Virus record (IMG/VR): IMGVR_UViG_3300050027_000006
Length of the DNA stretch: 64,000 nucleotides
Direction: 5' to 3' (one strand)
DNA from: a virus
The notes beneath the pieces are model-generated. The model saw only the letters and a program-made list of their open reading frames with translations. It was not told the origin of the DNA and made no database searches. Positions 1 through 64,000 of this stretch are shown piece by piece. A program made the translations under genes and the position numbers. Within the stretch, counting starts at the first letter, position 1. Each line of letters opens with the position of its first letter.

Positions 1-1070
1 GTGGCGGCAAGTACAAGATCGTCCAGAAGGGCACCGGCAAGACGCTCTCGGTTCATGACTCCAAGGAGCAGGCCGAGTCTGCCTTCCGTGCTATGGAGAC
101 TCACATGCACGGAGCTAGGGACACCTCCTACAACCGTGATGTCGAGTGTCACTACTGTGGTGAGAAGCTGACCAAGGGTCCCGGCGCCCACGGCTCGAAC
201 GGCTGGACCGACAAGGGCGGCTCGAAGAACTGCTCCGGTGGTCATGACCCGCACGTCCCGTGGCTCGATGAGGGTTCGCCCTCTCGCAGCGAGTCATCCC
301 GCAAGGTCGCCTTCCCCGGTGACGAGTGCTTCAGTTGCGGCTACCGTGGCGGCGAGGGTGGACACGACTGGGACTACTCGACAGGCGGAGCCAAGTGCCC
401 GTCGTGCGGTTCGTATGAAGTCCACGACGCATCTCTAGGCCACCCTAACCCCGACTACACGAAGGCCTCGAAGACCGCCACCCCGGCCAAGTTCTGCGGC
501 GCCTCGTGCAGGTCGAACTTCCATAGCGCTACGAGCGGTGGCCTGCTCGATCCCCACAGCGGACCTCAGAAGAACGCCAAGGGCAACTGCGGCTACTGTG
601 GCCGACCGATGCACCACAGCGCCTCTGTCACCGCTTCCGAGGGTCTGACCGATGACGACCTCCGTGAGTTGGCTGCCAAGGGCAACTGGATCAACTACTT
701 CTGCGACGAGTGCGGCAAGCAGCACGAGAAGAACAAGCACCACAAGCACCACGGTTCTGCCGACTACACCGGCTGGACTCCGCAGAATGGCTCGGATGCC
801 AACGGCTACGGCAAGGACGGCGTGTGGGTCGGCAAGGTCTTCGAGAACAACTACGGTGACGGCAAGGACTGGCTCGTCCACTTCAAGGACGGCGGCGCCA
901 TCGACACGCAGGCCTTCGCCACCGAGGACGAAGCCCTCAGCTTCGCTCAGAGTCACTTCGTGACCGCCTCGAAGAAGACGTACTGCCCCTGTGGAAGTTG
1001 CGGTAAGCCCTGCGAAGTAGTGGGTAAGATCGCATCTCGCTATGAGTGTGACGAATGCCGAGGACGCTAA
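1..1070 (+). CDS. Zn-ribbon-rich modular protein, 5' partial (function unknown)
   Basis: Frame 3 is open from the window edge (GGKYKIVQKGTGKTLSVHDSKEQAESAF precedes the first Met at 93), so the gene starts upstream of the window. At least six CxxC-type pairs. Two [AT]ASK[TK] linker motifs (KASKTATPAKF, TASKKTYCPCG). Stop TAA 1068-1070. Confidence 0.6.
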   Translation, partial: GGKYKIVQKGTGKTLSVHDSKEQAESAFRAMETHMHGARDTSYNRDVECHYCGEKLTKGPGAHGSNGWTDKGGSKNCSGGHDPHVPWLDEGSPSRSESSRKVAFPGDECFSCGYRGGEGGHDWDYSTGGAKCPSCGSYEVHDASLGHPNPDYTKASKTATPAKFCGASCRSNFHSATSGGLLDPHSGPQKNAKGNCGYCGRPMHHSASVTASEGLTDDDLRELAAKGNWINYFCDECGKQHEKNKHHKHHGSADYTGWTPQNGSDANGYGKDGVWVGKVFENNYGDGKDWLVHFKDGGAIDTQAFATEDEALSFAQSHFVTASKKTYCPCGSCGKPCEVVGKIASRYECDECRGR

Positions 1071-1073
1071 CAC

Positions 1074-2498
1074 ATGCCAACAGATCCCGCAGCAGCTACA
1101 GCAGCACCGACCGGTAACTCTGCACCTCAGGGTCAGACCGATACGAGTGCTGCGACGGCTCAGCCAGATGAACAGATGCTCAACTCTTCCGCCCCTTCGG
1201 GAGGCTCCGTGACCCCCGCCGCACCCGAGATGCCCACAACGTCATCCTACGCAGTAGCGTGCCTCGACTGCGGCCAGGACTACACCTTCGGTCGAGTGAC
1301 GGCCAACATGCGCTGCTTCTGCGGCTCGGACAACCTCACCTACGAGGCTGCTGAGGAGCAGACCGGAGCCGAAGGCTACGTCGCCATACATTACCCGAAG
1401 GGCCTCCTCGGTCTCGTCGGGCCGGAGGGTCAGGGCTACCACTACTCACTCGCTCGTCAGGACGAAGGCATCCTCTACACCGCAGGGTGGGCGCCCGACG
1501 AGGACTCCGCCAAGAAGATCGTGGAGACGCTCGCCCCGGCCTACGCCGGAGCTACTCGTACTGCCACCCTCCTCGGTACCTGGGTAGCCGCTGACTTCCC
1601 GCCCAAGAAGGACGACAAGGACAAGAAGAAGGACGACGACGACAAGGGCGGCAACGAGACGCACCCGCCGTCCGGTGACTCTGGCGGCGAAGAGGCTCCC
1701 GCAGCCCCCGCTGAGGCCCCCGGAGAGGCCCCTCAGGCTGCTCCTACGGCCCCCGGAGAGGTTCAGGTGGACCCTAACGCTCCTCCGGCCCCAGGAGCCG
1801 TACCGGGCGAGGTTGTAGATCCGCTCCTTCAGGTCATGGACACGGCACAGCAGCAGGTTGACGCCGCCGTCGATCAGGCCAACCAGCTTGGCCATGATGC
1901 CAAGGAAGTTGCCTACGACGTGGATCAGTTGTTCTCGAACTGGCGCTGCCAGAACTGCCAGATCGAGGGCGAGGCGAACATCTCGGATGACGGTCAGGTA
2001 GACCTTCAGGGTGACCTCTTCGACAACCAGCCGTGCGCAGCCCCCGCAGCCCCCGAGCAGGACCCCAACCAGCAGGTCCCGCAACAGAACCAGCAGAACC
2101 AGCTTCCGCAGGGCGCACCGGCCACCAACGACCAGATCCCCGCCACTCAGCAGAACCTCCCGAGCCAGACCGCCAGCCGCACGTGCAAGAAGTGCCACGG
2201 CAGCGGCAAGGTGCAGTCCGGTAACGACCGAGGCGAGAAGTGCCTCTCGTGCAACGGTCAGGGCCACACCTCGACCGGCGAGTCTCTCGACAAGAGGGCC
2301 AGCGACTTCGATGGTGACGACGCCGACCAGCGCAACGTGCTCGACCAGCAGGAGGGGACCAACCCCAACCTGGCGAAGGAAGAGCGACTGACCGCTATGG
2401 TCGAGCAGATCCTCGATACGAACCCCGGCATGAATGCTCAAGCCGCCCGACGAGTGGCCGAGACTACCCTCGCCAAGTTCCCGTCGCTGGCCTCGTAA
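1074..2498 (+). CDS. Zn-ribbon / DnaJ-type CxxCxGxG protein with P/A/Q-rich low-complexity core
   Basis: ATG lies 4 nt after the upstream stop. Motifs: CLDCG..CFCG, CQNCQ, CKKCHGSGKV..CLSCNGQG. The GC-rich low-complexity core explains the shadow ORFs on both strands. Confidence 0.7.
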   Translation: MPTDPAAATAAPTGNSAPQGQTDTSAATAQPDEQMLNSSAPSGGSVTPAAPEMPTTSSYAVACLDCGQDYTFGRVTANMRCFCGSDNLTYEAAEEQTGAEGYVAIHYPKGLLGLVGPEGQGYHYSLARQDEGILYTAGWAPDEDSAKKIVETLAPAYAGATRTATLLGTWVAADFPPKKDDKDKKKDDDDKGGNETHPPSGDSGGEEAPAAPAEAPGEAPQAAPTAPGEVQVDPNAPPAPGAVPGEVVDPLLQVMDTAQQQVDAAVDQANQLGHDAKEVAYDVDQLFSNWRCQNCQIEGEANISDDGQVDLQGDLFDNQPCAAPAAPEQDPNQQVPQQNQQNQLPQGAPATNDQIPATQQNLPSQTASRTCKKCHGSGKVQSGNDRGEKCLSCNGQGHTSTGESLDKRASDFDGDDADQRNVLDQQEGTNPNLAKEERLTAMVEQILDTNPGMNAQAARRVAETTLAKFPSLAS

Positions 2499-2974
2499 TG
2501 AGTTCCCGAATCCCCGAGGGAGAGCAGGTAGCATACGTCGGGGAACCGGGCGGCAGCGGCATCAACATCGATGACCGAGGCCGAGTAATCCAAGCTGCTG
2601 GCGATGGCAGCCATGTCCAGTGGTCCACAGGACCAGCTAAGGGACAGATAACACTAGAGGCTAACAACGATCTCGTCAGCATTCGCTCCCGTGGGGGCAA
2701 TGATGATACACTTGACGGGCCGCTCGTCACGATCGCCGTGCGAGATGTCTTCGACCGTGAAGGGACGACTGGCCTCCTGAACGCCCTGAACCATGACGGT
2801 CACCTAGCGTTCTTCGAACCGTTGGCCGTCGAGGCAGTAGAGATGATCCGAGACAACATCCGCACAGATGCAAGCTTCCGACCAATCCTGGCGCAGCTAA
2901 GCGCCGTCGAAGCTCAAGAACTCGTCGCTCTCGCCACTTCGACCCTACTGCGTGACGCTTTCGGAAGAAGCTAG
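2498..2974 (+). CDS. hypothetical protein
   Basis: TAATG stop/start overlap with the upstream gene; 158 codons; no motif recognised. Confidence 0.65.
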   Translation: MSSRIPEGEQVAYVGEPGGSGINIDDRGRVIQAAGDGSHVQWSTGPAKGQITLEANNDLVSIRSRGGNDDTLDGPLVTIAVRDVFDREGTTGLLNALNHDGHLAFFEPLAVEAVEMIRDNIRTDASFRPILAQLSAVEAQELVALATSTLLRDAFGRS

Positions 2975-2976
2975 AT

Positions 2977-3828
2977 ATGGCCAGGCAGTGCGATGGATGT
3001 GGACGCAAGATGACCCCGTTCGTTCCTCGCAAGAAGAACGGCTCTGGCGACATGCTCTGCGAGGGATGCAGCAATGGACGAGAGGGTAGGCCCTTGACTC
3101 GCTCAGCCGATGTTAACGACGAGTACGTCCAGTCTGTGAAGGACATGACGGATACTGAGTTCGATGAGTTCATGCGCTCCCTCAAGGGCTACGGCGTCGA
3201 GCAGGGTCGCATCGATAACATGTACGAGACCCGACGCACAAGTCAGTTGATCCGGGCGCAGGCCCATCAGACTCCCGACGCTTCTGGCTACCTCGTGAAG
3301 GTGGCCCATGGCAACATGGATGGCGTCACCGTCTTCCATTGCCCCTTCTGCGGTTCGGGTCAGGTCGTCAACTCCGGTACCGCCATCGAGTGCGGCTTCT
3401 GCCACAGCGCCTTCACGGTGCTCGTGCAGCCGCAGTTCCCGATGATGCCGCAGACGGTCGACGGTCAGCCCTACACACCGGGTCAAGCTCCTGGCGCTGC
3501 ACCCACCGACCCAGGACCCGCTCCTGGTGTCACGGAGACTCCCGAGGAAGAGGACGGCTCCTTCGGTGGCGATCAACTATCCGAGAAGCTCCCTGACGAC
3601 TCATCGGATGACGCTGCTGGTGGAGACGACAGCGGCAACCCGTTCGCCAAGAAGGACGATAGCGACAAGCCCCCGGCTCCGAAGGAGTCAGCGGTCCATG
3701 CTGCATACATCACTGAGGAGGGTATAGTGCTAACCGAGAGTGCCTACATGGCCCATCTTGCCATCAAGTTCAGCCCCCGCAGGACCGAGACTCTCGCTGA
3801 GGTCAAGCAGCTTCACGGACGGGCATAG
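2977..3828 (+). CDS. Zn-ribbon protein with acidic Pro-rich tail
   Basis: Two ribbons (CDGCG..CEGC and CPFCG..CGFC). Sits directly upstream of the portal gene. Confidence 0.7.
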   Translation: MARQCDGCGRKMTPFVPRKKNGSGDMLCEGCSNGREGRPLTRSADVNDEYVQSVKDMTDTEFDEFMRSLKGYGVEQGRIDNMYETRRTSQLIRAQAHQTPDASGYLVKVAHGNMDGVTVFHCPFCGSGQVVNSGTAIECGFCHSAFTVLVQPQFPMMPQTVDGQPYTPGQAPGAAPTDPGPAPGVTETPEEEDGSFGGDQLSEKLPDDSSDDAAGGDDSGNPFAKKDDSDKPPAPKESAVHAAYITEEGIVLTESAYMAHLAIKFSPRRTETLAEVKQLHGRA

Positions 3829-3831
3829 CCG

Positions 3832-6765
3832 ATGCCGGAACTGTGGACGCCCTCAGGCTCCCGCCAGGTGCAGGCCGACGCCGATGTCTTCGGCGCCCTC
3901 GCTGACGCCACCGGACATCAGGACTACCACGCCCTAGCGAAGACTGCTCTCGCCAAGGGCAAGCAGGGCGCTGTCGATACGTCGGATGTCGTCGCTGAGA
4001 TGCGAGCCAACCGCCGCATCACCAAGAACGCCTCTGGTGGCGTCAACAGCGGACAGGGCATGGGTGGAGTAGGCCAGTTCTCGTTCGCTACCGCACGCCC
4101 TCGTGACCCGCTCTTCTACTGGCGCCAGAACAACCTCCCCTACGACGTAGCGAAGGACGAGGAGCTAGAGAAGATCCGTGCGTTCTGCAATACACCAGAT
4201 GCCCCGGTGTGGATGGCTGATTACTCGTTCAAGCCGATGGGTCAGATTGTTGAAGGGGATGAGGTCATCGGCTGGGAGTATCGCACGGGACCACAGGGCG
4301 AGGTACGTAAGGTACTTGTCCGCACCCCCGTTCTAGCTATTCAACGTCGGATCGCCCCCGAGATTGTCAAGGTGACCTTCGAGTCTGGTGAGGTTATCCA
4401 TTGCACACCGGACCACCTATGGGCCAATCCACATTACTCCCCTAACCAAACTACCGGCTGGAAGCAGCCGGAATATCGGACGGCTGAGGTTGGACGAGAA
4501 CTTGTTCGGATGGTTACCCCCACTCCCGAGTTGAGTTCCGAAAAGGAGTTGATAGTGGCCGCATGGCTGGGGGGCGTTTATGACGGTGAGGGATGTGGAG
4601 AAGGGATTGCTCAAAGCCAGAGTCATAATCCTGGGGTATGTCAACGGATCGCTGACTCACTGGACTTCCTGGGGATTCCATATACGCAGACTCCCGAGTC
4701 ATTTTGGTTGCGGGTGCCTGGTCGTCGTCAAGGGGCCGCACAAGACCTAGTGGACTTCTTGAACTGGACCAATCCGACAAGGCGGGTGACTGCGGCGATT
4801 GACAAGAGGTTGCTGGCTACACCGAATGGTGGACGAGAGAAGATCGTCAGTATCGAATCAGAAGGCTCCGGCGAAGTAGTTTCGATACAGACGGGAACTG
4901 GTAACTACACCGCTTGGGGTATTGCTTCCAAGAACTGCCGTCTGCTCTACATCACACACCCCGTCATCGCCTCGGCCATCGACATCTTCTCGAAGTACCC
5001 GCTCATCGGGATGGAGATGACCGGCAAGGACGACGAACTCAACGACTTCTACGGCGACCTCTTCTTCGACCAGCTTGACTACGAGGAGTTCCTACTCGAC
5101 GTGGGTCGAGAGTATTGGACCGTGGGCGAGGCATGGCCGCTCGGCACCTTCAACGACACGCTCGGCGTGTGGGAGTCCGACGAACTCATCAACCCGGACG
5201 ACGTTGAGGTCATTCGCTCACCGTTCCTCAAGGAGCCTCGCTTCAAGATGAAGCTCCCCGAGACGATCCGCAAGATCATCTTGGAGCGTGAGCCGAAGTG
5301 GGAGTACGAAGCCCTCATGAGGGTGTACCCCGAGCTTGCTCACTTCAGCCGTGAGGAGTCGAAGATGGATGTCTCCGGCGTCCTCCTCAAGCAGTTGAAG
5401 TTCAAGGCCGACAGCTTCCACCCCCGAGGCATCCCGATCCTGATGCGTGGCTTCCGTGCCGTCATTCAGGAAGAGATGCTCAACGCCGCCCAGGATGCCA
5501 TCGCTGAGCGCCTCTACACCCCGATGATCGTGGCCAAGCTCGGTGCCTCCGCATCCGACCTCGGTACCACGCAGCCGTGGGTCCCGAACCAGGGCGACCT
5601 CGAAGCGTTCGAGGCATCGCTCGACGCCGCCCTCGCTGGCGACTTCCGAGTCCTGATCCACCACTTCGCCCTCGACATCTCGCAGGTGTTCGGCAAGGAG
5701 GCCATGCCGGACTTCAGCCCGGACTTCGACCGCCTCACCGACCGTCAGCTTCAGGTGTTCGGTCTGTCCCGCACGATGCTCAACGGCGCTGGCTCCGGTG
5801 AGACCTACGCCGCCGACGCCCTCAACCGAGACATCGTGACGCAGTTGCTCTCGACCTACCAGCGTAAGATCCAGCGCTTCTGGAAGAGCCGGGCCATGGT
5901 CGTGGCCGAGGCCCAGGAGCACTACGACTACGAAGAGCGCAACGGCATCAAGTACCCGATCATGGAAGAGATCCTCGAAGTCAACGAGGAGACCGGCGAA
6001 GAGCGCATCGTGGAGCGACCGAAGCTCCTCATCCCCGACCTAACCTTCAAGACCATGAGTCTGGCCGACGAGGACAGCAACCAGCAGTTCATGGAAACCC
6101 TCCGTGCCTCTGGTGTGCCGATCTCGATGAAGACCCGACTGGTCAACGTCGACATCGATCTGGACGAGGAAGTCGAGAAGGTCAAGGAAGAGCAGATCGA
6201 GCTTGCTGTCGCCGCACAGGAGACCCGCAAGGAGACCTACCTTGCCCTCCTCGCCGCTGGTCTGCCGATCCCCGACGACCTCAAGGAAGACTTCCAGCCG
6301 GTCGCTCAGACTCAGGGTCCCGTCGATGCTGCCGGTCAGCCGGAAGGTCCGCAGGTGCTCCCGGCCCTCGGACTGGACGAGCCTGCCCCGACCGACGCTC
6401 TGGCCCCGACCGACGAGGACATCGCCGCAGCCGAGGACGCAGAGGCCGATGAGGGTGAGGACCCCAACTCCTTCGGTGGTGACTCCCTCTCGGGCAAGAT
6501 GCCTCCGGGTGATGACGATCAGACTGATGACGCTAGCGGCAGCACTATCCCTCTTCCCCGCAACCAGCACGCTTCTCGACCGCCCGAGAGCGACGAGCAG
6601 CGAGGCAAGATGCCCAAGGGTTCTAGCCTCTCGACGGGTCCTCGCCACGTCGGCGCCCGCAAGTTCCGCACCCTCGACCGAACTCAACCCCTGGCAGATC
6701 AGCTACGTGCGCCTGTCTGGCCCCATGAAAATGCAACTAAGGAACGTAATGAGACGACAGACTAG
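3832..6765 (+). CDS. portal protein interrupted by an intein
   Basis: 977-codon ORF. Removing codons 119-368 joins ...EKIRAF|CRLLYITHPVIASAIDIFSKYPL.... The 727-aa extein, the acidic C-terminal tail and the lack of a Walker A fit a portal rather than a terminase. Assignment is by resemblance from memory, not by search. Confidence 0.65.
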   Translation: MPELWTPSGSRQVQADADVFGALADATGHQDYHALAKTALAKGKQGAVDTSDVVAEMRANRRITKNASGGVNSGQGMGGVGQFSFATARPRDPLFYWRQNNLPYDVAKDEELEKIRAFCNTPDAPVWMADYSFKPMGQIVEGDEVIGWEYRTGPQGEVRKVLVRTPVLAIQRRIAPEIVKVTFESGEVIHCTPDHLWANPHYSPNQTTGWKQPEYRTAEVGRELVRMVTPTPELSSEKELIVAAWLGGVYDGEGCGEGIAQSQSHNPGVCQRIADSLDFLGIPYTQTPESFWLRVPGRRQGAAQDLVDFLNWTNPTRRVTAAIDKRLLATPNGGREKIVSIESEGSGEVVSIQTGTGNYTAWGIASKNCRLLYITHPVIASAIDIFSKYPLIGMEMTGKDDELNDFYGDLFFDQLDYEEFLLDVGREYWTVGEAWPLGTFNDTLGVWESDELINPDDVEVIRSPFLKEPRFKMKLPETIRKIILEREPKWEYEALMRVYPELAHFSREESKMDVSGVLLKQLKFKADSFHPRGIPILMRGFRAVIQEEMLNAAQDAIAERLYTPMIVAKLGASASDLGTTQPWVPNQGDLEAFEASLDAALAGDFRVLIHHFALDISQVFGKEAMPDFSPDFDRLTDRQLQVFGLSRTMLNGAGSGETYAADALNRDIVTQLLSTYQRKIQRFWKSRAMVVAEAQEHYDYEERNGIKYPIMEEILEVNEETGEERIVERPKLLIPDLTFKTMSLADEDSNQQFMETLRASGVPISMKTRLVNVDIDLDEEVEKVKEEQIELAVAAQETRKETYLALLAAGLPIPDDLKEDFQPVAQTQGPVDAAGQPEGPQVLPALGLDEPAPTDALAPTDEDIAAAEDAEADEGEDPNSFGGDSLSGKMPPGDDDQTDDASGSTIPLPRNQHASRPPESDEQRGKMPKGSSLSTGPRHVGARKFRTLDRTQPLADQLRAPVWPHENATKERNETTD
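4186..4935 (+). mobile_element. intein (250 codons) with one LAGLIDADG-like motif
   Basis: Starts with Cys (CNTPDAPVWM, block A-like). Contains TPDH (block B-like) and AAWLGGVYDGEGCG (LAGLIDADG-like). Ends ...GNYTAWGIASKN followed by Cys +1. Visibly lower GC than the flanks. Confidence 0.75.
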
Positions 6766-8689
6766 CTACCGACGCCTTGATGCAGAGCTTCCCGCCTTCG
6801 GGACCCTCGCTACCACCCGTAGCGGTGAGGTGGGCGAGGTCATCGCTCATGAGGACGGACAGGCCCGCCTTCAGTTCGCCGGACACGTCCAAGGTCTCTA
6901 CGCCCCGGACGAGATCACCTGGCAGCACGTTGGCGCACAGACCGAGGGCAAGTGGCAGACCGAGGGGTCCGAGCTTCACCTCGCTGACCGTGACTACCCT
7001 GAGCTAGCCGACATCCTCACCAAGCCCGCTCCCGCCATCGTGCAGGAGGGCAACGAGTGGGGCCGCACCGCCTCGAAGACAGCCAAGTATAGCTGTGACA
7101 ACCCGAACTGCAAGGACACGGGACCGCTGAACCCTGAGCCGGGTGGTGGCAACACGATCGGACGTTGCCCCTCGTGCAACTCTCGGTGCTGGGCCGGATC
7201 TGCTAGCAGCGGTCAGCGCCCCATCAAGACAGCCAAGACCGCAGCCTCGCACTACCACTGTGGCAAGTGCCAGGAGACGCTGACCCGAGGCTCGAAGGAG
7301 CAGTTCGACAGCCCGACGTGCCCGAAGGGTGGCAAGCACACCTGGGAGGAAGGTGTCGGCGTCGACCCCAACCAGGGCAGCTTCAGTCTAGCCGCCTCGA
7401 AGACCGCCTCCGATGAGGTCGACGTGTTCGGCTACCCCTTCTCACGTGAGCAGGCTCAGAAGCTCCACGACTACCTCGACGGTCTCCCGAAGAACAAGAT
7501 CGACTTCCGTCCGATGGACGACCTACTCAACGAGTCGAGTGCGTACACCGCTGACGGCTGGGGCATCAGCGACTACAACGATGACTGGAACGACGCTACC
7601 CGCTCACGTGGTGGTGGCTCCGGCTCCGCCTTCAAGGAAGAGTTGGCCCGTCAGCTAGCCGGGAAGACAGCCGCTCGTGCGCAGTCCCCGAAGCATGAGC
7701 AGTATCGAGCCTTCGACGGCTGCTACGCCGAAGAGGGCCAGGAGTCTGCTACCTGCCCGCATCACCAGAAGTACCGTGCGTTCTCCGGCGACTACTACAC
7801 GCCTCCCAAGACTTCGAGCAAGACGGCTACTCGACACCTCACGCTAACTGGACCCCATGCCGGACAACCGATCTGTGGCGCCCCTATGGATTCCGCCGAT
7901 CAGAATGTCCATGCCGCTTACGCTCCCGAAGCCATGTTGTCGGACCCCGCCACGTGTGCTGCATGTCGTGCTGCATGGATCGGTGAAGATGATCCCACGA
8001 AGGCTCCCGACACCAATCAGGGCCAGCTATTCGCATCCCGCAAGCTGGCATGGGAGATCGAGGATGTCCGCTCTTCTGTCGACCAGGGCTGGTATGGACA
8101 GTCGGGTGTCGATGGTACTAAGATCGACCAGTTCTCGGCCAGCGCCCTGACTCAGGTCTACGACGCCCTCAGCCCGGAGAACCAGGCGAAGCTCAGCGCC
8201 ATGCCGATTGAGCGTGCAGTCGATGTAGCCTTCAAGCTCATCAAGAAGCATCAGGGTTCGGTCACGGCTGGCGACAGCGACCGAGTTCGAGGAACGAACA
8301 ACGACTCATTTTGGGAGTCGGTTGGCTACGGTCAGACTGATGCCGAGCGAGAGCGTAATGGTATCGGCGTGTCGGAACACACTGACGATATCTGCCCCGG
8401 CTCCGGCAAGGTCCAGAACAGCGGTGGACGTTGCACGGTCTGCGGCAAGCCGGTAGGCGGCTGGGAGACTAAGGACGGCATGGTCCGCAAGTGGCACAGC
8501 GCCTCAAAGACGGCTGACGGCCCCGGCTCCACCGAGACGGTCTACGATCCTTTCAACGCCTTCACGCCGAAGGCTGGCGAGTGCCCGTCGTGCTTCGGTG
8601 AGGGCGCCTTCAGCGAACTCAACCCTGACGGCAAGGGCTTCGGGGAAGAGAAGACCTGCCCCGACTGCGGTGGAACTGGTAAGGCATAG
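6749..8689 (+). CDS. multi-Zn-ribbon modular protein (putative internal virion/ejected protein)
   Basis: Start set at ATG 6749 (AAGGA 5 nt upstream, overlaps the portal stop). The ORF-track start at 6203 would overlap the portal gene for 180 codons. Six [AS]SKTA-like linkers separate Cys-rich modules. C-terminal DnaJ-type CPSCFGEG..CPDCGGTG. Confidence 0.7.
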   Translation: MRRQTSYRRLDAELPAFGTLATTRSGEVGEVIAHEDGQARLQFAGHVQGLYAPDEITWQHVGAQTEGKWQTEGSELHLADRDYPELADILTKPAPAIVQEGNEWGRTASKTAKYSCDNPNCKDTGPLNPEPGGGNTIGRCPSCNSRCWAGSASSGQRPIKTAKTAASHYHCGKCQETLTRGSKEQFDSPTCPKGGKHTWEEGVGVDPNQGSFSLAASKTASDEVDVFGYPFSREQAQKLHDYLDGLPKNKIDFRPMDDLLNESSAYTADGWGISDYNDDWNDATRSRGGGSGSAFKEELARQLAGKTAARAQSPKHEQYRAFDGCYAEEGQESATCPHHQKYRAFSGDYYTPPKTSSKTATRHLTLTGPHAGQPICGAPMDSADQNVHAAYAPEAMLSDPATCAACRAAWIGEDDPTKAPDTNQGQLFASRKLAWEIEDVRSSVDQGWYGQSGVDGTKIDQFSASALTQVYDALSPENQAKLSAMPIERAVDVAFKLIKKHQGSVTAGDSDRVRGTNNDSFWESVGYGQTDAERERNGIGVSEHTDDICPGSGKVQNSGGRCTVCGKPVGGWETKDGMVRKWHSASKTADGPGSTETVYDPFNAFTPKAGECPSCFGEGAFSELNPDGKGFGEEKTCPDCGGTGKA

Positions 8690-8694
8690 CCCCG

Positions 8695-11600
8695 ATGCGC
8701 ATCGGATGGACGATAGCATCGGGCGACATCGCTAACCTCTCGAACGACGAGCAGCAGGACCCGGATCAGGACAAGCTCGACGGCTTCACTGACACGAACG
8801 CCGAGCCGGACTTCGCCGCTGGCGCCGTGCAGGCTGCCTACGCAGGTGCGTGCCCCGGATCGCAGCAACCCGCCGAGCGCTTTGCCTTCATCCCTAACTG
8901 GGGATCCGCCAAGACTCGGATCGCTCACGCCTGTCCCGCTTGTGGCAAGGTGCTCTCTCCTCAGCGCAGCAAGAGCGACGAGGTGCACACGACGGCTCAC
9001 AAGCCCGCCGACGAGACCTATCACGTGCGTATGGTCAACAAGCTCATGAACGAAGGCTACGAGGCGAGTAACCCGCTAGTCGATCACCACGAGGGATGGG
9101 TCGGCAAGCTGAACCCCGGCGCCCACACCGCCGCCAACTCCGACGAGTTGGCCACCGAGCCGATGGGCTACGACGACAACGACATGGACGACTTCAACAC
9201 CGGTACGACCGGCCCGACTGTCACGCAGACCGACATCAACCCCGACAACTCCTTCTCCGGTTCGAGGAAGCTAGCGAGCGGCATTGTGGTTGAGGGATCG
9301 TGGACCGACGTGCAGTCGAAGGCGCAGCGCATCTACAAGGATGGCGGCGTCCGCATCATCTCCGTCACTGGCCCCTATGTCGCTGGGAACGTCAAGGGTT
9401 CCGAGGGGGTCTACGAGACGACCCTACAGCGAGGCCCGTCCGGTAGCATCGATCAGTGGACCTGCTCGTGTCCGTGGTTCGCCTACTCCTTCGGTCGCTC
9501 GGGCCGCTGGAAGAAGTACGAAGGTCGCATGTGCTCGCACGCACTCGCCTTGCAGTACAAGGCGCAGAGCGAAGGCATGTTCGGTCGAGAGATCAAGGAA
9601 GACACGCAGTCGCCGGGCTGGGACAAGGAGATCACCCGCTACGAGGCCCCGCCGCCGAAGGACTGGCGTGCTAGCAAGACTGCCCTCTCTGGCAAGGTCT
9701 ATCGAGGGGTCTCCTCCGAGCTAGACGTGCAGCGCACGATCAACGGCGACGTGGACTTCTCGAACCCGTGGCTCAACACCTCCGGCGTCGGCATCTACGT
9801 CACCCTCGACCGCCAGCGTGCGCAGTCGTTCTCTCGGGGCTTCCTCATGACGGGTACGATCCCCGGCAACCCTAAGGTTCTAGTTGAGAGTCACTACTGG
9901 GACGACATCGCCCGTCACGTCGACTCCCCGGAGTGGAAGCGCCTCAAGAGCCTCGATCAGGGAGACCCATCGTCATACGCCCGACACAACGGCTACGACA
10001 TCGTTGCCTGTGACATGGACGGCAACCCTGACCTCGTTATCATCAACGCCAAGGTCGTGCACTGGGAGCCAGCACAGAAGATCTCTGCTCTAGCTGCCGT
10101 CCTCCCGACCCCGGCTACCAAGGCCTACCTTCGCCTCTTCGCCTCTTCGACCGACGACGAGCCTCGTGCATCGGATGGTACGTGGACCAAGGGCATGGGC
10201 GACAAGAGCGACACCGGCTTCGGCAAGATCACGCCGGGTGAGGCCCGTGGCGACTCGAAGAAGGTCACCCCGGAAGAGTTCGATGAGCTTGCGGCGAAGG
10301 GCAAGGAGCACTATGATCGCCTCCTCGCTGACAAGCGTCCGACGACTGCCTTCAACGATGAGGACCAGTGGAAGGACATCTGCTCCGGCGCCTACAAGGC
10401 GGCTCAGGAGTCATGGGGTGGCCAGACTATCGACCCGGCCACCGGTAAGGCCATCGAGCGCTCTAAGGGCTTCTCCCTTCAGGTGCGTGCCCCTGGCGAG
10501 AAGCAGCTAACCGTTCCCGAGGATGCGTCCGAGGACGAGTTCAACGAGATGATGGAGCGTGCCCGCAAGGAGTACGCCGAGAAGCTCAAGGGCAAGGAAG
10601 TCTACCTCGGCGTCTTCCGTGACGACGATAACAACCGCATCGACTTCGACCCGGTGACCATCGTGGACACGGAGGCAGAGGTCGACTCGCTCGGAGCCTA
10701 CACGCACGCAGTCGGCGGAGCCTACGACTTCGCCACCGGTAACGGCCACTTCCCTCCGCACGTCGCCTCGCTGTCGTCGGACATCAAGGACGCCGTGCAC
10801 GTCTGGTCAAGCATCAAGGTGAACAATCAGAAGTCCCTCCCGAACCCGGAGCACGACGGCTTCCGCTACGCCTTCCATCAGATCCTCGGTGACGTGGGCA
10901 GCTTCCGCTACAACGCCAGCAACCCGGAGTTCATGAAGGGTGAGCACGAGGCCACCGTCTTCCTCAAGGCCTTCATGGACAACCAGACCCCATCGCACCG
11001 CCCGCTCTACCGAGCCATCGGTCTGCACCCGGCTGCCTACATGGAGATCCTCTCTGCCGCTACCGCTGGCAGTCTCGATCTCCCCCCGGCTAGCTGGTCA
11101 GCCAACAAGAAGCTGACCGAGCAGTTCGGCCTCGACTACATGCAGGGCACCAAGAAGTATGAAGAGCGCATCATCTTCGTGACCCGCCCCGGCACGAAGT
11201 CGTGGGCGCTCGGTCGCACGAGCATGACGGGCTACGAGCGAGAGCATATCGTCGGTGGCCGCTTCCACGTTGTGAGCATCAAGTTCCCACCCGAGACGGA
11301 CAACACCACGGTCATCACCCTTCAGGAGACGGAGGGCTGGCCTGAGGACTTCGCCTCGACCGGCGACATGATCGAGCATATGGCCTTTGACTCCGCCGTG
11401 GTCAGCCCGCAGGATTCGAAGACAGCGGCGAAGGAACCCTATGGCTGGTGGCTGGCACCCGATGGCACGTTGATCGATGTCGCCAACTCCATGGACCACT
11501 TCTCGACTCCTCACCCCAAGGGGTCGATCCACCTCACCAACGAGTTGTGGGGGCTGGGAGGAGAGCAGGTTCGACTTCTGTCGGCGGGGGTCTACGGCTC

Positions 11601-12942
11601 CATCTCTACCGAGCAGATGAAGGCCCTCTACCGTCTCGTCTACTCCCACGACTTCAAGCGCTTCTGCGGCTCGATCTACAGCGAGGATGGCGAAAGCCTC
11701 CCCGGCTTCCCCGGCATCTCGGCGTCGATGCAGAACCTCTCGAAGCAAGAGATCATCGACCAGCTTCGCAACCTTGGCCAGTTGGCTTCTCGTACCGGGC
11801 GCTACCTCACCATCGATGAGGCTCGTGCCGGTGCGATCGACTACTCGCTCCCGATGACCGCAGCCGACCACGTTGATCCGCACAAGGGCACGATGATCGC
11901 TGTCCGTCCTCCCGAGTCTGTGTGCCAGAGCCTTGCGCTTCCTGACTCCGGCGCCGAGCCGGTCGAGCAGCTTCACGTGACGCTGGCCTACATCGGCCCG
12001 GAGGCTTCAGAGGATCTCGACCTCGACCTTCTCCGCCAGATCGTAGATGCGCAGTCGCAACTCTCTCCTTACATCGCCGGGACCCTCTCCGGCCACGGCA
12101 CCTTCGAGAACCCGGACGGGGATGTCTCCGTCGTCCTGGTCGACTCCGAGGAGCTACAGGTCGCCCGTGCGCTCCTGGTCGACGCCCTCGAACGAGCGGG
12201 CATCGAGGTCAGCCGAGAGCATGGCTTCGTTCCCCACATCACCCTGACCTACGGCGAGCACGGCCCGTTGCCCGCAGTCGACAAGGACGTGTTCTACTTC
12301 ACCGAGTTCATCATCTCTCCGCCGTCCGGCGTGTGGGAACGCTACGAGCTAGCGACCAACATCTCGTTGGCCGCTTCCGTGGTGGTGGCCGATCAGGAGA
12401 ACCCGCTCCCTCCGATCCACAACGCCGAGCCGTCCTGGGGGTCTAGCCCGATCAGTCAGGACGACCCCACGGGTAGCCCGCTCGATGCGGACGGGGAGAC
12501 TAACACGGTACTCCCAGGAGCGCAAGCTGTCCTCGATGAGGAGCCAGAAGGCGCCCTCCCGAGCACTGATGGGGAAGCCGGAGCAGACGGAGCACAGTCC
12601 GATCAGGACTATTACCCCACCGACGAACAAGACAACACGCACCTGTACGGAGGTGAGGGAGCGGCTCCGAGCACGATAGCCTGGCTAGACCCTCGAATCT
12701 CCAACAAAGGAGTGAAAGGTAACGACGACATGGACATAGCCGCCGCCGCACGCAACTTCTTGATGACCTCAACCGCTGTGAAGACATTCACGTATGCGGA
12801 GCAGCAGGAGATCATCCTCGAAGGCGAGGGAGTCACGGCATCCAACTTGGATCGTCTGAACCTCACTGGCACTCACTACGAAGCTTTGGAACAACAGCTT
12901 GCTACAGCCGAAGCCCTTGGAGAGCCTGTCGTCTGGTGGTAG
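8695..12942 (+). CDS. polyvalent protein: SWIM Zn finger + ADP-ribosyltransferase + 2H phosphoesterase (putative packaged/ejected effector)
   Basis: 1415 codons. SWIM motif CSCPWF..CSH. R-S-E ART triad LYR / SWS / EREHIV. Two HxT motifs, HVTLAY and HITLTY. Further SKTA-type linkers (RASKTAL, DSKTAAK). Confidence 0.8.
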   Translation: MRIGWTIASGDIANLSNDEQQDPDQDKLDGFTDTNAEPDFAAGAVQAAYAGACPGSQQPAERFAFIPNWGSAKTRIAHACPACGKVLSPQRSKSDEVHTTAHKPADETYHVRMVNKLMNEGYEASNPLVDHHEGWVGKLNPGAHTAANSDELATEPMGYDDNDMDDFNTGTTGPTVTQTDINPDNSFSGSRKLASGIVVEGSWTDVQSKAQRIYKDGGVRIISVTGPYVAGNVKGSEGVYETTLQRGPSGSIDQWTCSCPWFAYSFGRSGRWKKYEGRMCSHALALQYKAQSEGMFGREIKEDTQSPGWDKEITRYEAPPPKDWRASKTALSGKVYRGVSSELDVQRTINGDVDFSNPWLNTSGVGIYVTLDRQRAQSFSRGFLMTGTIPGNPKVLVESHYWDDIARHVDSPEWKRLKSLDQGDPSSYARHNGYDIVACDMDGNPDLVIINAKVVHWEPAQKISALAAVLPTPATKAYLRLFASSTDDEPRASDGTWTKGMGDKSDTGFGKITPGEARGDSKKVTPEEFDELAAKGKEHYDRLLADKRPTTAFNDEDQWKDICSGAYKAAQESWGGQTIDPATGKAIERSKGFSLQVRAPGEKQLTVPEDASEDEFNEMMERARKEYAEKLKGKEVYLGVFRDDDNNRIDFDPVTIVDTEAEVDSLGAYTHAVGGAYDFATGNGHFPPHVASLSSDIKDAVHVWSSIKVNNQKSLPNPEHDGFRYAFHQILGDVGSFRYNASNPEFMKGEHEATVFLKAFMDNQTPSHRPLYRAIGLHPAAYMEILSAATAGSLDLPPASWSANKKLTEQFGLDYMQGTKKYEERIIFVTRPGTKSWALGRTSMTGYEREHIVGGRFHVVSIKFPPETDNTTVITLQETEGWPEDFASTGDMIEHMAFDSAVVSPQDSKTAAKEPYGWWLAPDGTLIDVANSMDHFSTPHPKGSIHLTNELWGLGGEQVRLLSAGVYGSISTEQMKALYRLVYSHDFKRFCGSIYSEDGESLPGFPGISASMQNLSKQEIIDQLRNLGQLASRTGRYLTIDEARAGAIDYSLPMTAADHVDPHKGTMIAVRPPESVCQSLALPDSGAEPVEQLHVTLAYIGPEASEDLDLDLLRQIVDAQSQLSPYIAGTLSGHGTFENPDGDVSVVLVDSEELQVARALLVDALERAGIEVSREHGFVPHITLTYGEHGPLPAVDKDVFYFTEFIISPPSGVWERYELATNISLAASVVVADQENPLPPIHNAEPSWGSSPISQDDPTGSPLDADGETNTVLPGAQAVLDEEPEGALPSTDGEAGADGAQSDQDYYPTDEQDNTHLYGGEGAAPSTIAWLDPRISNKGVKGNDDMDIAAAARNFLMTSTAVKTFTYAEQQEIILEGEGVTASNLDRLNLTGTHYEALEQQLATAEALGEPVVWW
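9290..9560 (+). other. SWIM-type zinc finger domain
   Basis: WTCSCPWFAYSFGRSGRWKKYEGRMCSHALALQY gives the CxCx(n)CxH pattern at 9463-9540, preceded by a beta-rich stretch. Confidence 0.7.
10960..11300 (+). other. ADP-ribosyltransferase (R-S-E class) domain
   Basis: Arg in PLYRAIG (11011-11013), SWS (11092-11100), ExE in GYEREHIVGG (11236-11244). Order and spacing are compatible with ADPrib_exo_Tox-type domains seen in phage MuF/Alt-like proteins. Confidence 0.65.
11890..12350 (+). other. 2H phosphoesterase (LigT/CPDase-like) domain
   Basis: Two HxT motifs: LHVTLAYIG (His 11974-11976) and VPHITLTYG (His 12235-12237). They are about 87 residues apart, as in 2H-superfamily enzymes. Confidence 0.7.
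12683..12718. repeat. imperfect direct repeat, copy A (GGCTAG..GAATCTCCAACaAAGgaGTGAAAG)
   Basis: Matches 13453-13484. The 11-nt core GAATCTCCAAC is identical and the flanks are similar. Lies inside the polyvalent ORF (WLDPRISNKGVKG). Confidence 0.6.
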
Positions 12943-12945
12943 ACT
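12917..12945 (+). promoter_or_regulatory. putative promoter TTGGAG-N17-TAGACT, 6 nt before ATG 12952
   Basis: The -10 TANNNT box sits at 12940-12945 and overlaps the upstream stop TAG. The 6-nt spacer to the start suggests a leaderless mRNA. The -35 is weak. Confidence 0.4.
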
Positions 12946-12951
12946 GGTGGT

Positions 12952-13458
12952 ATGTCACGAGGCTCTACTAACTCTGCGAACGCCGCCAAGACTCGGTGTC
13001 CCAATGGCCATGCGTATACGCCAGAGAACACCTACAGCAATCACGGCAAACGAGAGTGTCGCACTTGTAAGCGAGAGCGCAAAGCTGCGTGGGATGCGAC
13101 TCACAAGGCCGAACAACGAGCGTATTTCCTAGCCTACTATCCTCTGCATCGAGAGGAGATCCTCGCCAATAACTATCGGTGGATGCGAGTAGATCCCGAG
13201 CGAACCAAGCTGAAGAACCAGATCAGCAATGCTAGACGCAAGGAAGCTCCTGGTCATTGTACTCCTGAACAGCTAGCCGCTCGGATTGCCTTCTTCGGAG
13301 GGAAGTGTTGGATGTGTGGCGCTCCCCGGGAACATATCGACCATGTGAAGCCCCTGGCCAAGGGTGGCTCCAACTGGCCAGCCAATCTCCGACCAGCGTG
13401 TAGTACGTGTAACCTTCGGAAGTCGGACCAATGGCCCCTTCCGTCCCTGGCAGGCTAG
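12952..13458 (+). CDS. HNH homing endonuclease
   Basis: HIDHVKPLAKGGSNWPANLRPACSTCNLRK (HNH core). N-terminal CPNGHAYTPENTY..GKRECRTC Zn module. Confidence 0.85.
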   Translation: MSRGSTNSANAAKTRCPNGHAYTPENTYSNHGKRECRTCKRERKAAWDATHKAEQRAYFLAYYPLHREEILANNYRWMRVDPERTKLKNQISNARRKEAPGHCTPEQLAARIAFFGGKCWMCGAPREHIDHVKPLAKGGSNWPANLRPACSTCNLRKSDQWPLPSLAG

Positions 13459-13484
13459 CTGAATCTCCAACGAAGAGGTGAAAG
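13453..13484. repeat. imperfect direct repeat, copy B
   Basis: GGCTAGctGAATCTCCAACgAAGagGTGAAAG. Overlaps the HNH stop (TAG 13456-13458). Followed by a start-less 24-codon remnant ISNEEVKELLQQGWLAEYGNPQLQ* (13463-13537). Confidence 0.6.
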
Positions 13485-13514
13485 AACTTCTTCAACAGGG
13501 ATGGCTAGCTGAGT

Positions 13515-14441
13515 ATGGGAATCCGCAACTTCAATAATGTGTCGGTACCGCAGACGATCCTCAACTCTGGCGGCATCGACAACAACCCGCTGACCGTGGG
13601 CATCACGGTGGGCGATGCTTCGTCATATCCTGCGGTCCCCTTCACACTGGGGATTGAGCGAGGTACTCCCAACCAAGAGGTTGTCGAGTGCACGGCGCTG
13701 ACCGGTTCTACCGGCTTCATCGTCACCCGTGGCTTCAACGGTTCACCGATCGTCGCTCATCCTCAGGGCGCCTCCGTCGAGCTTACCTCGGCGGCTATCG
13801 ACTACGCTGAGGCGAACGAGTTCATCAACATCATGACGACCAAGGGTGACATCATCACCTTTGCGGCAGGCCCCGCTCGTCTCGGTGTCGGCGCCGATGG
13901 CACGGCCCTCACCGCTGACCACACGCAGATCTCGGGTCTCGCTTGGGTCCAGCCCGTCCCGCCTGGTGTCGTCTTCTACACCGCAGCTTCCGCCGCTCCG
14001 GCTGGCTTCGTCCTCGCCAACGGTCAGTCGCTTGCTTGTGCTGGTGTGGCCGCTGCCCTGTTCGCTCAGATCGGCACGACCTACGGCTCGGTCGACGGCG
14101 CTCACTTCAATGTACCGAATGCTGCCACTCGTACCATCCGTGGTAACGGTTCTGGCTACTCGCTTGCTGCTACCGGTGGCTCCGACACAGCGCCCGCCTC
14201 TGTCGCTCCCCACACCCACGGTAACTCGATCCTCATCGGTGGCACTCCCGTCACTACAGAGATCGTTGTCTACGATCCGGGCAGCACCATCCAGCTTGCC
14301 TCGGGCGCTCCGAGCACTCCGTTCGGCGTGTCTTACACGGTGACCCCTTCGCTCGTTGTGAGCATCGACTCGGCTGGTAGCAGCACCCCGATCAACATTG
14401 TGAACAAGTACATCGTCCTGACCCCGATCATCAAGCTCTAA
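13515..14441 (+). CDS. tail fibre-like protein with phage tail collar domain
   Basis: PPGVVFYTAASAAPAGFVLANGQSL...LFAQIGTTYGSVDGAHFNVPNAATRTIRGNG matches the tail collar consensus. The N-terminal module is shared with the next gene. Confidence 0.75.
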   Translation: MGIRNFNNVSVPQTILNSGGIDNNPLTVGITVGDASSYPAVPFTLGIERGTPNQEVVECTALTGSTGFIVTRGFNGSPIVAHPQGASVELTSAAIDYAEANEFINIMTTKGDIITFAAGPARLGVGADGTALTADHTQISGLAWVQPVPPGVVFYTAASAAPAGFVLANGQSLACAGVAAALFAQIGTTYGSVDGAHFNVPNAATRTIRGNGSGYSLAATGGSDTAPASVAPHTHGNSILIGGTPVTTEIVVYDPGSTIQLASGAPSTPFGVSYTVTPSLVVSIDSAGSSTPINIVNKYIVLTPIIKL

Positions 14442-15619
14442 TGACGACCCCGGTTGAAGTATGGGCAGACAATGCCACCGGAACCTTCGGTGCACCTGGG
14501 ACACCGGGTGACACGACGATCAGTGTGGCGCAGACGGCGGGAATCTTCCCGACGCTGAGTGCTGGCCAGGTCTTCCACCTCGTCATTGACTTCGATACGG
14601 TCAACGCAGAGATCGTTGAGGTCACGGCGACCTCCGGCTCGCACATCCTCGGCTGGGTCTTCACTCTCGCCTCCCCCGGCCTCGTCAACGCCCACAACGG
14701 TCCTCCCGGTGGCGCTCAGTGCGCCCTCGTCATCACGAAGGAAGGCCTCGACAATATGCTGGCCGAGTCCGTCGTGCTCTCGACGTTCACGACCGCAGGT
14801 GACACCATCTATGGTACCGGCGCCTCTGCCGTCACCCGCCTCCCCATCGGCACGAACGGCTACGTCCTCACGGTAGTGAGCGGTGTCCCCGCATGGGTGG
14901 CCCCTGGCGCACCTCCGACCGGTGCTGCTGGCGGAGACCTCGGTGGCACGTACCCCAACCCATTGGTCGACTCCATTCAAGGCGTCGTCATCTCCGGCAC
15001 TCCGGTCGCAGGCGATGGCCTCTACGCCACCGGAGCTTCGACCGCCGCCTGGTCAGCCCTCGACGTAGCACAAGTCTCTGAGGTCTTCAACTTGGCTGGC
15101 GACATCATCGTCGGTACCGGAGCCGCTACCGGTGAGCGTCTCGTCGCTGGCGCCGCTGGCACGGTCCTCACGGTTGGCGGTTTCGATCCCCCTGGACTTG
15201 AGTGGGTGCCTCTCGCACTGACTACAGATGTCGGCACTCTCGGTAGCGATGCTGTCATCGGAACTTCTTCCGGGTCAGCTATCCTCACGACGGCTTCCTT
15301 GGACATCGGCTTCTGGTTGATTACCGTCACTGCGTTGGTGGAGACCACGGCGACAGCGACGGGTCGAGTCGGAATCGCACTCGCTGGTGGTGGAGCGACC
15401 GCAACCTTCTTGGGTCCTCAAGCCGTTCAAACTGCATTGCCATCGTCAGTTACCGATACGCAGGTTGTCTCTCTGACTTCTCTTGTTCAAGTCACTGCGG
15501 CTGGTACTCTGCTGGTCGTCGCCTTCAACACCGATACTGGACAGACAGCGACAGTCCTTCAACTCGATGCCGTGCAGAGCGAGAGCGCTACCGGGTACAC
15601 GGCGGTGAAGGTCGCATGA
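14441..15619 (+). CDS. tail fibre-like protein
   Basis: TAATG coupling. The N-terminal segment (VFHLVIDFDTVNAEIVEVTATSGS) parallels 13515 (PFTLGIERGTPNQEVVECTALTGS). Contains a GDLGGTYPNPLV motif and Gly/Thr/Ala-rich beta-type composition. Confidence 0.7.
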   Translation: MTTPVEVWADNATGTFGAPGTPGDTTISVAQTAGIFPTLSAGQVFHLVIDFDTVNAEIVEVTATSGSHILGWVFTLASPGLVNAHNGPPGGAQCALVITKEGLDNMLAESVVLSTFTTAGDTIYGTGASAVTRLPIGTNGYVLTVVSGVPAWVAPGAPPTGAAGGDLGGTYPNPLVDSIQGVVISGTPVAGDGLYATGASTAAWSALDVAQVSEVFNLAGDIIVGTGAATGERLVAGAAGTVLTVGGFDPPGLEWVPLALTTDVGTLGSDAVIGTSSGSAILTTASLDIGFWLITVTALVETTATATGRVGIALAGGGATATFLGPQAVQTALPSSVTDTQVVSLTSLVQVTAAGTLLVVAFNTDTGQTATVLQLDAVQSESATGYTAVKVA

Positions 15620-16104
15620 TAGATGCAACGGGCTTCACTTCCTTCGCTCAGAGTCTCGGTGGACTTGCCACCTTCGTCGCTGTCCTCGTCATCCCCGGCG
15701 CATGGCTGTTCCACCGCAAGGTCATCCGCCCCCTCTCCTTCGTGCTCGGCCTGAAGCAGGAGGACTCCCCGACCGGCGAGCCGATCCCTTCCATCCCCGT
15801 ACAGCTTGCCGAGATGCGCAAGAACCAAGAGGTCTTCAAGGAGCAGGTGCGTACCATCAATGCGGAGGTACACCCCAACGGTGGGAACTCGCTGAGGGAT
15901 GCAGTTGACAGCAACGGCAGGAACACTCGTGAACTCAGCATGAAGGTCGTGGATCTTCAGGGCACCTTGGATTCGCATCTCGCAGAGGAGCGCAGAGAGC
16001 GAGAGAAGATCGCTGCCCTGGCGCTCAAGACCGCCGCCGACTTCGCCGCTCTCACCGAGAAGACCGCAGCCCAACTAGCGAAGGACAACCGTGCTCAAGG
16101 TTAG
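15616..16104 (+). CDS. membrane-anchored coiled-coil protein
   Basis: ATGA coupling. N-terminal TM (LGGLATFVAVLVIPGAWLF). HPNGGNSLRDAV motif followed by a coiled coil. Confidence 0.65.
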   Translation: MIDATGFTSFAQSLGGLATFVAVLVIPGAWLFHRKVIRPLSFVLGLKQEDSPTGEPIPSIPVQLAEMRKNQEVFKEQVRTINAEVHPNGGNSLRDAVDSNGRNTRELSMKVVDLQGTLDSHLAEERREREKIAALALKTAADFAALTEKTAAQLAKDNRAQG

Positions 16105-16393
16105 GATCGGCAACGCCGAAGAGGTCACGACCCTCCTCATCCCGAGCGAGTTCGACCTTGAACGTCGGTTCGACAATGCTGTCGCAGCGCTGAGTCTCCA
16201 CTTGGTTGAAGATGGGCCTCGGTGGATTGAATCAGAAGATCTAGCGCTCAATCTTTTGCTAGAAGAGCACTATGGCCCGTCTTGCGGAAGTGATGTCCCA
16301 TCGCACCAGGATGACTCTCCATCCCGCAATCTTTGCAGATCCGTCGCATCGACGCAACAGGTGGACGGCGACCTTGGAGTGCTTGCCGGATAA
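16091..16393 (+). CDS. hypothetical protein; its 3' third is antisense to the GIY-YIG gene
   Basis: GTG start overlaps the upstream gene by 14 nt. The first ~52 codons look protein-like. From 16248 the ORF runs antisense through the convergent homing endonuclease gene. Confidence 0.35.
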   Translation: MLKVRIGNAEEVTTLLIPSEFDLERRFDNAVAALSLHLVEDGPRWIESEDLALNLLLEEHYGPSCGSDVPSHQDDSPSRNLCRSVASTQQVDGDLGVLAG

Positions 16394-16766
16394 GTGTTCG
16401 ATGCTGATCGGACATCGGCTGCATCTTCTGGCCACTGCGGGTCGCAGAGATACGAGCATTGCGCTCAGGGGTAGGGAGCGGATAAGTCCGGGGACGCCGA
16501 GAGTTTAGTGTGCGACCCATTCCTCGCTCAACATAGAAGTCATACCAGCGAGCTTCTGCTTCGGCTCCATCCTGGGTGATCTCTAGGAGTTGGATATGAA
16601 AGGCTGATCTACCAAGCTCTGCGATCTTTGCTCGGAGAAGAGGACAGAGGCTAGTGGACTTGACATGACCTTTCCAGCGCTGTGCAAGCGAGTTGATCGT
16701 ACATCCCACGTACCAGTCATCATCGACCGAGTTGGTGATGAGGTAGATGTTGGAAGTCCTGTCCAT
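16248..16766 (-). CDS. GIY-YIG homing endonuclease
   Basis: NIYLITNSVDDDWYVGCT..RWKGH motif. Start set at MDRTSN (16766), 6 nt downstream of a TGcTATAAT box. Lower GC than the surroundings. Confidence 0.8.
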   Translation of the reverse strand: MDRTSNIYLITNSVDDDWYVGCTINSLAQRWKGHVKSTSLCPLLRAKIAELGRSAFHIQLLEITQDGAEAEARWYDFYVERGMGRTLNSRRPRTYPLPTPERNARISATRSGQKMQPMSDQHRTLIRQALQGRRPPVASMRRICKDCGMESHPGAMGHHFRKTGHSALLAKD

Positions 16767-16772
16767 GAGTCC

Positions 16773-16781
16773 ATTATAGCA
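16773..16781 (-). promoter_or_regulatory. extended -10 box TGcTATAAT
   Basis: Reverse complement of attatagca. Six nt separate it from the ATG at 16766, giving leaderless architecture. Confidence 0.45.
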
Positions 16782-16789
16782 CCTAAGAG
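16780..16789 (+). promoter_or_regulatory. CACCTAAGAG motif copy
   Basis: Directly abuts ATG 16790. Same core as 19557, 19649 and 33925. Confidence 0.35.
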
Positions 16790-17224
16790 ATGAGATCTCG
16801 TAGGTGTGACCCCACACAAGGTAAGGTGATTCCCATTAGGACGAATGCAGGAGCCGACTGGCAGGCCGGTGTCATGGCCGACACCGCCAACTCCAATACG
16901 GGCACTTACGCCCCGGCCAACTACATCGCTCTCACGGCAGACTCGGGTGCTCCGGTCGACACGGACACCACGTTGCCCGGCGAGCTAGAGACAGGCGGCT
17001 CCGGTACGCTGTCCCGCACGCAGGCCACCTACGCCCACACCACCGGTTCGAGCACCTACACGCTGACGAACCTCTTCACGTCGGACGCCTCTGTGACCGT
17101 CGCCAAGGTCGGGATCTTCAACGACCCGGACACTGGCACGCTCGTGTTCGAGGATCTCTTCGGCGTCCCGGCTGTGCTCTACTCCGGCGACCAACTTCTC
17201 GTGGTCAGCACCGTCAACTTCTAG
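16790..17224 (+). CDS. small structural (fibre-associated?) protein, paralog of 28840..29301
   Basis: YIALTADSGAPVDTDTTLPGELE...VGIFNDPDTGTLVFEDLF has the same layout as 28840..29301. The start is uncertain: ATG 16790, GTG 16826 or ATG 16874. Confidence 0.6.
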   Translation: MRSRRCDPTQGKVIPIRTNAGADWQAGVMADTANSNTGTYAPANYIALTADSGAPVDTDTTLPGELETGGSGTLSRTQATYAHTTGSSTYTLTNLFTSDASVTVAKVGIFNDPDTGTLVFEDLFGVPAVLYSGDQLLVVSTVNF

Positions 17225-17727
17225 CCGGTCCACTCGATCGAGAGGCCGGTGGTCGACTGATTGAAGTACACGAGCCGGTCGAACCCTTCGGGGGGCTTCG
17301 GGGCATCGAGCTTCTTCGCCATCCGGTCGATCACGAACTCTGGCACGGGTGCCGTGCGTTGAGCGTTGCGCACCTTCGCCACCTCCTTGGAGACCTGACC
17401 GATGAGCGCCACCGTGTAGTAGCCGCTCTGGTCAGCCATGACGAGCAGGCCACGCCGATCCTTCTCCGTCAGGTTGGTGGCATCGTAGGCGCACGGCAGT
17501 CCCTCCGTCATCCTCACGAGCAGCATGTGTCGAGCGGCCTCGTGGACGATAGCGGGGTTGCCCTGAGTGGACACGTCACCGAACATGGTCCGGCGCACGT
17601 CGTCGGCCCCGTGCCGGAACCCGGAGTGAGGCAAGATCTGGCCCAGGAGGGTCGACTTGCCCGAGCCGGGCAGCCCCACCGGGACGATCAGAGTCTTGGT
17701 CGGGAGAGTCAGGTTGATCTCGTGCAT
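17221..17727 (-). CDS. P-loop kinase (polynucleotide kinase-like / AAA_33)
   Basis: Walker A GLPGSGKST, a YDATNL motif, and C-terminal NAQRTAPVPEFVIDRM as in PNK-type kinase domains. Confidence 0.7.
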   Translation of the reverse strand: MHEINLTLPTKTLIVPVGLPGSGKSTLLGQILPHSGFRHGADDVRRTMFGDVSTQGNPAIVHEAARHMLLVRMTEGLPCAYDATNLTEKDRRGLLVMADQSGYYTVALIGQVSKEVAKVRNAQRTAPVPEFVIDRMAKKLDAPKPPEGFDRLVYFNQSTTGLSIEWTG

Positions 17728-17728
17728 G

Positions 17729-17762
17729 GATACAAGAGTATCACCACCGATACTTCAGTATC
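17729..17762. promoter_or_regulatory. two 14-bp palindromes GATAC-N4-GTATC (operator-like)
   Basis: GATACaagaGTATC at 17729-17742 and GATACttcaGTATC at 17749-17762, with centres 20 bp apart. They lie in the divergent region between the kinase and GIY-YIG genes. Confidence 0.45.
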
Positions 17763-17766
17763 AAGC

Positions 17767-17795
17767 TTGACAGGCACGCACCCTCAGCGTAAGAT
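17767..17795 (+). promoter_or_regulatory. sigma70-type promoter TTGACA-N17-TAAGAT
   Basis: Consensus -35, 17-nt spacer, TANNNT -10. ATG 17802 lies 6 nt downstream, suggesting a leaderless mRNA. Confidence 0.6.
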
Positions 17796-17801
17796 GGAGC
17801 C

Positions 17802-18299
17802 ATGGTGCAAGTAGCTTACGAGATCTATCTTCTCTCTGCGCCGGGGTTCTGGTATGTGGGATCGACTTCCATAGGTGTCGAACGTCGCCTACAACGCCAC
17901 CTTAGTGGTAGAGGAGGAGCTAAGAAGCTCTATGCCAAGATACAAGAGTTGGGCGCAGCAGCCTTTACCCTGACTGTCGTTGAGAGAGCACGAGGAAACC
18001 CGACCGAGGCCGAGCAATGCTGGTATGACTTCTTCGTAAGTGTTGGCTCTGGACAACCTCTTCAGCAACGACCGGGAGGTTACCCTGACCGTGCCGGTAA
18101 GCCCGCTTGGAACCGTGGCATCTCACCCACGCCGGAGACCGTAGCCAAGCGGCAGGCTTCCTGGGCGGCGACTAAACCCCCGGCGTGCCCTCGGGGTCAT
18201 CTCTATGATGAGGAGAATACTCTCTTCTACCCTAATGGTCGGCGGTGTAGGCAGTGCAACATTGACCGTTGCAAAGCCCGACGCAGTAGGTTAGACTGA
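17802..18299 (+). CDS. GIY-YIG homing endonuclease
   Basis: YEIYLLSAPGFWYVGSTSIGVERRLQRH. C-terminal CPRGHLYDEENTLFYPNGRRCRQC Zn module. Confidence 0.85.
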   Translation: MVQVAYEIYLLSAPGFWYVGSTSIGVERRLQRHLSGRGGAKKLYAKIQELGAAAFTLTVVERARGNPTEAEQCWYDFFVSVGSGQPLQQRPGGYPDRAGKPAWNRGISPTPETVAKRQASWAATKPPACPRGHLYDEENTLFYPNGRRCRQCNIDRCKARRSRLD

Positions 18300-18303
18300 C
18301 TCC

Positions 18304-18903
18304 ATGACCACAAACTTGTTGGAGAAGTTCAACTCCATCAAGGCCCAGTCCGACGCTCCTACGGCGCCCACTCCGGCCCCCGCCGCCTCAACTCCCGCCG
18401 TGCGTGGCGGCAACGTCAAGCCCAACCGCTATGGCGGCAAGTGCGAGAAGTGCCGTAGCTGGGTCGAGCCGGGTGCAGGGTCCTTCCGCAAGGGCGACAC
18501 CGGCTGGATCGTCTTCCATGTCGAGTGCCCCGAGGCCGTTCCCTTCCGCATCACCTCCACCGATCAGGCGGTGCCCGATGAGGGCCTCTACGTGCTGGAT
18601 GATGAGCGGATCGTCAAGATCAAGAGTAACAAGGCAGGGACGGGTCGCTACGCAAGCGTGTGGGTCGAGATCGGTGGGCATCGTCTCACTGAGGCTGGCG
18701 AGTACGTAAACGGTGAGTGGGAGTACGCTCCCGCACTGCGATCCTTCTGCAAGCCCGAGCGCCGCATGACGATCGAGCAGGCCAAGGCGTTCGGTGTCCT
18801 CTACGGCAAGTGTGCCAAGTGTGGGCGCCACCTGAGTGATGCTGAGTCAGTGGAGCGGGGTATCGGTCCCGTGTGCTTGAAGAGTTTCAGTGCCGTTGCT
18901 TGA
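18304..18903 (+). CDS. hypothetical protein with DUF6011-like C-terminal motif
   Basis: CAKCGRHLSDAESVERGIGPVC motif. A TAGACT box lies 6 nt upstream of the ATG. Confidence 0.7.
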   Translation: MTTNLLEKFNSIKAQSDAPTAPTPAPAASTPAVRGGNVKPNRYGGKCEKCRSWVEPGAGSFRKGDTGWIVFHVECPEAVPFRITSTDQAVPDEGLYVLDDERIVKIKSNKAGTGRYASVWVEIGGHRLTEAGEYVNGEWEYAPALRSFCKPERRMTIEQAKAFGVLYGKCAKCGRHLSDAESVERGIGPVCLKSFSAVA

Positions 18904-19348
18904 GAAGTGGTGTAATGGCTGCAAGCGGACTCTTCCCGAGTCCGCTTTCAGTCGTCACAAGAGTGGAGATCGCCAAGGGAGCCTGCGTGCTCGGTGCAAG
19001 GAATGCGATATTGTCGCTGCGAAGAAGTGGCAGCGGGCTAACCGGGACCGTATGCTGGCTCAGAAGACAGCCTACCGAGCCGCCCATCCAGAAGAGACTC
19101 GTCGGTATCAGCGCAGGAAGAACTGGCGAGTGATGGGTCTTGACCCGGATGAGGTAGAGTCCTTACTTGAACGGAATGAGGGTCGGTGTATGATCTGCGG
19201 AGTCCAAGAAAAGCTTGTGCCCGATCATGACCACGAGACTCTAGAGCTTCGTGGGGTATTGTGTCACTGGTGTAACACCGGTCTTGGGATGTTCCGAGAT
19301 GATCCATCCTCTCTGGCTGCTGCCATCGTCTATCTGAAAGGCGCCTGA
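18890..19348 (+). CDS. HNH endonuclease (endonuclease VII type)
   Basis: VPDHDHETLELRGVLCHWCNTGLGMF. N-terminal CNGCK..CKEC module. GTG start overlaps the upstream gene. Confidence 0.8.
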   Translation: MPLLEKWCNGCKRTLPESAFSRHKSGDRQGSLRARCKECDIVAAKKWQRANRDRMLAQKTAYRAAHPEETRRYQRRKNWRVMGLDPDEVESLLERNEGRCMICGVQEKLVPDHDHETLELRGVLCHWCNTGLGMFRDDPSSLAAAIVYLKGA

Positions 19349-19548
19349 TGCCAACTGAACCGCACGCCAAGTGGCTCATCGACTACGACGAGGGGAGCTT
19401 CAACGTCACCCGGAACACGAGGGCCTTCGCCTACGGGCTGGCCTCCGTCGAGGTGGCCATCGCCGCCATCAAGCGGTCCCGCCGCTACTCGACCGGCGAC
19501 ACGATCAAGGCCTTCGATGAGTTTGGCAATCGAGTCCTGGTGAGGTAG
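19348..19548 (+). CDS. hypothetical protein
   Basis: TGATG coupling; 66 codons. Confidence 0.6.
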   Translation: MPTEPHAKWLIDYDEGSFNVTRNTRAFAYGLASVEVAIAAIKRSRRYSTGDTIKAFDEFGNRVLVR

Positions 19549-19556
19549 CTCTGAAA

Positions 19557-19570
19557 CCACCTAAGAGGTG
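19557..19570 (+). promoter_or_regulatory. CCACCTAAGAGGTG motif copy
   Basis: First of two copies in the 116-nt gap before the protease-scaffold gene. Confidence 0.4.
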
Positions 19571-19606
19571 TAGCACGGGTGAAGGAGGTGAACGTATCTG
19601 TGACTC

Positions 19607-19628
19607 CGCCTCGGCTTTGGCCGGGGCG
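19607..19628 (+). terminator. GC-rich hairpin (9-bp stem incl. one G-U, loop TTTG)
   Basis: ccgcctcggc-tttg-gccggggcg. No U tract. Lies inside a possible 18-codon uORF (19600-19656). Confidence 0.35.
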
Positions 19629-19648
19629 CTGTCACGAGCGCTCTGAGT

Positions 19649-19662
19649 CCACCTAAGTGGTG
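19649..19662 (+). promoter_or_regulatory. CCACCTAAGTGGTG motif copy
   Basis: Ends 2 nt before ATG 19665. Its TAA is the stop of the candidate uORF. Confidence 0.4.
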
Positions 19663-19664
19663 AG

Positions 19665-22600
19665 ATGAGCATCCTCAAGACTACCTCCTTCCAGATCTTG
19701 AGCGCTTCGATGGCTGGTCAGTCGGAACGCACGTTCAAGACCGCTCACCGGGCCGAGTTCGATCACGTCGAGCGCCGACCCGGCTACCTGTACGTCCGTT
19801 CCCGAGCCATCTCCTCTCGCATCAACGAGAACTTCGACGGCTTCGACGCTGACGAGATCGCCAAGGGCTACCAGACGTTCATGGGCAAGCCCGTGTTCGT
19901 CTCGCACCACAACTCGAACCACCGACGTGCCCGAGGCGCCATTGTCGCCGTGGCGCTCCACGAGGACCACCTAGCTACCGGCGAGCCGGATACCTGGGTA
20001 GAGGTTCTCATGGAGGTCGATGCGGTCAACTTCCCGAAGCTGGCCCAGGCCATCATCGCCGGAGAAGTCGCACGCACCTCGATGGGTTGCGACGTAGCCT
20101 ACTCGTCCTGCACCTTCTGCGGCAACAAGGCCTACACCGAGGCCGAGTATTGCAAGCACATCCCCCGCCTCAAGGGCAAGCGCATCCGTCGAGTGGACGC
20201 CAAGACCGGCGCAAGCTCGATGGTGCTCGTGGCCGAGCAGTGTTTCGGGTTGCATTTCTTTGAGAACTCCCTCCTGGTCGAGGAGCCTGCCGACCCTTCT
20301 GCTTTTTGCCTGGGCACAGATTGGGTGGATTCAGATATGACTCCACACCATGCCAGTGCGAATAGCATGGATAGTTCCATCGCTTACGCCGAAGCGATTG
20401 CCAATATCCCTCAGCGTGAGTTGTCCACGACGAGTGCGTCCTCTCCCGACCGCAACCTGGGGAAGCAAGTCTCGCTTGATGATGAGGACTTCTTCTTCGG
20501 TCAGCACGTGAGCAGCATTGCGTACACCGGAAGCGCTACGCCCCCGCTCCACCATGTCGGTCGAGTTGTCGGCGTTGGTACCGAGCAGCCAGTGGGCAGG
20601 ATTGTGGCAGAGAGGAACATCGCAGGTATGGCGAACGACCAGTCCTTCGGGGATTGGGCCGACGATCTGCTCGTATCCCCATCTGTGGGAGCGGACGGAG
20701 CTTCGCTTAGCGTCGGACAGCGAGAAGCGTCCATAGCCCGAGTCGAAGACACCCCCGGTCCAAAGCCAGCATTCGTCCTCACCACGGACGGCGACCTTCG
20801 ACCAGTAGCGCTCAATCTCGGACATAGTGAAGCGGTCATTCCTAGCCATGTGCCCCATCTTAGCACGTTCGAGGCAGGCTTCATCCTCACGGCTGACAGC
20901 AATGATCTCCCCGAACTGAAGATGCCACCGCCGCCGTACCGTGTGAACTGTCGCAACTGCGGCCAGCAGAGCGTGACGAACAAGAACCACCCGAAGTGCG
21001 AGTCCTGTGGCGACCTCCATGTGTCCCCCGTGCGCCGTGCATCGAAGGAAGCCGCCACCCAAGAAGAGGCCGAGCGTACCGGCCCGTGCCCTCACTGTGG
21101 TGGCAAGCTCTTCTCGAATGGCTTCCCCGGCACCTCCCCGTACTGCGGCTCGTGCCAGACCCACATCCCGCTGAAGCCCAAGGCATCGTCCTTCGGTGGC
21201 AAGCGTGTTGCTAGCCTCCACAAGCGTGCTGTCAATCAGTGCATCCGCCACTACGAGCACGAGGTTGGACCCAATGACCTCACGTGTCCTGTATGCGAGT
21301 CCCTGATGTACTATGGGACTCCCACCACCAAGATGCCTGATGACCAATATCTCGAATGGCTCTCCAAGCAGCCCTACGAGGCTCGTAAGCACGCCATCAA
21401 CGAGACCATCGCTCCGCCCGAGGTCGACACCCTCCGTGCATCCGAGTGCCCTATCTGTGGCTCCGACGCCTACAACGGCGAGGAGTGCCCGGTGTGCATG
21501 TTCATCAAGCCGCCCGACATGTTCATGGACCCGGACCTCGAAGCTGCTCAGAATGCCGACCTCCGCCAGGATGAGGCCCAGGACGGTCTAGCCGTTGGCG
21601 ACCAGGTAGGCAACGATCACCTACAGGGCCAGACCCCGGTGGGCGACGACCTCATGGCTGCTGGCCAAGAGGGTGACCTTCAGTGCGACTCCTGTGGTGC
21701 CGTACAGCCCGGCCAGGCCTCCGCAGGGACCGACAACGCCGTCAACGGAGCACCCACTACACAGCCTACTTCACAGCCTCCTACACAGCCCGGAGCAGAG
21801 CCGCCGCCGCCCGTCAACGACGAGTCCATGCCGCTGGCTCAGGGACCGCCCGAGGACGACGACGTGCCGCCCGCTGGCAAGGAGCTTCCGAAGCCGAAGG
21901 ACGGCGAGAACGACGACGGCCAGGACGACGGCTCGAAGGCCGAGACCAAGCCGAAGGGCGACCCCGCCGACAAGGGCAAGGTCGAGTCCGACATCGATGC
22001 CGGGAAGTCCGACACCACCAAGCCGACCGAGGACGAGGCCGTCGACACCCTACAGAAGGATCTCAAGCCAGGCGACCCATGCCCGGTCTGCGACGGCAAG
22101 GGCAAGCTTCAGCCCAAGGCTGACGACAAGAAGGACGACCAGAAGGTCGAAGACAAGGATAGCAAGGACGACAAGGAGGACGGACCACCCTGGCAAAAGG
22201 GCGATAACTCCTCCAAAGAAGTGAAGGCTCAGTCGTCACTCAACCACGACACCCCAGGAGTATCTGATATGGCAGCCCCCACCGTCAAGGTTCTAGCATC
22301 GCACCAAGCCGAGATTCGTCGCCTCAAGGCGGAGAACGCTCAGCTTCGTCGTTCCGTGAACTACATCGCCGCAGCCGTTGGCATCACCCGCTTCGCTGAC
22401 GACCAGAACCCGGCAGAGCCGATCCCGCAGCCCGCAGGTGGCGCTCCGTCCGAGACCTCGGAAGAGGCCATGAACGCAGCTACTCGTGTCAACGTGCAGG
22501 AGATCGGCTCGACGCCGGTCAACGGTGTTGGCGCAGATGCGACCACCACGGTGGATCAGGTCGGCGGCATCAATGCTGACACCCCGTACTCGATCAACAC

Positions 22601-23081
22601 CGAGGTCACCACCCCGGTGTCTGGTACCGAGACCCGCATCCCTCTCGACAAGGTTCGCACCTTGCCGGAGATCCAGTTCGGCAACCCCCTTGTGCCGGAC
22701 ACCGCCTTCCCTCTCGAAGGCCCCTTCGCTGAGAAGGCAACGCTAGGCAGCAAGGGCCGCACCTACGCCGCTCTTCGCCTCGCACGTCTCCGCAAGGCTG
22801 CGGGCGTCGATGAGACTGGCTCCGACGAGATCGTTGTTGCCAACGCCATCGACACCAACGCATCGCTGAGCGACGGCGCCATTGCGCAGGAGATCGACAT
22901 CCTCACGAAGGTCGTCACCGCCACGCAGGCACCGACGCCCCGCCAGGCAAGCCGTCGTCTCGTCCCGCAGTCCTCTGCTGGTGTCGAGCGCACGATCCCG
23001 TCCGTAGCAGTAGGTGAAGGTCTCACGTCATTCACGGCAGCAGCCGCAAGTGACGACGACGCATTCGCATTCTGCGACTAA
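19665..23081 (+). CDS. prohead protease / Zn-ribbon / scaffold fusion protein (ORF stays open across an antisense HNH gene)
   Basis: The N-terminal 215 aa end in FFENSLLVEEPADPSAF, like prohead protease C-termini. Then ~200 aa are antisense to the HNH gene. Then come four Zn ribbons, a K/D/E-rich disordered linker and a coiled-coil scaffold-like C-terminus. The putative capsid genes follow. Confidence 0.65.
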   Translation: MSILKTTSFQILSASMAGQSERTFKTAHRAEFDHVERRPGYLYVRSRAISSRINENFDGFDADEIAKGYQTFMGKPVFVSHHNSNHRRARGAIVAVALHEDHLATGEPDTWVEVLMEVDAVNFPKLAQAIIAGEVARTSMGCDVAYSSCTFCGNKAYTEAEYCKHIPRLKGKRIRRVDAKTGASSMVLVAEQCFGLHFFENSLLVEEPADPSAFCLGTDWVDSDMTPHHASANSMDSSIAYAEAIANIPQRELSTTSASSPDRNLGKQVSLDDEDFFFGQHVSSIAYTGSATPPLHHVGRVVGVGTEQPVGRIVAERNIAGMANDQSFGDWADDLLVSPSVGADGASLSVGQREASIARVEDTPGPKPAFVLTTDGDLRPVALNLGHSEAVIPSHVPHLSTFEAGFILTADSNDLPELKMPPPPYRVNCRNCGQQSVTNKNHPKCESCGDLHVSPVRRASKEAATQEEAERTGPCPHCGGKLFSNGFPGTSPYCGSCQTHIPLKPKASSFGGKRVASLHKRAVNQCIRHYEHEVGPNDLTCPVCESLMYYGTPTTKMPDDQYLEWLSKQPYEARKHAINETIAPPEVDTLRASECPICGSDAYNGEECPVCMFIKPPDMFMDPDLEAAQNADLRQDEAQDGLAVGDQVGNDHLQGQTPVGDDLMAAGQEGDLQCDSCGAVQPGQASAGTDNAVNGAPTTQPTSQPPTQPGAEPPPPVNDESMPLAQGPPEDDDVPPAGKELPKPKDGENDDGQDDGSKAETKPKGDPADKGKVESDIDAGKSDTTKPTEDEAVDTLQKDLKPGDPCPVCDGKGKLQPKADDKKDDQKVEDKDSKDDKEDGPPWQKGDNSSKEVKAQSSLNHDTPGVSDMAAPTVKVLASHQAEIRRLKAENAQLRRSVNYIAAAVGITRFADDQNPAEPIPQPAGGAPSETSEEAMNAATRVNVQEIGSTPVNGVGADATTTVDQVGGINADTPYSINTEVTTPVSGTETRIPLDKVRTLPEIQFGNPLVPDTAFPLEGPFAEKATLGSKGRTYAALRLARLRKAAGVDETGSDEIVVANAIDTNASLSDGAIAQEIDILTKVVTATQAPTPRQASRRLVPQSSAGVERTIPSVAVGEGLTSFTAAAASDDDAFAFCD
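20331..20858 (-). CDS. HNH homing endonuclease (HNH_3 type) nested antisense in the protease-scaffold ORF
   Basis: CWLWTGGVFDSGYGRF..SHRWGYEQIVGPIPEGLVVRHTCDVPLCHNPAHWLLGTNADN. Start set at MGHMARN (alternative 20849). The 353-codon track ORF is a GC-driven upstream extension. Confidence 0.8.
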   Translation of the reverse strand: MGHMARNDRFTMSEIERYWSKVAVRGEDECWLWTGGVFDSGYGRFSLSDAKRSSVRSHRWGYEQIVGPIPEGLVVRHTCDVPLCHNPAHWLLGTNADNSTDMVERGRSASGVRNAAHVLTEEEVLIIKRDLLPQVAVGRGRTRRGQLTLRDIGNRFGVSDGTIHAIRTGMVWSHI

Positions 23082-23098
23082 TCATCCTCAACCCTGTC

Positions 23099-23139
23099 TA
23101 CTGGGCATCGACTCCTACAAAGAAGTAGAAGGCCCAGTA
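23099..23139 (+). terminator. hairpin (8-bp stem TACTGGGC/GCCCAGTA, long loop)
   Basis: Lies between the stop at 23081 and ATG 23165. The loop is large and there is no U tract. Confidence 0.25.
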
Positions 23140-23164
23140 ACTTTCCTGAAAGGGAGCCTACAAC

Positions 23165-23719
23165 ATGTTCCGAACTAACCTCGCAACGAGCTACCTGAAG
23201 CGCACGCTCCGTCCGCTCTACGGTTGGACGCAGGCTACGCCGAAGTCGGGCTTCCTCGATCCGTCGTGGGACCGCACTGTCGGCCTGTACCCCGGCTTCG
23301 CACTGACGAAGACCGTGGGCAACAACTACGTCCCGCTCGGCACCGCCAACGGCTCGGCCTCCAAGGCCAGCCAGCAGCCTGCCGGTCTCCTCAGCCAGTG
23401 GGTCGGCGGCGCAGGTATCGATGAGCTTCTCGAAAGCGGCGTCAACGCCCTCTCGGTGTGGGTCCTCGGTCCCGATGCTGAGTTCGAGGTTCTCGCTCCC
23501 GCCTTCGACGCCGTGACCGGTGGCTCATGGGCCACTGCCGATGTCGTCGGCAACGATGGTGTCGACACCCTCATCTACGCATACGTTGACACCGTTCCGG
23601 GTCAGCTTTGCCTCGCTGGTGGCTCTGGCGGAACGGTCTCGTCCTCACCGGTCGCCCGTCTCGTGCAGGTCGAGTCCACCAACTCCATCATCATCGCTGG
23701 CCTACGAGGCACTCACTAA
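23165..23719 (+). CDS. virion protein between scaffold and capsid genes (decoration-like?)
   Basis: RBS GGGAG. The call rests on position only; no motif recognised. Confidence 0.6.
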   Translation: MFRTNLATSYLKRTLRPLYGWTQATPKSGFLDPSWDRTVGLYPGFALTKTVGNNYVPLGTANGSASKASQQPAGLLSQWVGGAGIDELLESGVNALSVWVLGPDAEFEVLAPAFDAVTGGSWATADVVGNDGVDTLIYAYVDTVPGQLCLAGGSGGTVSSSPVARLVQVESTNSIIIAGLRGTH

Positions 23720-23746
23720 GTCCTCGGACTAGGAAAGGTACACACC

Positions 23747-24739
23747 ATGTCATCCCTCACCGTTGCAGGTGGCCTCAAGCCACGAGTAGCTCGCAAGTCT
23801 GACGACTACGTGACCGAGATCCTCGCCCGTCGAGGTACCCCGGACGGCTCGTCACGCATGACGCACGAGTCCAAGGTCAAGAAGATGGCTCTCATCCTTC
23901 AGGATGAGGTCAACGGCATCCGTCGCCTCGGCGTCGGCATGATCGGCCCGATCCAGTTGAAGCTTCGATACCAGGGTATCGTCCGCAACGTCCTCGTGGA
24001 AGACCCGGTAACGCCGGGTACTCCGGTCGAGTACGACGTGTGGGACGACCTCGGTCAGGCCTACATCATGAACGGCACCGATGGTGAAGTTCGTGTGACG
24101 CCGTTCGAAGGCAAGCGAGTTCCGATCTTCTTCTTCCGCATCGCCAGCCGCCCGGCTGTCCGTAAGGAAGACCTGTTCTACCTCCGCATCAACGTGGTCG
24201 AGCAGGCTCAGGACGAGACCAAGCAGGCCATCATGAAGCAGGAGGACAGCCGCCTCATCGTCCTCCTACAGGCTGCCGAGAACGACTACGCCACCCGACC
24301 CGATCACGTCATCACGCCTTACCACAACGTGACCGAGACGAGCGGCTACTTCACCCCGCAGTCGTTCTACACCGCCGTCGCACAGACGGACATGCACGAG
24401 ATCGTCTCCGGTCGAGTCCTGGTCAACCCGCTTGACTACCGTGACTTCTTCCGCTGGGACATCAACACGACCGGTTGGGCCTTCAAGGACCGAGTTGTCG
24501 CTGGTGAGCAGATCACGACCTACGGCGAGTTCCAGATCCAGCGCTCGATCATGCAGACGCAGGGCGAGATGTTCCTGCTCCCGAACCCCGACTTCCTCGG
24601 TGTGTTCCCCGTCCTGTACTCGCTCGACGTGGAAGAGAACCACTCGGTCGAGGACTTCTGGAAGGGCTGGGTCTTCGATGAGATGGTCTCCATGGCCGTC
24701 CTCAACCCTCGTGGCATCGCCTCGATCACCAAGTCGTAA
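23747..24739 (+). CDS. major capsid protein (HK97-fold type, putative)
   Basis: 330 aa. Strong RBS GGAAAGG. Lies downstream of the protease-scaffold gene. The segment ...VVEQAQDETKQAIMKQEDSRLI... resembles capsid/encapsulin-type proteins. Confidence 0.65.
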   Translation: MSSLTVAGGLKPRVARKSDDYVTEILARRGTPDGSSRMTHESKVKKMALILQDEVNGIRRLGVGMIGPIQLKLRYQGIVRNVLVEDPVTPGTPVEYDVWDDLGQAYIMNGTDGEVRVTPFEGKRVPIFFFRIASRPAVRKEDLFYLRINVVEQAQDETKQAIMKQEDSRLIVLLQAAENDYATRPDHVITPYHNVTETSGYFTPQSFYTAVAQTDMHEIVSGRVLVNPLDYRDFFRWDINTTGWAFKDRVVAGEQITTYGEFQIQRSIMQTQGEMFLLPNPDFLGVFPVLYSLDVEENHSVEDFWKGWVFDEMVSMAVLNPRGIASITKS

Positions 24740-24751
24740 GGAGACTTCACA

Positions 24752-25090
24752 ATGCCTCGCTCAGTATCCATCCTCCCCGGCAACTACAACGTCGAGCTTC
24801 CCAACGGGATCTCGTACAGCGCCACCTATGCCACCACGACCGCTGGTCCGACCGTCATCCTCACGGATGAGGAGTTCGCCAAGGTCGGGGCTGTCGGTGC
24901 CGGTACGGGCCTTCAGGACAACGGCAACGTCGGTACCTCGGTAGTCACCGCACAGGGTGTCGCAGTCACGGCAGTCACCGCAGCTAACGCTACGGACGCT
25001 ACCTCGGCTGTCACTCTGGCCAACGCCAACAAGGTCGTCATCAACAACATCATCAGCAGCCTCTCGGTTGCCGGTGGCGCCCTGGCCTAG
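24752..25090 (+). CDS. small virion protein with Thr/Ala-rich C-terminus
   Basis: Follows the putative capsid gene and is followed by a strong hairpin. Confidence 0.6.
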   Translation: MPRSVSILPGNYNVELPNGISYSATYATTTAGPTVILTDEEFAKVGAVGAGTGLQDNGNVGTSVVTAQGVAVTAVTAANATDATSAVTLANANKVVINNIISSLSVAGGALA

Positions 25091-25142
25091 TCCAGCCGAC
25101 ATCCTACTGCTTGGACTGCCCTCTCCCCCGTCCAGCAGTCTC

Positions 25143-25179
25143 GTGCCCCCACCCGGTTGTCCTCGCTGGGTGGGGGCAC
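25143..25179 (+). terminator. intrinsic-terminator-like hairpin (12-bp GC-rich stem)
   Basis: gtgcccccaccc-N13-gggtgggggcac, 53 nt after the stop at 25090. No U tract, which is common in actinobacteria. Confidence 0.55.
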
Positions 25180-25232
25180 ACCCATGTCTACGGTCTGCTA
25201 TACTAGATCGGCCCTAGAGGAACGAGGACACC

Positions 25233-25793
25233 ATGAGCAACGGCGAGATCTATCTGATCGACAGTAGTGATTACTGGTATGTGGGATCTACCACTCGTGG
25301 TTGTGAACGTCGCTTCAAAGAACACATAGCTGGATACGATCCCTACAGTCTGGTGCAGGCTAAGATTCAGGAACTTGGTGCTGAGGCCTTTAGCTTCACG
25401 GTTGTTGAAGTCACTGAAGAGAATCCCATCGAAGTAGAGCAGCGATGGTATGATTGGTATCTCGCCAATGACCCCCGTCAGACCTTGAACGGACGACGAC
25501 CTGGGCTTTGGGACGGATGGAACAGGGGTAAGTCTCCATCTCTCACAACACGAGCTAAGCAGAGTATTGCGATGACCGGAAAGCCAGGTCCAAGAAAAGG
25601 CAAGACTCTCAGTGCGGAAACCCGAGCGAAGATTAGTGCCTCGCTGACCGGTAAAACTCAATCGAATGAGACACGAGCTAAGCGCAGTGCTGCACTCAAG
25701 GGACATTCCTATCAGGGAGTGCAACACCACACTGAAGAGACCAAAGCCAAGATTAGCGCATCTCTCAGAGCACGAAGAGGGGTATCATCATGA
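25233..25793 (+). CDS. GIY-YIG homing endonuclease with NUMOD3-like repeats
   Basis: GEIYLIDSSDYWYVGSTTRGCERRFKEH. Repeats LSAETRAKISASLTG / SNETRAKRSAALKG / HTEETKAKISASLRA. cTGcTATACT box and RBS upstream. Lower GC. Confidence 0.85.
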   Translation: MSNGEIYLIDSSDYWYVGSTTRGCERRFKEHIAGYDPYSLVQAKIQELGAEAFSFTVVEVTEENPIEVEQRWYDWYLANDPRQTLNGRRPGLWDGWNRGKSPSLTTRAKQSIAMTGKPGPRKGKTLSAETRAKISASLTGKTQSNETRAKRSAALKGHSYQGVQHHTEETKAKISASLRARRGVSS

Positions 25794-26437
25794 GCAATGG
25801 TGTAATGCTGGGGATTATTACTGCAGGGAGCCTTCAGACGCACTGCGTGCAGTCACTCTTGAAGGTGGTCGAGGCGAAGGCCGCAGAGGAGATCGTCATC
25901 CGCACGTGTGGTCCCTATCTCGACATGGGGCGCAACAACATGGTCGAGATCTTCCGCAACGAGTACCCCCACTGCGACCGCCTCCTCTTCGTGGACTCCG
26001 ACATCGGCTTCACACCCGAGCACGTCCAGCAGCTAGTGGACGATGACCTCCCCATCGTGGCCGGAGTGTACCACTCCCTCTACGAGACGGGCATCCATCC
26101 CATCGTGCACCAGTGGGTCGAGGAAGGTGGGCGCATGAGGCTCCCCCTCATGAAGAAGTGGAACCGCCCGGAGGACGAGCACCTCGTGCCGGTCGATGGA
26201 GTGGGCGCAGGCTTCCTCATGATCCACCGCAGCGTGGTCGACAAGTTCGCCGCCATCTACGGTCCCCCGCAGATCTGGTTCGGCATCGACCACCGTGCTG
26301 GCGTCGAGCTAGGCGAGGATCTGACCTTCTGCGTCCGTGCCAACGACCTCGGCATCCCCGTTGTGGTCGATCGTCGGGTGCAGGTGGCCCACCAGAAGTC
26401 ACTCGTCCTCCAAGGCCCCTACAACGAGCAGCCCTGA
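25790..26437 (+). CDS. glycosyltransferase (GT-A fold, family 2-like)
   Basis: ATGA coupling. DxD motif in LLFVDSDIGF. GAGFLMIHR and GEDLTFCVRANDLGI segments are typical of phage/bacterial GT-A enzymes. Confidence 0.65.
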   Translation: MSNGVMLGIITAGSLQTHCVQSLLKVVEAKAAEEIVIRTCGPYLDMGRNNMVEIFRNEYPHCDRLLFVDSDIGFTPEHVQQLVDDDLPIVAGVYHSLYETGIHPIVHQWVEEGGRMRLPLMKKWNRPEDEHLVPVDGVGAGFLMIHRSVVDKFAAIYGPPQIWFGIDHRAGVELGEDLTFCVRANDLGIPVVVDRRVQVAHQKSLVLQGPYNEQP

Positions 26438-26522
26438 TCCAGCCTGTCTTGACCCCCTAGTCTCCTACTAAGAGATGAAGACTCCATTGTGAGTCCCTAC
26501 CCTGAGGAAAGGTACCACCGAT

Positions 26523-27080
26523 ATGAGCACCACCTTGCAGCAGCCGATCCTGATCCGCAACACCAAGCCCGGCCCGACCGTCTTCACCGACGCCAAGTCC
26601 GGTGCCGAGATCACGTGGGGCGGTGCCAACGACGCCATGGGCGACGACGTGCAGGCTGTCGACGCTGACCTCCTCAAGAACACCGAGTTCCTCCGCTCGC
26701 TGAGCCGTGGCACGTTCGAGGTCGAGTCAGCCCCCGATGATGTCATGCAGGCGCTTGCGGGCCATCTCGACTCCCCGGCGCTCCGTCGCCAGGCAGCCAA
26801 CTGGGCAGCCAAGCAGGCCACTGAGGCAAGCACCTCGATCGAGAAGATCGAGCGCACCGACAAGAACGATATCGTGTCGGTCACGTGCGTCGGCCCGAAC
26901 ACTCGTGGCGACGGCGAGTGCGGCGAGCAGATCGCCGTCCGTGAGAACGCCAAGAACGAGAAGGCGCCTCTGTGCCCGACTCACTCGCAGCTTGCTCCGC
27001 AGTACGTGCCGACCGAGGACGGCGGCTGGGTCCGAGTGGGCCTCGCTGCACGACAAACGCATCAGCCAGTGGTGTCATAA
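26523..27080 (+). CDS. hypothetical protein (virion module)
   Basis: RBS GAGGAAAGGTACC; 185 codons; Cys cluster CVGPNTRGDGECG..CPTH. Confidence 0.65.
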   Translation: MSTTLQQPILIRNTKPGPTVFTDAKSGAEITWGGANDAMGDDVQAVDADLLKNTEFLRSLSRGTFEVESAPDDVMQALAGHLDSPALRRQAANWAAKQATEASTSIEKIERTDKNDIVSVTCVGPNTRGDGECGEQIAVRENAKNEKAPLCPTHSQLAPQYVPTEDGGWVRVGLAARQTHQPVVS

Positions 27081-27085
27081 CGATC

Positions 27086-27607
27086 ATGCAGTACGAGATC
27101 TACCTCATCACAGCCCCAGGATATTGGTACATTGGCTCTACTACAGTAGGCGCTAAGACAAGATTGCATCAGCATCTTGCTGGGTGGAGTGGAGCTAAGA
27201 AGCTGACTGCCAAGATCAAGATGTTGGGTGAAGATGCGTTTCAGATGACAGTAGTTGAGAAGGGCAATGGCAATCCTATCGAAGCCGAACAGCGATGGTA
27301 TGATTTCTACATCAGCATCTTCGGTAGCCATACCAGTCTCAATGGGAAGCGACCCTCTAACTGGGATGGTTACATGTTGGAGCATGGTCATACTGAGGAT
27401 ACCAAGCTCAAGATTAGTGCTGCACTCAAAGGTCGCCCACAATCATCAGAGTTGATTGCTAAGCGCAGCGCTGCTTTGATGGGTCATGCTACTTCAGCAG
27501 AGACCCGAGCTAAGATCAGCAATACTCTGACTGGTCACACTCAGAGCGAAGAAACCCGAGCCAAAAGAAGCGCATCTATGAAGCGCTATTACGCAGGAAA
27601 GAACTAA
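27086..27607 (+). CDS. GIY-YIG homing endonuclease with NUMOD3-like repeats
   Basis: MQYEIYLITAPGYWYIGSTTVGAKTRLHQH. Repeats HTEDTKLKISAALKG / SAETRAKISNTLTG / SEETRAKRSASMK. Start is an internal Met of track ORF 26972. Lower GC. Confidence 0.85.
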   Translation: MQYEIYLITAPGYWYIGSTTVGAKTRLHQHLAGWSGAKKLTAKIKMLGEDAFQMTVVEKGNGNPIEAEQRWYDFYISIFGSHTSLNGKRPSNWDGYMLEHGHTEDTKLKISAALKGRPQSSELIAKRSAALMGHATSAETRAKISNTLTGHTQSEETRAKRSASMKRYYAGKN

Positions 27608-27616
27608 GGGACCAGC

Positions 27617-28183
27617 ATGACAACTCCTTCCATCGATACCGACATGAGCGGTACGCTCATCACTACCGAGTGGGGCAACCCGCCTCAGAGCCAGCCCGCT
27701 GGTGTCGACAACTATCAGGGCTACGGCCTCGGTGGTCTTCAGCAGGTCTACAAGTACCTCTACGACCCTGCCGACAACACGGCGCCCCTACTTGAGTCCG
27801 AGGGTGGCCTGGCCGCCCAGGAGCAGAAGTGGGTGGGCGAGGTCCAGATCCTACAGCAGGCCGACCCGGCATTCCTCGCTGGCGAGATCGTAGCCGATGT
27901 CGTCTTCGAGAACCCCCTCAACACGCTCAACGAGGAGACTCGTGCCCGCAGCGCTGGCGAGAACGTGGTCGACTTCGATGCTGTCGTAGACCCGATCGTC
28001 CCCGACCCGATCGCCTACGGCGTGACGGAGGAGACCAAGGTCGAGGAGACCCCCGCAGAGGCCCCTCAGGAGGTCGTAGAGGCCCCCGTCGTCGCAGAGA
28101 CGCCCGTTGTCGCTCCTGAGCCTGTAGAGGCCCCTGTGGTCGATGAGGCCCCGGTCGAAGCCCCCGTCGAGAACCAGGAGTAA
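27617..28183 (+). CDS. acidic protein with EAPV-type C-terminal repeats
   Basis: ORF track; the C-terminus is ETPAEAPQEVVEAPVVAETPVVAPEPVEAPVVDEAPVEAPV. Confidence 0.65.
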   Translation: MTTPSIDTDMSGTLITTEWGNPPQSQPAGVDNYQGYGLGGLQQVYKYLYDPADNTAPLLESEGGLAAQEQKWVGEVQILQQADPAFLAGEIVADVVFENPLNTLNEETRARSAGENVVDFDAVVDPIVPDPIAYGVTEETKVEETPAEAPQEVVEAPVVAETPVVAPEPVEAPVVDEAPVEAPVENQE

Positions 28184-28186
28184 CCC

Positions 28187-28498
28187 ATGCCGAACAACCC
28201 CGCATACTCAGCCGTCAACGGCGTCCCTGTCAACTACATCCCCGGCGACTGGCCGGAGACCGCAGACCAGCGTGACTCCAACGAGAAGGCCTTCACCACG
28301 GGCGTCGGCCAGGAGCGTAGCTCCGCCGTTCAGGTGCCCGAGGCTGCTCAGGCCGCTCTCGAACTCTCGGGTGACGAGCGCCTGTACCCCGAGGAGATCG
28401 TGGCCATCGAGGTCGCCGCTCCTTCGGCACTCACGCCGGACATCGCTGGCAAGCAGGCATCGCAGACGCCCTACGTCAACTACCACCTCTTCCAGTAA
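28187..28498 (+). CDS. hypothetical virion-module protein
   Basis: ORF track; 4-nt gap to the upstream gene. Confidence 0.6.
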   Translation: MPNNPAYSAVNGVPVNYIPGDWPETADQRDSNEKAFTTGVGQERSSAVQVPEAAQAALELSGDERLYPEEIVAIEVAAPSALTPDIAGKQASQTPYVNYHLFQ

Positions 28499-28507
28499 GG
28501 ACTCCGC

Positions 28508-28840
28508 ATGGCAGATCCCCTACAGCCGCCGCTTCCGCAGCCTCCCAACTGGGGCGCCTACGTCGCTGGTGTCGACACGATCCAGTGGTACTACCTGACC
28601 GAGGCTGACGAGGCCGCTACGGCGACCTACTACTTCGCTCAGAAGATCACCAACCCGACTGAGACCTCGATCCACCTCGGTGCGGTCGTCGCCAAGCCTT
28701 CGGGCAGCACCCCTGGCATCGGCCAGATCACGGGTGGCCAGAAGACTGGTGACACGACTCTCGGCGGAGCCAACACGGTGGCCACTCGTGGCGCCAAGGC
28801 CAACATCCCGAACTCGCTACCCGGAGGGTACACCCCGTAA
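28508..28840 (+). CDS. hypothetical virion-module protein
   Basis: ORF track; RBS AAGGA. Confidence 0.6.
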   Translation: MADPLQPPLPQPPNWGAYVAGVDTIQWYYLTEADEAATATYYFAQKITNPTETSIHLGAVVAKPSGSTPGIGQITGGQKTGDTTLGGANTVATRGAKANIPNSLPGGYTP

Positions 28841-29301
28841 TGAAAACCTACAGCTTCCACGACCCCAAGATCGAGGAGATGGCGAAGGTCGCCTTCGACC
28901 TCAACGCCCTCATGTCCTTGACCTACCTGCCGAACGCTGTTGCCAACAACATGCTCGGCAACATCACCACGACCGGTCTGTTCATGTCGATCCACTCGGC
29001 CTCGCCGGGTCAGACCGGTGCGAGCGAGCTTGTCGCTGGTACTGCGTACACCCTCGTGTCCGGTGGTCGTCCTCCGATCGGATGGGCCGCTGCGTCGGTT
29101 GGTGTCGTAGTCTCGAACACTACGCAGACCTTCGCCATGTTGGTCACGCAGGCTGGTGGTATCCCCTACTTCGGTCTGTGGACTGCCAACTCCGGTGGTA
29201 CCTACCTCGGCGGTGGCCCGACCTCTGGTCTGTCCGGCTCGATCCCGTCCGGCGCTAGCGTGATCTTCACGAACGGCGTCACCTTGACGGTCGCTGGCTA
29301 A
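28840..29301 (+). CDS. small structural protein, paralog of 16790..17224
   Basis: TAATG coupling. LFMSIHSASPGQTGASELVAG..YTLVSG..FGLWTANSGGTYLGG shows the same layout as the 16790 gene. Confidence 0.65.
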   Translation: MKTYSFHDPKIEEMAKVAFDLNALMSLTYLPNAVANNMLGNITTTGLFMSIHSASPGQTGASELVAGTAYTLVSGGRPPIGWAAASVGVVVSNTTQTFAMLVTQAGGIPYFGLWTANSGGTYLGGGPTSGLSGSIPSGASVIFTNGVTLTVAG

Positions 29302-29423
29302 TGGGTCTTCAGTTGGGGGTCACTGGCCATGCCGTTGCGACGGTCGTGCTGCCTACCCCCGCTGCGAGCGATGAGGATGATGAGAGTGCCGATCACAAGG
29401 ATGCAACTAGCGACGACGAGTAG
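29301..29423 (+). CDS. possible 40-aa acidic peptide
   Basis: TAATG coupling; MGLQLGVTGHAVATVVLPTPAASDEDDESADHKDATSDDE. Too short for the ORF track. Confidence 0.3.
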   Translation: MGLQLGVTGHAVATVVLPTPAASDEDDESADHKDATSDDE

Positions 29424-29431
29424 GAACAACG

Positions 29432-31057
29432 ATGAGTAACACAACTGGTACCATCGTCAGCCCGGCCACTCCGGCATTCGCTATGTACGAGCGCATTGCC
29501 CGCTTCCTTCAGACCGGTTCCCTAACCCCGATCTTCTCGTCAGCCCCGGCCTTCCGTGCGTCGTCGGCAGTCACGGCTCACCCCGGCGCTGCCACTACGG
29601 GAGCCATAACCCTGTCGGCTAACATCGTCGCTGGTGACCTGATCCTGGCGAACGTGGTCGTCGCCTCCCAGGGATACCTCTTGACCCCGCCCGCTGGCTG
29701 GTCTCTCTACACCCGTAACCTGACGACTGGTGTCGGTCACCATGTCTTCTACAAGATCGCCGTGGCCGGTGACATCGGGGCGAGCGTCACCTTCACCTCG
29801 GGCACCTCGACGGCCTGGTCGATCTCGACGTGCTCCTACTCCGGTGTGTGGGCAGCGTGCCCCTTCAACGGTGGTGGCCAAGGATTCACGGTCGCAGCGT
29901 CGGAGAACACGATGACCGCCCCCGCCGTCACGACCACGGTGACGAACACGCTCGTCATCCAGGCTAGCTGCATCTCCAACAACGGAGCGGGCCTGAGCGT
30001 CCCGGCGACGAACCGAGCCGCTGACACTGGCGGCACCCTCTCGGGGTGTATCAGTGAGCAGGCCCAGCTGACGCCAGGAACCACCTCAGGTCAGACGATC
30101 AGTTGGACGACCGCTGCCGTCGCCTGTACCGTCCAAGTTGTACTTCAAGGAGTTCCGACTACGGTCTCGGCTCCCGCTGGCAACTGGGCCTACATCGACT
30201 CAGCACAGCAGGCCACCTCTACTAACGTCGTCACCTACATCTGGCAGACCAGTTCCAACAACTCCGGCATCACCTGGTACTTGGTCTTCTTCCTCGGAAG
30301 CAACAACGGCTACGGCGGAGGCACGAGTCAGACCGACTTCCGCTTCTACGCCTGCGAGACATACTCCACGTCCACTCGTGTCTGGAACGCACCGACGACT
30401 GCGTGCAACAACGCAGCCACCGGTAACGCCATCAGTTCGGGCACCTCGCCGCCGTGGGCGCAGGTATGGGGATCGAACCTCGGTGTCGGCAACCCCTATG
30501 CGTCACAGGTTCTCAGTGCCGTTACCATGGTCATCGGCACTACGAACCTCCTCGTCGCAGCTAACGCTGACGGCTTCTTCTTGTCTGTCTACACGACCTC
30601 GACCCTGGCTTCGTCCTACGTCGGCGCCTTCACATCGCTAGTCACGAACCCGGCGTTGACCGATGGTGGGATCGTCCACTGCAACCTTATGGTCACGGCG
30701 GGACAGGGTGCATCCCGAGACCCCGGTCCGACCACCTTCACCTACTTCAGCTACTACAACCAGGGCACCTTCTGGCCGAACAGCCTCGCCTTCCAGGGTA
30801 ACGTCAACGGGGCGAACACGTCTAACGACATCTATCAGGCTGCTGCCACGACACTCATCACTTCCCGTGTCTCGCTGTCGAAGGGTCAGTCATCGGCAGT
30901 GACACTAGGCAACCTGCGTGGCTTGCTCCCGACGTGGCTTCAGTTGGTCCCGACGACGGGTATGGTTTGGGGCGACACCGTGACCGAGGGATCAGACACT
31001 TTGACCTACGTTCAGGGTATCAGCACCAACCTCTTCATCGACACGTCGGTTGCGTGA
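29432..31057 (+). CDS. tail fibre / receptor-binding-like protein
   Basis: 541 aa, Thr/Ser/Gly/Ala-rich beta-type composition. N-terminal AGDLILANVVV module shared with 31114. Confidence 0.65.
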   Translation: MSNTTGTIVSPATPAFAMYERIARFLQTGSLTPIFSSAPAFRASSAVTAHPGAATTGAITLSANIVAGDLILANVVVASQGYLLTPPAGWSLYTRNLTTGVGHHVFYKIAVAGDIGASVTFTSGTSTAWSISTCSYSGVWAACPFNGGGQGFTVAASENTMTAPAVTTTVTNTLVIQASCISNNGAGLSVPATNRAADTGGTLSGCISEQAQLTPGTTSGQTISWTTAAVACTVQVVLQGVPTTVSAPAGNWAYIDSAQQATSTNVVTYIWQTSSNNSGITWYLVFFLGSNNGYGGGTSQTDFRFYACETYSTSTRVWNAPTTACNNAATGNAISSGTSPPWAQVWGSNLGVGNPYASQVLSAVTMVIGTTNLLVAANADGFFLSVYTTSTLASSYVGAFTSLVTNPALTDGGIVHCNLMVTAGQGASRDPGPTTFTYFSYYNQGTFWPNSLAFQGNVNGANTSNDIYQAAATTLITSRVSLSKGQSSAVTLGNLRGLLPTWLQLVPTTGMVWGDTVTEGSDTLTYVQGISTNLFIDTSVA

Positions 31058-31113
31058 TGCGTGTCTGCGTTCTGTCTCGGCGGTAGCCGAGTAGCAGCTA
31101 CAAGGGCTGAGCT

Positions 31114-33912
31114 ATGAGCCTGTCCTGGTTGACGGGTTTCTCTACGGGTGCCACTCTGGTCGCCTCGGGTACCGGCTATGGTTCCGGCTTCACTGCCGGT
31201 AACGCCATTCAGGCTGGCGACCTCATCATCGTCACTCTGCTCTGTGGTGGTGCGGCTGCCGGTGTGATCCCCACTGCTGTCGGCATGTCCGACAACCTCG
31301 GCGCTGGCGGTGCTCCATGGACCGCCATCGTCCCGGTCACCACCAGCGTCACTGGGTCTACGCAGTGGGCCTCCATGCAGATGTGGACGAAGCGTGCAGT
31401 CGGTGGCGAGACTACCTTCACGCCTACCTTCACGCAGACGACTCATACCCGCAACTCCCTGACGGTCGATGTCATCCGAGGGTCCGAGGGTCTCGCAACC
31501 ATCGACCCGAACTGGGTCGGCAACTCTTGGACGACTGGCACCTCGAATGCCTCGACGGCTAATGACCAGTCCCTTGCGCTGGCTATGCCGAGCGGCACCA
31601 CGGCTACTCAGTCGACCTCGATGGTCTATGCCTTCACTGGGCCGGGTAACACCTTCGGTAGCATCCCCACGATCAACTCAGCCAACGTGGTGGGCGGTAC
31701 GGCCACGGCTCTCACGGGTGGTGCCTCCACGAACATGGGTGCCTCGGCCTTCTACCTGACCGCAGGCACTCCTCGTGCCGGTAGTACGGCGAACGTCTGG
31801 CGCTCATGGACGACATCCTTTACCGTCGTCAGCGCCAATGTCACCCTCTTCGAGGCTTCGACAGTCGTAGCCAAGAACCCCTTCGGATCGTGGAGGCGCA
31901 GTCCGACCATCCACCAGTGGATCGTCAATCAGGTGGTTACGACTGCCACCACCGGCACCAACCCCGCTGTCACGTTCGCCACCACTGGAACCAACTTCCA
32001 GCCCGGCGACATCCTCCTCTTCGTCGTCGGCAACGACGGTGGTACGGCTGCCCCAACTCTAGTCACTGACGGATTCGGCAACGTCGCTGCTGAGATGAAG
32101 GCCAAGGCTGCTTCAGCGTGTGCGATCTCCCTGTGGGGCTTCGTCATCCCCACGGGCGCCATCGTCAACACGAACATCGGACCTACATGGACGATCAACC
32201 AGAATAACTGCTCGGTCATCGCCTATGACCTCGCTGGCGGTACTGCCTCCGTCCCGATGACGACCTCCGGGGTCCCATATTTCGACACCTCTGCTCTCGG
32301 CTCCTTCACTGCCGCCACCGACTCTAGTGGAGCTACCTCGGTCACCAACGGATTCGGTGGCGAGTTCATCCTTCATGGCTCTGCTGTCACCGCTGCTATC
32401 ACGGCACCGAGCGTCACGCCGTCAACGAACCCGGCTCCGAACTTCAGAGGGTTCACTGCTATCGGAACGCCGGACTCTGCCTCCGCCAGCATCGTCACAT
32501 TGTCGAGCTACGACCAGTTCGCCGCTGGCGGTAAGACTTACAACCCGATACATTCATGGACCACAAGCCGCATCGGCGCCTCGTTCACGTATGCTCTGCG
32601 TCAGCAGATCACAAACCAGTCGGCCGAACTGGACACCACCTTCAGTGCCGTCGCTACGGCTACCATCACTGTCGCTGGCACTGGCGCAGAGACAACCACC
32701 TTCACTGGATCTGCCGCTGGTGCGGTCACCGTCCCGTCGACTGCCACCACCTCGATCACCTTCACCTCTGTTGCTGCGGGCATCGTAGGCTACCCCTCCA
32801 CGGGCGAACTCGACACAAGCTTCACGAGCGTTGCCTCGGCCACGATCACCGTACCGGCCACTGGCGAGGCTGACACCACCTTCAACGGCACGGCCTCGGG
32901 TACCGTCAATGTCTTCGGGTCCGGCGAACTCGATATCACGGTCACCACCTCGGCGGCAGGTCTGGTGGTCCTCACTGGTACCGGCGAGCTAGATGTCGCC
33001 TTCACGAGTGAGGCTGACGCAACTGTCTCGATCGCCTCCTCGGCCAACGCTGACGTAGCCTTCACCGGAGACTCCACGGCTACGGTCACAGTCAACGCTA
33101 CGGGCGAACTCGACATCACCTTCACGAGCGCTGGTACGGCAACTGTCTCGATCGTCTCGTCAGCAGGACTCGACATCGGCTTCGTCTCCTCGGCTACCGC
33201 AACCGTCAAGATCCCGGCTACCGGAGAGCTTGACATCGGCTACTCTTCCGTCGCTGCTCCTGTGGACGTCGTGGTGGCAACAGGCGAACTCGACATCGGC
33301 TTCACTGGCGTGGCGGCAGGACAGCAGGAGCTTCCTGGTACCGGCACTCTCAACGTAGGCTTCATCTCTCTGGCCACGGCCACAGTCTCGATCGATGCCA
33401 CCGCAGAACTCGACATCGCCTTCACTGACCTCGCAGCCGGTGCGGTCCATGTCTCTGGTACTGGTGAACTCGACATCGCCTTCGAGGGCGTAGCCTCTGT
33501 CAACCTCAACAGGGATGGCTCTGGCGAGCTTGACATCGCCTTCGAGAGCTTGGCTACCTACTCTGTCGAGGATGACGGCGAGGCTGCCTTCGGTGCTGCC
33601 TTCACGAGCTTGGCGGTCGGCACCATCACCATCCCGGCCACTGGTGAGCTACAGATCGGCTTCGGCTCATCAGCGGCGAACCGTCGTGATGGCACATGCA
33701 CAGTGGACATCGGCTTCACTAGCCTCGCTCGGGGCGCCTGGGTTACCGCTCCGGCAGTCCCCTTCGTAGAGCAGGGCATGATCTTCGGGGTCCCGGCCAT
33801 CCTCGAAGTCTCACAGCCCGGCCCCGGCCAGGACAGAGACCCGGCCAACTCCTCACAGCCTGTGGCCACGCAGACGTTCAAGCCCGGCAACGGCCCCTGG
33901 CCACCTGCCTAA
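31114..33912 (+). CDS. tail fibre-like protein with 19 x 20-aa tandem repeats
   Basis: 932 aa. The N-terminal module AGDLIIVTLL parallels 29432. The C-terminal half is a TGELDI(A/G)FTSxAxATVxI repeat array. Confidence 0.7.
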   Translation: MSLSWLTGFSTGATLVASGTGYGSGFTAGNAIQAGDLIIVTLLCGGAAAGVIPTAVGMSDNLGAGGAPWTAIVPVTTSVTGSTQWASMQMWTKRAVGGETTFTPTFTQTTHTRNSLTVDVIRGSEGLATIDPNWVGNSWTTGTSNASTANDQSLALAMPSGTTATQSTSMVYAFTGPGNTFGSIPTINSANVVGGTATALTGGASTNMGASAFYLTAGTPRAGSTANVWRSWTTSFTVVSANVTLFEASTVVAKNPFGSWRRSPTIHQWIVNQVVTTATTGTNPAVTFATTGTNFQPGDILLFVVGNDGGTAAPTLVTDGFGNVAAEMKAKAASACAISLWGFVIPTGAIVNTNIGPTWTINQNNCSVIAYDLAGGTASVPMTTSGVPYFDTSALGSFTAATDSSGATSVTNGFGGEFILHGSAVTAAITAPSVTPSTNPAPNFRGFTAIGTPDSASASIVTLSSYDQFAAGGKTYNPIHSWTTSRIGASFTYALRQQITNQSAELDTTFSAVATATITVAGTGAETTTFTGSAAGAVTVPSTATTSITFTSVAAGIVGYPSTGELDTSFTSVASATITVPATGEADTTFNGTASGTVNVFGSGELDITVTTSAAGLVVLTGTGELDVAFTSEADATVSIASSANADVAFTGDSTATVTVNATGELDITFTSAGTATVSIVSSAGLDIGFVSSATATVKIPATGELDIGYSSVAAPVDVVVATGELDIGFTGVAAGQQELPGTGTLNVGFISLATATVSIDATAELDIAFTDLAAGAVHVSGTGELDIAFEGVASVNLNRDGSGELDIAFESLATYSVEDDGEAAFGAAFTSLAVGTITIPATGELQIGFGSSAANRRDGTCTVDIGFTSLARGAWVTAPAVPFVEQGMIFGVPAILEVSQPGPGQDRDPANSSQPVATQTFKPGNGPWPPA
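32620..33745 (+). repeat. in-frame 60-nt tandem repeat array (about 19 units)
   Basis: Units such as TGELDIAFTDLAAGAVHVSG, TGELDITFTSAGTATVSIVS and TGELDIGFTGVAAGQQELPG. The DNA core ggcgaactcgacatc recurs. The array generates shadow ORFs on both strands. Confidence 0.85.
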
Positions 33913-33924
33913 CCCCCCGAATAT

Positions 33925-33938
33925 CCACCTAAGAGGCG
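33925..33938 (+). promoter_or_regulatory. CCACCTAAGAGGCG motif copy
   Basis: Lies 10 nt upstream of ATG 33948 and overlaps the RBS GAGGCGGAGG. Confidence 0.4.
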
Positions 33939-33947
33939 GAGGTACCA

Positions 33948-35693
33948 ATGTCAACCACTAGCCCTATCCTCAACCTGACGCTGCCCGCCAGCGATGGATC
34001 GGACCCGTTCAGCCTTGCCGATGACTTCCTCAACAACTGGGCCATCCTAGACGCCTCTCCTGGCGTCCTCATCACTGCGATCGCAGATCTGCCCACTCTC
34101 GACAACGACCAGATCGGTCGCCTCGCCTTCATCTCAGACATGGGCGCCGACTTCCTACTGGTATGGGATGGAGTCGGCCCCGGATGGGTCCCGCCCAACG
34201 GTAACTTCGGTGACGTGGAGATCAACGGCTCGATGCAGGGCAACATCGACATGGCTGGCTATCGCCTCAACAACCTCTCCGATGGCTCTGGTCAGCAGGC
34301 GGCTACCGCTGCTCAGCTAGCGACCGCAGTCGAGTTCCTTTCCACCGGAGCGAGCACGCTGGAGCTGTCGTACAACGGCAACGGGCCTACGGACTGTCAG
34401 GTGCTAAATGGCCTGTCGTGGAATCCTAGCCATGGTGGCCTCGTCTTCATCGTCATTCCCGCTGCTCTCTGTGGCCTGGGCGAGGACGTACCGGCCTTCG
34501 CCTATGTCGATACCAGTGGCATCATCGAGTGGTTCTCGTACCTAGCGAGCGGCAGTCTCGTCGGCTACGATGCCAACGGCAACCAGATCGGCACATTCCT
34601 CTCCTCAGCCAACGGCAACGCCACCCTCGACCCAGACGGCAGCTTCGTCATCGATGCAGTGAGCTACAACTGGGTCTTCTCGCCCACCGAGAACAGCTTG
34701 CAGTTCCCGACCGGCTACAAGCTCTGGTTCGCTAACCTCGTCAGCGACTTGGTTGGCAGCGGCCAGGCGGGAGACACGGCGGTGCTCTCGAACAACGGGC
34801 AACCGATCTTCGCTATCAACTTCGGTGGCACATGGGAGCAGTACGCTCCTGCGGCTGCTGGGGGGCCGACTGTGCGTGCCTTCCCGTTCGACTACACGAC
34901 CGGTGATGTTAACTCCTTCTACACGCCTCAGTCGGGAGAGATCCTCTTGAACGCATGGGTCGAGGTCGACGTAGCATGGAACGGCACCACGCCTAAGGCC
35001 GACATCTTCCTGAGCCAGTCCTCCGTTGGGATGCTCTCGTCACTTGGGTTCACAATCGATCTGACACAAGCAGACTCCGACGCAGGACAGACACAACTCC
35101 TCAACAACTTGGTGACTTATGCCTCGCTCGATCTGGCTACTGCACAGGTCTACGCCATAGGCCCCTCTATTCCTGCTACTCCTGTGCGCTGCGTCCCCGC
35201 CAAGATCCTCGATGGCAACGTCTTCGAGATCGTAGTCTCGCAGGACGGCAACAGGGGTCATGCTGGCGAGGCTGTAGGCACTACAGTGACTCTCCCCGTC
35301 ACGATCTCAGCCGGAGTGAATGACACTTTCGTAGTGACCTGCTCTACTGACTCATCCTCACCCGAGACATTCACTATCCCACCCGGCACCTACAACACGA
35401 TCTCCGAGCTATCCGACGCTGTGAACCTCGCTACTGGGACGACCAGTGACAACATCACTACGGTTCTCAACCCTAGCGTGGCGACCTTCTCGCCCCCGGT
35501 ACTCCGTTTCGATGAGGTCACCGCTGGCCTGTTCAACAACGCTGACACGATCACGGAGGGCAACGGTGGTGCCGCAGCCATCGGCTTCATCGGCACTGTT
35601 CCCTTCACTGGCGGTACGGGTGGGGCCACTGGCTCTACACAAGGTTCGGGTGTCATCTACATCGAGACGGTTGTCCCGAAGGCAGGAGCATAG
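33948..35693 (+). CDS. tail fibre / spike protein
   Basis: The N-terminus (ILNLTLPASDGSDPFSLADDFLNNWAILD...NIDMAGYRLNNLSDGSGQQAATAAQL) is typical of phage fibre N-termini. Confidence 0.65.
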   Translation: MSTTSPILNLTLPASDGSDPFSLADDFLNNWAILDASPGVLITAIADLPTLDNDQIGRLAFISDMGADFLLVWDGVGPGWVPPNGNFGDVEINGSMQGNIDMAGYRLNNLSDGSGQQAATAAQLATAVEFLSTGASTLELSYNGNGPTDCQVLNGLSWNPSHGGLVFIVIPAALCGLGEDVPAFAYVDTSGIIEWFSYLASGSLVGYDANGNQIGTFLSSANGNATLDPDGSFVIDAVSYNWVFSPTENSLQFPTGYKLWFANLVSDLVGSGQAGDTAVLSNNGQPIFAINFGGTWEQYAPAAAGGPTVRAFPFDYTTGDVNSFYTPQSGEILLNAWVEVDVAWNGTTPKADIFLSQSSVGMLSSLGFTIDLTQADSDAGQTQLLNNLVTYASLDLATAQVYAIGPSIPATPVRCVPAKILDGNVFEIVVSQDGNRGHAGEAVGTTVTLPVTISAGVNDTFVVTCSTDSSSPETFTIPPGTYNTISELSDAVNLATGTTSDNITTVLNPSVATFSPPVLRFDEVTAGLFNNADTITEGNGGAAAIGFIGTVPFTGGTGGATGSTQGSGVIYIETVVPKAGA

Positions 35694-35694
35694 G

Positions 35695-36666
35695 ATGCCC
35701 AACTACGGATCAGGACCCTACGGTGGTGGACCTTACGGCTTCGGCGCCGGACCGCTTGTGCCCGACTACGGGCTAGACCAGAGCGCACCTCAGCCCGACC
35801 CGACGACGCACCTTGTCGACCGCTACTACATGTCGCAGTTCGACACCTCGACTGTCGGCATCACTGTCTTCGTCGCTGGACAGCAGGGCGACCCGGACGG
35901 CGATGTGGTCACGGTGTCGATGTACGACATCAACGAGAACGTGGTCTTCAGCCAGGCGGCTCTCCGCAGCAGCGTAGGCAACTACCAGATGACCTTCACC
36001 ACGGAGCAGTCTGCTGTTCCGGGCTTCTACACGCTCGCATGGGACTTCACCATCGCATCGCAGCCGCAGGAGCTTCAGACCTACATCCAGATCGGCGCCA
36101 CCAACCCGGCCTACGACAAGCTCGATGCTGGCATGAAGAACATCGTGGAGAGCGTGTGGATTCGCTTCGCTGACATGTTCGACAGTCCTCAAGGTGGACC
36201 TCACCTTCAGGTGTTCTTCCAGACCGCCTTCTCTCGTGGTCGCCTGGCGCAGCTTCTTCAGATCGCCCTCAACAAGATCAACCTCACCATGCAGCCCGCC
36301 TTCAGCTTCACGCTGACGCCGGGCAGTGAGTTCCCCTATCAGGACTGGGGCGGTCTGCTCGAACAGGGTCTCTACATCGAGACCATCCGCCACCTCATCC
36401 GCTCCTACGTCGAGATGCCGATGCCTACTGGTGTCACTGTCTCTCGTATGGACCGTAGAGACTTCTCGGACCGTTGGCAGAACGTGTACGAGATGGAGAA
36501 CGCTGACTACATGAACATGCTCAGCGACTTCAAGATCCAGATGATGTTCCTGTCCCGTCCTCGTGTCCTCGTCTCTGGTGGCGCCTACGGCAACTGGGGA
36601 CCGACAAGGCTCCCGGGGTCCGCCGCTGCACGGGGCATCAATCGGGTCTGGGCGGCGTTTTACTAG
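35695..36666 (+). CDS. virion structural protein (function unknown)
   Basis: Start at MPNYGSGPYGGGPYG (RBS GGCAGGAG). The track start at 35446 overlaps the upstream gene. Confidence 0.65.
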   Translation: MPNYGSGPYGGGPYGFGAGPLVPDYGLDQSAPQPDPTTHLVDRYYMSQFDTSTVGITVFVAGQQGDPDGDVVTVSMYDINENVVFSQAALRSSVGNYQMTFTTEQSAVPGFYTLAWDFTIASQPQELQTYIQIGATNPAYDKLDAGMKNIVESVWIRFADMFDSPQGGPHLQVFFQTAFSRGRLAQLLQIALNKINLTMQPAFSFTLTPGSEFPYQDWGGLLEQGLYIETIRHLIRSYVEMPMPTGVTVSRMDRRDFSDRWQNVYEMENADYMNMLSDFKIQMMFLSRPRVLVSGGAYGNWGPTRLPGSAAARGINRVWAAFY

Positions 36667-36667
36667 A

Positions 36668-36676
36668 TGGTAAGAT
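36668..36676 (+). promoter_or_regulatory. extended -10 box TGgTAAGAT
   Basis: Six nt before ATG 36683. Part of a 19-nt block ATGGTAAGATAGAGTGATG that is repeated at 37821. Confidence 0.45.
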
Positions 36677-36682
36677 AGAGTG

Positions 36683-37165
36683 ATGAAGAAGACATGTACT
36701 CGCTGTGGTGAAGAGAAGCCGCTTGAGGACTACCACCGCAATCACGTCGCCAAGGACGGTCGTAATCCTCGGTGCAAGAAGTGTGCCATCGAGGTAGCTG
36801 CCCAGTGGCAGAAGGACAACCGAGATCGCCATGCGGAGTTCGTCCGTGCGTATGCTCAGAGCAACCCTGTAGCAGTACGAGAGAAGAACCGCAGAGCTAA
36901 GATCAAGCGCAAGCGTCTCTTGGCTTCAGCCGAGCAGGACGACCATACGGCTCTAGAGATCTTTGAGCGAGACGCATGGATCTGTCAACTGTGCTTCGAG
37001 CCGATCGATGCTGCACTGAAGCACCCCAACGTGCGTGCCGCCTCTCGGGATCATGTAGTCCCCATCTCGTGTGGTGGTGATGACACGAGAGAGAACGTAC
37101 AGGCCGCTCACTACGAGTGCAACCTACGCAAGGGCAATCGTGTTGAGGAGGTCTCGTGTCTCTAG
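36683..37165 (+). CDS. HNH homing endonuclease
   Basis: SRDHVVPISCGGDDTRENVQAAHYECNLRKG. N-terminal CTRCG..CKKC module. The track ORF starts at GTG 36680. Confidence 0.85.
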   Translation: MKKTCTRCGEEKPLEDYHRNHVAKDGRNPRCKKCAIEVAAQWQKDNRDRHAEFVRAYAQSNPVAVREKNRRAKIKRKRLLASAEQDDHTALEIFERDAWICQLCFEPIDAALKHPNVRAASRDHVVPISCGGDDTRENVQAAHYECNLRKGNRVEEVSCL

Positions 37166-37416
37166 GCCGACAGATAGAACGGCACCTCCGATACCCCGTG
37201 GCGTGCGTGTGCGCCTACGAGACCTTCGCCATCATGACCAACAAGGTTCCCACAGTCTCTCACCTCTGCTGGAAGCAGAAGATCCTGATCCCCGTTATCC
37301 TCGGGGGTCTAGCTGCGCACCTCATCATCCCTCACAAGGTCGATGGCACTAGCCCCCTGGCTGACTTCGATAGCCATCTCCCCGCAGGCCACCCGGACAA
37401 GATCATCGGTACCTGA
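37156..37416 (+). CDS. small membrane protein
   Basis: GTG start overlaps the HNH gene end. Hydrophobic segment KILIPVILGGLAAHLII. Lower-GC island. Confidence 0.45.
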   Translation: MSLGRQIERHLRYPVACVCAYETFAIMTNKVPTVSHLCWKQKILIPVILGGLAAHLIIPHKVDGTSPLADFDSHLPAGHPDKIIGT

Positions 37417-37832
37417 TGCCTGTCGTCACTCCTCAACAGTACGAAGATGCCATCGAGACGGAGATGCGTGGGCATCCGAGATCTGGATTCCTTACCTACT
37501 ATCCCGCTTCGAAGATCCTCTCTGAGCGCATGATCCCCATCCTTGAGCATGATGGCCAAGCAGGCATCCTAGTGTGGAAGCACGATGGCCATATAGAAGC
37601 CGCTGGACTCTTCAACAACTCTGGTGTGCCCAACGCAGGCAAGGATCTCCTCAAGCGAGTCATCGACCAATATGGTGTCAACTATGTTGAGGCGTTCGAG
37701 CCACTCAACAAGATCTATGAGTCTCTCGGCTTTCACACTGAGAGCAAGGACGCATGGGACGATCAGTACGCCCCGGCCTCGTGGAACTATGCTGCACACG
37801 GTACTCCGTCAGTGCACTACATGGTAAGATAG
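37416..37832 (+). CDS. possible GNAT-like acetyltransferase
   Basis: TGATG coupling. ...GVPNAGKDLLKRVIDQYG...IYESLGFH loosely resembles GNAT motif A and the C-terminal segment. Weak call. Confidence 0.4.
   Translation: MPVVTPQQYEDAIETEMRGHPRSGFLTYYPASKILSERMIPILEHDGQAGILVWKHDGHIEAAGLFNNSGVPNAGKDLLKRVIDQYGVNYVEAFEPLNKIYESLGFHTESKDAWDDQYAPASWNYAAHGTPSVHYMVR
37822..37830 (+). promoter_or_regulatory. extended -10 box TGgTAAGAT
   Basis: Six nt before ATG 37837. The 19-nt block ATGGTAAGATAGATTGATG matches 36667-36685 at 18/19 positions. Confidence 0.45.
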
Positions 37833-37836
37833 ATTG

Positions 37837-38322
37837 ATGCGTGAGATCCCACTGACCCAAGGCAAGGTCGCCCTCGTTGATGACGAGGACTACGAATGGC
37901 TGTCACAGTGGAAGTGGTTCGCCTATCACGACCGTAGTGGCACGTGGTATGCACGCCGCAACATCCGATTGCCCGATGGCCGCATGGGAATCTTGTCGAT
38001 GCAGAATGCTGTCCGTGCTATGGATGCGGGGTATCTATGCGATCATGAGGACGGCGATGGTCTGAACAACCAACGCTATAATCTACGCAGAGCTACTAAG
38101 AATCAGAATGTACGCAACCGGAAGAAGCAGCGCAACAATACCTCGGGCTACCGAGGAGTGAGTTGGGATGCGGAGAAGCAGAAGTGGCGAGCGCAGATCC
38201 GAGTCGATACTAAGGGCATCTCACTGGGACGCTTCAGTGATCCCGAGGACGCCGCACGAGCTTACAATGCAGCCGCACTCAAGCACTTCGGTGAGTTCGC
38301 CCGCTTGAATGAGGTACCGTAA
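37837..38322 (+). CDS. HNH (HNH_3) + AP2-domain homing endonuclease
   Basis: CDHEDGDGLNNQRYNLRRATKNQN, then YRGVSWDAEKQKWRAQIRVDTKGISLGRFSDPEDAARAYNAAA (AP2 domain). Confidence 0.85.
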   Translation: MREIPLTQGKVALVDDEDYEWLSQWKWFAYHDRSGTWYARRNIRLPDGRMGILSMQNAVRAMDAGYLCDHEDGDGLNNQRYNLRRATKNQNVRNRKKQRNNTSGYRGVSWDAEKQKWRAQIRVDTKGISLGRFSDPEDAARAYNAAALKHFGEFARLNEVP

Positions 38323-39536
38323 TGCTGACGATGGCCACGGTACACCAAGCAGAGACGGCCAAGGCTCCGTGCCCTCAGTGTGGCTCGAACGACGTGGAGC
38401 GCACACCTCTGCCCGACGAGCACGCAGACGGTAAGGAGCGTGTGGATAGTACATGCTCCGGCTGTGGTCTCAACAGAGGCGACAGCACCCGCAGCACGAA
38501 CAAGCATCGAGTGCGTAACCATCCCCTCATCTACCCCGAGGGCCAGACGGCTCCCCATCACACCGCAGCCCCGGTGGACTACTACCTCATGGGCAACAAT
38601 GGCCAGTGGGAAGCTCGCTGTGCTCATGGTGGCTGTGGCTTCCGAGTGCGTGAGGACGACAAGCGCACCGCCGAAGGCCGCATCGAGAACCACGTGCGTT
38701 GCCACAAGAGCGCCTCAAAGATTGCGGCCTCTGACGACATCCAGAAGATCAAGGACGCCATCAACCACTGTGATGCCTATGACAGCGTGTCCATGTGGCT
38801 CGACCCACAGGGCAACATCAGCGTGGTCGCCTGGCATGGCGGCGAGAGTGCCATCTACTCGAAGTTCGATCAGGGGTACGTGCGTCTGCACTGGGACCCT
38901 CGCACCTTCATCGTCCACTTCAAGTCAGCGCTCACCCCTGCACAAGGCGTAGCGCTGTTCACGTTGCTCGAAGCCATCCACATGCCGAACGTCACCGTGC
39001 AGTCGCCTGGTGGTGGTGTCCATGTCGACACCTCTCGCAACCCGTCGAGCCAGATGAAGCTCATCCGCAATGCCCTCCTCAAGCAGGCCACACCATCACC
39101 TCAGGACATCAAGGCGGCGTGCTGGTCCAAGGGCTTCTTCGAACTGATGGCCAAGGAGTTCGGCGCACGAGGCAATGACCCTGTGCATGGTGCGTGCCGC
39201 CTCGTGATGGAAGCGCTCAAGATCATCTTCCCATCCGGCGAGAAGATGGCCACCGTCCTCGACCGAGGAGATAGCCCCGATGCCGTCGAGTTCTTCAAGA
39301 CACACCAGCCCATCGTGCAGCACTACGTGCTCAAGATCGGCAACATGTACCTCGACGGCAATGGCGCCCACACCGCTCAGGACATCACCACGGACGAGGA
39401 GCTAGGTGGGTGGCGTGAGATCCCCAACCTCATCATCCCTGCCACGCAGCAACTCATCGACAGCAACCGTGGCATCTCCTGCCCTCCTGGCGCTGCACAG
39501 CGTGCAGCCCAGTACATCCTTGACTACAAGGGCTAG
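38322..39536 (+). CDS. Zn-ribbon N-terminal protein, function unknown
   Basis: ATGA-type coupling. CPQCG..CSGCG ribbon. KSASKIAAS linker resembling the SKTA motif. Confidence 0.7.
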   Translation: MLTMATVHQAETAKAPCPQCGSNDVERTPLPDEHADGKERVDSTCSGCGLNRGDSTRSTNKHRVRNHPLIYPEGQTAPHHTAAPVDYYLMGNNGQWEARCAHGGCGFRVREDDKRTAEGRIENHVRCHKSASKIAASDDIQKIKDAINHCDAYDSVSMWLDPQGNISVVAWHGGESAIYSKFDQGYVRLHWDPRTFIVHFKSALTPAQGVALFTLLEAIHMPNVTVQSPGGGVHVDTSRNPSSQMKLIRNALLKQATPSPQDIKAACWSKGFFELMAKEFGARGNDPVHGACRLVMEALKIIFPSGEKMATVLDRGDSPDAVEFFKTHQPIVQHYVLKIGNMYLDGNGAHTAQDITTDEELGGWREIPNLIIPATQQLIDSNRGISCPPGAAQRAAQYILDYKG

Positions 39537-39549
39537 CCTCTGATACGCT
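39520..39549 (+). promoter_or_regulatory. sigma70-type promoter TTGACT-N18-TGaTACGCT
   Basis: The -35 lies inside the end of the upstream gene. The -10 TACGCT is 6 nt before ATG 39556, suggesting a leaderless mRNA. Confidence 0.5.
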
Positions 39550-39555
39550 GCATCC

Positions 39556-39831
39556 ATGAAGGTCTGGATAGATGATACGCTCTGCACTGGCGACGGACTT
39601 TGCATTCAGGACGTGCCCCGAGTCTTCGACTGGGGTGACGACGACCTCGCCTACGTCAAGGGCGATGCTGGCATCCTAGGCCCGAGGGACCTGGCCACCG
39701 TCCCGGCTGAGTTCGAGGATCGTGTGGTGGACGCAGCCATCCGCTGCCCAGGCCAGTGCATCTTCATCGAGGAGCACGACGAGATCCCCTACACGCCCGA
39801 GACTGAGGGCACCCGACCTCGCATCCGATAG
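39556..39831 (+). CDS. ferredoxin (single Fe-S cluster, actinobacterial 3Fe-4S/4Fe-4S type)
   Basis: MKVWIDDTLCTGDGLCIQDVPRVF....DAAIRCPGQCIFIEE gives the CxxxGxC...CP pattern. Confidence 0.75.
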   Translation: MKVWIDDTLCTGDGLCIQDVPRVFDWGDDDLAYVKGDAGILGPRDLATVPAEFEDRVVDAAIRCPGQCIFIEEHDEIPYTPETEGTRPRIR

Positions 39832-39893
39832 GACTTGCGCTGAGGCTCGAAGTGTAGTACGATCTCCCCCGTTCCAGTGAGAGGGAGAGATCA

Positions 39894-40958
39894 ATGGCTA
39901 GGCAATGGGTCACACGAGAAGAGGTGGCGAAGCGCAACCAGTTGGGGGACGCTGTAGCGAGCCTCAGCCACAAGGATGCGCCGAAGATCACAGTCACCAT
40001 CGGTGACGCCACCGATGGTACCCCACATCAGTGGAAGAGTCGCAAGGCGGCTCGCAAGTGGGCCGAGGCCTTGGTAAACGTCCCCGTTTGGCGTGAGGGT
40101 GCCTACTACGACTACCTGTACGAGGGCGTGGCCCTGAAGCCTCATATCCGACCCCCGCTCGTCCCCGATGATGAGGTTGCGTTCGAGGGCGCATGGGAGC
40201 CGACCGATCCCTCGCTCGATGCGGCCACCACCTTCGAGGTGCCCACGGAGGCCTCACTGTCCGACCTCAAGTCCGATACGCATGTGGCCGTAGTCGATGC
40301 GCTGGGACTCACGAGGGACCCTCCCCACTCCCCCAACCTGACCACCCTCTCGGAGGGTGCACTGACGTGCCAGGAGTCCGTCTACGTGGGTCCCGAGTTC
40401 TACCTGTGCTCCAAGTCGGAGGGTCATGGTGGCGCCCATCAGGACCAGCCGAAGAACTTCAGGTGGGGTGAGTCGAGGTACTTCCCACTCGATGATGAAC
40501 CCTTCGATCCTCAGTGGCAGGAGAAGCTCGGAGTACAGCCCCACTTCGAGGTACCTGAGGCGCTCGATCCTGCCGACGTGGACTGGGAGGAGATGGCCGA
40601 GTTCCCCAAGATGCTCCTAGCTCAGGGACTCCCGGCCAGGTGTCAGAGTGTCTGTAGTGTCGATGGGTCCCAGTGCATCTTCCCCGACATCCACACCACC
40701 GAGATCAACGAGTACCCCGCATGGCATGAGAGCGACACCTGCAGGTCATGGAGGATCGGCCTGGCAGACATCACTCCCCAGGAGCACACCGACACCCTCA
40801 ACGAGTTCCTCGATTTCCTCGATGCTCTAGAGGAGCTAGGAGTCCCCGAGAACATCGGTATCACGGTAGCCTACAAGGACAGCAACTACACGTGGAGAGG
40901 GTACTACTGGTCCCTCACACATGAAGTGGATCTCCTCTCTGCGGACGGACTCTACTAG
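39894..40958 (+). CDS. hypothetical acidic protein
   Basis: RBS GAGGGAGAGA; 354 codons; no motif recognised. Confidence 0.7.
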   Translation: MARQWVTREEVAKRNQLGDAVASLSHKDAPKITVTIGDATDGTPHQWKSRKAARKWAEALVNVPVWREGAYYDYLYEGVALKPHIRPPLVPDDEVAFEGAWEPTDPSLDAATTFEVPTEASLSDLKSDTHVAVVDALGLTRDPPHSPNLTTLSEGALTCQESVYVGPEFYLCSKSEGHGGAHQDQPKNFRWGESRYFPLDDEPFDPQWQEKLGVQPHFEVPEALDPADVDWEEMAEFPKMLLAQGLPARCQSVCSVDGSQCIFPDIHTTEINEYPAWHESDTCRSWRIGLADITPQEHTDTLNEFLDFLDALEELGVPENIGITVAYKDSNYTWRGYYWSLTHEVDLLSADGLY

Positions 40959-40963
40959 GGTAC

Positions 40964-41016
40964 TACCTGGGTATCCAATCTCTCTACCATATGGTAGATA
41001 CTTAGATACCCAGGTA
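40964..41016. repeat. nested inverted repeats (12-bp outer arms, 14-bp inner palindrome)
   Basis: TACCTGGGTATC (40964-40975) pairs with GATACCCAGGTA (41005-41016). These arms enclose the perfect palindrome CTACCATATGGTAG (40984-40997). The structure starts 6 nt after the stop at 40958. Confidence 0.7.
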
Positions 41017-41044
41017 CACCAACATCGAATGAATATGCAGGTAG

Positions 41045-41659
41045 ATGTATAATGACCCATCTAGGGACCTGAGGAAAGTGCGCATCAAGAAGTGCAAGAA
41101 CGGCTGTGATAAGCGTGTGTGGCTCGATGGTGAGTGCCGCCCGTGTTGGCGCATCACGCAGAAGAAGCTCAAGCTCTCGAAGCCAGGACCACGTAGACCC
41201 GATGGGACATTCGTCAAGCAGTCGAGGTGGGTCAAGGAGACATCTGCCCGCTTCGAGATCTACCTCATTGAGGGACCCGGATGCTGGTATGTGGGGTCGA
41301 CCTTCAAGACAACCGAGCAGCGGTTTCCAGAGCACATCAGAGCCGCCCGTCGAGGGAAGGTCAACACACGGTTGGCCCGTAAGATGAGAGAGCTAGGGCC
41401 GGAGAACTTCAGAGTCAGGGTACTCGAAGTTGGGTACGGAGATCCCGGTCCGGTCGAGCAGCATTGGATCGACCGCTATGAGCGCAGCAAGGGTGAGGGG
41501 GTGAATACGGTGAAGGCAGCTAGCCGCACACTCACTAAGTCGATTACCACGTTGACAGTGCTCCCGTCGACTGCTAGAGTCGTTCCGCTCAGCCCCGCAG
41601 GGCAGAAGGCCTTGAAGATGGCAGAAGAGCGCCAGAGGAAGTACGGAAGGTCGATATGA
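41045..41659 (+). CDS. GIY-YIG homing endonuclease with N-terminal Zn-ribbon extension
   Basis: FEIYLIEGPGCWYVGSTFKTTEQRFPEH. N-terminal CKNGCDKRVWLDGECRPC. The start is uncertain. Confidence 0.8.
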   Translation: MYNDPSRDLRKVRIKKCKNGCDKRVWLDGECRPCWRITQKKLKLSKPGPRRPDGTFVKQSRWVKETSARFEIYLIEGPGCWYVGSTFKTTEQRFPEHIRAARRGKVNTRLARKMRELGPENFRVRVLEVGYGDPGPVEQHWIDRYERSKGEGVNTVKAASRTLTKSITTLTVLPSTARVVPLSPAGQKALKMAEERQRKYGRSI

Positions 41660-42189
41660 ACCGACAGGACACATGGACACGGTTCGTCCGTGACATCACC
41701 GCATGGCAGGCCCGCAACGGTCATGGCCCCGTGGGACTCTCGACCGACCCCGAGGACTACGTGCGAACCCCCGTGTCCGCTGTGGTACTTCAGTGGCATG
41801 AGGAGGGTGTGTGCGGTGGCTCGTGTCAGTTCTGCTTCGTGCCCCCACGCTGCCCGTCCACGCCGCCGCCGTTCAAGTACGAGACGCAGCAGTGCGATCG
41901 TCCGGTCGGACACGAGGCTCCTCACTGGTTCGATGATGGCTGGTTCCGACACGAGTGGACCGAGAGCCACATGGAGTGGTGCGGCCTTGACACAGATCAC
42001 GAGGGAATGTGTCACCCTCCTCGACCGTGGGAGACCGAGGGCGAGAAGGGCCAGCCGGAGGCAGAGCCAGAAGCCCCGCCAGAGGCCCCTGAGGCTTCGC
42101 CTGAGGCTCTACTCCGCCAGGGAGCGGTCATTGTCCTCAAGGAGATCCTGAGGGCTGTGACAGCCCTTCTAGAGGAGGTAGAGTCCTGA
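41656..42189 (+). CDS. hypothetical Cys/His-rich protein
   Basis: ATGA coupling; 177 codons. Confidence 0.65.
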   Translation: MNRQDTWTRFVRDITAWQARNGHGPVGLSTDPEDYVRTPVSAVVLQWHEEGVCGGSCQFCFVPPRCPSTPPPFKYETQQCDRPVGHEAPHWFDDGWFRHEWTESHMEWCGLDTDHEGMCHPPRPWETEGEKGQPEAEPEAPPEAPEASPEALLRQGAVIVLKEILRAVTALLEEVES

Positions 42190-42830
42190 TGGGTAAGTTG
42201 AGAGTCCATACTACAGTCATCGAGTCATGTCTTGACGAGGGCAACGGGAGATGTTCGGAGGGTGCGGGAGCCGATGGACGGGTCATGAATCGTTGCGACA
42301 TCCATTACCGCAAGCATAAGCGGGAGACACGCACCGATAAATGCAAGAAGCGAGGGTGCAAGGAGAGGGCACAGATCGTCGGGCGATGTCGAGAGCATGG
42401 CAATGAACATATGCGGCGACTGAAGAAGCGCAAGAACAAGAGAGTCTACAGCACCGGCACTCTTCGAGACAAGTTCTTCCAATGGGCTGACATCACGCAG
42501 ACCGAGATCCTACCACACGAGTGGAGTGATGCCTGGCTGAGGGGTATTCGCACCCCGTGCTGGATATGGACGGGATACACAGCGGGCGGCAATCCTCGTG
42601 GCCAGATCAAGCACAACAACCAGAACTTCATGGCTTATCACGTGGCCTACGAGTTGTATCGAGGTGCGATGCCTGATGGGCTGACCTACGATCACCTCTG
42701 CTACCGACCCCAGTGTGTCAATCCTTGGCATGGTGAGCCGGTTTCAAATGAAGAGAATCGCACTCGTGGTATCGCTGCGAAGAAGCGCAAGAAGGAGTGG
42801 CTCGCTCGCCACGGGGCGGCAGCAGCGTAA
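42189..42830 (+). CDS. HNH homing endonuclease (HNH_3 type)
   Basis: CWIWTGYTAGGNPRGQIKH..AYHVAYELYRGAMPDGLTYDHLCYRPQCVNPWHGEPVSNEEN. TGATG coupling. Confidence 0.8.
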   Translation: MGKLRVHTTVIESCLDEGNGRCSEGAGADGRVMNRCDIHYRKHKRETRTDKCKKRGCKERAQIVGRCREHGNEHMRRLKKRKNKRVYSTGTLRDKFFQWADITQTEILPHEWSDAWLRGIRTPCWIWTGYTAGGNPRGQIKHNNQNFMAYHVAYELYRGAMPDGLTYDHLCYRPQCVNPWHGEPVSNEENRTRGIAAKKRKKEWLARHGAAAA

Positions 42831-43117
42831 TGGACACCCGACGTGTAGTGAAGTACGAGCTAGATACGGTCGAGCAGCAGATCATCGAGATGTCTGCCGA
42901 GTGCGACCTACTCACGATCCAAGAGCAGCAGGGCAAGCTCGTGCTGTGGGTCCTGGCGTGGGACGACGCCGACATCGAGGAGCGTGTCTTCTACGTGGTG
43001 AGGACGGGAGACACGGTGCCTGAGGTCGAGGGCTGGTCGACGCTGGCCTACTGTGCTACAGTCCAAGGCAAGCGTGACCGAGAGTGGCACGTGTTCACGA
43101 CGATCGACTTCTGGTAG
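42830..43117 (+). CDS. conserved phage hypothetical protein
   Basis: TAATG coupling (internal Met of track ORF 42797). VKYELDTVEQQIIEM...LVLWVLA...VVRTGDTVP pattern. Confidence 0.6.
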   Translation: MDTRRVVKYELDTVEQQIIEMSAECDLLTIQEQQGKLVLWVLAWDDADIEERVFYVVRTGDTVPEVEGWSTLAYCATVQGKRDREWHVFTTIDFW

Positions 43118-43125
43118 GAGGATAG

Positions 43126-43497
43126 ATGACTTGGCCCGGACTAGGGTATAAGTGTTGGTACTGTCAGCAATGGGAAGATGTTGACGGCGAGACCCTACAC
43201 TGTTGCTCATGTGAACAGCGCAAGCCGGAGGAAGACTTCAAAGCGGATAAGCGCTATCGTTCTCGGAACAACCGCAGCCGCCAGTGTCTAGAGTGCAAGG
43301 CCGCAGGAGCCGCTCTTCCGAGGGAGAGGATCTATGACGGTCTCGGGAACTCAGACATTCCTGCCGTCCCGAAGGCCATGAGATGCGTCTTCGATAGCTT
43401 TGACTGTGGTACGGATCGAGAGCAGTTCGATGGTACCATCTACTGTAAGCGCCATCTAAAGATCTACATGCGCACATGTGCTAGAAGAGGAGCATGA
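43126..43497 (+). CDS. Cys-rich protein resembling the N-terminal DNA-binding module of HNH endonucleases, without a nuclease motif
   Basis: RBS AGGAGG. CWYC..CCSCEQRKPEEDF....CLECK. Lower GC. Confidence 0.6.
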   Translation: MTWPGLGYKCWYCQQWEDVDGETLHCCSCEQRKPEEDFKADKRYRSRNNRSRQCLECKAAGAALPRERIYDGLGNSDIPAVPKAMRCVFDSFDCGTDREQFDGTIYCKRHLKIYMRTCARRGA

Positions 43498-43643
43498 TGG
43501 ACTGCCCCGCAACGACACCCCACGCCCACTCAGGTGAGCACAACTGCATCCTGGCCAAGGGCCATGAGGCTGAGCTACTGCTGACCGACCACCAATGCGA
43601 GTGCGGACGGAGGTGGCATGATGGAGAACCCGCTGACGGCTGA
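43494..43643 (+). CDS. possible 49-aa Cys/His peptide
   Basis: ATGATG overlap with the upstream stop; MMDCPATTPHAHSGEHNC..HQCECG. Overlaps the next gene by 26 nt. Confidence 0.35.
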   Translation: MMDCPATTPHAHSGEHNCILAKGHEAELLLTDHQCECGRRWHDGEPADG

Positions 43644-43827
43644 CAAGGCCCGCTCGATCGGTGAATGGCTTGCTGTGTGCGACAAGGTTGTGCTAGACAT
43701 GCTAGAGCGTGACACCACAACCACCGAGGAGCAGAAGGCCGAGGCTCGTGAGTTCTTCGAGGGTCACGAGATGCAAGAGGATCTCAACGGCTACGCCGAC
43801 TGGCTAGAGGCACAGGATGACGCCTGA
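43618..43827 (+). CDS. hypothetical protein
   Basis: ORF track; 69 codons, acidic. Confidence 0.55.
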   Translation: MMENPLTADKARSIGEWLAVCDKVVLDMLERDTTTTEEQKAEAREFFEGHEMQEDLNGYADWLEAQDDA

Positions 43828-44230
43828 GACGGATGATCGAGTAGACACCGTGCCCGTGAAGGGCTACTGGGGTCTCGCCATCCTAGTGTGCGCCATCGTG
43901 TTCCTGCTCGTAGCGCTCGTGAGCATCCTGGGCAACTGGCACTGGCTCTACACGCTACACTTCGGCTACCTCTGGCCGAGCATCAAGGGCAACGGTCCCG
44001 AGGCGCTAGCTCAGACCGTGGTGTACTTCATCATCGCTGCGATCTTCATCCCCGTGGTGCGGAAGTTCATCGCTCGGGAGTTCGCCAAGGTGCACCACTC
44101 GATCCATGTGCATGGCACCGAGATCACTGCGCACCTGCACCACATCGCCAAGTACACGGATGGCGTGCCGCCGTTCGAGCACTCGGACGAGTACAAGGCC
44201 CACATCGCCAACCATCAGGAGCCATCATGA
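43817..44230 (+). CDS. membrane protein
   Basis: Two hydrophobic segments (WGLAILVCAIVFLLVALVSIL, VVYFIIAAIFIPVV). Confidence 0.65.
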   Translation: MTPETDDRVDTVPVKGYWGLAILVCAIVFLLVALVSILGNWHWLYTLHFGYLWPSIKGNGPEALAQTVVYFIIAAIFIPVVRKFIAREFAKVHHSIHVHGTEITAHLHHIAKYTDGVPPFEHSDEYKAHIANHQEPS

Positions 44231-44379
44231 CCGCCGAGCCGTTAGGCCATGCCCACCTCATGCGTGTGTGCCAGCACGATGTCGTCGTGTTGCAGTGCAA
44301 GTGCGTCGGCCCGAAGACCAAGGTGCTCGTGCCGTGCCCGCCATCATGTGAGTTGACAACGGACCCCGAGAGCGAGTAG
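44227..44379 (+). CDS. 50-aa Cys-rich protein
   Basis: ATGA coupling; the C-terminal part of track ORF 43888..44379. Confidence 0.5.
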   Translation: MTAEPLGHAHLMRVCQHDVVVLQCKCVGPKTKVLVPCPPSCELTTDPESE

Positions 44380-44388
44380 GGTCTGCCC

Positions 44389-44586
44389 ATGCCCACGTAC
44401 ATGAACCGCACGGAGCTTGCTGAGCACATGCGCCAGCACGACATCGAGGACCCGATCCAGCCGGAGTACGAGTGGCACTACGACGACAAGGAGTGGTGGA
44501 CGGACGCAGAGCTACGTGACGCTCACCGGACCGATCACAAGTACCAGCATCAACTGAGCCATACCCACGAGGAGGGGACAATCTGA
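44389..44586 (+). CDS. hypothetical protein
   Basis: ORF track; 65 codons. Confidence 0.55.
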   Translation: MPTYMNRTELAEHMRQHDIEDPIQPEYEWHYDDKEWWTDAELRDAHRTDHKYQHQLSHTHEEGTI

Positions 44587-44762
44587 TGAAGGTCGACCTG
44601 ACTGACTACGAGATCGGTGACTTCACGAGCTACTACGCCTGGTGCACGGTCCCCGGCTGTGCGTTCATCACCCCCGACTACGACAACGAGCGGAAGGTCG
44701 TGGAGGACATCGAAGAGCACTACGCCGACGAACACGACGCCGAAGACAGCCAGGAGGACTGA
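44586..44762 (+). CDS. 58-aa acidic protein
   Basis: TGATG coupling at both ends; MKVDLTDYEIGDFTSYYAWCTVPGCAF.... Below the track length cutoff. Confidence 0.5.
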   Translation: MKVDLTDYEIGDFTSYYAWCTVPGCAFITPDYDNERKVVEDIEEHYADEHDAEDSQED

Positions 44763-45136
44763 TGGGGTACTACTCACGACTCGACGGATCGCTGATGTTC
44801 GAGCCACCTCTGTCGCATCAAGCCGCCAAGGACTACCAGCTAACGTGCAAGCCGGGCTGGCAGTCCGTCTACTTCGTGATCGACAAGGTGACCCGAGAGA
44901 CAGTGGACGGAACACTCACGAGCCTCACGTCCTCCGTCATCATGCCGCACGACGAGAGCGGCAAGTATTACGACATCGAGGACGACATCCGTCGCTTGCT
45001 GAGCTACCTGCCAGACCGCACCTTCACGGGGTACATCGAGCGTGATGGCGAGGAGCAGGGCGACATCGAGCGCTACACCGTCGAGGATGGCAAGCTCGTG
45101 ACCAAGAAGGCAAAGGTCGTGTGGAGTGGGGAGTAG
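44762..45136 (+). CDS. hypothetical protein
   Basis: TGATG coupling; internal Met (MGYYSRLDG) of track ORF 44642. Confidence 0.6.
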   Translation: MGYYSRLDGSLMFEPPLSHQAAKDYQLTCKPGWQSVYFVIDKVTRETVDGTLTSLTSSVIMPHDESGKYYDIEDDIRRLLSYLPDRTFTGYIERDGEEQGDIERYTVEDGKLVTKKAKVVWSGE

Positions 45137-45299
45137 GAAGAAGCTCCGACGCATCGAGGCTGCCTCTAACAAGGCCAACTCCTCGCCGCCGAAGGACACG
45201 CTCCCCCAGGAGTGGTACGATGATGCGATGTACGAGATCGAGCACCGACCGGACCCGGACTACCCCGGCTTCTGTTGGTGCGGACAGGAGCTACACTGA
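45126..45299 (+). CDS. possible 57-aa protein
   Basis: GTG start. ...QEWYDDAMYEIEHRPDPDYPGFCWCGQELH. Its TGA overlaps the next ATG. Confidence 0.4.
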   Translation: MGSRKKLRRIEAASNKANSSPPKDTLPQEWYDDAMYEIEHRPDPDYPGFCWCGQELH

Positions 45300-45532
45300 T
45301 GACCATCGTCAAGGAAGGCCCACCCCAACCAGGCCAGCACTCGTGCACCGTGCCGAACCCACGTGAGCACACCGCTGGCACGGTGTGGTGCTGCCCGGAC
45401 TGCCATCGACTCTCGATCGTGGAGGCGGGCGACTTCTTCGGCGTGGACTACAACCGCTGGCGCTTCGAGACCGCCAAGGAGCGGAAGAAGCGCTGGAAGG
45501 CTGGCCGGGTCTACAAGGAGGAGCTACTGTGA
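45299..45532 (+). CDS. Zn-ribbon mini-protein
   Basis: ATGA-type coupling; CTVPN..WCCPDCH. Confidence 0.55.
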   Translation: MTIVKEGPPQPGQHSCTVPNPREHTAGTVWCCPDCHRLSIVEAGDFFGVDYNRWRFETAKERKKRWKAGRVYKEELL

Positions 45533-45999
45533 CCGACGAACCGATGATCGAACGGTTGGAGCGATTGGAGCGGGGGGCAACGCCTGGACCGTGGGAGGTC
45601 ATGTTCGACTACCTCGACGCCCGCCCCGGCATCGAAGCCCCAACGGTGGGGTTCAGCGTGGTCATCTACGGATCGCCCGACGACCCCACTGACGAGGTTG
45701 GGGTGCAGAAGATGGAGGACGCCGCCCTCATCGTCGCCATGCGAAACGACCTTCCCGCCCTCCTCTCCCAACTCAGGGAACAGAGGGACCGAACGAGTTT
45801 CTGGGAAACGCTGCACGATGAGCGTGTGGAATCCCTGGAAGCCGAACGGGATAAGGCGCTGAAGATGCGGGACTACTGGTACGCCGAGTTCAAGCGAACC
45901 GTCGATCCTGTCATCAACCCTCACCGATGCTCGTCGGAGTGCGCCGATAACCCGACGTGTCCAGTGATCCGGGCATACGACCAGGAGGACCGCAAGTGA
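45529..45999 (+). CDS. Ead/Ea22-like protein
   Basis: GTGA coupling. RGATPGPWEV and DAALIVAMRNDLPALLSQLRE motifs are typical of Ead/Ea22-like phage proteins. Confidence 0.55.
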   Translation: MTDEPMIERLERLERGATPGPWEVMFDYLDARPGIEAPTVGFSVVIYGSPDDPTDEVGVQKMEDAALIVAMRNDLPALLSQLREQRDRTSFWETLHDERVESLEAERDKALKMRDYWYAEFKRTVDPVINPHRCSSECADNPTCPVIRAYDQEDRK

Positions 46000-46238
46000 G
46001 TGAGGACCGAGCGACACCGACATTCTGGCTGGATGAGGACGGTCGCCACGTCTGGTGGCGGCACCACTGCACGCATCCGAGCGTGGAGTACCCCGAGTCG
46101 ATGCTGCCGCTCTACGACAGCGGCTGGACGCTGGTGAGTGCCGATCCCATCCACGTCGAACCGTCGATCCTCTGTGGCAACCCTGGCGGCTGTGGAGTCC
46201 ACGGCTTCATCAGAAACGGAAAGTGGGAATGGGCATGA
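45996..46238 (+). CDS. hypothetical protein (DUF6527-like C-terminus)
   Basis: GTGA coupling; ...VEPSILCGNPGGCGVHGFIRNGKWEW. Confidence 0.5.
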   Translation: MSEDRATPTFWLDEDGRHVWWRHHCTHPSVEYPESMLPLYDSGWTLVSADPIHVEPSILCGNPGGCGVHGFIRNGKWEWA

Positions 46239-46465
46239 GCGACCAGTTGCAGATAGCGATGAACGCCGCCGAACACTGGCAGGCCCGTGCCCTCGCCGCC
46301 GAATCCCGTGCCACCGCCCTCGCCACAGAGAACCAGGCGATGCGTGCCGAGCGTGACGACCTGGTAGAGCAGTTGACCGTGTGGAAGGCCGCATGGGCGC
46401 AGTTGGCCCGCAATCAGGTTGGACCCATCGCCGCCGCCTACGACCAGGAGGAAGGTTCACCATGA
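46235..46465 (+). CDS. coiled-coil protein
   Basis: ATGA coupling; internal Met of track ORF 46055. Confidence 0.55.
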   Translation: MSDQLQIAMNAAEHWQARALAAESRATALATENQAMRAERDDLVEQLTVWKAAWAQLARNQVGPIAAAYDQEEGSP

Positions 46466-46653
46466 CCGTTTCCATCGTCGTCTACTGCAACAAGTGTGAC
46501 TACTTCCGGGCGACTGCCGTGTCGGGGCCAATCGGCACTCACGGCTGTATGACCTGCGGGGGGGCAATGGCCGTCTATGTCGCCCGAGGCTCCGACCCTG
46601 GCCCCGATTACACCCATCTGCCCCCCGTGGCAGACGAAAGGACTACCGAATGA
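46462..46653 (+). CDS. Zn-ribbon mini-protein
   Basis: ATGA coupling. CNKCD..CMTCG. Ends ...PPVADERTTE. Confidence 0.55.
   Translation: MTVSIVVYCNKCDYFRATAVSGPIGTHGCMTCGGAMAVYVARGSDPGPDYTHLPPVADERTTE
46626..46643. repeat. 18-bp direct repeat, left copy (CGTGGCAGACGAAAGGAC)
   Basis: Identical to 47306-47323. Contains the RBS GAAAGGA of the gene starting at 46650. Confidence 0.8.
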
Positions 46654-47348
46654 CCTACTACAAAGCAACCCGCTTAGACGGCACCTCGTTCTACGACTCC
46701 ACGACCACGTGGAAGGTGGGGCGCATCACCCGCCACCCGAATCCCGACACGTCCAAGGGACTGTGCTCGTCCGGGGTGCTGCACATCAGCGACGCACTAG
46801 CCGAGACACTGACCGGTGGATCGTGGCCCTGTCGGCTGTTCGAGGTCGAACCACGCTCCGCACTCATCAGCGGGGACGGCCACAAGCACGGCTGCGCCAA
46901 GGTCAAGGTAGTGAAGGAACTCCCCGCCTGGATGGCCCTCGGCCCCAACGGTGAAGCGATCGTCGCCCACATCGAACGGTGCAGGACCATCACGGCAGAC
47001 CAGGCGCAACGGTTGTCCACCGCACGGGACGCCGCACGGTCCACCGCACGGGACGCCGCATGGGACGCCGCACGGGACGCCGCACGGGACGCCGCACGGT
47101 CCGCCGCATGGGACGCCGCATGGGACGCCGCATGGGACGCCGCACGGTCCACCGCACGGGACGCCGCACGGTCCGCCGCACGGTACGCCGCACGGTCCAC
47201 CGCACGGGACGCCGCATGGTACGCCACACTCGCCCTCGTCGTCCGTGACCTCATCAGTCCCGAGCAGTTCGATCTGTTGTACGGACCGTGGGCCAGCGTG
47301 TTCGGCGTGGCAGACGAAAGGACGGACGATGATGCACAAGCTCCATGA
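46650..47348 (+). CDS. protein with globular N-domain and [RW][DSY][AT]A tetrapeptide repeat array
   Basis: MTYYKATRLDGTSFYD...GLCSSGVLHISD N-domain, then about 17 units RDAA/RSTA/WDAA/RSAA/RYAA. Confidence 0.7.
   Translation: MTYYKATRLDGTSFYDSTTTWKVGRITRHPNPDTSKGLCSSGVLHISDALAETLTGGSWPCRLFEVEPRSALISGDGHKHGCAKVKVVKELPAWMALGPNGEAIVAHIERCRTITADQAQRLSTARDAARSTARDAAWDAARDAARDAARSAAWDAAWDAAWDAARSTARDAARSAARYAARSTARDAAWYATLALVVRDLISPEQFDLLYGPWASVFGVADERTDDDAQAP
47016..47227 (+). repeat. 12-nt in-frame tandem repeat (about 17.7 units)
   Basis: Units (c/t)gg-(gac/tcc/tac)-(gcc/acc)-gca. All six frames are open here, which produces several shadow ORFs. Confidence 0.9.
47306..47323. repeat. 18-bp direct repeat, right copy
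   Basis: CGTGGCAGACGAAAGGAC. Supplies the RBS of the gene starting at 47329. Confidence 0.8.
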
Positions 47349-47619
47349 GTGGACGCAGGATGGAGTGCAGTGGTACTGCCTCGCCTACGACCATGGCCCG
47401 TTCTGCCGACAGTGCAAGACCATCCCGCTCGGACCCGAGGGCGGCGTAGTGAGAATGCTTCTCACTGAGATCGAGTCGAGGGACAAGGAGCTTGACAGGC
47501 GCAAGCCCTTCCAAGTAGGGTTGTGCCAGTGCAAGATCGACCATGACGGACTGAGGCCACACGTCGAGTCGAAGAAGAACTGCATGTACTGGTGGCCGCT
47601 AGCAGAGGAGACAGCCTGA
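47329..47619 (+). CDS. Cys-rich hypothetical protein
   Basis: Internal MMHKLHEW of track ORF 46951. RBS GAAAGGA. CRQC..CQC. Confidence 0.6.
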   Translation: MMHKLHEWTQDGVQWYCLAYDHGPFCRQCKTIPLGPEGGVVRMLLTEIESRDKELDRRKPFQVGLCQCKIDHDGLRPHVESKKNCMYWWPLAEETA

Positions 47620-47927
47620 TGGCATGGGGTAAGAAGAAGACGACCGAGACAGCACCCACCGAGGTGGAGAGCGTGAGTGTCGCCGTCAGTGGCGTCCTCA
47701 CGGTCAAGAGCAAGTACGAGAGCGAGAGCGGCTACTACTCCGTCCAGCTTGAGTACCCAGGTAACATCCTCGACAACAACCGCATCGAGAAGGTCGACCT
47801 GCGTCCTCGCTCGCAGGAAGAGTTCGACGTGTTCGAGCCGGGCCAGCGTGTGACGATCGGCGTGCAGCCGTGGATCACCACCCCCACCGAGGATGCGCTC
47901 GAAGAGGAAGAGGATCTCGCTTCATGA
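47619..47927 (+). CDS. hypothetical protein
   Basis: TGATG coupling (MAWGKKK...). Confidence 0.6.
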   Translation: MAWGKKKTTETAPTEVESVSVAVSGVLTVKSKYESESGYYSVQLEYPGNILDNNRIEKVDLRPRSQEEFDVFEPGQRVTIGVQPWITTPTEDALEEEEDLAS

Positions 47928-48022
47928 AGCGTGAGGGACTGATCGAGCTACTGCGCCGCAAGTTCGAGCGTGAACTCGTGATGTGTTCGCCCGACCCGAG
48001 GAGCGACCGTGAACAAGCGTGA
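47924..48022 (+). CDS. possible 32-aa peptide
   Basis: ATGA coupling; MKREGLIELLRRKFERELVMCSPDPRSDREQA. Confidence 0.3.
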   Translation: MKREGLIELLRRKFERELVMCSPDPRSDREQA

Positions 48023-48257
48023 GCGAGAGCGGATACACAAGCGGCTCGACCGAGTGCTGGACGCCGACGACGCAGCCGCAGAGGCGGAGAAGGCCATCGT
48101 CAAGCATGAGCGTAGCGCTTGCGCCGGATGCGAGGAGAGGCCGTGGGGCTGCAAGGAGTGGGAGAAGTTGGAGTCCGACTACATGACCGCCGAGGACAAG
48201 TCTGACCGTCTCGTGCGTGACTTCACTGGTGTGCTGTCGAGAGTGACGTGGGGATGA
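48009..48257 (+). CDS. hypothetical protein
   Basis: ORF track; GTG start. Confidence 0.5.
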   Translation: MNKRERERIHKRLDRVLDADDAAAEAEKAIVKHERSACAGCEERPWGCKEWEKLESDYMTAEDKSDRLVRDFTGVLSRVTWG

Positions 48258-48481
48258 TGGCCGGCAGCGTGATGCGCATCGAGATCAACGTAACGGGCGA
48301 CGGCCAGTGCGAAGGGGTCATCGAGGTCGGAGTATGCTATAATGGCACGTCCGTTGAGCCAGAGGAGATCCCCGCCGAGGTCGAGCAGATCATCGGCTTG
48401 CTCAAGATCCTGCCGTTCGAAGGACTCACACCCGACAAGACAACGTGCCCGACGTGTGCGGGCGTGGGATTGGTAGACTGA
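48254..48481 (+). CDS. hypothetical protein
   Basis: ATGA coupling; C-terminal CPTCAGVG. Confidence 0.55.
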   Translation: MMAGSVMRIEINVTGDGQCEGVIEVGVCYNGTSVEPEEIPAEVEQIIGLLKILPFEGLTPDKTTCPTCAGVGLVD

Positions 48482-48831
48482 TGCGACCTGACCACATGAC
48501 TCTCGACATCACTCTCGGCTGCGAGACCTTCGGAGTGGCTGACCCCATCACCCTCGAAGATGGTACCGAGGTACCCGGTGAGCCGAACGTCGTCAAGATC
48601 TCGGGCAAGTTCGGAGAGGTCGACCCGCTGACCATCGAGGACGCAGCCGTGGTCCTGCCGAAGCTGGCCTTCATCTTCGAGGCCCTCGTGAAGGAGCACA
48701 ACGCTCGCAAGCAGGCAGAGGCACAGCGAGCCGCCATGATCGAGCAGGCCATCGCACAGCAAGCCGCACAACAGCAAGCCGCAGCACCTACCGACCAGGA
48801 GGTCACCGACGATGGAGCAGCTACCGACTGA
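48481..48831 (+). CDS. hypothetical protein
   Basis: TGATG coupling; internal Met of track ORF 48445. Confidence 0.6.
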   Translation: MRPDHMTLDITLGCETFGVADPITLEDGTEVPGEPNVVKISGKFGEVDPLTIEDAAVVLPKLAFIFEALVKEHNARKQAEAQRAAMIEQAIAQQAAQQQAAAPTDQEVTDDGAATD

Positions 48832-49174
48832 CGAGTGCCATGGACCGACCCGCAAGCTCACTGGCGCCTACGTCGGCTGCTCCTCGTGCGAGCCATACGT
48901 CGAGCTAGCCGAGACACGGGACAGCGCCTACCTCTATGGCGTGCAGTTCGATGACTTGGAGTACGAGGTCTACAACGGCGAGACCAAGCTCGAAGGCGTG
49001 TTGGAGGTCAAGGTCGGCGTGGGTGGCTACATCATCCAAGTGCGCCACACCCCCGACCCGCACATGTGCCCGTGCTACCTCCTCCCCGGCTCCGAGGGAG
49101 ATCCGAAGGTATGCCGTGCGTTCATCCCCGGCAACGACTTCTACGTGGTCGAGGTCCCCGAGGACGAGGACTGA
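48812..49174 (+). CDS. Cys-rich hypothetical protein
   Basis: ORF track; 120 codons. Confidence 0.6.
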   Translation: MEQLPTDECHGPTRKLTGAYVGCSSCEPYVELAETRDSAYLYGVQFDDLEYEVYNGETKLEGVLEVKVGVGGYIIQVRHTPDPHMCPCYLLPGSEGDPKVCRAFIPGNDFYVVEVPEDED

Positions 49175-49461
49175 TGACTAAGCTTGCCGAATGGGAGATC
49201 GAGAAGCTAGCGGCAGCCGCACAGATCTACGTCGATGCCTTCACCGAGAAGGATCGGATGACGTTGCCCGAGGCGATGTCGCTAACCTCTCTCAAGGACA
49301 TCTTGGAGAGGCTCGGCTATCCGCAGGAGTGGGACGAGACGCCCGTCGAGGAGACGCTTCCAATCTCGTCACTGTCCGGTCGCAACGTGTGGGTGTGCGG
49401 ATGCCCTGAGACCTGTGGCACGCCAGGCACACAGTGCATGAGGCCTCGTAGCTGGACGTAG
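49174..49461 (+). CDS. hypothetical protein
   Basis: TGATG coupling; internal Met of track ORF 49066. Confidence 0.6.
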   Translation: MTKLAEWEIEKLAAAAQIYVDAFTEKDRMTLPEAMSLTSLKDILERLGYPQEWDETPVEETLPISSLSGRNVWVCGCPETCGTPGTQCMRPRSWT

Positions 49462-49481
49462 GCACGGATCTCTGCTACACT
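49453..49481 (+). promoter_or_regulatory. putative promoter TGGACG-N17-cTGcTACACT
   Basis: Lies in the 82-nt gap before the ClpP-like gene. The extended -10 resembles the cTGcTATACT boxes at 25196 and 62278. Confidence 0.4.
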
Positions 49482-49543
49482 ATAGCCCTCTCGTTTCACC
49501 CTGAAAGGCAGTACCCACCCAACCAGCAAGGAGCAGCACCGCA

Positions 49544-50317
49544 ATGGCCAAGGATGATGTCGTAGACCCGCCCGAACTCGTAGCTGCGAAGGTCAGTGCC
49601 CTCGACGCTGAGGCTAAGAAGTACGCCGCCGAGGCTGCCAAGTTCAAGCAGGAGGGTGCCGAGGCCGCTGCCAATGCCCGCCTCAAGAACGCCGAGGCCG
49701 AGGAGTCCGAGATCGAGCTAGAGGTCCGCAAGGAGAAGCGGGAGATCGAGAAGACGGACAACCGCTACTTCCACTTCTACCCGTTCAACGACAACGTGTC
49801 GGGCACGAGCGTCAAGTCCTGCATCGATCAGTTGACGAAGTGGATGCGCCTAGAGCCGGGCTGCGACATCGAGATCCAGTTCAACTCCCCCGGTGGCGAG
49901 GTCATCGCTGGACTGGCCCTCTTCGACTTCATCCAGACGGTGCGTGCTGCTGGTCACCACGTCACCACCTCGACCATCGGCTACGCCGCCTCGATGGCCG
50001 GTGTGCTCCTTCAGGCCGGTGACAAGCGAGTCATGGGCGCCGAGTCGTGGCTCATGCTGCACGAGGCATCCTTCGGCTCGCAGGGCAAGACCTCCGAGGT
50101 CGAGGATCGTGTCGAGTGGATCAAGCGAGTGCAGGATCGCTTCCTCAACATCTTCGCTGACCGCTGCAAGGGTGCGAACCCCGAGACGGCCACCAAGGCG
50201 CTCAAGAAGGCACAGATCAAGACCAAGTGGACTCGCACCGACTTTTGGGTCGACAGCGACGAGGCACTCGCCTACGGCCTCATCGATGAGATCCGCTCTT
50301 ACCCGTTCGAGTCGTAA
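49544..50317 (+). CDS. ClpP-family (S14) serine protease with N-terminal coiled-coil extension
   Basis: FNSPGGEVIAG, catalytic-Ser context GYAASMAG, His context WLMLHE, C-terminal SDEALAYGLIDEI. RBS AAGGAG. Confidence 0.75.
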   Translation: MAKDDVVDPPELVAAKVSALDAEAKKYAAEAAKFKQEGAEAAANARLKNAEAEESEIELEVRKEKREIEKTDNRYFHFYPFNDNVSGTSVKSCIDQLTKWMRLEPGCDIEIQFNSPGGEVIAGLALFDFIQTVRAAGHHVTTSTIGYAASMAGVLLQAGDKRVMGAESWLMLHEASFGSQGKTSEVEDRVEWIKRVQDRFLNIFADRCKGANPETATKALKKAQIKTKWTRTDFWVDSDEALAYGLIDEIRSYPFES

Positions 50318-50512
50318 GTGCTCGCACACGTCATAAACTCCATCTACGTCGTGGTACTGGTCGTGTACTACTTCCCGTTCGCCATGACGCTGGTCACCAC
50401 GACCGGTGTCGATGCGGGAGTGCTGGACAGCTACCCGGCGTGGGTGGACGACACATCGTGGAAGGGCTTCTGGCTCTCACCGTTCCGTATGGTGAAGGAC
50501 TTCCTCGACTGA
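50318..50512 (+). CDS. small membrane protein
   Basis: GTG immediately after the upstream TAA. Hydrophobic segment VINSIYVVVLVVYYFPFAMTLV. Confidence 0.5.
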   Translation: MLAHVINSIYVVVLVVYYFPFAMTLVTTTGVDAGVLDSYPAWVDDTSWKGFWLSPFRMVKDFLD

Positions 50513-50550
50513 AGGCAGTGTCCGATGCCCCGTAGGACCAGCTAAGTAGT

Positions 50551-50847
50551 ATGCGCACCCCTCTCGAAGACATCACATCAGGCGACATGACGCCAGAGGA
50601 GCGCATCCTAGTTCAGCAGGCGCTCAGGAGCCTCCGACGCTACGTGCTCGTGGCCCTCACTTGCCTCGTGGGACTGGTCGCTCTCGGCATCATCATCGTC
50701 ATCACGCAGAACATCGCCAGCCACGATCAAGTCATCCACGCAGCCAACACGACTCATAGCCTTCTGCACCAGCTACAGGCAACTCTAGCACAGGACAAGT
50801 GCGAGATCATCCACGGGCAGAACTACCACTGCCCACTACCTAAGTAG
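50551..50847 (+). CDS. membrane protein
   Basis: ORF track; TM segment YVLVALTCLVGLVALGIIIVI. Confidence 0.6.
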   Translation: MRTPLEDITSGDMTPEERILVQQALRSLRRYVLVALTCLVGLVALGIIIVITQNIASHDQVIHAANTTHSLLHQLQATLAQDKCEIIHGQNYHCPLPK

Positions 50848-50861
50848 AGAGGACACTACCC

Positions 50862-51032
50862 ATGGCACAGTACGGCATCATCTTCGAGACAGACCTGACG
50901 AAGGAGGAGCTACAGCAGTCCCTCCACGAGGACGGCGTGCTCAAGCATCTGTCCAACTACGGCGCCTTCCCTCACGTCGTCTCCATGGCCCCTGTGCCTG
51001 CCGAGGCGACGACTGACCAGCCGACAGCGTAG
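50862..51032 (+). CDS. 56-aa hypothetical protein
   Basis: RBS AGAGGA; MAQYGIIFETDLTKEELQQSLHEDGVLKHL.... Below the track cutoff. Confidence 0.5.
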   Translation: MAQYGIIFETDLTKEELQQSLHEDGVLKHLSNYGAFPHVVSMAPVPAEATTDQPTA

Positions 51033-51063
51033 AACGCCTCCTGCGGGCGTCTAGGGGTCTCTC

Positions 51064-51276
51064 GTGGCACGTAAGCCGGTCCTCTACCCCAAGCGCAAGC
51101 CACCGAAGCCGGGTGGGTGCCATTGTCACTGTCACTCGTCTATGACCGAATGGCCCCATGGCAAAGACAACAACTGCTGCTGCGACCACCGCTGGCGACC
51201 TCTCGGTTCGTGCCCTACGTGCGAGCTTGACCATCCTGGGCAAGACCGCATCGGTGGCGTGGTCCACGATCGGTGA
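51064..51276 (+). CDS. possible Cys/His-rich protein (CHCHCH..CCC..CPTC); coding frame ambiguous
   Basis: GTG ORF in the track. A competing 54-codon ORF (51158-51322, another frame) has similar third-position GC. Neither has a good RBS. Confidence 0.3.
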   Translation: MARKPVLYPKRKPPKPGGCHCHCHSSMTEWPHGKDNNCCCDHRWRPLGSCPTCELDHPGQDRIGGVVHDR

Positions 51277-51318
51277 GATCGAGTACAGGATCATCGGCAA
51301 GATCTTTCGTGGTTGGGG

Positions 51319-51347
51319 TTGACTTCGTAGGGTCGTGAGCGTAAAGT
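51319..51347 (+). promoter_or_regulatory. sigma70-type promoter TTGACT-N17-TAAAGT
   Basis: Near-consensus boxes. ATG 51355 lies 7 nt downstream, suggesting a leaderless mRNA. Confidence 0.6.
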
Positions 51348-51354
51348 AACTCCC

Positions 51355-51582
51355 ATGACCACTGACAACGCAACAGACGCCCGGAACCGCTGGACCGAAT
51401 GGCCCCCGGTTCCCCGACCCACCACCAACGGAGCCGCTGGCCTCGCTGAGTGGGCTGCTGGCAAGCCCGCCGTCGAGATCACCCCTGAGGATGTGCCCCA
51501 CGTCACCGTGTGCGGCACATGCGGGATCGCCATCAGCGCCCGTCGCTCCCTCTGCACCTTCTGCCAGGCGGTGCAGTCATGA
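51355..51582 (+). CDS. Zn-ribbon mini-protein
   Basis: CGTCG..CTFC. Leaderless-type promoter upstream. Confidence 0.6.
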   Translation: MTTDNATDARNRWTEWPPVPRPTTNGAAGLAEWAAGKPAVEITPEDVPHVTVCGTCGIAISARRSLCTFCQAVQS

Positions 51583-52049
51583 ACCTCTCCGAAGCTCAGC
51601 ATCTCGCCAAGGCCCTCATGAAGGACTTCGGCATCGAGGACAAGGGCTGGCGGTTCGCCTGGGACAACGCCAAGCGGCGCCACGGCCAGACCCGGTTCGC
51701 CACCAAGACCATCTCCCTCAGCCGTCCGCTCACGCAGATCAACGAGGATGCCGTGGTCGAGAACACCATCCGGCACGAGATCGCTCACGTGCTCGCAGGG
51801 CCGTCGCACGGACACGACGCCACGTGGAGGGCCTTCGCCCGTCAGTGTGGCGCCAAGCCCGAGCGCTGCTGCTCTGAGGGCGTGGGAGTCGAGGCCCCCA
51901 TCGAGGGCCGCTGCTCGAACCCCCGGTGCGACCACGTGCACCCCCGGCACCGTATGCCCAAGGCGGGCGTCCGACACGTGTGTAATGCACCCGCTTGCCA
52001 TTCACTGCCTCGGGAGAGTAGGATCATCACATGGCATCGGGCACGGTAG
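51579..52049 (+). CDS. SprT-like zinc metalloprotease
   Basis: ATGA coupling. HEIAH motif followed by GHDATW. C-terminal Cys cluster. Confidence 0.7.
   Translation: MNLSEAQHLAKALMKDFGIEDKGWRFAWDNAKRRHGQTRFATKTISLSRPLTQINEDAVVENTIRHEIAHVLAGPSHGHDATWRAFARQCGAKPERCCSEGVGVEAPIEGRCSNPRCDHVHPRHRMPKAGVRHVCNAPACHSLPRESRIITWHRAR
51995..52024 (+). promoter_or_regulatory. putative promoter TTGCCA-N18-TAGGAT
   Basis: Lies inside the end of the SprT-like gene. The -10 is 6 nt before ATG 52031. Confidence 0.5.
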
Positions 52050-52471
52050 AGCGTAAGGCTCAGGTGCGAGCAGCGATGGCACGCTATCGCCTGCGCCACC
52101 CTGATCGAGTCAAAGCCTCTCAGGAGAAGTGGAAGGCCGATCACCCCGAAGAGTTCCGAGCTTCGCAGAGAAGGAACGATGCCTACCAGTACGCCAAGGC
52201 TCCCGAGAAGTCTGCCGACAAGAAGCTTGCTCGTGCAGCACGCCTCGCTGGCAGACGAGTAGAGAAGATCAGCCGTACCAAGATCTTCGAGCGAGACGGC
52301 TGGGTCTGTCAGATCTGCATGGAGCCTATCGATCGTACCCTCAAGAAGCCCGATCTGATGAGAGCTTCCATCGACCACATCCAGCCGATCAGCAAGGGTG
52401 GACATCACACGGTTGACAATGTGCAGGCATCTCACCTACTATGCAACTTGAGGAAAGGAAACAGGTCATGA
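52031..52471 (+). CDS. HNH homing endonuclease
   Basis: SIDHIQPISKGGHHTVDNVQASHLLCNLRKG. Close paralog of 36683. Confidence 0.85.
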   Translation: MASGTVERKAQVRAAMARYRLRHPDRVKASQEKWKADHPEEFRASQRRNDAYQYAKAPEKSADKKLARAARLAGRRVEKISRTKIFERDGWVCQICMEPIDRTLKKPDLMRASIDHIQPISKGGHHTVDNVQASHLLCNLRKGNRS

Positions 52472-52701
52472 GCACATCCATCGAGACCCTCAAGGCGTTC
52501 GTCGCACAGCTTCCCACTGACCACCGGGACTACTCCGGCGTGCAGCGTGCGATCGAGATCCTTGAGAACTACAAGCCCGACCCCAACCTCTTCGCCCCGT
52601 GCTGTGCCCACTGTGGGTGCCCCGAGGGTGACCGCATCGGACACGACGACTACTGCGCCGTGCAGTTCTGCCCCGCAGATACGACAGGAGGACAGTCATG
52701 A
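52468..52701 (+). CDS. Cys-rich hypothetical protein
   Basis: ATGA coupling; CCAHCGC. Confidence 0.55.
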   Translation: MSTSIETLKAFVAQLPTDHRDYSGVQRAIEILENYKPDPNLFAPCCAHCGCPEGDRIGHDDYCAVQFCPADTTGGQS

Positions 52702-52982
52702 ACGTCGAGATCGTAGGACCGAACCTACACCCCACTGTGAGCCAGGGCGAGGACTTCCATGTCCACGCAGCCGGGTGCTCCGACCTTCGCCGCTACGGCC
52801 TCATGAGGGACCAGCGGGGCGACCTGCGGTGGACCTTCGAAGCTGCCAACGACGAGGAGATCGTCACTGAGATCTACGCCGACTTCCTGCCCTACGGGGA
52901 TGACGGCGAACTCAACACCTGGGTCGACTTCGCAGACACCGTGCGGATCTTCCCCTGCGTATGGGAGGACATCGAGCTATGA
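52698..52982 (+). CDS. hypothetical protein
   Basis: ATGA coupling; 94 codons. Confidence 0.6.
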   Translation: MNVEIVGPNLHPTVSQGEDFHVHAAGCSDLRRYGLMRDQRGDLRWTFEAANDEEIVTEIYADFLPYGDDGELNTWVDFADTVRIFPCVWEDIEL

Positions 52983-53185
52983 GCTACCATGATTATGAAG
53001 TATCGAAGGAACTCGTCACCACCAATCCGCCGTTCGCTGCGCTCATTATGGCTGCGGCACGCAAGGCTGACAGCCTCAACTTCGCCAAGCTTGAATCGGC
53101 ATTTCGTCCGATCATCAGGGAGTTGCAAGAGCGATACGACGCACCGGGTGGATTCATTGATACCGAAGCTGAGGCGCAGTCATGA
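52979..53185 (+). CDS. hypothetical protein
   Basis: ATGA coupling; internal Met of track ORF 52961. Confidence 0.55.
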   Translation: MSYHDYEVSKELVTTNPPFAALIMAAARKADSLNFAKLESAFRPIIRELQERYDAPGGFIDTEAEAQS

Positions 53186-53370
53186 GTGGGTGGGTGGAGA
53201 AGAGGTTTCTGCCCCCGGATACAGAGGAGCACTGTGCAGTCTGCGGTCGTTCCGTTCGATATCTGATTGGCACCGTTAGTCAACCCGAGGGTTATGTCCA
53301 TAGCGACACTCCCATCGGACGCTATTTTCAACTTCCCTCACCACATGCTGCCAGAGTGGAGGGGCTATGA
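53182..53370 (+). CDS. hypothetical protein
   Basis: ATGA coupling; lower GC. Confidence 0.5.
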   Translation: MSGWVEKRFLPPDTEEHCAVCGRSVRYLIGTVSQPEGYVHSDTPIGRYFQLPSPHAARVEGL

Positions 53371-53504
53371 ACATTCCCGAGACCCTAACCGAGTGGATGA
53401 CCAACGCCAGCGATGATACACTCAGTCGCATCGTGCGAGGTGGCATCCCCCAACAACTCGCCATCATCACCTTGGCCAAGCAAGAACAGGAACGGAGAGC
53501 ATGA
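53367..53504 (+). CDS. 45-aa hypothetical protein
   Basis: ATGA coupling at both ends; MNIPETLTEWMTNASDDTLSRIV.... Confidence 0.45.
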   Translation: MNIPETLTEWMTNASDDTLSRIVRGGIPQQLAIITLAKQEQERRA

Positions 53505-53728
53505 TGGAGATCCTCAGCGTCGAGACGACCGAGCTTGGTGGGCTGCCAGCCACCCGAGTTCGGTACAAGGGTTCGAGCAACTATAGCCCGAGCGCCATCT
53601 ATGTCGACGGCTGCCGAACCTGTGACAGTGAGCGGGCGGCTGGCGATACGTGCTTCCCTGACCACTTCGCCAGCGACCGGTGCGAGAGCGGCAAGCACAC
53701 TCATTGCTCGTGTGATCGTTGCTTCTGA
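53501..53728 (+). CDS. Cys-rich hypothetical protein
   Basis: ORF track; CRTC..CSCDRC. Confidence 0.55.
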   Translation: MMEILSVETTELGGLPATRVRYKGSSNYSPSAIYVDGCRTCDSERAAGDTCFPDHFASDRCESGKHTHCSCDRCF

Positions 53729-53970
53729 TGAAGAAGATCACCACCTACTCCGGCAGCGTCTACCTCTTCGATGAGGAGGCCATGACGATGAGCCGCAAGC
53801 CCGCCGAGGACGGTAGCAAGCTCCGCCTCGATGAGCAGATGGTCCCTGTGGTCGAGGTCATCACCATGGAGGTCGGCGTGATCGGTGAGTGGCTGCTCGA
53901 CCGACAGCGCAAGGACGGCTGCCACACCTACCGACGCACCACCGCCATCCAGTCGATCGAGGAAGTCTGA
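53728..53970 (+). CDS. hypothetical protein
   Basis: TGATG coupling (MKKITTYSG...). Confidence 0.55.
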   Translation: MKKITTYSGSVYLFDEEAMTMSRKPAEDGSKLRLDEQMVPVVEVITMEVGVIGEWLLDRQRKDGCHTYRRTTAIQSIEEV

Positions 53971-54176
53971 TGCTATCGATCGGCAGCACGCAGGGGATGG
54001 CCATGCCGTGCTCCGGCGATGCACCCGAGAGGGTCGAGGTGGTGCGCACCGACTCATGGCGCCGCCCCATCGAGCTTCGTGGGTGGTCCGCAGCCCGGAC
54101 GCCCTCGCAGATGAAGCTCACCCGAGACCAGGCCATCCAGCTTCGAGACATCCTCGACAAGGCGCTGTGGTCATGA
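53970..54176 (+). CDS. hypothetical protein
   Basis: TGATG coupling; internal Met of track ORF 53889. Confidence 0.5.
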   Translation: MLSIGSTQGMAMPCSGDAPERVEVVRTDSWRRPIELRGWSAARTPSQMKLTRDQAIQLRDILDKALWS

Positions 54177-54331
54177 CCTACTCACGAGACGACGGTGCCA
54201 GCCAGGAGGTCGTGGACCAGCGTGAGCTAGTCGACATGATGTACGACTTGCGCAACGGCGGAGGCAACGCCTACAGTCGCTACCAGACCGAGCTAATGGT
54301 CTTGGATCGACTTACAGGAGGTAAGGGATGA
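54173..54331 (+). CDS. 52-aa hypothetical protein
   Basis: ATGA coupling; C-terminal part of track ORF 53885. Confidence 0.5.
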   Translation: MTYSRDDGASQEVVDQRELVDMMYDLRNGGGNAYSRYQTELMVLDRLTGGKG

Positions 54332-54504
54332 TCTGCTGCCCTGTCTACAACTGCGGAAGCGAGAACGTCATCCGACTGACCCCGGTGCACCTGCACTACA
54401 AGTGCCTCGACTGCCGCCACGAGTTCTACGACTACGTTGACCTCGATGAGTGGTACGACGACGACTACGAGCAGAAGGCAGATGAGTATGCTGGCGCCAA
54501 CTAA
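54328..54504 (+). CDS. 58-aa Zn-ribbon protein
   Basis: ATGA coupling; MICCPVYNCGSENV...YKCLDCRHEF. Confidence 0.5.
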   Translation: MICCPVYNCGSENVIRLTPVHLHYKCLDCRHEFYDYVDLDEWYDDDYEQKADEYAGAN

Positions 54505-54742
54505 GGAAGAGCTACAGGACCACCTGGCCAAGCTCGAAGAGTCGCACGGGTTGCTCATCCGCAACTACGCCATCATCGTGGACCAGAAGAACGACCTCAT
54601 CCAAGAGAACCGTCGCCTGCGCAAGAAGCTGCTGCGTCGGTCGAACTTCGTCATCCGCTTGCTCAACATGGAGCGAGCCAACCGCCGAGCGGGGAAGCTC
54701 GACCTGTCATGCGTAGAGGACTACGGAGAGGACTACGAGTAA
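54482..54742 (+). CDS. coiled-coil protein
   Basis: Internal Met of track ORF 54437; GAAGG upstream. Confidence 0.5.
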   Translation: MSMLAPTKEELQDHLAKLEESHGLLIRNYAIIVDQKNDLIQENRRLRKKLLRRSNFVIRLLNMERANRRAGKLDLSCVEDYGEDYE

Positions 54743-54936
54743 TGGGACGGCATGTGCTGGACCCCGAGGACTATGGGCATGAGACGGGTCACTCGACCCG
54801 CTCGTCCAACACGATCAGCCAGAGCCGCCGAGGCCCCGGCGTGTGGGAGGACGATTGGATGGTCGACGCCGACATGGCCGTGACCCTCGAAGAGTTCCAC
54901 GAGAAGGCAGCGAAGGCAGACAGGTGGCGCAAGTGA
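54742..54936 (+). CDS. hypothetical protein
   Basis: TAATG coupling. Confidence 0.5.
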   Translation: MGRHVLDPEDYGHETGHSTRSSNTISQSRRGPGVWEDDWMVDADMAVTLEEFHEKAAKADRWRK

Positions 54937-55097
54937 TGCGCAAGCTCTGCGGCGTGATCGACCATGGCTCCCAGTGCGTGCTCGAACGTGACCACCACTA
55001 CGAGCACTGTGACCCGCAAGGCCGGGAGTGGTGGAACGATCTTCCCGTGAAGAAGTGGTTGCAAGAGACCGAGGGATATGTTAGGGTCGAGCTATGA
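54936..55097 (+). CDS. 53-aa hypothetical protein
   Basis: TGATG coupling; internal Met of track ORF 54843. Confidence 0.5.
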   Translation: MRKLCGVIDHGSQCVLERDHHYEHCDPQGREWWNDLPVKKWLQETEGYVRVEL

Positions 55098-55409
55098 GAT
55101 ACGCACCGAAGTACATCGACCGGTCCCGTTGCTACGTCGTCTACGACCGTGACTTCGAGACCAACGCCGCCCTGGCGCACACCGACATCCCGCTGACGCT
55201 AGCGGAGCGTGCGGATGCCCAGGCCATCTGTGACGATCTCAACGAGGGCCTCGGTCCAGTGGGGCACTCGGGTGCACTACAAGGGCAAGTGGCAGAACAA
55301 GGATGGCTCGTGGAGCAAGGTCGAGTCCGACATCTACGGCGAGCTTCACCCCGTGGGCTGGGAGCCGACGCCAGTGCCAGCCCGAACCGTCACGAGCGAC
55401 ATGCTATGA
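55094..55409 (+). pseudogene. gene split by a +1 frame change at a G4 run (55261-55264)
   Basis: Frame a (ATGA-coupled start 55094) is protein-like up to ...DDLNEGLGP, then turns Arg/Ala/Ser/Pro-rich. Frame b becomes protein-like at VQWGTRVHYKGKWQNKDGSW and ends in an ATGA overlap at 55406-55409. Removing one G would give a continuous 104-codon ORF. Confidence 0.5.
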
Positions 55410-55540
55410 GCAAGGCTCCCGTGAAGTGCCTCTACTGCGACGGCAAGGACCCCAACTGTGGGTTCTGCCAGGACGGCATCCCGCTCGACACGCAGAAGGA
55501 CTGGGACAACTCCTGGGGAAGGATCTTCGATGAGCACTGA
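55406..55540 (+). CDS. 44-aa Zn-finger protein
   Basis: ATGA overlap with the stop of the 55209..55409 frame; MSKAPVKCLYCDGKDPNCGFCQDG. Confidence 0.5.
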   Translation: MSKAPVKCLYCDGKDPNCGFCQDGIPLDTQKDWDNSWGRIFDEH

Positions 55541-55850
55541 GACGCACGAGACAGCGACAGGCGCCTCCGCCGTCGTCCAGCGTGGCGAGTACGGGCGCAA
55601 GGTCATCGAGCAGTGCCACATCCTCTACCACCTCCACGAGGAGGGACCGTGCACGGGCAACTGTGGCATCGTGCCCGCCGACTTCCGCATCGCCGCTGAG
55701 CGGATCGTGCAGCTTGAGGAGGCGCTGAGAAGCCGGGACCAGGAGATCGTGGAGCTACACGGAGAGGTCTCGCACTGGCGTGATGAGGCTGTCGCCGCCA
55801 CGGGCGACGCCGCCTACTGGGAAGGGAAGGCAACCGATGGAGCAAGTTGA
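55530..55850 (+). CDS. hypothetical protein
   Basis: Internal Met (MSTETHET) of track ORF 55458. Confidence 0.55.
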   Translation: MSTETHETATGASAVVQRGEYGRKVIEQCHILYHLHEEGPCTGNCGIVPADFRIAAERIVQLEEALRSRDQEIVELHGEVSHWRDEAVAATGDAAYWEGKATDGAS

Positions 55851-56145
55851 CGAGGAGATGCTGCACATCCTCAGTATGGACCCCGGCGCCTACGTGGGGT
55901 TCAGCCACTACACGAAGACGTGGTACGTCCATACAGTCCTCGCAGAGAAGTTGGAAGGCGGCTCGGCATCCATCCAGACTCACGCAGACACCCCTGCGGG
56001 TGCGGTAGATCGAGCCTTCTGCTCTCTCGGGAAGATCGACACCATCATGAAGGACGGCTACACCAGCGAGAGCGAGAGTGTCTACTACCGCTGGAACGGC
56101 GTGTGCTTCGCCGTCGTGCCCATCCTGAGGACAGCGAATGCCTGA
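55837..56145 (+). CDS. hypothetical protein
   Basis: RBS GGGAAGGGAAGG; internal Met (MEQVDEEM) of track ORF 55780. Confidence 0.6.
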   Translation: MEQVDEEMLHILSMDPGAYVGFSHYTKTWYVHTVLAEKLEGGSASIQTHADTPAGAVDRAFCSLGKIDTIMKDGYTSESESVYYRWNGVCFAVVPILRTANA

Positions 56146-56308
56146 CCAGGCCTACCGCCTAGAGGACGACACCTCGACCGGACGAGTCGACGTGTACGGC
56201 AACGAGTGGTTCGCCTGCGACCCCTACCCCACGTGGTATCGGTGGGTTGGCGGCATCCTCTTCACCGAGGAATACCCGATCGAATGGATGGACGGCCATG
56301 GCTCTTGA
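56138..56308 (+). CDS. 56-aa hypothetical protein
   Basis: MPDQAYRLEDDTSTGRVDVYGNEWFACDPYPTWYRW.... Short overlaps with both neighbours. Confidence 0.45.
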   Translation: MPDQAYRLEDDTSTGRVDVYGNEWFACDPYPTWYRWVGGILFTEEYPIEWMDGHGS

Positions 56309-56549
56309 CTGGGAGGCGACCCTCCGGGGCTTCGAGGAGAACCTCGACGGCGTAGCGAGCATCGGCAGCATCGCTCGTGCCGCCATCGCCATCCGCTACC
56401 AGTCCAACGTCCTGTCGGCGGATGCAGAAGAAGTTGTGTTGATGCTTGACACGGACCTATGGGATGAGCTAGACAGTCAGATACAGATGTTCATGACCTA
56501 CATGACCATGGGCGAAGAGCTACCAGAGATCCAACCACCAACCGAGTGA
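56298..56549 (+). CDS. hypothetical protein
   Basis: Internal Met (MALDWEATL) of track ORF 56247. Confidence 0.55.
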   Translation: MALDWEATLRGFEENLDGVASIGSIARAAIAIRYQSNVLSADAEEVVLMLDTDLWDELDSQIQMFMTYMTMGEELPEIQPPTE

Positions 56550-56555
56550 TGCTGG

Positions 56556-56598
56556 CCTGAGAGTGGGGGAGTACCCTGCCCCGCTCCCCGCTCTCAGG
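56556..56598 (+). terminator. interrupted hairpin (8-bp outer + 5-bp inner stem)
   Basis: CCTGAGAG..GGGGA-N14-TCCCC..CTCTCAGG, 7 nt after the stop at 56549. Confidence 0.4.
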
Positions 56599-56628
56599 GC
56601 ACTATCACTCAGACACAAGGAGGCCATC

Positions 56629-56865
56629 ATGGCTGAAGAGACCGTAGTCACCGCCGACACGCCCCGAGCAGTCCTCGTCGCACAGAGCGACGACGCCTAC
56701 GACCGGGCCATCGCAACCCCGCTGGACCACCCCGCCGACCGGCTCGTGGCCTTTACCGAGGTACTTGTGGCCGAGGCCAAGCTCGACCGGTACGACCGGG
56801 AGAACCCCTTCGACATCGCCGGTCTCGTGTGGGACGACGGTGACGAGGACGAGTACACGGTCTGA
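56629..56865 (+). CDS. hypothetical acidic protein
   Basis: RBS AAGGAGG; internal Met (MAEETVV) of track ORF 56563. Confidence 0.6.
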   Translation: MAEETVVTADTPRAVLVAQSDDAYDRAIATPLDHPADRLVAFTEVLVAEAKLDRYDRENPFDIAGLVWDDGDEDEYTV

Positions 56866-57104
56866 TGGGACTGCACCTGCCATGTAGTTGCGAGTGCCAC
56901 CATCACTGCCACACATGCGGGCGCAAGCTCGTCGGGCCGAATGATGTGCACGTCAACTGTGGCGACACGTTGTCACCGCCGAGCACGCAGGGCGTCTACA
57001 CGGCGCCCAACCCGAACGAGCCGTGGCCTACCGAGGTAGTGGACCCCGACGACTTCACCGAGTTCGAGCGTGAAGGCTATGGCGACCACGGGAGTCCGGC
57101 ATGA
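56865..57104 (+). CDS. Cys/His-rich hypothetical protein
   Basis: TGATG coupling; CSCECHHHCHTCG. Confidence 0.55.
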   Translation: MGLHLPCSCECHHHCHTCGRKLVGPNDVHVNCGDTLSPPSTQGVYTAPNPNEPWPTEVVDPDDFTEFEREGYGDHGSPA

Positions 57105-57259
57105 CCGGCATCCTCGTGGCCATCGTGCTCGGTCTCTTCCTCATCATCCTCCTCTTCGCATGGGTCGTCGTCATCGGCCTGTGGGTTGGGATCATCAAGG
57201 ACTGGTGGAGAGGCCGTCAGAGCCGTCGAGTGCGCTCACGCAGGATGACACGGCGATGA
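57101..57259 (+). CDS. 52-aa single-pass membrane protein with Arg-rich tail
   Basis: ATGA coupling; MTGILVAIVLGLFLIILLFAWVVVIGLWVGII then RGRQSRRVRSRRMTRR. Preferred over the track ORF 57070..57378. Confidence 0.55.
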   Translation: MTGILVAIVLGLFLIILLFAWVVVIGLWVGIIKDWWRGRQSRRVRSRRMTRR

Positions 57260-57277
57260 TCGTTCTAGGGGCCACAG

Positions 57278-57293
57278 ACCCCCGTGTGGGGGT
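57278..57293 (+). terminator. hairpin ACCCCC-GTGT-GGGGGT
   Basis: Starts 19 nt after the stop at 57259. First of two consecutive hairpins. Confidence 0.4.
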
Positions 57294-57310
57294 TCTCACA
57301 GCACTACAAG

Positions 57311-57361
57311 GCGAGAGGGAGGCCGGGGTTGATGCCCCTCGATCTCCGTCCTCCCTCTCGC
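57311..57361 (+). terminator. strong hairpin (12-bp perfect stem GCGAGAGGGAGG/CCTCCCTCTCGC)
   Basis: 27-nt loop. Ends 14 nt before ATG 57375. Confidence 0.55.
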
Positions 57362-57374
57362 TCGGTATGAGCCG

Positions 57375-57584
57375 ATGACTGCTGACTCGACAGAACGAGT
57401 CCTCTGTGATTGGATCGAGAGAGACGAGACCGCATCTTCTGGTGGCCGCATCTGCTATCACTGGCGGATGGCTGTTGGTGTAGAGGAGCACGGCTGGGTC
57501 AAGATGGGCAAGCTCGATCTCTGCCCCGACCATGCGGGTACCTCGGTAGAAGCCAAGAGCGGTAAGAGTTGGAGGCAGTCATGA
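57375..57584 (+). CDS. hypothetical protein
   Basis: ORF track; 69 codons. Confidence 0.55.
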   Translation: MTADSTERVLCDWIERDETASSGGRICYHWRMAVGVEEHGWVKMGKLDLCPDHAGTSVEAKSGKSWRQS

Positions 57585-57781
57585 GGTTCACCGACAACAA
57601 AAACGGTTACATCACCGTCGAGTGGCAGCTTGACTACGAGGACTTGGAGCAAGTAGGATACGCACTACAGAGTGCCGGGATCGGCCTCAAGGGTAAGATA
57701 GTGGATCAAGGCTTCTACGACGACGGGACAGCATTGCTCGAAGCGGCGTGGGAAGCACAAGAGAGAGAGCAGGAGGGCTAA
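57581..57781 (+). CDS. hypothetical protein
   Basis: ATGA coupling (MRFTDNKNGY...). Confidence 0.55.
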   Translation: MRFTDNKNGYITVEWQLDYEDLEQVGYALQSAGIGLKGKIVDQGFYDDGTALLEAAWEAQEREQEG

Positions 57782-58284
57782 TGGCCATCGATGAGAAGTA
57801 TCTGATTGGCAACACCGATGCGGTCGTGTGGGCTGAGGAGTTCTGTGAGCGCTTCTACGGCTTCACGATCGTTGATGTCAAGGGCGACGACTTGACTATC
57901 GACACTGCCGCCATGATCGGCTGGTTCGCCAACGCCATCATGGCCGGGTTCGATGAGGGCCACGCTCGTGCACTCAAGGAGGCTTCGTCCACCAAGAAGA
58001 CCCCGCTGGGTGATCCGACCGAGTACGAGTTCTACACCACACAGGCCAACGCCGATGCTGGTGTGACCGCAGTGCTCCCCCAGGAAGTCACCCCCGTGCA
58101 CGAGTACGCCGACGAGGATGTAGCTCGACTGGCGCAACAGGTCGAGGATCTGTATGATGTCCTCGGAGACCTGCTCTGTAACACCATCGCCTGCGAGTAC
58201 GACGACGAGGAGTGGTGCACCGTCCATGGAGTCGGGCGCCCCTGCCCCTTCCAGATCGCAAGGAGCTACCTGAATGCCAAGTGA
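57781..58284 (+). CDS. hypothetical protein
   Basis: TAATG coupling (MAIDEKYLIGN...). Confidence 0.6.
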   Translation: MAIDEKYLIGNTDAVVWAEEFCERFYGFTIVDVKGDDLTIDTAAMIGWFANAIMAGFDEGHARALKEASSTKKTPLGDPTEYEFYTTQANADAGVTAVLPQEVTPVHEYADEDVARLAQQVEDLYDVLGDLLCNTIACEYDDEEWCTVHGVGRPCPFQIARSYLNAK

Positions 58285-58435
58285 CGCAGAGATCAACTCG
58301 ATTCACGAGGCACGAGTAGAGATCGAATACTGGCGGCTCCGTGCCCTCGAAGCGGAGCGACTGCGGGATCTCGACCGGGAGTACATCGAGGATCTGTACC
58401 ACCTACGGGACATCGACAATGGATGGGTGAGATGA
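58274..58435 (+). CDS. 53-aa coiled-coil protein
   Basis: MPSDAEINSIHEARVEIEYWRLRALEAERL.... Its TGA overlaps the next ATG. Confidence 0.45.
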   Translation: MPSDAEINSIHEARVEIEYWRLRALEAERLRDLDREYIEDLYHLRDIDNGWVR

Positions 58436-58584
58436 CACAGTGCTACTGCTGTAGAGAGATCGATGAGACGGACAAGGACGGGTGGTTCCACACCGATGAC
58501 GGTGAGAAGCGTTGCTACCCTGACGCAGAGCCGGGGAGCTACGCCGCCGAACTGCTGGCCGAGCCAGAGCCGGACGACTTCTGA
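58432..58584 (+). CDS. 50-aa Cys-containing protein
   Basis: ATGA and TGATG coupling at its two ends; MTQCYCCREIDETDKDGWF.... Confidence 0.45.
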   Translation: MTQCYCCREIDETDKDGWFHTDDGEKRCYPDAEPGSYAAELLAEPEPDDF

Positions 58585-58814
58585 TGGGTACGAACTCAGA
58601 AGCACGCATGCGCAACCGGGCCGACGACCAGGTCAAGGCCGATCTGCTGGCCATGGAGCGCATCGCCGTCTTGCAGGGAGCGCTCGTCGCCCTCGGCCCG
58701 GCGCTCAAGCTCTTCGAGGACGAGTTCCCCGCATCGGCCCCGCTCGGGGATGTCGCACGCAAGGCTAGCGATGTCGCTCGGGAGGCGCTACTGTGGAGGC
58801 CCAAGGAGGTCTGA
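58584..58814 (+). CDS. hypothetical protein
   Basis: ORF track; TGATG coupling. Confidence 0.55.
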   Translation: MGTNSEARMRNRADDQVKADLLAMERIAVLQGALVALGPALKLFEDEFPASAPLGDVARKASDVAREALLWRPKEV

Positions 58815-59074
58815 TGCCGAGCCGACCCGAGAGAGATCTGTACGACTGGTACGCTACCAAGCTGTCGAAGATGCTCGTGCGGACGGATGGCGAGTTCTCC
58901 GTCGTGAACGAGGAACTGTCGTGGGAGATGCGTGCCCGTCTCGCTGAGGAGAAGCTGCAAGCTCTGATCGATGGCCTGAAGTCCGATGAGGGCTGGGTCG
59001 AGATGATGAACAACAACCCGATCGGTCGGTCCATCGCCACCGTCGCCATCAAGCGGTACGTCGCAGGCCAGTGA
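58814..59074 (+). CDS. hypothetical protein
   Basis: TGATG coupling (MPSRPERDLYDWY...). Confidence 0.55.
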   Translation: MPSRPERDLYDWYATKLSKMLVRTDGEFSVVNEELSWEMRARLAEEKLQALIDGLKSDEGWVEMMNNNPIGRSIATVAIKRYVAGQ

Positions 59075-59099
59075 CCAATCCAACCCAAGGAGAGAACCA

Positions 59100-59351
59100 A
59101 TGACCTACCCAGGAATCCCCGCCCGTCAGTCGAGGTCCACCACCGCCTTCGAGGGCGTCGTCGCCTTCGTCGTCGGCGTGGTCCTGCTGACCCTCCTCGA
59201 CCTCGTGCTGGCATGGCCGGTCATGATCGCCCTCGGCGTGTGGCACAGCTACATCCATCAGGTCCCGGCGCTCGGCTGGTTCGGCACGCTCGTGTCCGTC
59301 CTCGCCATCGGCATCATCCTCATGCCGTCGCAGATGAAGGCGAAGGACTGA
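59100..59351 (+). CDS. membrane protein (2-3 TM)
   Basis: RBS AAGGAGAG; hydrophobic segments. Confidence 0.65.
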   Translation: MTYPGIPARQSRSTTAFEGVVAFVVGVVLLTLLDLVLAWPVMIALGVWHSYIHQVPALGWFGTLVSVLAIGIILMPSQMKAKD

Positions 59352-59878
59352 TGACGGCCCCGCTCAAGCGCTGTGGCGACGAGCTAGGCGGAGGCGAGCT
59401 ACCGAGGGTGTGCACGCTTACGTGGGCGCACAAGGGTCTCCACTCGGACCAGGACAAGAACTGGATCGGAGGCATCGAGTGCGAGGTAGCACCCGAGCTT
59501 CCGAGCTTCCCCGCCTTCGAGAAGATCAAGGAGGGCAAGCGCAACGAGGGCTTGCAGTGCATTGCCGCCCGAGGTCTCTGGTTGCCCGCCATCACCTACA
59601 AGCCGGGATGGGACTTCTACTGGACTGAGATGAAGGATGCCGTCGACCTCCGGGTTGATGTCGTGACGGAGATCGGTCTGAAGAAGGTGCGGTTCTTCAA
59701 CCGGCAGCAACTCATGAAGGATGTCATCCGGCTAAGCCGTGCCGACATCAAGCGAGCCTTCATCCAGCAGACCATCCTCACTACGGAGCGCACGATCACG
59801 CAGGCCGCAGCCAAGATCGACGGCGAGCCGCTGTTCGAGGAGAAGAAGCTCTTGACGGCGGCGCCTTCGGTGGGTTAG
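59351..59878 (+). CDS. hypothetical protein
   Basis: TGATG coupling; internal Met of track ORF 59213. Confidence 0.6.
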   Translation: MTAPLKRCGDELGGGELPRVCTLTWAHKGLHSDQDKNWIGGIECEVAPELPSFPAFEKIKEGKRNEGLQCIAARGLWLPAITYKPGWDFYWTEMKDAVDLRVDVVTEIGLKKVRFFNRQQLMKDVIRLSRADIKRAFIQQTILTTERTITQAAAKIDGEPLFEEKKLLTAAPSVG

Positions 59879-59910
59879 GGTAGTCCTACGACTACAGGAG
59901 AGGACACATC

Positions 59911-60132
59911 ATGAGCGCAGTTGGATGCTATGTCGGGTGCACACCACCTACCACGGTGCCTTCGGGCATCACCCCGCACATCACGTCAGGAGCCGCCCCT
60001 GTGGCGCACTTCGTGGGTGGCTTGCCCTTCACGGGTCTCGACGTGACCGAGCTTCTCGCTGTCGGCCTCGGGCTGATCGTGACCTCGGTGCTGCTGACCA
60101 TCCGTCTGAAGAAGGACGAGAGCGCCGCCTGA
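59911..60132 (+). CDS. 73-aa protein consisting largely of an LPXTG-type sorting signal
   Basis: RBS AGGAGAGG. GGLPFTG is followed by the hydrophobic LDVTELLAVGLGLIVTSVLLTI and the charged tail RLKKDESAA. No N-terminal signal peptide is visible. Confidence 0.6.
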   Translation: MSAVGCYVGCTPPTTVPSGITPHITSGAAPVAHFVGGLPFTGLDVTELLAVGLGLIVTSVLLTIRLKKDESAA

Positions 60133-60150
60133 GCCTGTCAACTGGCGGCT

Positions 60151-60194
60151 GGGTCCTCCTAAGAGGTGAACGCACACGGCCCTTAGGAGGACCC
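60151..60194 (+). terminator. 13-bp perfect hairpin that also contains the RBS of the next gene
   Basis: GGGTCCTCCTAAG-N18-CTTAGGAGGACCC. The 3' arm carries AGGAGG, 6 nt before ATG 60197. Confidence 0.5.
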
Positions 60195-60196
60195 TC

Positions 60197-60565
60197 ATGA
60201 CCATCAATCTCGCAGCGCTACTGAGCTTCCTTCAGTCGCTCCCCGTCGTCCGCAACCTGCCGACCTCGGTCAAGAAGGTACTCGGTGACATCCTGACCGT
60301 CGCCGTCGCCCTGGCCGGAGTCCTCGCCGTCGTTGTGGCAGTCGGCCCCACCCTGCACGTCGGTGTCGCCTACCAGTCCTACTTCGTCGCCGCCGCATCG
60401 GTGCTCTCTGCCGTGATCGCCCTGATCCGTCGAGAGACCGTGACCGTCGCCGCCAAGCAGGCCGCAGCCCAGGCCGCAGCCGCCAAGCAGAAGTATGCGC
60501 CCCTTCCGGCCCCGGTTCCCTCGCTTCCGGTTCAGACTCCTCCGGCCCAGGTTCCTTCTGCGTAG
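60197..60565 (+). CDS. membrane protein (2-3 TM, Ala/Pro-rich tail; holin-like?)
   Basis: ORF track. Hydrophobic segments ILTVAVALAGVLAVVVAV and YFVAAASVLSAVIALI. Confidence 0.6.
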   Translation: MTINLAALLSFLQSLPVVRNLPTSVKKVLGDILTVAVALAGVLAVVVAVGPTLHVGVAYQSYFVAAASVLSAVIALIRRETVTVAAKQAAAQAAAAKQKYAPLPAPVPSLPVQTPPAQVPSA

Positions 60566-60568
60566 CTC

Positions 60569-60598
60569 TTGACACTGTGCATCCCTCGGGCTTAGGAT
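60569..60598 (+). promoter_or_regulatory. sigma70-type promoter TTGACA-N18-TAGGAT
   Basis: Starts 4 nt after the stop at 60565. The -10 sits in the loop of an 8-bp hairpin (60583-60590 / 60602-60609). Confidence 0.5.
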
Positions 60599-60642
60599 AG
60601 CCCCGAGGGCAACCATGCCCTCTCAGACAGAGAGGCAGCACC

Positions 60643-61059
60643 GTGAACACCAAGCGCTTCATCCCAGTTGCGTTGGTCGCAGCCGCAGGGCTGACCATCG
60701 CAGCATGTGGCGGATCGAGCGGCTCGACCCCGAGTACGCCCGCTTCGCCTCCCGCCACTTCGGCACCGGCAGTCTCGTCCACCGACCTGTACCTCGCTGA
60801 CCTGGCGGGCCTGGGTGACTCTAGCCTCAACGGAGTCAGTACCAGCACCCTCGTCGGCCTCGGTCAGGGTGCGTGCTCGGACCTCAACAACGACGGTGGG
60901 CAGCTTGGCCCCGTGCTGACTGACGGCACCAACGCCGCCGATCAGAGCGGGTTGTCCTATACCGCAGTCGGTGAGATCATCGGCGTGGCGGTCAAGGATC
61001 TGTGCCCGCAGTACCGGACCACGGTCGAGCAGCAGATTCAGGCCGACTCCAACTCATGA
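60643..61059 (+). CDS. lipoprotein
   Basis: GTG start with RBS GAGAGG. Signal peptide plus lipobox: MNTKRFIPVALVAAAGLTIAAC|GGSSGS. Confidence 0.75.
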   Translation: MNTKRFIPVALVAAAGLTIAACGGSSGSTPSTPASPPATSAPAVSSTDLYLADLAGLGDSSLNGVSTSTLVGLGQGACSDLNNDGGQLGPVLTDGTNAADQSGLSYTAVGEIIGVAVKDLCPQYRTTVEQQIQADSNS

Positions 61060-61379
61060 CCAAGCGCCTTGCAGTGATCCTCGGGATTACTGTCGTCCTC
61101 GTCTGGCTGGTTGCCTTCTGGATCGGCAGCCACCAGACGTGGATTGGCGAGCAGCCCGGCACGGCGAACTACGTGCACAAGACTGTCGGCCTCCTGACGG
61201 ACCTGCCTCACAGTACCGTCGAGATCTTCTGGTCGCTGACGGAGAACGTCGTCGTCTTCTCGGTCCTGTGGGCCTTCGGCAAGAACCGCCTGCACCGCCA
61301 GATCGACGCCGAGCACGGCTACCACCACGACAAGGACGGGGACGTACACAAGTTGACAGAGGACTGCGATACCGAGTAG
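61056..61379 (+). CDS. membrane protein (2 TM)
   Basis: ATGA coupling. LAVILGITVVLVWLVAFWI and VVVFSVLWAFG. Confidence 0.6.
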   Translation: MTKRLAVILGITVVLVWLVAFWIGSHQTWIGEQPGTANYVHKTVGLLTDLPHSTVEIFWSLTENVVVFSVLWAFGKNRLHRQIDAEHGYHHDKDGDVHKLTEDCDTE

Positions 61380-61382
61380 AGT
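61353..61382 (+). promoter_or_regulatory. sigma70-type promoter TTGACA-N18-TAGAGT
   Basis: Lies inside the end of the upstream gene. The -10 overlaps the stop TAG. GTG 61389 lies 6 nt downstream, suggesting a leaderless mRNA. Confidence 0.55.
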
Positions 61383-61388
61383 AGTGGG

Positions 61389-61844
61389 GTGCAATCTGAG
61401 GTCGAGATCCTACGAGATCTTCTGAGCAGGGAGTGCGCTCGACACCAGAACACCATCGCTGACCGCAACCGTCTGAGAGGGATCATGACCGACACCATCG
61501 ATAACAGTCTGCCTGGGTATGGCGGATACTGCCAGCTTCACCACCGAGCGCTCCCGTGTCCTTCGTGCACCTCAGCCCCTCCGCCCGTAGCCATTCCTTC
61601 GGTATGGGGTGCCCCTCCGCCCTATACGGACCCGTGGATGGGTGTGTCACCTAACCTCTCGCCTCTCCCACCTCAGCCTCTCTACGGCTACCGCTTCGTG
61701 GCCTCTGCGTGCGAGCACTGCTTCTGCGTGGAGGAAGACACGGACGTTCGAGAAGGACACCAGAAGTGCTGCAACTGCGGTGTCCAAAGACTGAGGACGG
61801 CTGTCTCTTTCACACACCAACCCGATGCCTTCATTGATGACTGA
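61389..61844 (+). CDS. Cys-rich, Pro-rich hypothetical protein
   Basis: ORF track; GTG start; CPSC, CEHCFC, CCNCG. Confidence 0.6.
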   Translation: MQSEVEILRDLLSRECARHQNTIADRNRLRGIMTDTIDNSLPGYGGYCQLHHRALPCPSCTSAPPPVAIPSVWGAPPPYTDPWMGVSPNLSPLPPQPLYGYRFVASACEHCFCVEEDTDVREGHQKCCNCGVQRLRTAVSFTHQPDAFIDD

Positions 61845-62272
61845 TGTCGAGCACCATCGAACATCGTAATCCCATCTTCTCGGTGACCCGAGATCACCTC
61901 AAACTCCTCAAGTCCTCTGTAGTGGCGTGGTCGTCCCAGTGGGACGGTACGATGTTCGGAGCCGCCTGCGTCGATCCTAGGCGCCCCTACGGTGACCGTG
62001 ACGTGTACCGCAGCATGTTGCGTATCCTCGGCTGGAAGATGAACCGAGTGGCCGACCTGCGAACCGCCGAGTTCCGTGACTGGGACATCGAGACCGACGA
62101 GATCCCCATCGATGAGATGAACCGGCTCGACCAGCTACACCAGGAGACCGAGATCGCACTGCGAATCTGCCTGAGCCGTGGCGAGTTCGAGACCGGCATC
62201 TTCAGGTGGCCCGAACCGGGCGGCAAGTGGGAGAAGATCGCCGTCGCAAGATCTACCCTTCCTTCCGTCTGA
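61844..62272 (+). CDS. hypothetical protein
   Basis: TGATG coupling; 142 codons. Confidence 0.6.
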   Translation: MSSTIEHRNPIFSVTRDHLKLLKSSVVAWSSQWDGTMFGAACVDPRRPYGDRDVYRSMLRILGWKMNRVADLRTAEFRDWDIETDEIPIDEMNRLDQLHQETEIALRICLSRGEFETGIFRWPEPGGKWEKIAVARSTLPSV

Positions 62273-62311
62273 AAACCTGCTATACTGTAGGGGACCTATG
62301 GAAGGAAACTC

Positions 62312-62689
62312 ATGGCTGGACCCTATACTCCACAAGAAGATCTCAAGCCCTGTGGGACCACGGCAGCCTATCGTCGTCACATCAACAGAGGAGAACCAAC
62401 TTGCGATCCATGTAAGGAAGCTAACCGCATCTTCTTCGCTGACTATCGGGAAAGTCGCAAGACCGAACTGAATACCTATCATCAACAGTGGTACACCAAT
62501 CAGACTGAAGCTCAGAAGTTCAAGAAGCGTATCAAACGATACGGCTTGACCCTCGAAGAGTTCGCATGGATGTTTCACGATCAAGACTTCCGGTGTGCGA
62601 TCTGCTTCACCACGGAGTCTGATGGTAAGGATTGGCATATCGATCACGATCACGAGTGTTGCGCAGGCGAAAGATCTTGTGGACGGTGA
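62312..62689 (+). CDS. endonuclease VII-type HNH gene, N-terminal part up to an in-frame TGA
   Basis: RBS GGAAGGA. CGTTAAYRRHINRGEPTCDPC module. HIDHDHECCAGERSCGR, then TGA at 62687-62689. Confidence 0.7.
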   Translation: MAGPYTPQEDLKPCGTTAAYRRHINRGEPTCDPCKEANRIFFADYRESRKTELNTYHQQWYTNQTEAQKFKKRIKRYGLTLEEFAWMFHDQDFRCAICFTTESDGKDWHIDHDHECCAGERSCGR

Positions 62690-62794
62690 GTGCGAGGCAT
62701 CTTGTGTATGGGATGTAATCACGGTCTCGGAAGTTTCAAAGACAATCCGTTGGCTCTACAGTCAGCCATATCATATCTAGGAGACACAAAATGA
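62690..62794 (+). other. in-frame continuation of the endonuclease VII-type gene beyond the TGA
   Basis: Same frame: VRGILCMGCNHGLGSFKDNPLALQSAISYLGDTK*. Its stop overlaps the endolysin ATG (ATGA at 62791-62794). Confidence 0.65.
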
Positions 62795-63801
62795 CTAGCC
62801 ATTTTGGCGTGGATATTTCCAGCAATAACCCGCACCCGATCAACTTCGGTGCCCTGTTCTCGTACCTCAAGAACCTCGGTGGAGGTGGCCAGCCCTTCGT
62901 GATCGTCAAGGCGACACAGGGAACGGACTACACCAACCCCGACTTCACCAGCGACGTGGCCGCTGCCAAGGCAGTCGGCTTCGCTGTGGCAGCCTACCTC
63001 ATGGACGAGGGCACGGCAGACCCGGCAGCCGAGGAGCGTGCGTTCAAGCTCGTCGCCGGAAACACCATCGCTCAGTTCGATGACATCGAGCTACCCGATG
63101 GCCTGAGCCAGGCCGACTACATCGCCCACACGCAGGCGCTCATCGCCCAGGCCGACGTACTACAGTACCTCAACCAGTCCGAGGTCGCCTCTGGCTTCCC
63201 GACCGGCGCTGGTCTCTGGCTGGCCGACTACAACGGCGCTCCGGGCACCACGAGCTACGCCTGCCTCATCCACCAGTACACCTCGACCGGCGTGGTCCCT
63301 GGTGATGCTGGCCAGTTCAACATGAACTACTGGATGGGCACCGAGGCCCAGTTCGCCTCGACCTTCGGCAACCCGCAGCCCGTGCCCCCGGCGCCCCCGG
63401 TCATCCCGTGGCCGAGCCAGACCAACCGAGCAGCAGCCGTCCCGACCGGTGGCGTCCTGGCTACTCGACCTGACGGTGGCGTCTTCGCCTACGGCTGTGG
63501 CTTCTACGGCTCGATGGCCGGACACCCGCTCAGCGCTCCGATCATCGGCATCGCCCCGACCAAGACCGGCAAGGGCTACTGGCTCGCTGGCGCTGACGGT
63601 GGCGTCTTCGGCTTCGGTGATGCGGGCTACCACGGCTCGGCCCCGGCCAACCCGTCGTGGGGCATCGGCACCAAGCTCAACCCCGTCGTCGGCATCGCCC
63701 TCGATGAGAGCAAGGCGAACGGCTACGTGCTCATCGCAGACAGCGGCGCTGGTCCGGCCCCTGCGACGTACTACCTCAACGAGACCACTCACTACAAGTG
63801 A
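62791..63801 (+). CDS. endolysin: GH25 muramidase + C-terminal DGGVFxFGDA repeat (cell-wall-binding) domain
   Basis: FGVDISSNN..FVIVKATQGTDYTNPDF..DDIELP..WLADYNG..IHQYTSTGVVPGDAGQFNMNYW. Repeats DGGVFAYGCGFYGS and GYWLAGADGGVFGFGDAGYHGS. Confidence 0.8.
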   Translation: MTSHFGVDISSNNPHPINFGALFSYLKNLGGGGQPFVIVKATQGTDYTNPDFTSDVAAAKAVGFAVAAYLMDEGTADPAAEERAFKLVAGNTIAQFDDIELPDGLSQADYIAHTQALIAQADVLQYLNQSEVASGFPTGAGLWLADYNGAPGTTSYACLIHQYTSTGVVPGDAGQFNMNYWMGTEAQFASTFGNPQPVPPAPPVIPWPSQTNRAAAVPTGGVLATRPDGGVFAYGCGFYGSMAGHPLSAPIIGIAPTKTGKGYWLAGADGGVFGFGDAGYHGSAPANPSWGIGTKLNPVVGIALDESKANGYVLIADSGAGPAPATYYLNETTHYK

Positions 63802-64000
63802 GCAGGCACCACCACCCCGAACGCCGATCCGAGTCCGTCTACTACTGGGAGAAGCAGCCCAACTTCGGTGACGCCCTGAACGTCCCGCTCCTAGAGCACT
63901 TCGCCCACATCACCGCCGTGTGGGACACGCCCGACCAGGCCCACCTCGCCGTCATCGGCTCCGTCCTCCACTCGCTCCCGGCCTCCGGCTGGACCGGCGT
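63798..64000 (+). CDS. 3' partial CDS, ExoV-like polysaccharide pyruvyl transferase N-terminus
   Basis: GTG overlaps the lysin stop. VYYWEKQPNFGDALNVPLLEHF resembles the YYW..PNFGD motif of ExoV-type pyruvyl transferases. The frame is open to the window edge. Confidence 0.4.
   Translation, partial: MSRHHHPERRSESVYYWEKQPNFGDALNVPLLEHFAHITAVWDTPDQAHLAVIGSVLHSLPASGWTG

Follow-up and report, generated by a model that had tools for sequence, protein, structure and literature searches.

The window, the whole 64,000-nucleotide stretch of viral DNA analyzed here, covers a myovirus head module of an actinobacterial phage whose kin are Gordonia phage Stormageddon, Rhodococcus phage E3, and the Mycobacterium cluster C phages. 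A short peptide, ASKTA and its variants, recurs in three large ORFs near the portal gene (ORFs A, F, and G). The genes of concern, apart from the protease gene described further on, are as follows.

3-1070, + strand: ORF A, Zn-ribbon cassettes parted by the motif; truncated at its 5' end by the window edge, with 355 aa seen
3832-6765, + strand: portal protein with an intein (PHROG 2833 portal, E 2e-149)
4186-4935, + strand: the intein within the portal, aa 119-368 (intein models)
6749-8689, + strand: ORF F, 646 aa; after a conserved N-terminal domain of 107 aa come seven cassettes, with a motif copy ahead of each
8695-12942, + strand: ORF G, 1415 aa, a polyvalent protein (Pfam SWIM and 2_5_RNA_ligase2) containing SWIM (aa 195-300) and 2H/LigT phosphoesterase (aa 1090-1189) modules, a central region, and, at the C-terminus, the conserved 'GTHY' module
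23747-24739, + strand: major capsid protein (PHROG E 5e-98; tblastn 56-58% identity to Stormageddon, E3, and Myrna)
51510-52049, + strand: stand-alone SprT-like zincin (Pfam PF10263, E 4e-11)

ORF A matched no Pfam or PHROG family, ORF F is 100% identical to database protein P0001, and the SWIM module of ORF G is homologous to Stormageddon gp12 (E 3e-17). The portal ORF holds a single AKTAL at aa 36-40 (nt 3937-3951).

Sites of the peptide in the window

The motif sites outside the protease gene were located at the following positions.

465-479, + strand: ASKTA, ORF A, flanked on both sides by CxxC pairs
966-980, + strand: ASKKT, ORF A, likewise flanked
7070-7084, + strand: ASKTA, the first of the ORF F copies, where the conserved N-terminal domain ends; retained in 13 of 14 homologues
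7229-7243, + strand: TAKTA, ORF F; with the copy at 7394-7408 it brackets a Zn-ribbon cassette
7394-7408, + strand: ASKTA, ORF F; a confidently modelled module starts 3 residues downstream
7661-7675, + strand: GKTAA, ORF F, at a homology block boundary with P0004 (which reads ASKTAA there) and P0002
7814-7828, + strand: SSKTA, ORF F, upstream of a conserved module, 'TRHLTLTGPHAGQPICGA...'
8036-8050, + strand: SRKLA variant, ORF F, upstream of a helical module, 'AWEIEDVR...'
8501-8515, + strand: ASKTA, ORF F, upstream of the terminal Zn-ribbon cassette
8905-8919, + strand: SAKTR, ORF G
9262-9276, + strand: SRKLA, ORF G
9670-9684, + strand: ASKTA, ORF G
11413-11427, + strand: DSKTA, ORF G
38712-38726, + strand: ASKIA variant (in KSASKIAAS), ORF 38322-39536, with Zn ribbons on its N-terminal side and a globular part on its C-terminal side

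All of the copies that the initial annotation of this DNA had listed, including RASKEAAT and KSASKIAAS, were present in the ORFs to which it had assigned them, and the two SRKLA variants (8036-8050 and 9262-9276) were added to its list. No copy was found in the major capsid protein, in the small protein preceding it, or in the Zn-ribbon ORFs 1074-2498 and 2977-3828, which adjoin the portal gene.

We counted 7 occurrences of the exact tetrapeptide SKTA across the three ORFs (3-1070, 6749-8689, and 8695-12942; 2,416 aa in all) versus 0.064 expected by composition, which bears out the earlier rough estimate of well under one, and the enrichment survived shuffling, with a count of 7 reached in 0 of 3000 per-protein shuffles. 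Since no 4-mer whatever rose above 5 in those 3000 shuffles, the look-elsewhere effect is covered as well. The remaining ~14,600 aa of called genes had no SKTA (Fisher p = 1.9e-6), nor did any of the window's five other reading frames. Chance or a compositional artefact, in favor of which we found nothing, is refuted by the shuffles, by the emptiness of the other frames and genes, and by the replication in independent relatives described below, and we give it practically no credence.

The initial annotation had also pointed to a recurrence at the DNA level. The 15-mer GCCTCGAAGACMGCC does recur exactly at nt 465, 7070, and 7394, and yet it proved uninformative. The codons vary among motif copies (TCG/AGC/TCA; ACC/ACA/ACG/ACT; GCC/GCT/GCG), so selection acts on the peptide rather than on the DNA. 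The 15-mer is common to just 3 of ~12 copies and is composed mostly of preferred codons, and the other copies are recoded; thus it is a by-product of the peptide and not a DNA repeat. A DNA-level repeat or boundary sequence was rejected as a candidate, with nucleotide conservation not extending beyond what the peptide needs.

Mosaic homologues and lineage variants

The homologues of the ORF F and ORF G proteins are mosaics whose homology blocks break at the motif. Among 33 internal BLASTP block ends, 13 carried the motif on the query side (4.0 expected), and 8 had it on query and subject alike (0.31 expected). The residues S109-K110-T111-A112 of ORF F are among only 8 near-invariant columns of its alignment, with flanks that vary, and the position orthologous to SRKLA 8036-8050 reads ASKTA, ASKAS, or SRKVA in homologues. 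The Zn-ribbon cassette between 7229-7243 and 7394-7408 is missing from P0002 and P0003, and the alignment with ORF F shows that this cassette indel leaves exactly one motif copy, an ASKTA, in its place. The motif is thus conserved and recurrent at the break points of mosaic homologues, conservation being one of the checks that had been proposed for it. The earlier statement that it sits between recognizable modules is upheld by these break points and weakly by the structure model, whereas the 'ART domain' named among those modules was not confirmed by profile or PDB searches. In the model of ORF F, every motif site lies in a low-confidence segment and two confident modules begin just past a site; this is weak evidence, the low-confidence placement not being significant alone because the mean pLDDT is 48 and two thirds of the chain is below 50.

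Among the 73 homologues of ORF G, which are mosaic and carry SprT, ParB, GNAT, NUDIX, LigT, and intein domains, KTA occurred 137 times versus 21.5 expected (6.4-fold enriched). The logo of 161 non-redundant sites reads A-S-K-T-A-[AGS], with A at -2 (3.4x), S at -1 (7.3x), and A/G/S at +3. On the other side, some motif-like strings are intradomain, an example being TSKTG in the L004 homologue of ORF G.

The cultured phages Stormageddon, E3, Myrna, and Alice carry a variant motif. Variants are lineage-specific, including ASRRTA and SRKTA, keep [KR]TA, and show enrichment in head polyproteins and protease fusions only. In one ORF of 1146 aa from L093, [KR]TA occurs 12 times versus 0.42 expected, at intervals of 29-68 aa and between Zn ribbons. 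The Stormageddon variant, ASRRTA, is enriched only in the head polyproteins and the protease-scaffold fusion: [KR]TA occurs 15 times in gp8, gp9, gp12, and gp13 versus 2.0 expected (0 of 5000 shuffles), compared with 4 versus 4.6 expected in 12 other Stormageddon genes. E3 gp70 belongs to a class of homologues that bear the motif, and its record calls it a 'structural protein'; together with the gene position next to the portal, this is indirect evidence that the motif proteins may be in proheads or virions.

These data bear on whether the motif could be a functionless by-product of history, either a duplicated unit that happened to hold the peptide or a microhomology scar of cassette-shuffling recombination. 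Such an origin would suit cassette indels that resolve inside the motif, as where P0002 reads 'RPIK-ASKTA-ADEV' and the window has two copies, and it would suit the 15-nt string that three copies share. However, the folds that follow the motif are unrelated (Zn ribbons, helical modules, SWIM, and others), the motif was kept where the flanks have diverged beyond recognition, its codons differ between copies, and its lineage-specific variants nonetheless retain [KR]TA. We therefore regard a by-product as very improbable.

The prohead protease and the proposed cleavage junctions

The window encodes its own prohead protease, in which the following features were identified.

19665-23081, + strand: protease-scaffold-like fusion, 1138 aa (PHROG 18299 head maturation protease, E 5e-18)
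19776-20309, + strand: prohead serine protease domain, aa ~38-215, with conserved H81, S139, and H165 (alignments)
20346-20366, + strand: HHASANS, at the position of the relatives' putative release-site motif; degenerate in the window
21039-21053, + strand: ASKEA (in RASKEAAT), between two Zn ribbons
22947-22961, + strand: ASRRL, ~40 aa from the C-terminus, aligned with Stormageddon ASRRPIAQKTAG

The model of the protease domain (AF2 pLDDT 81) has an HK97/assemblin-type fold, with Foldseek matches to herpes assemblin 4v08 (prob 0.99) and to many phage prohead proteases; its top PDB match, pseudorabies virus pUL26N, is weak (TM 0.34, E 0.04). The tail of the ORF carries Zn ribbons and acidic or Pro-rich stretches. 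No canonical motif copy is present in this ORF of the window, which has only the degenerate HHASANS, ASKEA, and ASRRL.

Of 65 distinct relatives, 25 have [KR]TA no more than 40 aa past the point where the protease domain ends (1.2 expected); these do not represent 25 independent events because the boundary site is one orthologous position inherited by many relatives. The boundary copy typically reads GLGKA-ASKTA-A and typically occupies residues 13-20 after the domain, a placement that appears to resemble the release site of herpesvirus assemblin. The protease tails of relatives hold 146 motif copies versus 31 expected, and ASRRRTA / ASRRRVA occur in the protease fusions of Stormageddon and E3. 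In P0088, whose protease domain is 86% identical, the terminal Zn-ribbon cassette of ORF F recurs past the protease domain, flanked by GSKTA and GKTAS.

Since relatives bear the same peptide right after the protease domain, the motif most likely marks where this protease cuts. On the comparative evidence, we put a probability of roughly 0.55 on the reading that the motif represents prohead-protease cleavage sites bounding exchangeable cassettes in capsid-delivered polyproteins. The initial annotation had suggested such cleavage, and of the readings considered it is the best supported, through conservation, lineage variants, and the protease-boundary site in 25 of 65 relatives; it sits less well with the degenerate copies of the window's protease ORF and with the motif-free capsid protein and two Zn-ribbon neighbors. 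The literature searched held no proteomic data, and no neo-termini at the motif, for these phages.

In the mechanism that we propose, [A/G/S]-S-[K/R]-(K/R)-T-A (here ASKTA) would be a short linear motif at the joints of independently folding cassettes in head-associated polyproteins, in a clade of actinobacterial myoviruses comprising Stormageddon, E3, the cluster C group, and many uncultured relatives. The giant proteins that flank the portal would enter the prohead as whole chains, perhaps via conserved end modules (for example, the 107-aa domain at the N-terminus of ORF F or the 'GTHY' module at the C-terminus of ORF G). Cuts at or beside the motif would then be made by the prohead serine protease, the N-terminal domain of ORF 19665-23081; in relatives, this enzyme would also use the motif to detach from its scaffold-like tail. 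Such processing would yield numerous small Zn-ribbon peptides together with enzymes (the SWIM module and the 2H/LigT phosphoesterase), either kept in the capsid for ejection or cleared from it. Given the invariant core [KR]-T-A, the cut may follow the basic residue or fall within T-A. Herpesvirus assemblin cuts A|S in (V/L)-x-A|S, and an analogous A|S cut here would fit only the ASKTA form; A-S is common before K-T-A and is missing in many variants (NRKTA, TRKTA).

We also considered that the motif is never cut and would instead be a conserved linker or a docking peptide (bound, for example, by packaged DNA, the scaffold, the portal, or the interior of the capsid), repeated to tether each cassette inside the head. 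The specificity for head ORFs, the conservation, and the position at joints would suit docking no less than cleavage, contacts with DNA or with acidic parts of the scaffold could be made by the basic residue(s), and the window's protease ORF has no canonical copy at the release position. Nevertheless, docking provides no obvious reason why 25 of 65 relatives have the peptide exactly where the protease domain ends on its C-terminal side or why it flanks every 30-70-aa Zn ribbon, and the placement of the motif parallels assemblin release and maturation sites and the multiple cuts of SPN3US. We consider docking unlikely.

Cleavage by another enzyme is a further alternative, which we hold to be decidedly unlikely. 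The SprT-like zincin at 51510-52049 is a candidate for such a processing enzyme, as are the embedded metallopeptidase modules of homologues and a host protease acting before packaging or after ejection. A SprT domain is embedded in the ORF G homologues P0019, P0022, P0026, and P0027, and Iyer et al. (2017, PMC5512222) put forward embedded metallopeptidases as the processors of polyvalent proteins. However, motif density among homologues had no link with the presence of HExxH, and ORFs A, F, and G contain no HExxH and matched no peptidase family, so they have no embedded zincin. SprT-like genes are also widespread in unrelated actinophage siphoviruses, where they lie in non-structural regions, and both the conserved boundary position and the enrichment in protease tails point to the prohead protease instead.

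Since each cassette has its own junction copy, cassettes could be inserted, deleted, or moved among head proteins without upsetting the others. We extend this proposal more tentatively, with the odds somewhat against it as a whole: the recognition peptide may double as a universal plug-and-play junction, such that the clade's capsid-delivered cargo (dozens of Zn-ribbon mini-proteins plus enzymes) would be polyproteins of freely exchangeable 'cassette + cut site' units, movable between cargo and protease-scaffold proteins. Within the HK97/assemblin protease clan, [A/S]-S-[K/R]-T-A would be a novel specificity, and the layout of release and maturation sites would parallel that of herpesvirus assemblin.

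Were the motif a cut site, mature products could be predicted from sequence alone in a large, mostly uncultured phage group infecting Mycobacterium, Gordonia, Rhodococcus, and relatives. It would also account for the free gain and loss of effector modules by giant 'polyvalent' head proteins, and it would add basic-residue specificity and an assemblin-like self-release layout to the prohead protease repertoire. The released modules (the 2H phosphoesterase and many Zn ribbons) would be candidates for proteins injected with the DNA against host defences.

Comparison with known processing systems

The cleavage motif of phage T4, L/IxE, ends in Glu. Short consensus motifs are where prohead proteases process the internal proteins of the head, and these enzymes also cleave themselves; SPN3US gp245 cuts after AXE, makes multiple cuts within propeptides, and takes off its own C-terminal propeptide (PMC10052503). 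The system proposed here would resemble T4 (gp21), phiKZ (gp175), and SPN3US (gp245) in having a capsid-internal serine protease of the HK97/assemblin fold that cuts several head and ejection proteins and itself at a short consensus, with several motif copies per substrate and the substrate genes in the head module (PMC10052503; PMC5694885). In contrast with AXE of SPN3US, which ends in Glu (PMC10052503), the motif A-S-K-T-A is basic. Moreover, cleavage in T4 and phiKZ-like phages mostly strips N-terminal propeptides, whereas here the motif occurs up to 7-12 times per chain and delimits interchangeable cassettes.

Eukaryotic RNA virus polyproteins have one recognition peptide at every joint of a multi-product chain, as at picornavirus 3C sites. 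Their protease clan and biology are unrelated, and the cassettes here are accessory cargo rather than a core replication or structural set. Some Firmicutes phages use Prp or ribosomal protein L27-type sites (FF|ASKK), in which an aromatic residue lies directly upstream of A-S-K. This type of site was rejected as a candidate, an aromatic residue lying at -7 to -2 in 67 of 161 sites versus 63.5 expected.

The proposed architecture is like that of herpesvirus assemblin in combining an N-terminal protease with a scaffold-like tail and with two candidate recognition peptides, one right after the domain (25 of 65 relatives) and one close to the C-terminus. In the related phage Myrna, the capsid is T=16 and includes minor capsid proteins, and its authors drew a comparison with HSV-1 (PMC7150772). 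Unlike assemblin, the invariant core here is [KR]-T-A, and the release position in the window is degenerate (HHASANS); the match in fold is also a weak one.

The polyvalent proteins described from phages and conjugative elements are very large, extensively mosaic late-gene chains of unrelated effector and Zn-binding domains, for which packaging and injection are predicted (Iyer, Burroughs, Anand, de Souza, Aravind 2017, PMC5512222). We found no junction motif in the passages of that description that were consulted (PMC5512222). ORF G shares the features of this class through its SWIM and 2H/LigT modules, its mosaic homologues, and its position beside the portal gene. The window ORFs differ in having no embedded peptidase, which is frequent and not obligatory in the family, but a conserved junction peptide.

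Recurrence of the motif in the head module

The window comes from a large myovirus, whose head module fills the first third of the sequence. Nearly all genes lie on the + strand. The initial annotation had noted that an Ala/Ser-Ser-Lys-Thr-Ala peptide (ASKTA) recurs in giant proteins beside the portal, here ORFs A, F and G.

Head genes and motif-bearing ORFs of the window
3-1070, + strand: ORF A, 5'-truncated, motif-bearing
3832-6765, + strand: portal (PHROG portal, E 2e-149)
6749-8689, + strand: ORF F, 646 aa, motif-bearing
8695-12942, + strand: ORF G, 1415 aa, motif-bearing
19665-23081, + strand: protease-scaffold-like fusion, 1138 aa (PHROG head maturation protease at N-terminus, E 5e-18)
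23747-24739, + strand: major capsid protein (PHROG, E 5e-98)

All of the motif copies listed in that annotation were found in the sequence, and the suspected enrichment was confirmed, with SKTA occurring 7 times in 2,416 aa compared to 0.064 expected from composition. None of 3000 per-protein shuffles reached 7 SKTA, and since the commonest 4-mer of any kind never exceeded 5 in any shuffle, the excess survives look-elsewhere correction. SKTA was found neither in the other five reading frames nor in the other called genes, which total ~14,600 aa (Fisher p = 1.9e-6). Two more variant copies, SRKLA, lie at nt 8036-8050 and 9262-9276, positions at which homologues are ASKTA-like.

Gordonia phage Stormageddon, Rhodococcus phage E3 and Mycobacterium cluster C phages, among them Myrna and Alice, have capsid proteins that share 56-58% identity with that of the window. 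Stormageddon is without SKTA and carries ASRRTA-type copies instead, so that [KR]TA occurs 15 times in gp8, gp9, gp12 and the protease fusion gp13 (2.0 expected, 0/5000 shuffles) versus 4 times in twelve other genes (4.6 expected). The shuffle statistics for the window ORFs and Stormageddon rule out chance as the origin of the recurrence. Similar excesses were seen in the related locus L126 (21 [KR]TA, 3.1 expected) and in a single 1146-aa ORF of L093, an uncultured relative (12, 0.42 expected). The L093 copies are mostly (S/N/T/K)-R-K-T-A and follow one another at intervals of 29-68 aa, and most of them precede a small Zn ribbon. The motif was not enriched in L128, from a distant low-GC lineage in which the homologous protease is a stand-alone protein, indicating that only the high-GC clade has the system. 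While a strict regular expression finds few copies in relatives at 57-60% portal identity, they share the common core, which is [KR]-T-A with Ser before and a small residue after. Lys and Arg look interchangeable in these sequences, and no clear pattern of K versus R co-variation was found between protease and cargo sites within genomes.

The DNA string reported at the motif, GCCTCGAAGACMGCC, was indeed present three times and is composed mostly of preferred codons; the remaining copies use different Ser, Thr and Ala codons. The conserved entity is the peptide, not the DNA. That the motif is purely a scar of duplication or recombination is unlikely, since it is conserved at the peptide level beside unrelated folds.

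Megablast of window 1-12942 against deposited phage genomes gave no nucleotide-level match, nor did tblastn of ORF F against phages, while ORFs F and G are each 100% identical to database proteins from one 151-kb metagenomic contig. The ORF F start overlaps the final 17 nt of the portal gene in a different frame (6749-6765), and 6 nt separate the ORF F stop from the ORF G start. The portal gene contains an intein of ~250 aa at 4186-4935 (F/CNTPD ... IASKN/C), with hits to the intein N-terminal and Rv2578c-type intein models of NCBIfam. Compared with the window portal, those of Stormageddon, E3, Myrna and Alice are ~110-150 aa shorter. The SWIM module lies within one post-portal protein in Stormageddon (gp12) and E3 (gp76). 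In Stormageddon, the protease gene is directly 3' of the SWIM-protein gene, so the ~6.6 kb between ORF G and the protease ORF in the window (12952-19548) has the appearance of a homing-endonuclease-rich insertion.

Genes between ORF G and the protease ORF
12952-13458: HNH endonuclease
13515-14441: tail-collar-domain protein
17802-18299: weak GIY-YIG-like ORF
18304-18903: DUF6011 protein

Mosaic homologues and cassette borders

ORF F has 13 homologues with a mosaic build, in which some blocks are shared and others are not. Apart from four scattered residues, the only near-invariant columns of their alignment are S109, K110, T111 and A112, the first motif, which follows the conserved 107-aa N-terminal domain. 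Homology of this domain to Stormageddon gp12 was considered and is unsupported (E 0.02). ORF G has 73 homologues, typical of polyvalent proteins in carrying SWIM, LigT, SprT, ParB, GNAT, NUDIX and intein modules in variable order. They contain 137 KTA compared to 21.5 expected. A logo of 161 non-redundant sites gave A at -2 (3.4x), S at -1 (7.3x), K-T-A, and then A/G/S. Because the modules that follow the motif are unrelated (Zn ribbons, a helical module, the SWIM module and others), the motif belongs to no single fold. An upstream aromatic residue that seems real in the window was not enriched family-wide (67 versus 63.5 expected), and the Prp/L27 (FF/ASKK) lead fell with it.

The claim that the motif sits between modules held up at homology block ends. 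Among 33 internal BLASTP block ends, 8 carried the motif on both query and subject sides (0.31 expected), and 13 carried it when only the query side was counted (4.0 expected). The structure model of ORF F, a poor one (mean pLDDT 48), added little to this: every motif site falls in a low-confidence segment, and confident modules start at residues 223 and 437, just past sites, but this is not significant because two thirds of the chain has pLDDT <50. A Zn-ribbon cassette (nt 7244-7393) that lies between TAKTA and ASKTA in the window is missing from two homologues, P0002 and P0003, which retain one ASKTA in its place. From the hybrid junction in P0002 we infer that recombination between motif copies may drive cassette exchange. 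The motif could also remain uncut and act as a docking or linker peptide, which we consider possible but less likely.

It is quite improbable that the motif is cut by a different protease, such as a SprT-like zincin. The window does encode a stand-alone SprT-like zincin (51510-52049; Pfam, E 4e-11), and some homologues of ORF G contain the same domain as an embedded module, in line with the proposal of Iyer et al. for polyvalent proteins (PMC5512222). Against this, HExxH is absent from ORFs A, F and G, motif density does not track zincin presence among homologues, and unrelated siphoviruses commonly carry SprT genes. Genes homologous to 51510-52049 are also common in actinophages.

Within ORF G, a 2H/LigT phosphoesterase module (11962-12261, aa 1090-1189) faintly matches the anti-CBASS nuclease family Acb1 below threshold (E 0.05); if true, this putative phosphodiesterase of cyclic nucleotides, carried in by the capsid, would serve as an immediate anti-defence factor. 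A PADLOC search gave no hits. The ART domain named in the initial annotation was not recovered anywhere in ORF G by Pfam or PDB searches. An R-S-E-like pattern (LYRAIG ... SWSANKK ... EREHIVGG; 11005-11253, aa ~771-853) aligns, without statistical support, with Stormageddon gp19, an annotated ADP-ribosyltransferase.

The protease ORF and its domain boundary

The protease domain of 19665-23081, at nt 19776-20309, was identified by PHROG and fold search only, with no match in Pfam, NCBIfam or PDB sequence searches. Its AlphaFold model (pLDDT 81) has pseudorabies virus assemblin as its top PDB fold match (prob 0.99, E 0.04, TM 0.34) and matches many phage prohead proteases in a viral structure library (phage G gp19, phiRSL1; E down to 1e-16). 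H81, S139 and H165 are conserved. Besides several Zn ribbons, the ~900-aa tail has long stretches that are acidic and Pro-rich; among relatives the ORF ranges from ~220 aa stand-alone to >3000 aa.

We collected 80 related loci, counted 65 distinct sequences for a boundary motif, and examined the region just beyond the domain end, read as '...PADPTAFFLGVD...'. [KR]TA occurred ≤40 residues past the domain end in 25 of the 65 (1.2 expected), although this is one inherited orthologous position rather than 25 independent events. The usual form is GLGKA-ASKTA-A, at residues 13-20 past the domain end, and the tails overall contain 146 [KR]TA compared to 31 expected. At one and the same place in the tail, the fusions of Stormageddon, E3, Myrna and Alice have ASRRRTA, ASRRRVA, ASRRKTA and ASRGKVVTA, respectively. 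They carry a second site ~40-50 aa before the C-terminus, at a position that reads ASRRL in the window. In P0088, a homologue with 86% identity in the protease domain, the domain is followed by the terminal Zn-ribbon cassette of window ORF F, flanked by GSKTA and GKTAS. Taken together, the boundary, tail and P0088 data indicate that one peptide marks both the protease-domain boundary and the cargo joints, with cassettes moving between them. Cargo-type cassettes thus occur inside the protease ORF of close relatives.

The window protease ORF itself reads HHASANS at the release position just past the protease domain (its close analogue in L009 is HHASKD), and its only other copies are ASKEA, between two Zn ribbons, and ASRRL. 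FKTAH (nt 19734-19748), just before the protease fold, was rejected as a second motif: it represents one variant at a conserved position, [KR]xAHR, where 17 of 74 relatives have [KR]TA. It is probably part of the fold, while an N-terminal trimming site of the protease is a possible alternative.

Proposed processing in the prohead and comparison with known systems

The proposal that the prohead protease recognizes the motif, cutting ORFs A, F and G as polyproteins in the prohead, is on sequence comparison the most economical reading and in our estimate somewhat more likely than not (probability roughly 0.55). The boundary motif and the mosaic joints speak for it; the degenerate copies in the window protease ORF and the capsid protein (23747-24739), which has no motif copy, speak against it. 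Two Zn-ribbon proteins by the portal (1074-2498 and 2977-3828) also have no copy. The protease would cut ORFs A, F and G at the motif inside the prohead, and the small Zn-ribbon products would be either kept and ejected or cleared like propeptides. The invariant [KR]-T-A suggests that a cut would be favored after the basic residue or within T-A.

Our literature search found no paper mentioning ASKTA, SSKTA, SRRTA or ASRRTA as a peptide motif and none on the motif or processing of these proteins; the Myrna capsid paper (PMC7150772) does not mention cleavage or a protease. Head proteins processed at a consensus by prohead proteases, like polyvalent head-associated proteins, are already known as classes. 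What appears to be undescribed is a basic A-S-[KR]-T-A junction that serves as a family-wide cassette border and is present at the protease's own domain boundary.

Herpesvirus assemblin has a release site after its protease domain and a maturation site near the C-terminus of its scaffold-like tail, a layout paralleled among the relatives by the motif after the protease domain and the site near the tail C-terminus. Iyer et al. propose that embedded metallopeptidase domains process polyvalent proteins (PMC5512222). The proposed cutting of ORFs A, F and G parallels head-protein processing in T4 and phiKZ-like phages. The SPN3US protease gp245 processes head and ejection proteins by cleaving after AXE, often several times within one propeptide, and it also trims off its own C-terminal propeptide (PMC10052503).

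Follow-up and report, generated by a model that had tools for sequence, protein, structure and literature searches.

The stretch of DNA analysed here (the window) comprises 64,000 nucleotides of virus record IMGVR_UViG_3300050027_000006, and it carries a single continuous plus-strand open reading frame (ORF) of 1138 codons within a head module. The virus carrying this gene is large and actinophage-like. The portal gene (3832-6765) lies before it, and genes for a cement protein (23165-23719) and the major head protein (23747-24739) follow. Its product begins with a conserved N-domain and ends with a conserved C-terminal region; the middle, which carries Zn-ribbons, is modular and hypervariable. 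On the opposite strand, codon-aligned with the host frame and lodged in a hypervariable, disordered linker just after the N-domain, lies an HNH homing endonuclease gene (HEG). The window also holds several other, free-standing HEGs. The features of the locus are as follows.

19665-23081, plus strand: host gene, encoding a head-morphogenesis polyprotein of 1138 aa from a family of long proteins that includes Cali gp93 and P0002-P0007.
19665-20321, plus strand: conserved N-domain (putative prohead protease), from PHROG, AF2, BFVD and homology with empty-site relatives.
20322-20867, plus strand: linker (aa 220-401, ~180 aa), reverse-complementary to the HNH cassette.
20331-20849, minus strand: HNH_3 homing endonuclease gene, 172 aa, with likely start ATG at 20847-20849 and stop TGA at 20331-20333, from Pfam and PHROG.
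20562-20690, minus strand: HNH_3 catalytic core (...VRHTCDVPLCHNPAHWLLGTNADN...), Pfam match to aa 57-99 of the 175-aa version.
20857-20865, minus strand: -10-like hexamer TAAGAT (20857-20862) and preceding TGC, a candidate extended -10, 7 nt upstream of the HNH ATG.
20868-20918, plus strand: right-hand anchor, where host sequence resumes (FEAGFILTADSNDLPEL), from codon-by-codon comparison with L003, L004 and L005.
20919-23081, plus strand: Zn-ribbon modules, acidic/Pro-rich spacer, long helix and conserved C-terminal region, from family alignment and AF2.

An earlier note, made from the letters alone, had called the host product a protease-scaffold protein, and this name is moderately supported by profile and structure-model comparisons. 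PHROG profile searches match the N-domain to phrog_2774 (E 2.8e-55) and to phrog_18299, 'head maturation protease' (E 1.5e-18). AF2 models aa 30-202 with pLDDT 70-87, and the fold matches in BFVD are models bearing the names prohead protease, XkdF or COG3740 (E 1e-4 to 1e-3, TMq 0.33-0.45). The place of the gene within the head module also fits the label. Against it, the N-domain has no match in Pfam or NCBIfam and none in the PDB by sequence or profile search, and Foldseek comparison of the whole model and of the N-domain alone with the PDB gave no match at E < 0.05. Downstream of the insert the model of the host protein contains confident islands, with helices at aa 871-904 and 1029-1088.

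The minus-strand product is identified as an HNH (beta-beta-alpha-Me) endonuclease by profile matches and by its conserved catalytic and metal-binding residues, which bears out the HNH_3 type given in the earlier note. It matches Pfam HNH_3 (PF13392) with 36.5 bits (cut-off 24.8) and PHROG HNH families with E values from 1.7e-29 to 1e-11. Residues H, C, D, C, N, H, W, G and N (H..C D..C.N..HW..G....N) are invariant among nine aligned embedded homologues. HNH homologues occur in more than 1500 phage records, and sequence searches found no relative of solved structure. The minus-strand frame extends without a stop as far as 21392, which is due solely to the high GC content, and it offers candidate ATGs at 20858, 20849 and 20825. 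The gene had been placed at 20331-20858; the stop at 20331 and the completeness of the gene hold, whereas the start is likely the ATG at 20849, a codon that matches the conserved M of relatives in alignment and is preceded, at a distance of 7 nt, by a -10-like hexamer. The GC3 of the HNH gene is 0.66 versus 0.77 for the host gene. No HNH gene was called by gene callers in the contigs examined; nested antisense genes such as these escape such programs.

The exact codon-aligned antisense register that had been described is evident from the coordinates: 19665 and 20331 are each divisible by 3, and the TGA stop of the HNH gene is read as Ser223 (TCA) in the plus frame. A recount likewise agrees that none of the 12 Leu and 13 Ser codons of the HNH gene is TTA, CTA or TCA, and the plus-strand ORF runs without an in-frame stop from the protease-like part into the downstream modules, as claimed.

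Alignment with relatives lacking the insert defines the empty site. Host homology with L004 and L005 ends at D219 (~20321) and restarts at F402 (20868), so the insert is little more than the HNH ORF, with only ~10 nt beyond it on the left and ~18 nt on the right. The N-domain does end in FFENSLLVEEPADPSAF at 20306, part of the most conserved motif of the family (FFENSLLVEEPADPSAF.LG.D), and KMPPPPY does begin at 20919 in the plus frame, both as reported; the borders drawn there must nevertheless be moved, since homology extends to ~20321 and resumes at 20868 rather than 20920. The right-hand anchor is common to the window and the empty-site relatives, and the empty-site region of L004 and L005 encodes FFENSLLVEEPADPTAFVLGIDG...GFILTAD. 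An insert of ~610 nt with low GC had been proposed, which is true of 20200-20500 (0.535-0.555 vs ~0.62) but not clearly of the remainder. A search of the empty-site linkers of L004 and L005 revealed no HNH remnants. In L009 and L010, ~24 codons of a host motif are duplicated around the cassette at the codon level. Such duplication is not demonstrable for the clade of the window, and a search for flanking direct repeats at the nucleotide level found none of note.

The plus-frame linker contains SIAYAEAIANIPQR and is missing in the nearest relatives, P0002, P0003, P0005 and P0007. Structure prediction of the fusion leaves the segment unstructured (AF2 pLDDT 25-46), and it is thus predicted to be disordered with no fold of its own. 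A weaker second case had been suggested at 16091-16393. That site is not analogous: its overlap with a GIY-YIG gene is convergent (3'-3'), spans 146 nt and lacks codon alignment.

The same arrangement is present in 11 independent metagenomic loci (the window and 10 others; GC 0.59-0.71), whose HNH products are 40-78% identical. Despite 22-60% amino-acid divergence, the HNH frame is intact in all 11, and the plus frame is open in the same phase in every one of these loci, which derive from different samples and assemblers. Insert position and phase are identical in nine complete loci and in L003, L168 and L169. In all loci the HNH stop falls 15-21 codons past an invariant FFENS.LVE.PADP motif, the plus-strand ORFs are continuous (1083-1767 aa) and the length of the insert preserves the frame. 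Of the 120 best family proteins, 21 (~1 in 6) carry the segment, and an HNH-anchored metagenome scan added at least two further embedded loci; family scans at the DNA level covered the best 80 matches per scan. An interrupted variant, with a stop or split genes at the junction, was found neither among these 120 proteins nor among the 150 best representatives. Six of the latter are no longer than 400 aa. We considered these short, N-domain-only proteins as possible interrupted variants and rejected them, because all six are without the HNH segment.

Carriers are scattered through the family in the pattern of a mobile element, as judged from N-domain comparison: for every HNH-bearing locus (9/9 carriers) the nearest N-domain neighbour lacks the HNH gene. 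Sporadic presence among close host alleles and a site beside a conserved target are features by which homing genes are recognized, and both are found here. The N-domains of carriers are 57-88% identical, and HNH identity roughly tracks N-domain identity; only between the window and L008 is the HNH protein more conserved (65%) than the N-domain (61%). Homing and an ancient vertical descent with repeated losses would both fit this distribution, which does not tell them apart. All carrier sequences are metagenomic and the arrangement was found in no cultured phage; among cultured phages, megablast with the region gave no match, and tblastn with the HNH protein gave only free-standing relatives of 40% identity or less.

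Comparison of the embedded loci shows the HNH frame to be under purifying selection at the protein level. Differences at HNH codon positions 1, 2 and 3 number 3073, 2729 and 5123, and amino-acid differences number 3924 in the HNH frame versus 6007 in the plus frame. That third positions vary most, that the plus-frame amino acids diverge 1.5-2 times faster without acquiring any stop, and that the catalytic residues are invariant all support this conclusion.

A footprint of selection on the plus frame, visible apart from the HNH frame, appears in the choice of synonymous codons. TTA, CTA and TCA occur 0 times in 1922 codons of embedded HNH genes. The count expected from host codon usage is 9.8; in free-standing relatives of similar GC3, ~9% of Leu and Ser codons are of these A-ending kinds. 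The antisense frame is open in 10 of 32 free-standing relatives (31%), and the chance of an open plus frame at a single locus is p ~0.09-0.11. Multiplied across loci, the per-locus probabilities come to about 6e-6; 11 open frames in 11 loci are not due to chance. The free-standing controls with an open antisense frame were considered as further embedded cases; they were taken as chance, there being no coding-like GC3 in those frames.

The avoidance extends to codons that would place Cys or Trp in the plus frame. GCA, ACA and CCA (Cys, Cys and Trp on the plus strand) make up 1.7%, 1.0% and 2.5% in embedded genes versus 12%, 16% and 20% in free-standing controls, a 7- to 16-fold depletion, and W and C each account for 0.2% of the residues of the plus-frame linker. 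GGA, CGA, AGA, GAA and GTA are not depleted relative to controls. On these codon counts, only synonymous codons that give a stop, Cys or Trp on the plus strand are depleted. The Fisher p-values take related sequences as independent, and the depletion of Cys and Trp could have a cause other than selection at the protein level.

A candidate promoter for the HNH gene became visible only in an alignment of the loci anchored at that gene's start. The hexamer TAAGAT is written inside host codons for His-Leu-Ser-Thr, and all 12 loci examined have TANNNT with the same spacer of 7 nt (background 0.0028 per position). L002 has no start codon 7 nt past its hexamer. A pyrimidine just before the start and a purine at the start are seen in the 10 loci aligned. 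In a promoter and terminator scan, the full sigma-70 consensus gave no match, and no Shine-Dalgarno sequence was found. Since a TANNNT -10 motif and abundant leaderless transcripts are described in mycobacteria (PMC3898074), the hexamer and its spacing suggest an actinobacterial-type promoter of a leaderless HNH mRNA.

We consider it probable that the locus is an HNH_3 HEG inserted antisense in an essential head-assembly gene and translated through, with neither intron nor intein. With no stop and almost no Cys or Trp in the plus frame, the host ribosome must, we infer, read through ~180 antisense-derived codons, which would yield a continuous polyprotein. A -10-type promoter of its own, lying within host codons, would drive transcription of the HNH gene into a leaderless mRNA, probably before or independently of late head-gene transcription. 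The nuclease may cut HEG-less alleles of co-infecting relatives near the conserved FFENSLLVE.PADP coding sequence, and recombinational repair between the conserved anchors would copy the gene in. The extra residues probably remain in the precursor, where the added linker would be tolerated and perhaps degraded at head maturation. Two of the three possibilities raised in the earlier note, a tolerated translated linker and the survival of only ORF-preserving insertions, are favored by recurrence of the arrangement, lack of interrupted variants, codon avoidance and lack of a predicted fold.

The third, a group I, group II or other element spliced from the mRNA and bearing a reversed endonuclease gene, is very improbable. 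Where a conserved phage gene carries an insert, this is often an intron with an HNH gene, and the family is a hot spot for self-splicing elements in that it contains true inteins elsewhere: P0004 has a Hint_2 element at CPI|C...HN|CGSD, and in P0027/L168 an intein lies before CYGLKFFENS. However, a search of 19600-21600 with Rfam 15 (E up to 10) returned only two chance matches, to an sRNA and a miRNA model, and a group I or II intron was rejected for want of any match to a ribozyme core. Beyond the HNH ORF the insert has ~10 nt on one side and ~18 nt on the other, too few for such a core. An intein was rejected as well, as the window protein matches no Hint or Intein model in Pfam and residues at would-be splice junctions are not conserved across loci. 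A plus frame kept open and poor in Cys and Trp by selection at synonymous sites would be needless if the segment were spliced out, and the insert has a frame-preserving length in all loci. Least credible is coincidence or artefact, whereby a free-standing HEG merely happens to lie in a high-GC genome, in which open antisense frames are common, or an assembly error has fused separate ORFs. A single locus would be open about one time in ten and free-standing relatives are open more often, but the joint probability for 11 independent loci open in the same phase is about 1e-5, and the conserved C-terminal region shares a frame with the N-domain solely by way of the insert.

Two other readings concern the role of the HNH gene. 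It is unlikely, though the least so of the alternatives, that the HNH gene or its antisense transcription has been domesticated and is useful to the phage rather than purely selfish; overlap and read-through would be unchanged. Its uses might include regulation of the late head gene by antisense transcription, exclusion of competitors or DNA processing. Position, phase and promoter are kept over a deep divergence (N-domains 57-88% and HNH proteins 38-78% identical), HNH identity loosely follows that of the host, and there is a described intron-encoded HEG that aids phage competition (PMC11620839). Yet only about one family member in six has the HNH gene, which is missing from the closest relative of each carrier, as expected of a dispensable mobile element, and other free-standing HEGs are present in the same window. 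It is quite improbable that the HNH gene is an inactive relic, with only the plus frame expressed and the conservation residual. The failure to find a canonical sigma-70 promoter or Shine-Dalgarno sequence agrees with a relic; the intact HNH frame in every locus, the excess of third-position changes, the faster plus-frame divergence, the invariant catalytic residues and the conserved start codon with TANNNT at fixed spacing do not.

Homing endonuclease genes are thought to persist within genes only in self-splicing introns or inteins, and otherwise between genes. If the HEG is indeed read through, as we favor, antisense codon-aligned insertion in a tolerant linker is a different solution that leaves the host ORF intact. 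We lean towards regarding it as a fourth HEG lifestyle beside the intron-borne, intein-borne and intergenic ones: antisense in register, read through, with synonymous sites policed, and with a leaderless promoter and start written in host codons, which in one clade belong to a duplicated copy of the conserved host motif. By the same leaning, it would be among the clearest natural long antisense overlaps with both strands under selection. A search of the literature found no description of an antisense or translated-through HEG, which is not proof of absence. In these head proteins, the disordered linker that follows the N-domain appears to accept ~180 arbitrary residues, and it may suit phage-head engineering.

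Free-standing HEGs of T4-like phages, the seg and mob genes, move by intronless homing (reviewed in PMC2988022). Like the gene described here, they are HNH or GIY-YIG ORFs without intron or intein, are patchy among close relatives, lie beside highly conserved coding sequence and presumably spread by cleavage of HEG-less alleles with co-conversion of flanks. Unlike it, they are intergenic or split a gene into two ORFs, as in Aeh1, where mobE splits nrdA; here the gene sits inside one continuous ORF, antisense in register and apparently translated through, and its synonymous sites bear the constraint of the host.

The group I intron-encoded HNH endonucleases of phages, I-HmuI, I-TevIII and I-PfoP3I (PMC3428280), also represent nucleases of this family that interrupt a conserved phage gene, but here no ribozyme was detected, the nuclease is antisense and the frame is still open. 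In 'fractured genes' (PMC2677866), a free-standing endonuclease gene flanked by split inteins is likewise lodged in an essential gene without an intron, although those genes consist of two ORFs joined by trans-splicing, whereas the present host gene is a single ORF with no intein. HEG-bearing inteins share with it an in-frame mobile insert at a conserved site of an essential phage gene whose ORF stays continuous. Their nuclease is in the sense frame and is removed by protein splicing; here it is antisense and there is no Hint domain.

Long antisense overlapping gene pairs in prokaryotes and phages are a debated class, and to our knowledge most proposed pairs lack evidence of selection on both frames. 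The present locus resembles them in that the two strands of one stretch of DNA each encode a protein. It differs in that one frame encodes a recognizable enzyme under purifying selection, while the other supplies an essential gene with a connector that it requires and leaves a measurable footprint in codon choice. It may thus offer a rare, statistically clean example of bidirectional coding that is directly testable in the debate over antisense overlaps.

An HNH homing endonuclease gene lies antisense within the open reading frame (ORF) of a putative prohead protease, the host gene, as the earlier note had claimed. The two frames are exactly codon-aligned (19665 and 20331 are both divisible by 3), and a stop in the + frame is consequently possible only through a minus-strand TTA, CTA or TCA codon. 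A codon count bears out that the HNH gene, with 12 Leu and 13 Ser codons, contains none of these. Its product scores 36.5 bits with Pfam HNH_3 (cut-off 24.8) and also matches several PHROG HNH families, with E down to 1.7e-29.

3832-6765: portal gene, upstream of the host ORF with other genes intervening
19665-23081, + strand: host ORF, 1138 codons
20331-20333 (stop) to alternative ATGs at 20858, 20849 and 20825, - strand: HNH open reading frame
20857-20862, - strand: -10-like hexamer, written within host codons His-Leu-Ser
23165-23719: cement protein gene, with the host ORF immediately upstream
23747-24739: major head protein gene, downstream of the host ORF and the cement gene

Some details of the earlier description need revision. 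Host homology extends to ~20321 and restarts at 20868, rather than at ~20306 and ~20920, so the insert is hardly more than the HNH ORF. The ATG at 20849 is the likely start and is favoured over that at 20858, and the lower GC ascribed to the insert is clear for only one part of it. An open minus frame of 353 codons (20331-21392) continues far past the HNH gene into the antisense of the Zn-ribbon region; this extension has no family match and a non-coding GC pattern, lies outside the HNH gene and is a by-product of high GC.

Residues 1-214 of the host protein, its N-domain, match phrog_2774 (E 2.8e-55; profile length 1263 positions) and phrog_18299, 'head maturation protease' (E 1.5e-18). Cali gp93 (41% identity across aa 10-213) and other ~1290-aa proteins of Cluster C mycobacteriophages are the closest named relatives. 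Modelled with AF2 (pLDDT 71), the N-domain gives BFVD matches that include entries named prohead protease, XkdF or COG3740 (E 1e-4 to 1e-3), as well as unnamed jumbo-phage proteins. Because searches of Pfam, NCBIfam and the PDB, by sequence and by fold, gave no match, the protease label is plausible rather than proven. The rest of the protein comprises a hypervariable modular region with Zn-ribbons and a conserved C-terminal region. The + segment, formed by the host codons across the insert, has no predicted structure (pLDDT 25-46 for aa 203-427).

The middle of this family is a hot spot for inserted modules (proteins P0018, P0019, P0024, P0030, P0037, P0049, P0050, P0062, P0091 and the DUF7178 carriers), including DUF7178 (PF23802), NUDIX, acetyltransferase, PF18760, a sense-oriented HNH_5 in P0062 and a common ~250-aa module (...DLC.V.V.GTNLFC..SKGIPR..MPQLK...). 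Such modules may be cargo packaged into the head. In four HNH-less loci (L028, L034, L050 and L085) the ORFs that follow the N-domain are far shorter (509-593 codons), yet their tblastn matches reach the C-terminal region; the gene may be split or frameshifted in them.

The antisense arrangement recurs among relatives. A protein search found close relatives without the insert (P0002, P0003, P0005, P0007) and others with a homologous segment (P0004, P0006). This segment occupies the same place in 21 of the 120 best family proteins, among which all carrier ORFs reach at least 1083 aa, with the sole exception of P0006, which is cut by the contig end. Two DNA-level surveys, both independent of gene calling, were anchored on the N-domain or on the HNH gene. 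The former revealed seven further carriers among the best 80 IMG/VR loci, and the latter, covering IMG/VR and metagenomes, recovered the same seven plus at least two new ones (L168 and L169). In all nine complete loci (GC 0.59-0.71; HNH identity between loci 38-78%) the HNH gene runs codon-aligned antisense to the host frame, with its stop 15-21 codons past an invariant PADP motif, and the + ORF is continuous through it. The fragmentary loci L003, L168 and L169 are open throughout the available region. An N-domain-only search revealed no interrupted carrier among the 150 best representatives; six of these are proteins of 400 aa or less, and all six lack the HNH segment.

Divergence in the minus frame was counted over all pairs of 11 embedded genes, and close pairs were also compared. 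Differences at HNH codon positions 1, 2 and 3 total 3073, 2729 and 5123 over all pairs, amino-acid differences total 3924 in the HNH frame versus 6007 in the + frame, and the catalytic H..CD..C.N..HW..G...N residues are invariant across aligned embedded homologues. These patterns indicate that the HNH gene encodes a functional protein and that the + frame sequence is largely free.

The embedded genes nevertheless contain no TTA, CTA or TCA among 1922 codons. Conditioned on each HNH amino-acid sequence and host codon usage, ~9.8 of these codons would be expected, and the + frame of a given locus would be open with a probability of 0.095-0.79 (product ~6e-6). An empirical control, free-standing HNH relatives from contigs with GC of at least 0.58, has a mean of 2.0 such codons and an open antisense frame in 10 of 32 genes; the open ones carry no coding signature in that frame. 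GC3 is similar (0.75 embedded, 0.71 controls). GCA, ACA and CCA are depleted in embedded genes (1.7%, 1.0% and 2.5%, versus 12.3%, 16.5% and 19.5% in controls; p between 1e-5 and 3e-4, values that overstate independence because the sequences are related). These codons read as Cys, Cys and Trp on the + strand, whereas A-ending codons giving + strand Ser, Phe, Tyr or Leu are unchanged or enriched. The + strand avoids all TGN codons plus TAA and TAG, and Trp and Cys each make up 0.2% of the + segment. The effect is uniform across clades with heavily diverged synonymous sites. Such avoidance appears to be a footprint of + frame translation, and by these codon-level measures both strands are under selection.

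When loci are aligned on the conserved start codon, a TANNNT hexamer (background frequency 0.0028 per position) lies exactly 7 nt upstream of the start position in all 12: TAAGAT (twice), TAATAT, TATGAT, TAGTAT, TAGAAT (twice), TAAAGT, TAAGCT, TAAAAT, TATCTT and TAATGT. In 11 loci the 7-nt spacer runs directly into an ATG or GTG start codon; L002 differs, its spacer being followed by GTC. In the initial start-aligned set of ten loci, a pyrimidine always precedes the start and five, including the window (TGC-TAAGAT), carry a TGN extension. A generic sigma-70 promoter scan found nothing. In M. tuberculosis, 73% of primary start sites and 76% of antisense ones are preceded by TANNNT at a distance of 7-12 bp, a -35 consensus is absent, the strongest promoters carry TGN and many mRNAs are leaderless (PMC3898074). 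We infer that the HNH gene is transcribed as a leaderless mRNA.

Several other origins for this arrangement were considered. An assembly artefact is excluded, since the loci derive from different samples and assemblers, and chance is contradicted by recurrence and by selection on both frames. The earlier suggestion of a spliced intron bearing an oppositely oriented endonuclease gene is not borne out: splicing elements are absent, with no Rfam match and no room for a ribozyme, and an intron would leave the open, composition-filtered frame without a reason. An intein is rejected because a Hint domain is absent and the junctions are unconserved, and true inteins do turn up in other places in the family. 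Minus-frame selection and the conserved start and promoter contradict a relic HNH gene. A domesticated function is possible; however, the nearest relative of every carrier lacks the element, as expected for a dispensable mobile element, and the window holds several other free-standing endonuclease genes.

Junctions differ between clades. In the window clade, the cassette stands in for an unrelated 45-55-codon linker of empty alleles, with PADP.AF.LG.D and GFIL.AD as its anchors; the empty alleles were found to lack any HNH remnant. In the high-GC clade, a ~24-codon duplication of a conserved host motif flanks the cassette (A-B-[HNH]-A'-B'). In the upstream B copy, recoding has introduced AT-ending codons, and the last Leu codon of this copy reads as the HNH stop on the opposite strand. 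Read in antisense, the degenerate A' copy (ASVQFGPADH) gives the HNH N-terminus (MVSRSELDGR), with its His codon (CAT) supplying the HNH ATG. For immunity to its own nuclease, a homing element would need such recoding of its presumed target region. The window also holds an imperfect 29-nt direct repeat (20764-20792 and 20872-20900; 72% identical, 108 nt apart). The first copy encodes KPAFVLTTDG, which lies opposite the conserved N-terminal region of the HNH gene, and the second EAGFILTADS, host sequence; both resemble the N-domain end in empty alleles (PTAFVLGIDG). The repeat could be a target-duplication remnant or a coincidence.

The genome is heavily colonised by endonuclease genes; further ones and candidates in the window, with the ORFs that overlap two of them, are:

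16091-16393, + strand: 100-aa ORF, converging on a GIY-YIG gene
16248-16817, - strand: GIY-YIG endonuclease gene (Pfam GIY-YIG, E 4e-6)
18890-19348: Endonuclease VII protein (E 3.9e-17), candidate mobile nuclease
25203-25730, - strand: 175-aa ORF, codon-aligned antisense to nearly all of the next gene
25233-25793, + strand: GIY-YIG/NUMOD3 endonuclease gene with low GC3 (0.47)
26972-27607: NUMOD3 protein, candidate mobile nuclease
42189-42830 (match 42492-42764): weak HNH-like match, 31% identity to the embedded HNH, candidate mobile nuclease
62135-62722: low-GC3 ORF pair without Pfam match, candidate mobile nuclease

The 16091-16393 ORF, previously offered as a second case, is a different phenomenon: it overlaps the GIY-YIG gene by 146 nt, 3' end to 3' end, in frames offset by 1 and thus not codon-aligned. 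The minus-strand ORF at 25203-25730 has no Pfam family match; at such GC one would less readily expect the antisense frame to be open. This one may be due to chance. Within the host family, P0004 (L002 6001-10752) carries both the antisense HNH and a Hint_2 intein that splits a Zn-ribbon (CPI/C...VHN/CGSD), so one gene holds two kinds of selfish insert. Another intein lies directly before CYGLKFFENS in P0027 and L168.

Beyond leaderless expression of the HNH gene, the proposed mechanism would have the polyprotein translated through ~180 antisense-derived residues, which would serve as a flexible linker that is tolerated and may be degraded during head maturation. Homing would start with a cut close to the conserved FFENSLLVE.PADP coding sequence, with repair from a carrier allele to follow. 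No described case of such an arrangement was found among cultured phages or in the literature searched. Among the closest known systems are the free-standing homing endonuclease genes and gene splitting of T4-like phages (PMC2988022), inteins, HNH-bearing group I introns (PMC3428280) and fractured genes with split inteins (PMC2677866). What appears to be new here, from analysis of the sequences of uncultured phages, is antisense, in-register residence that the host gene would translate through.
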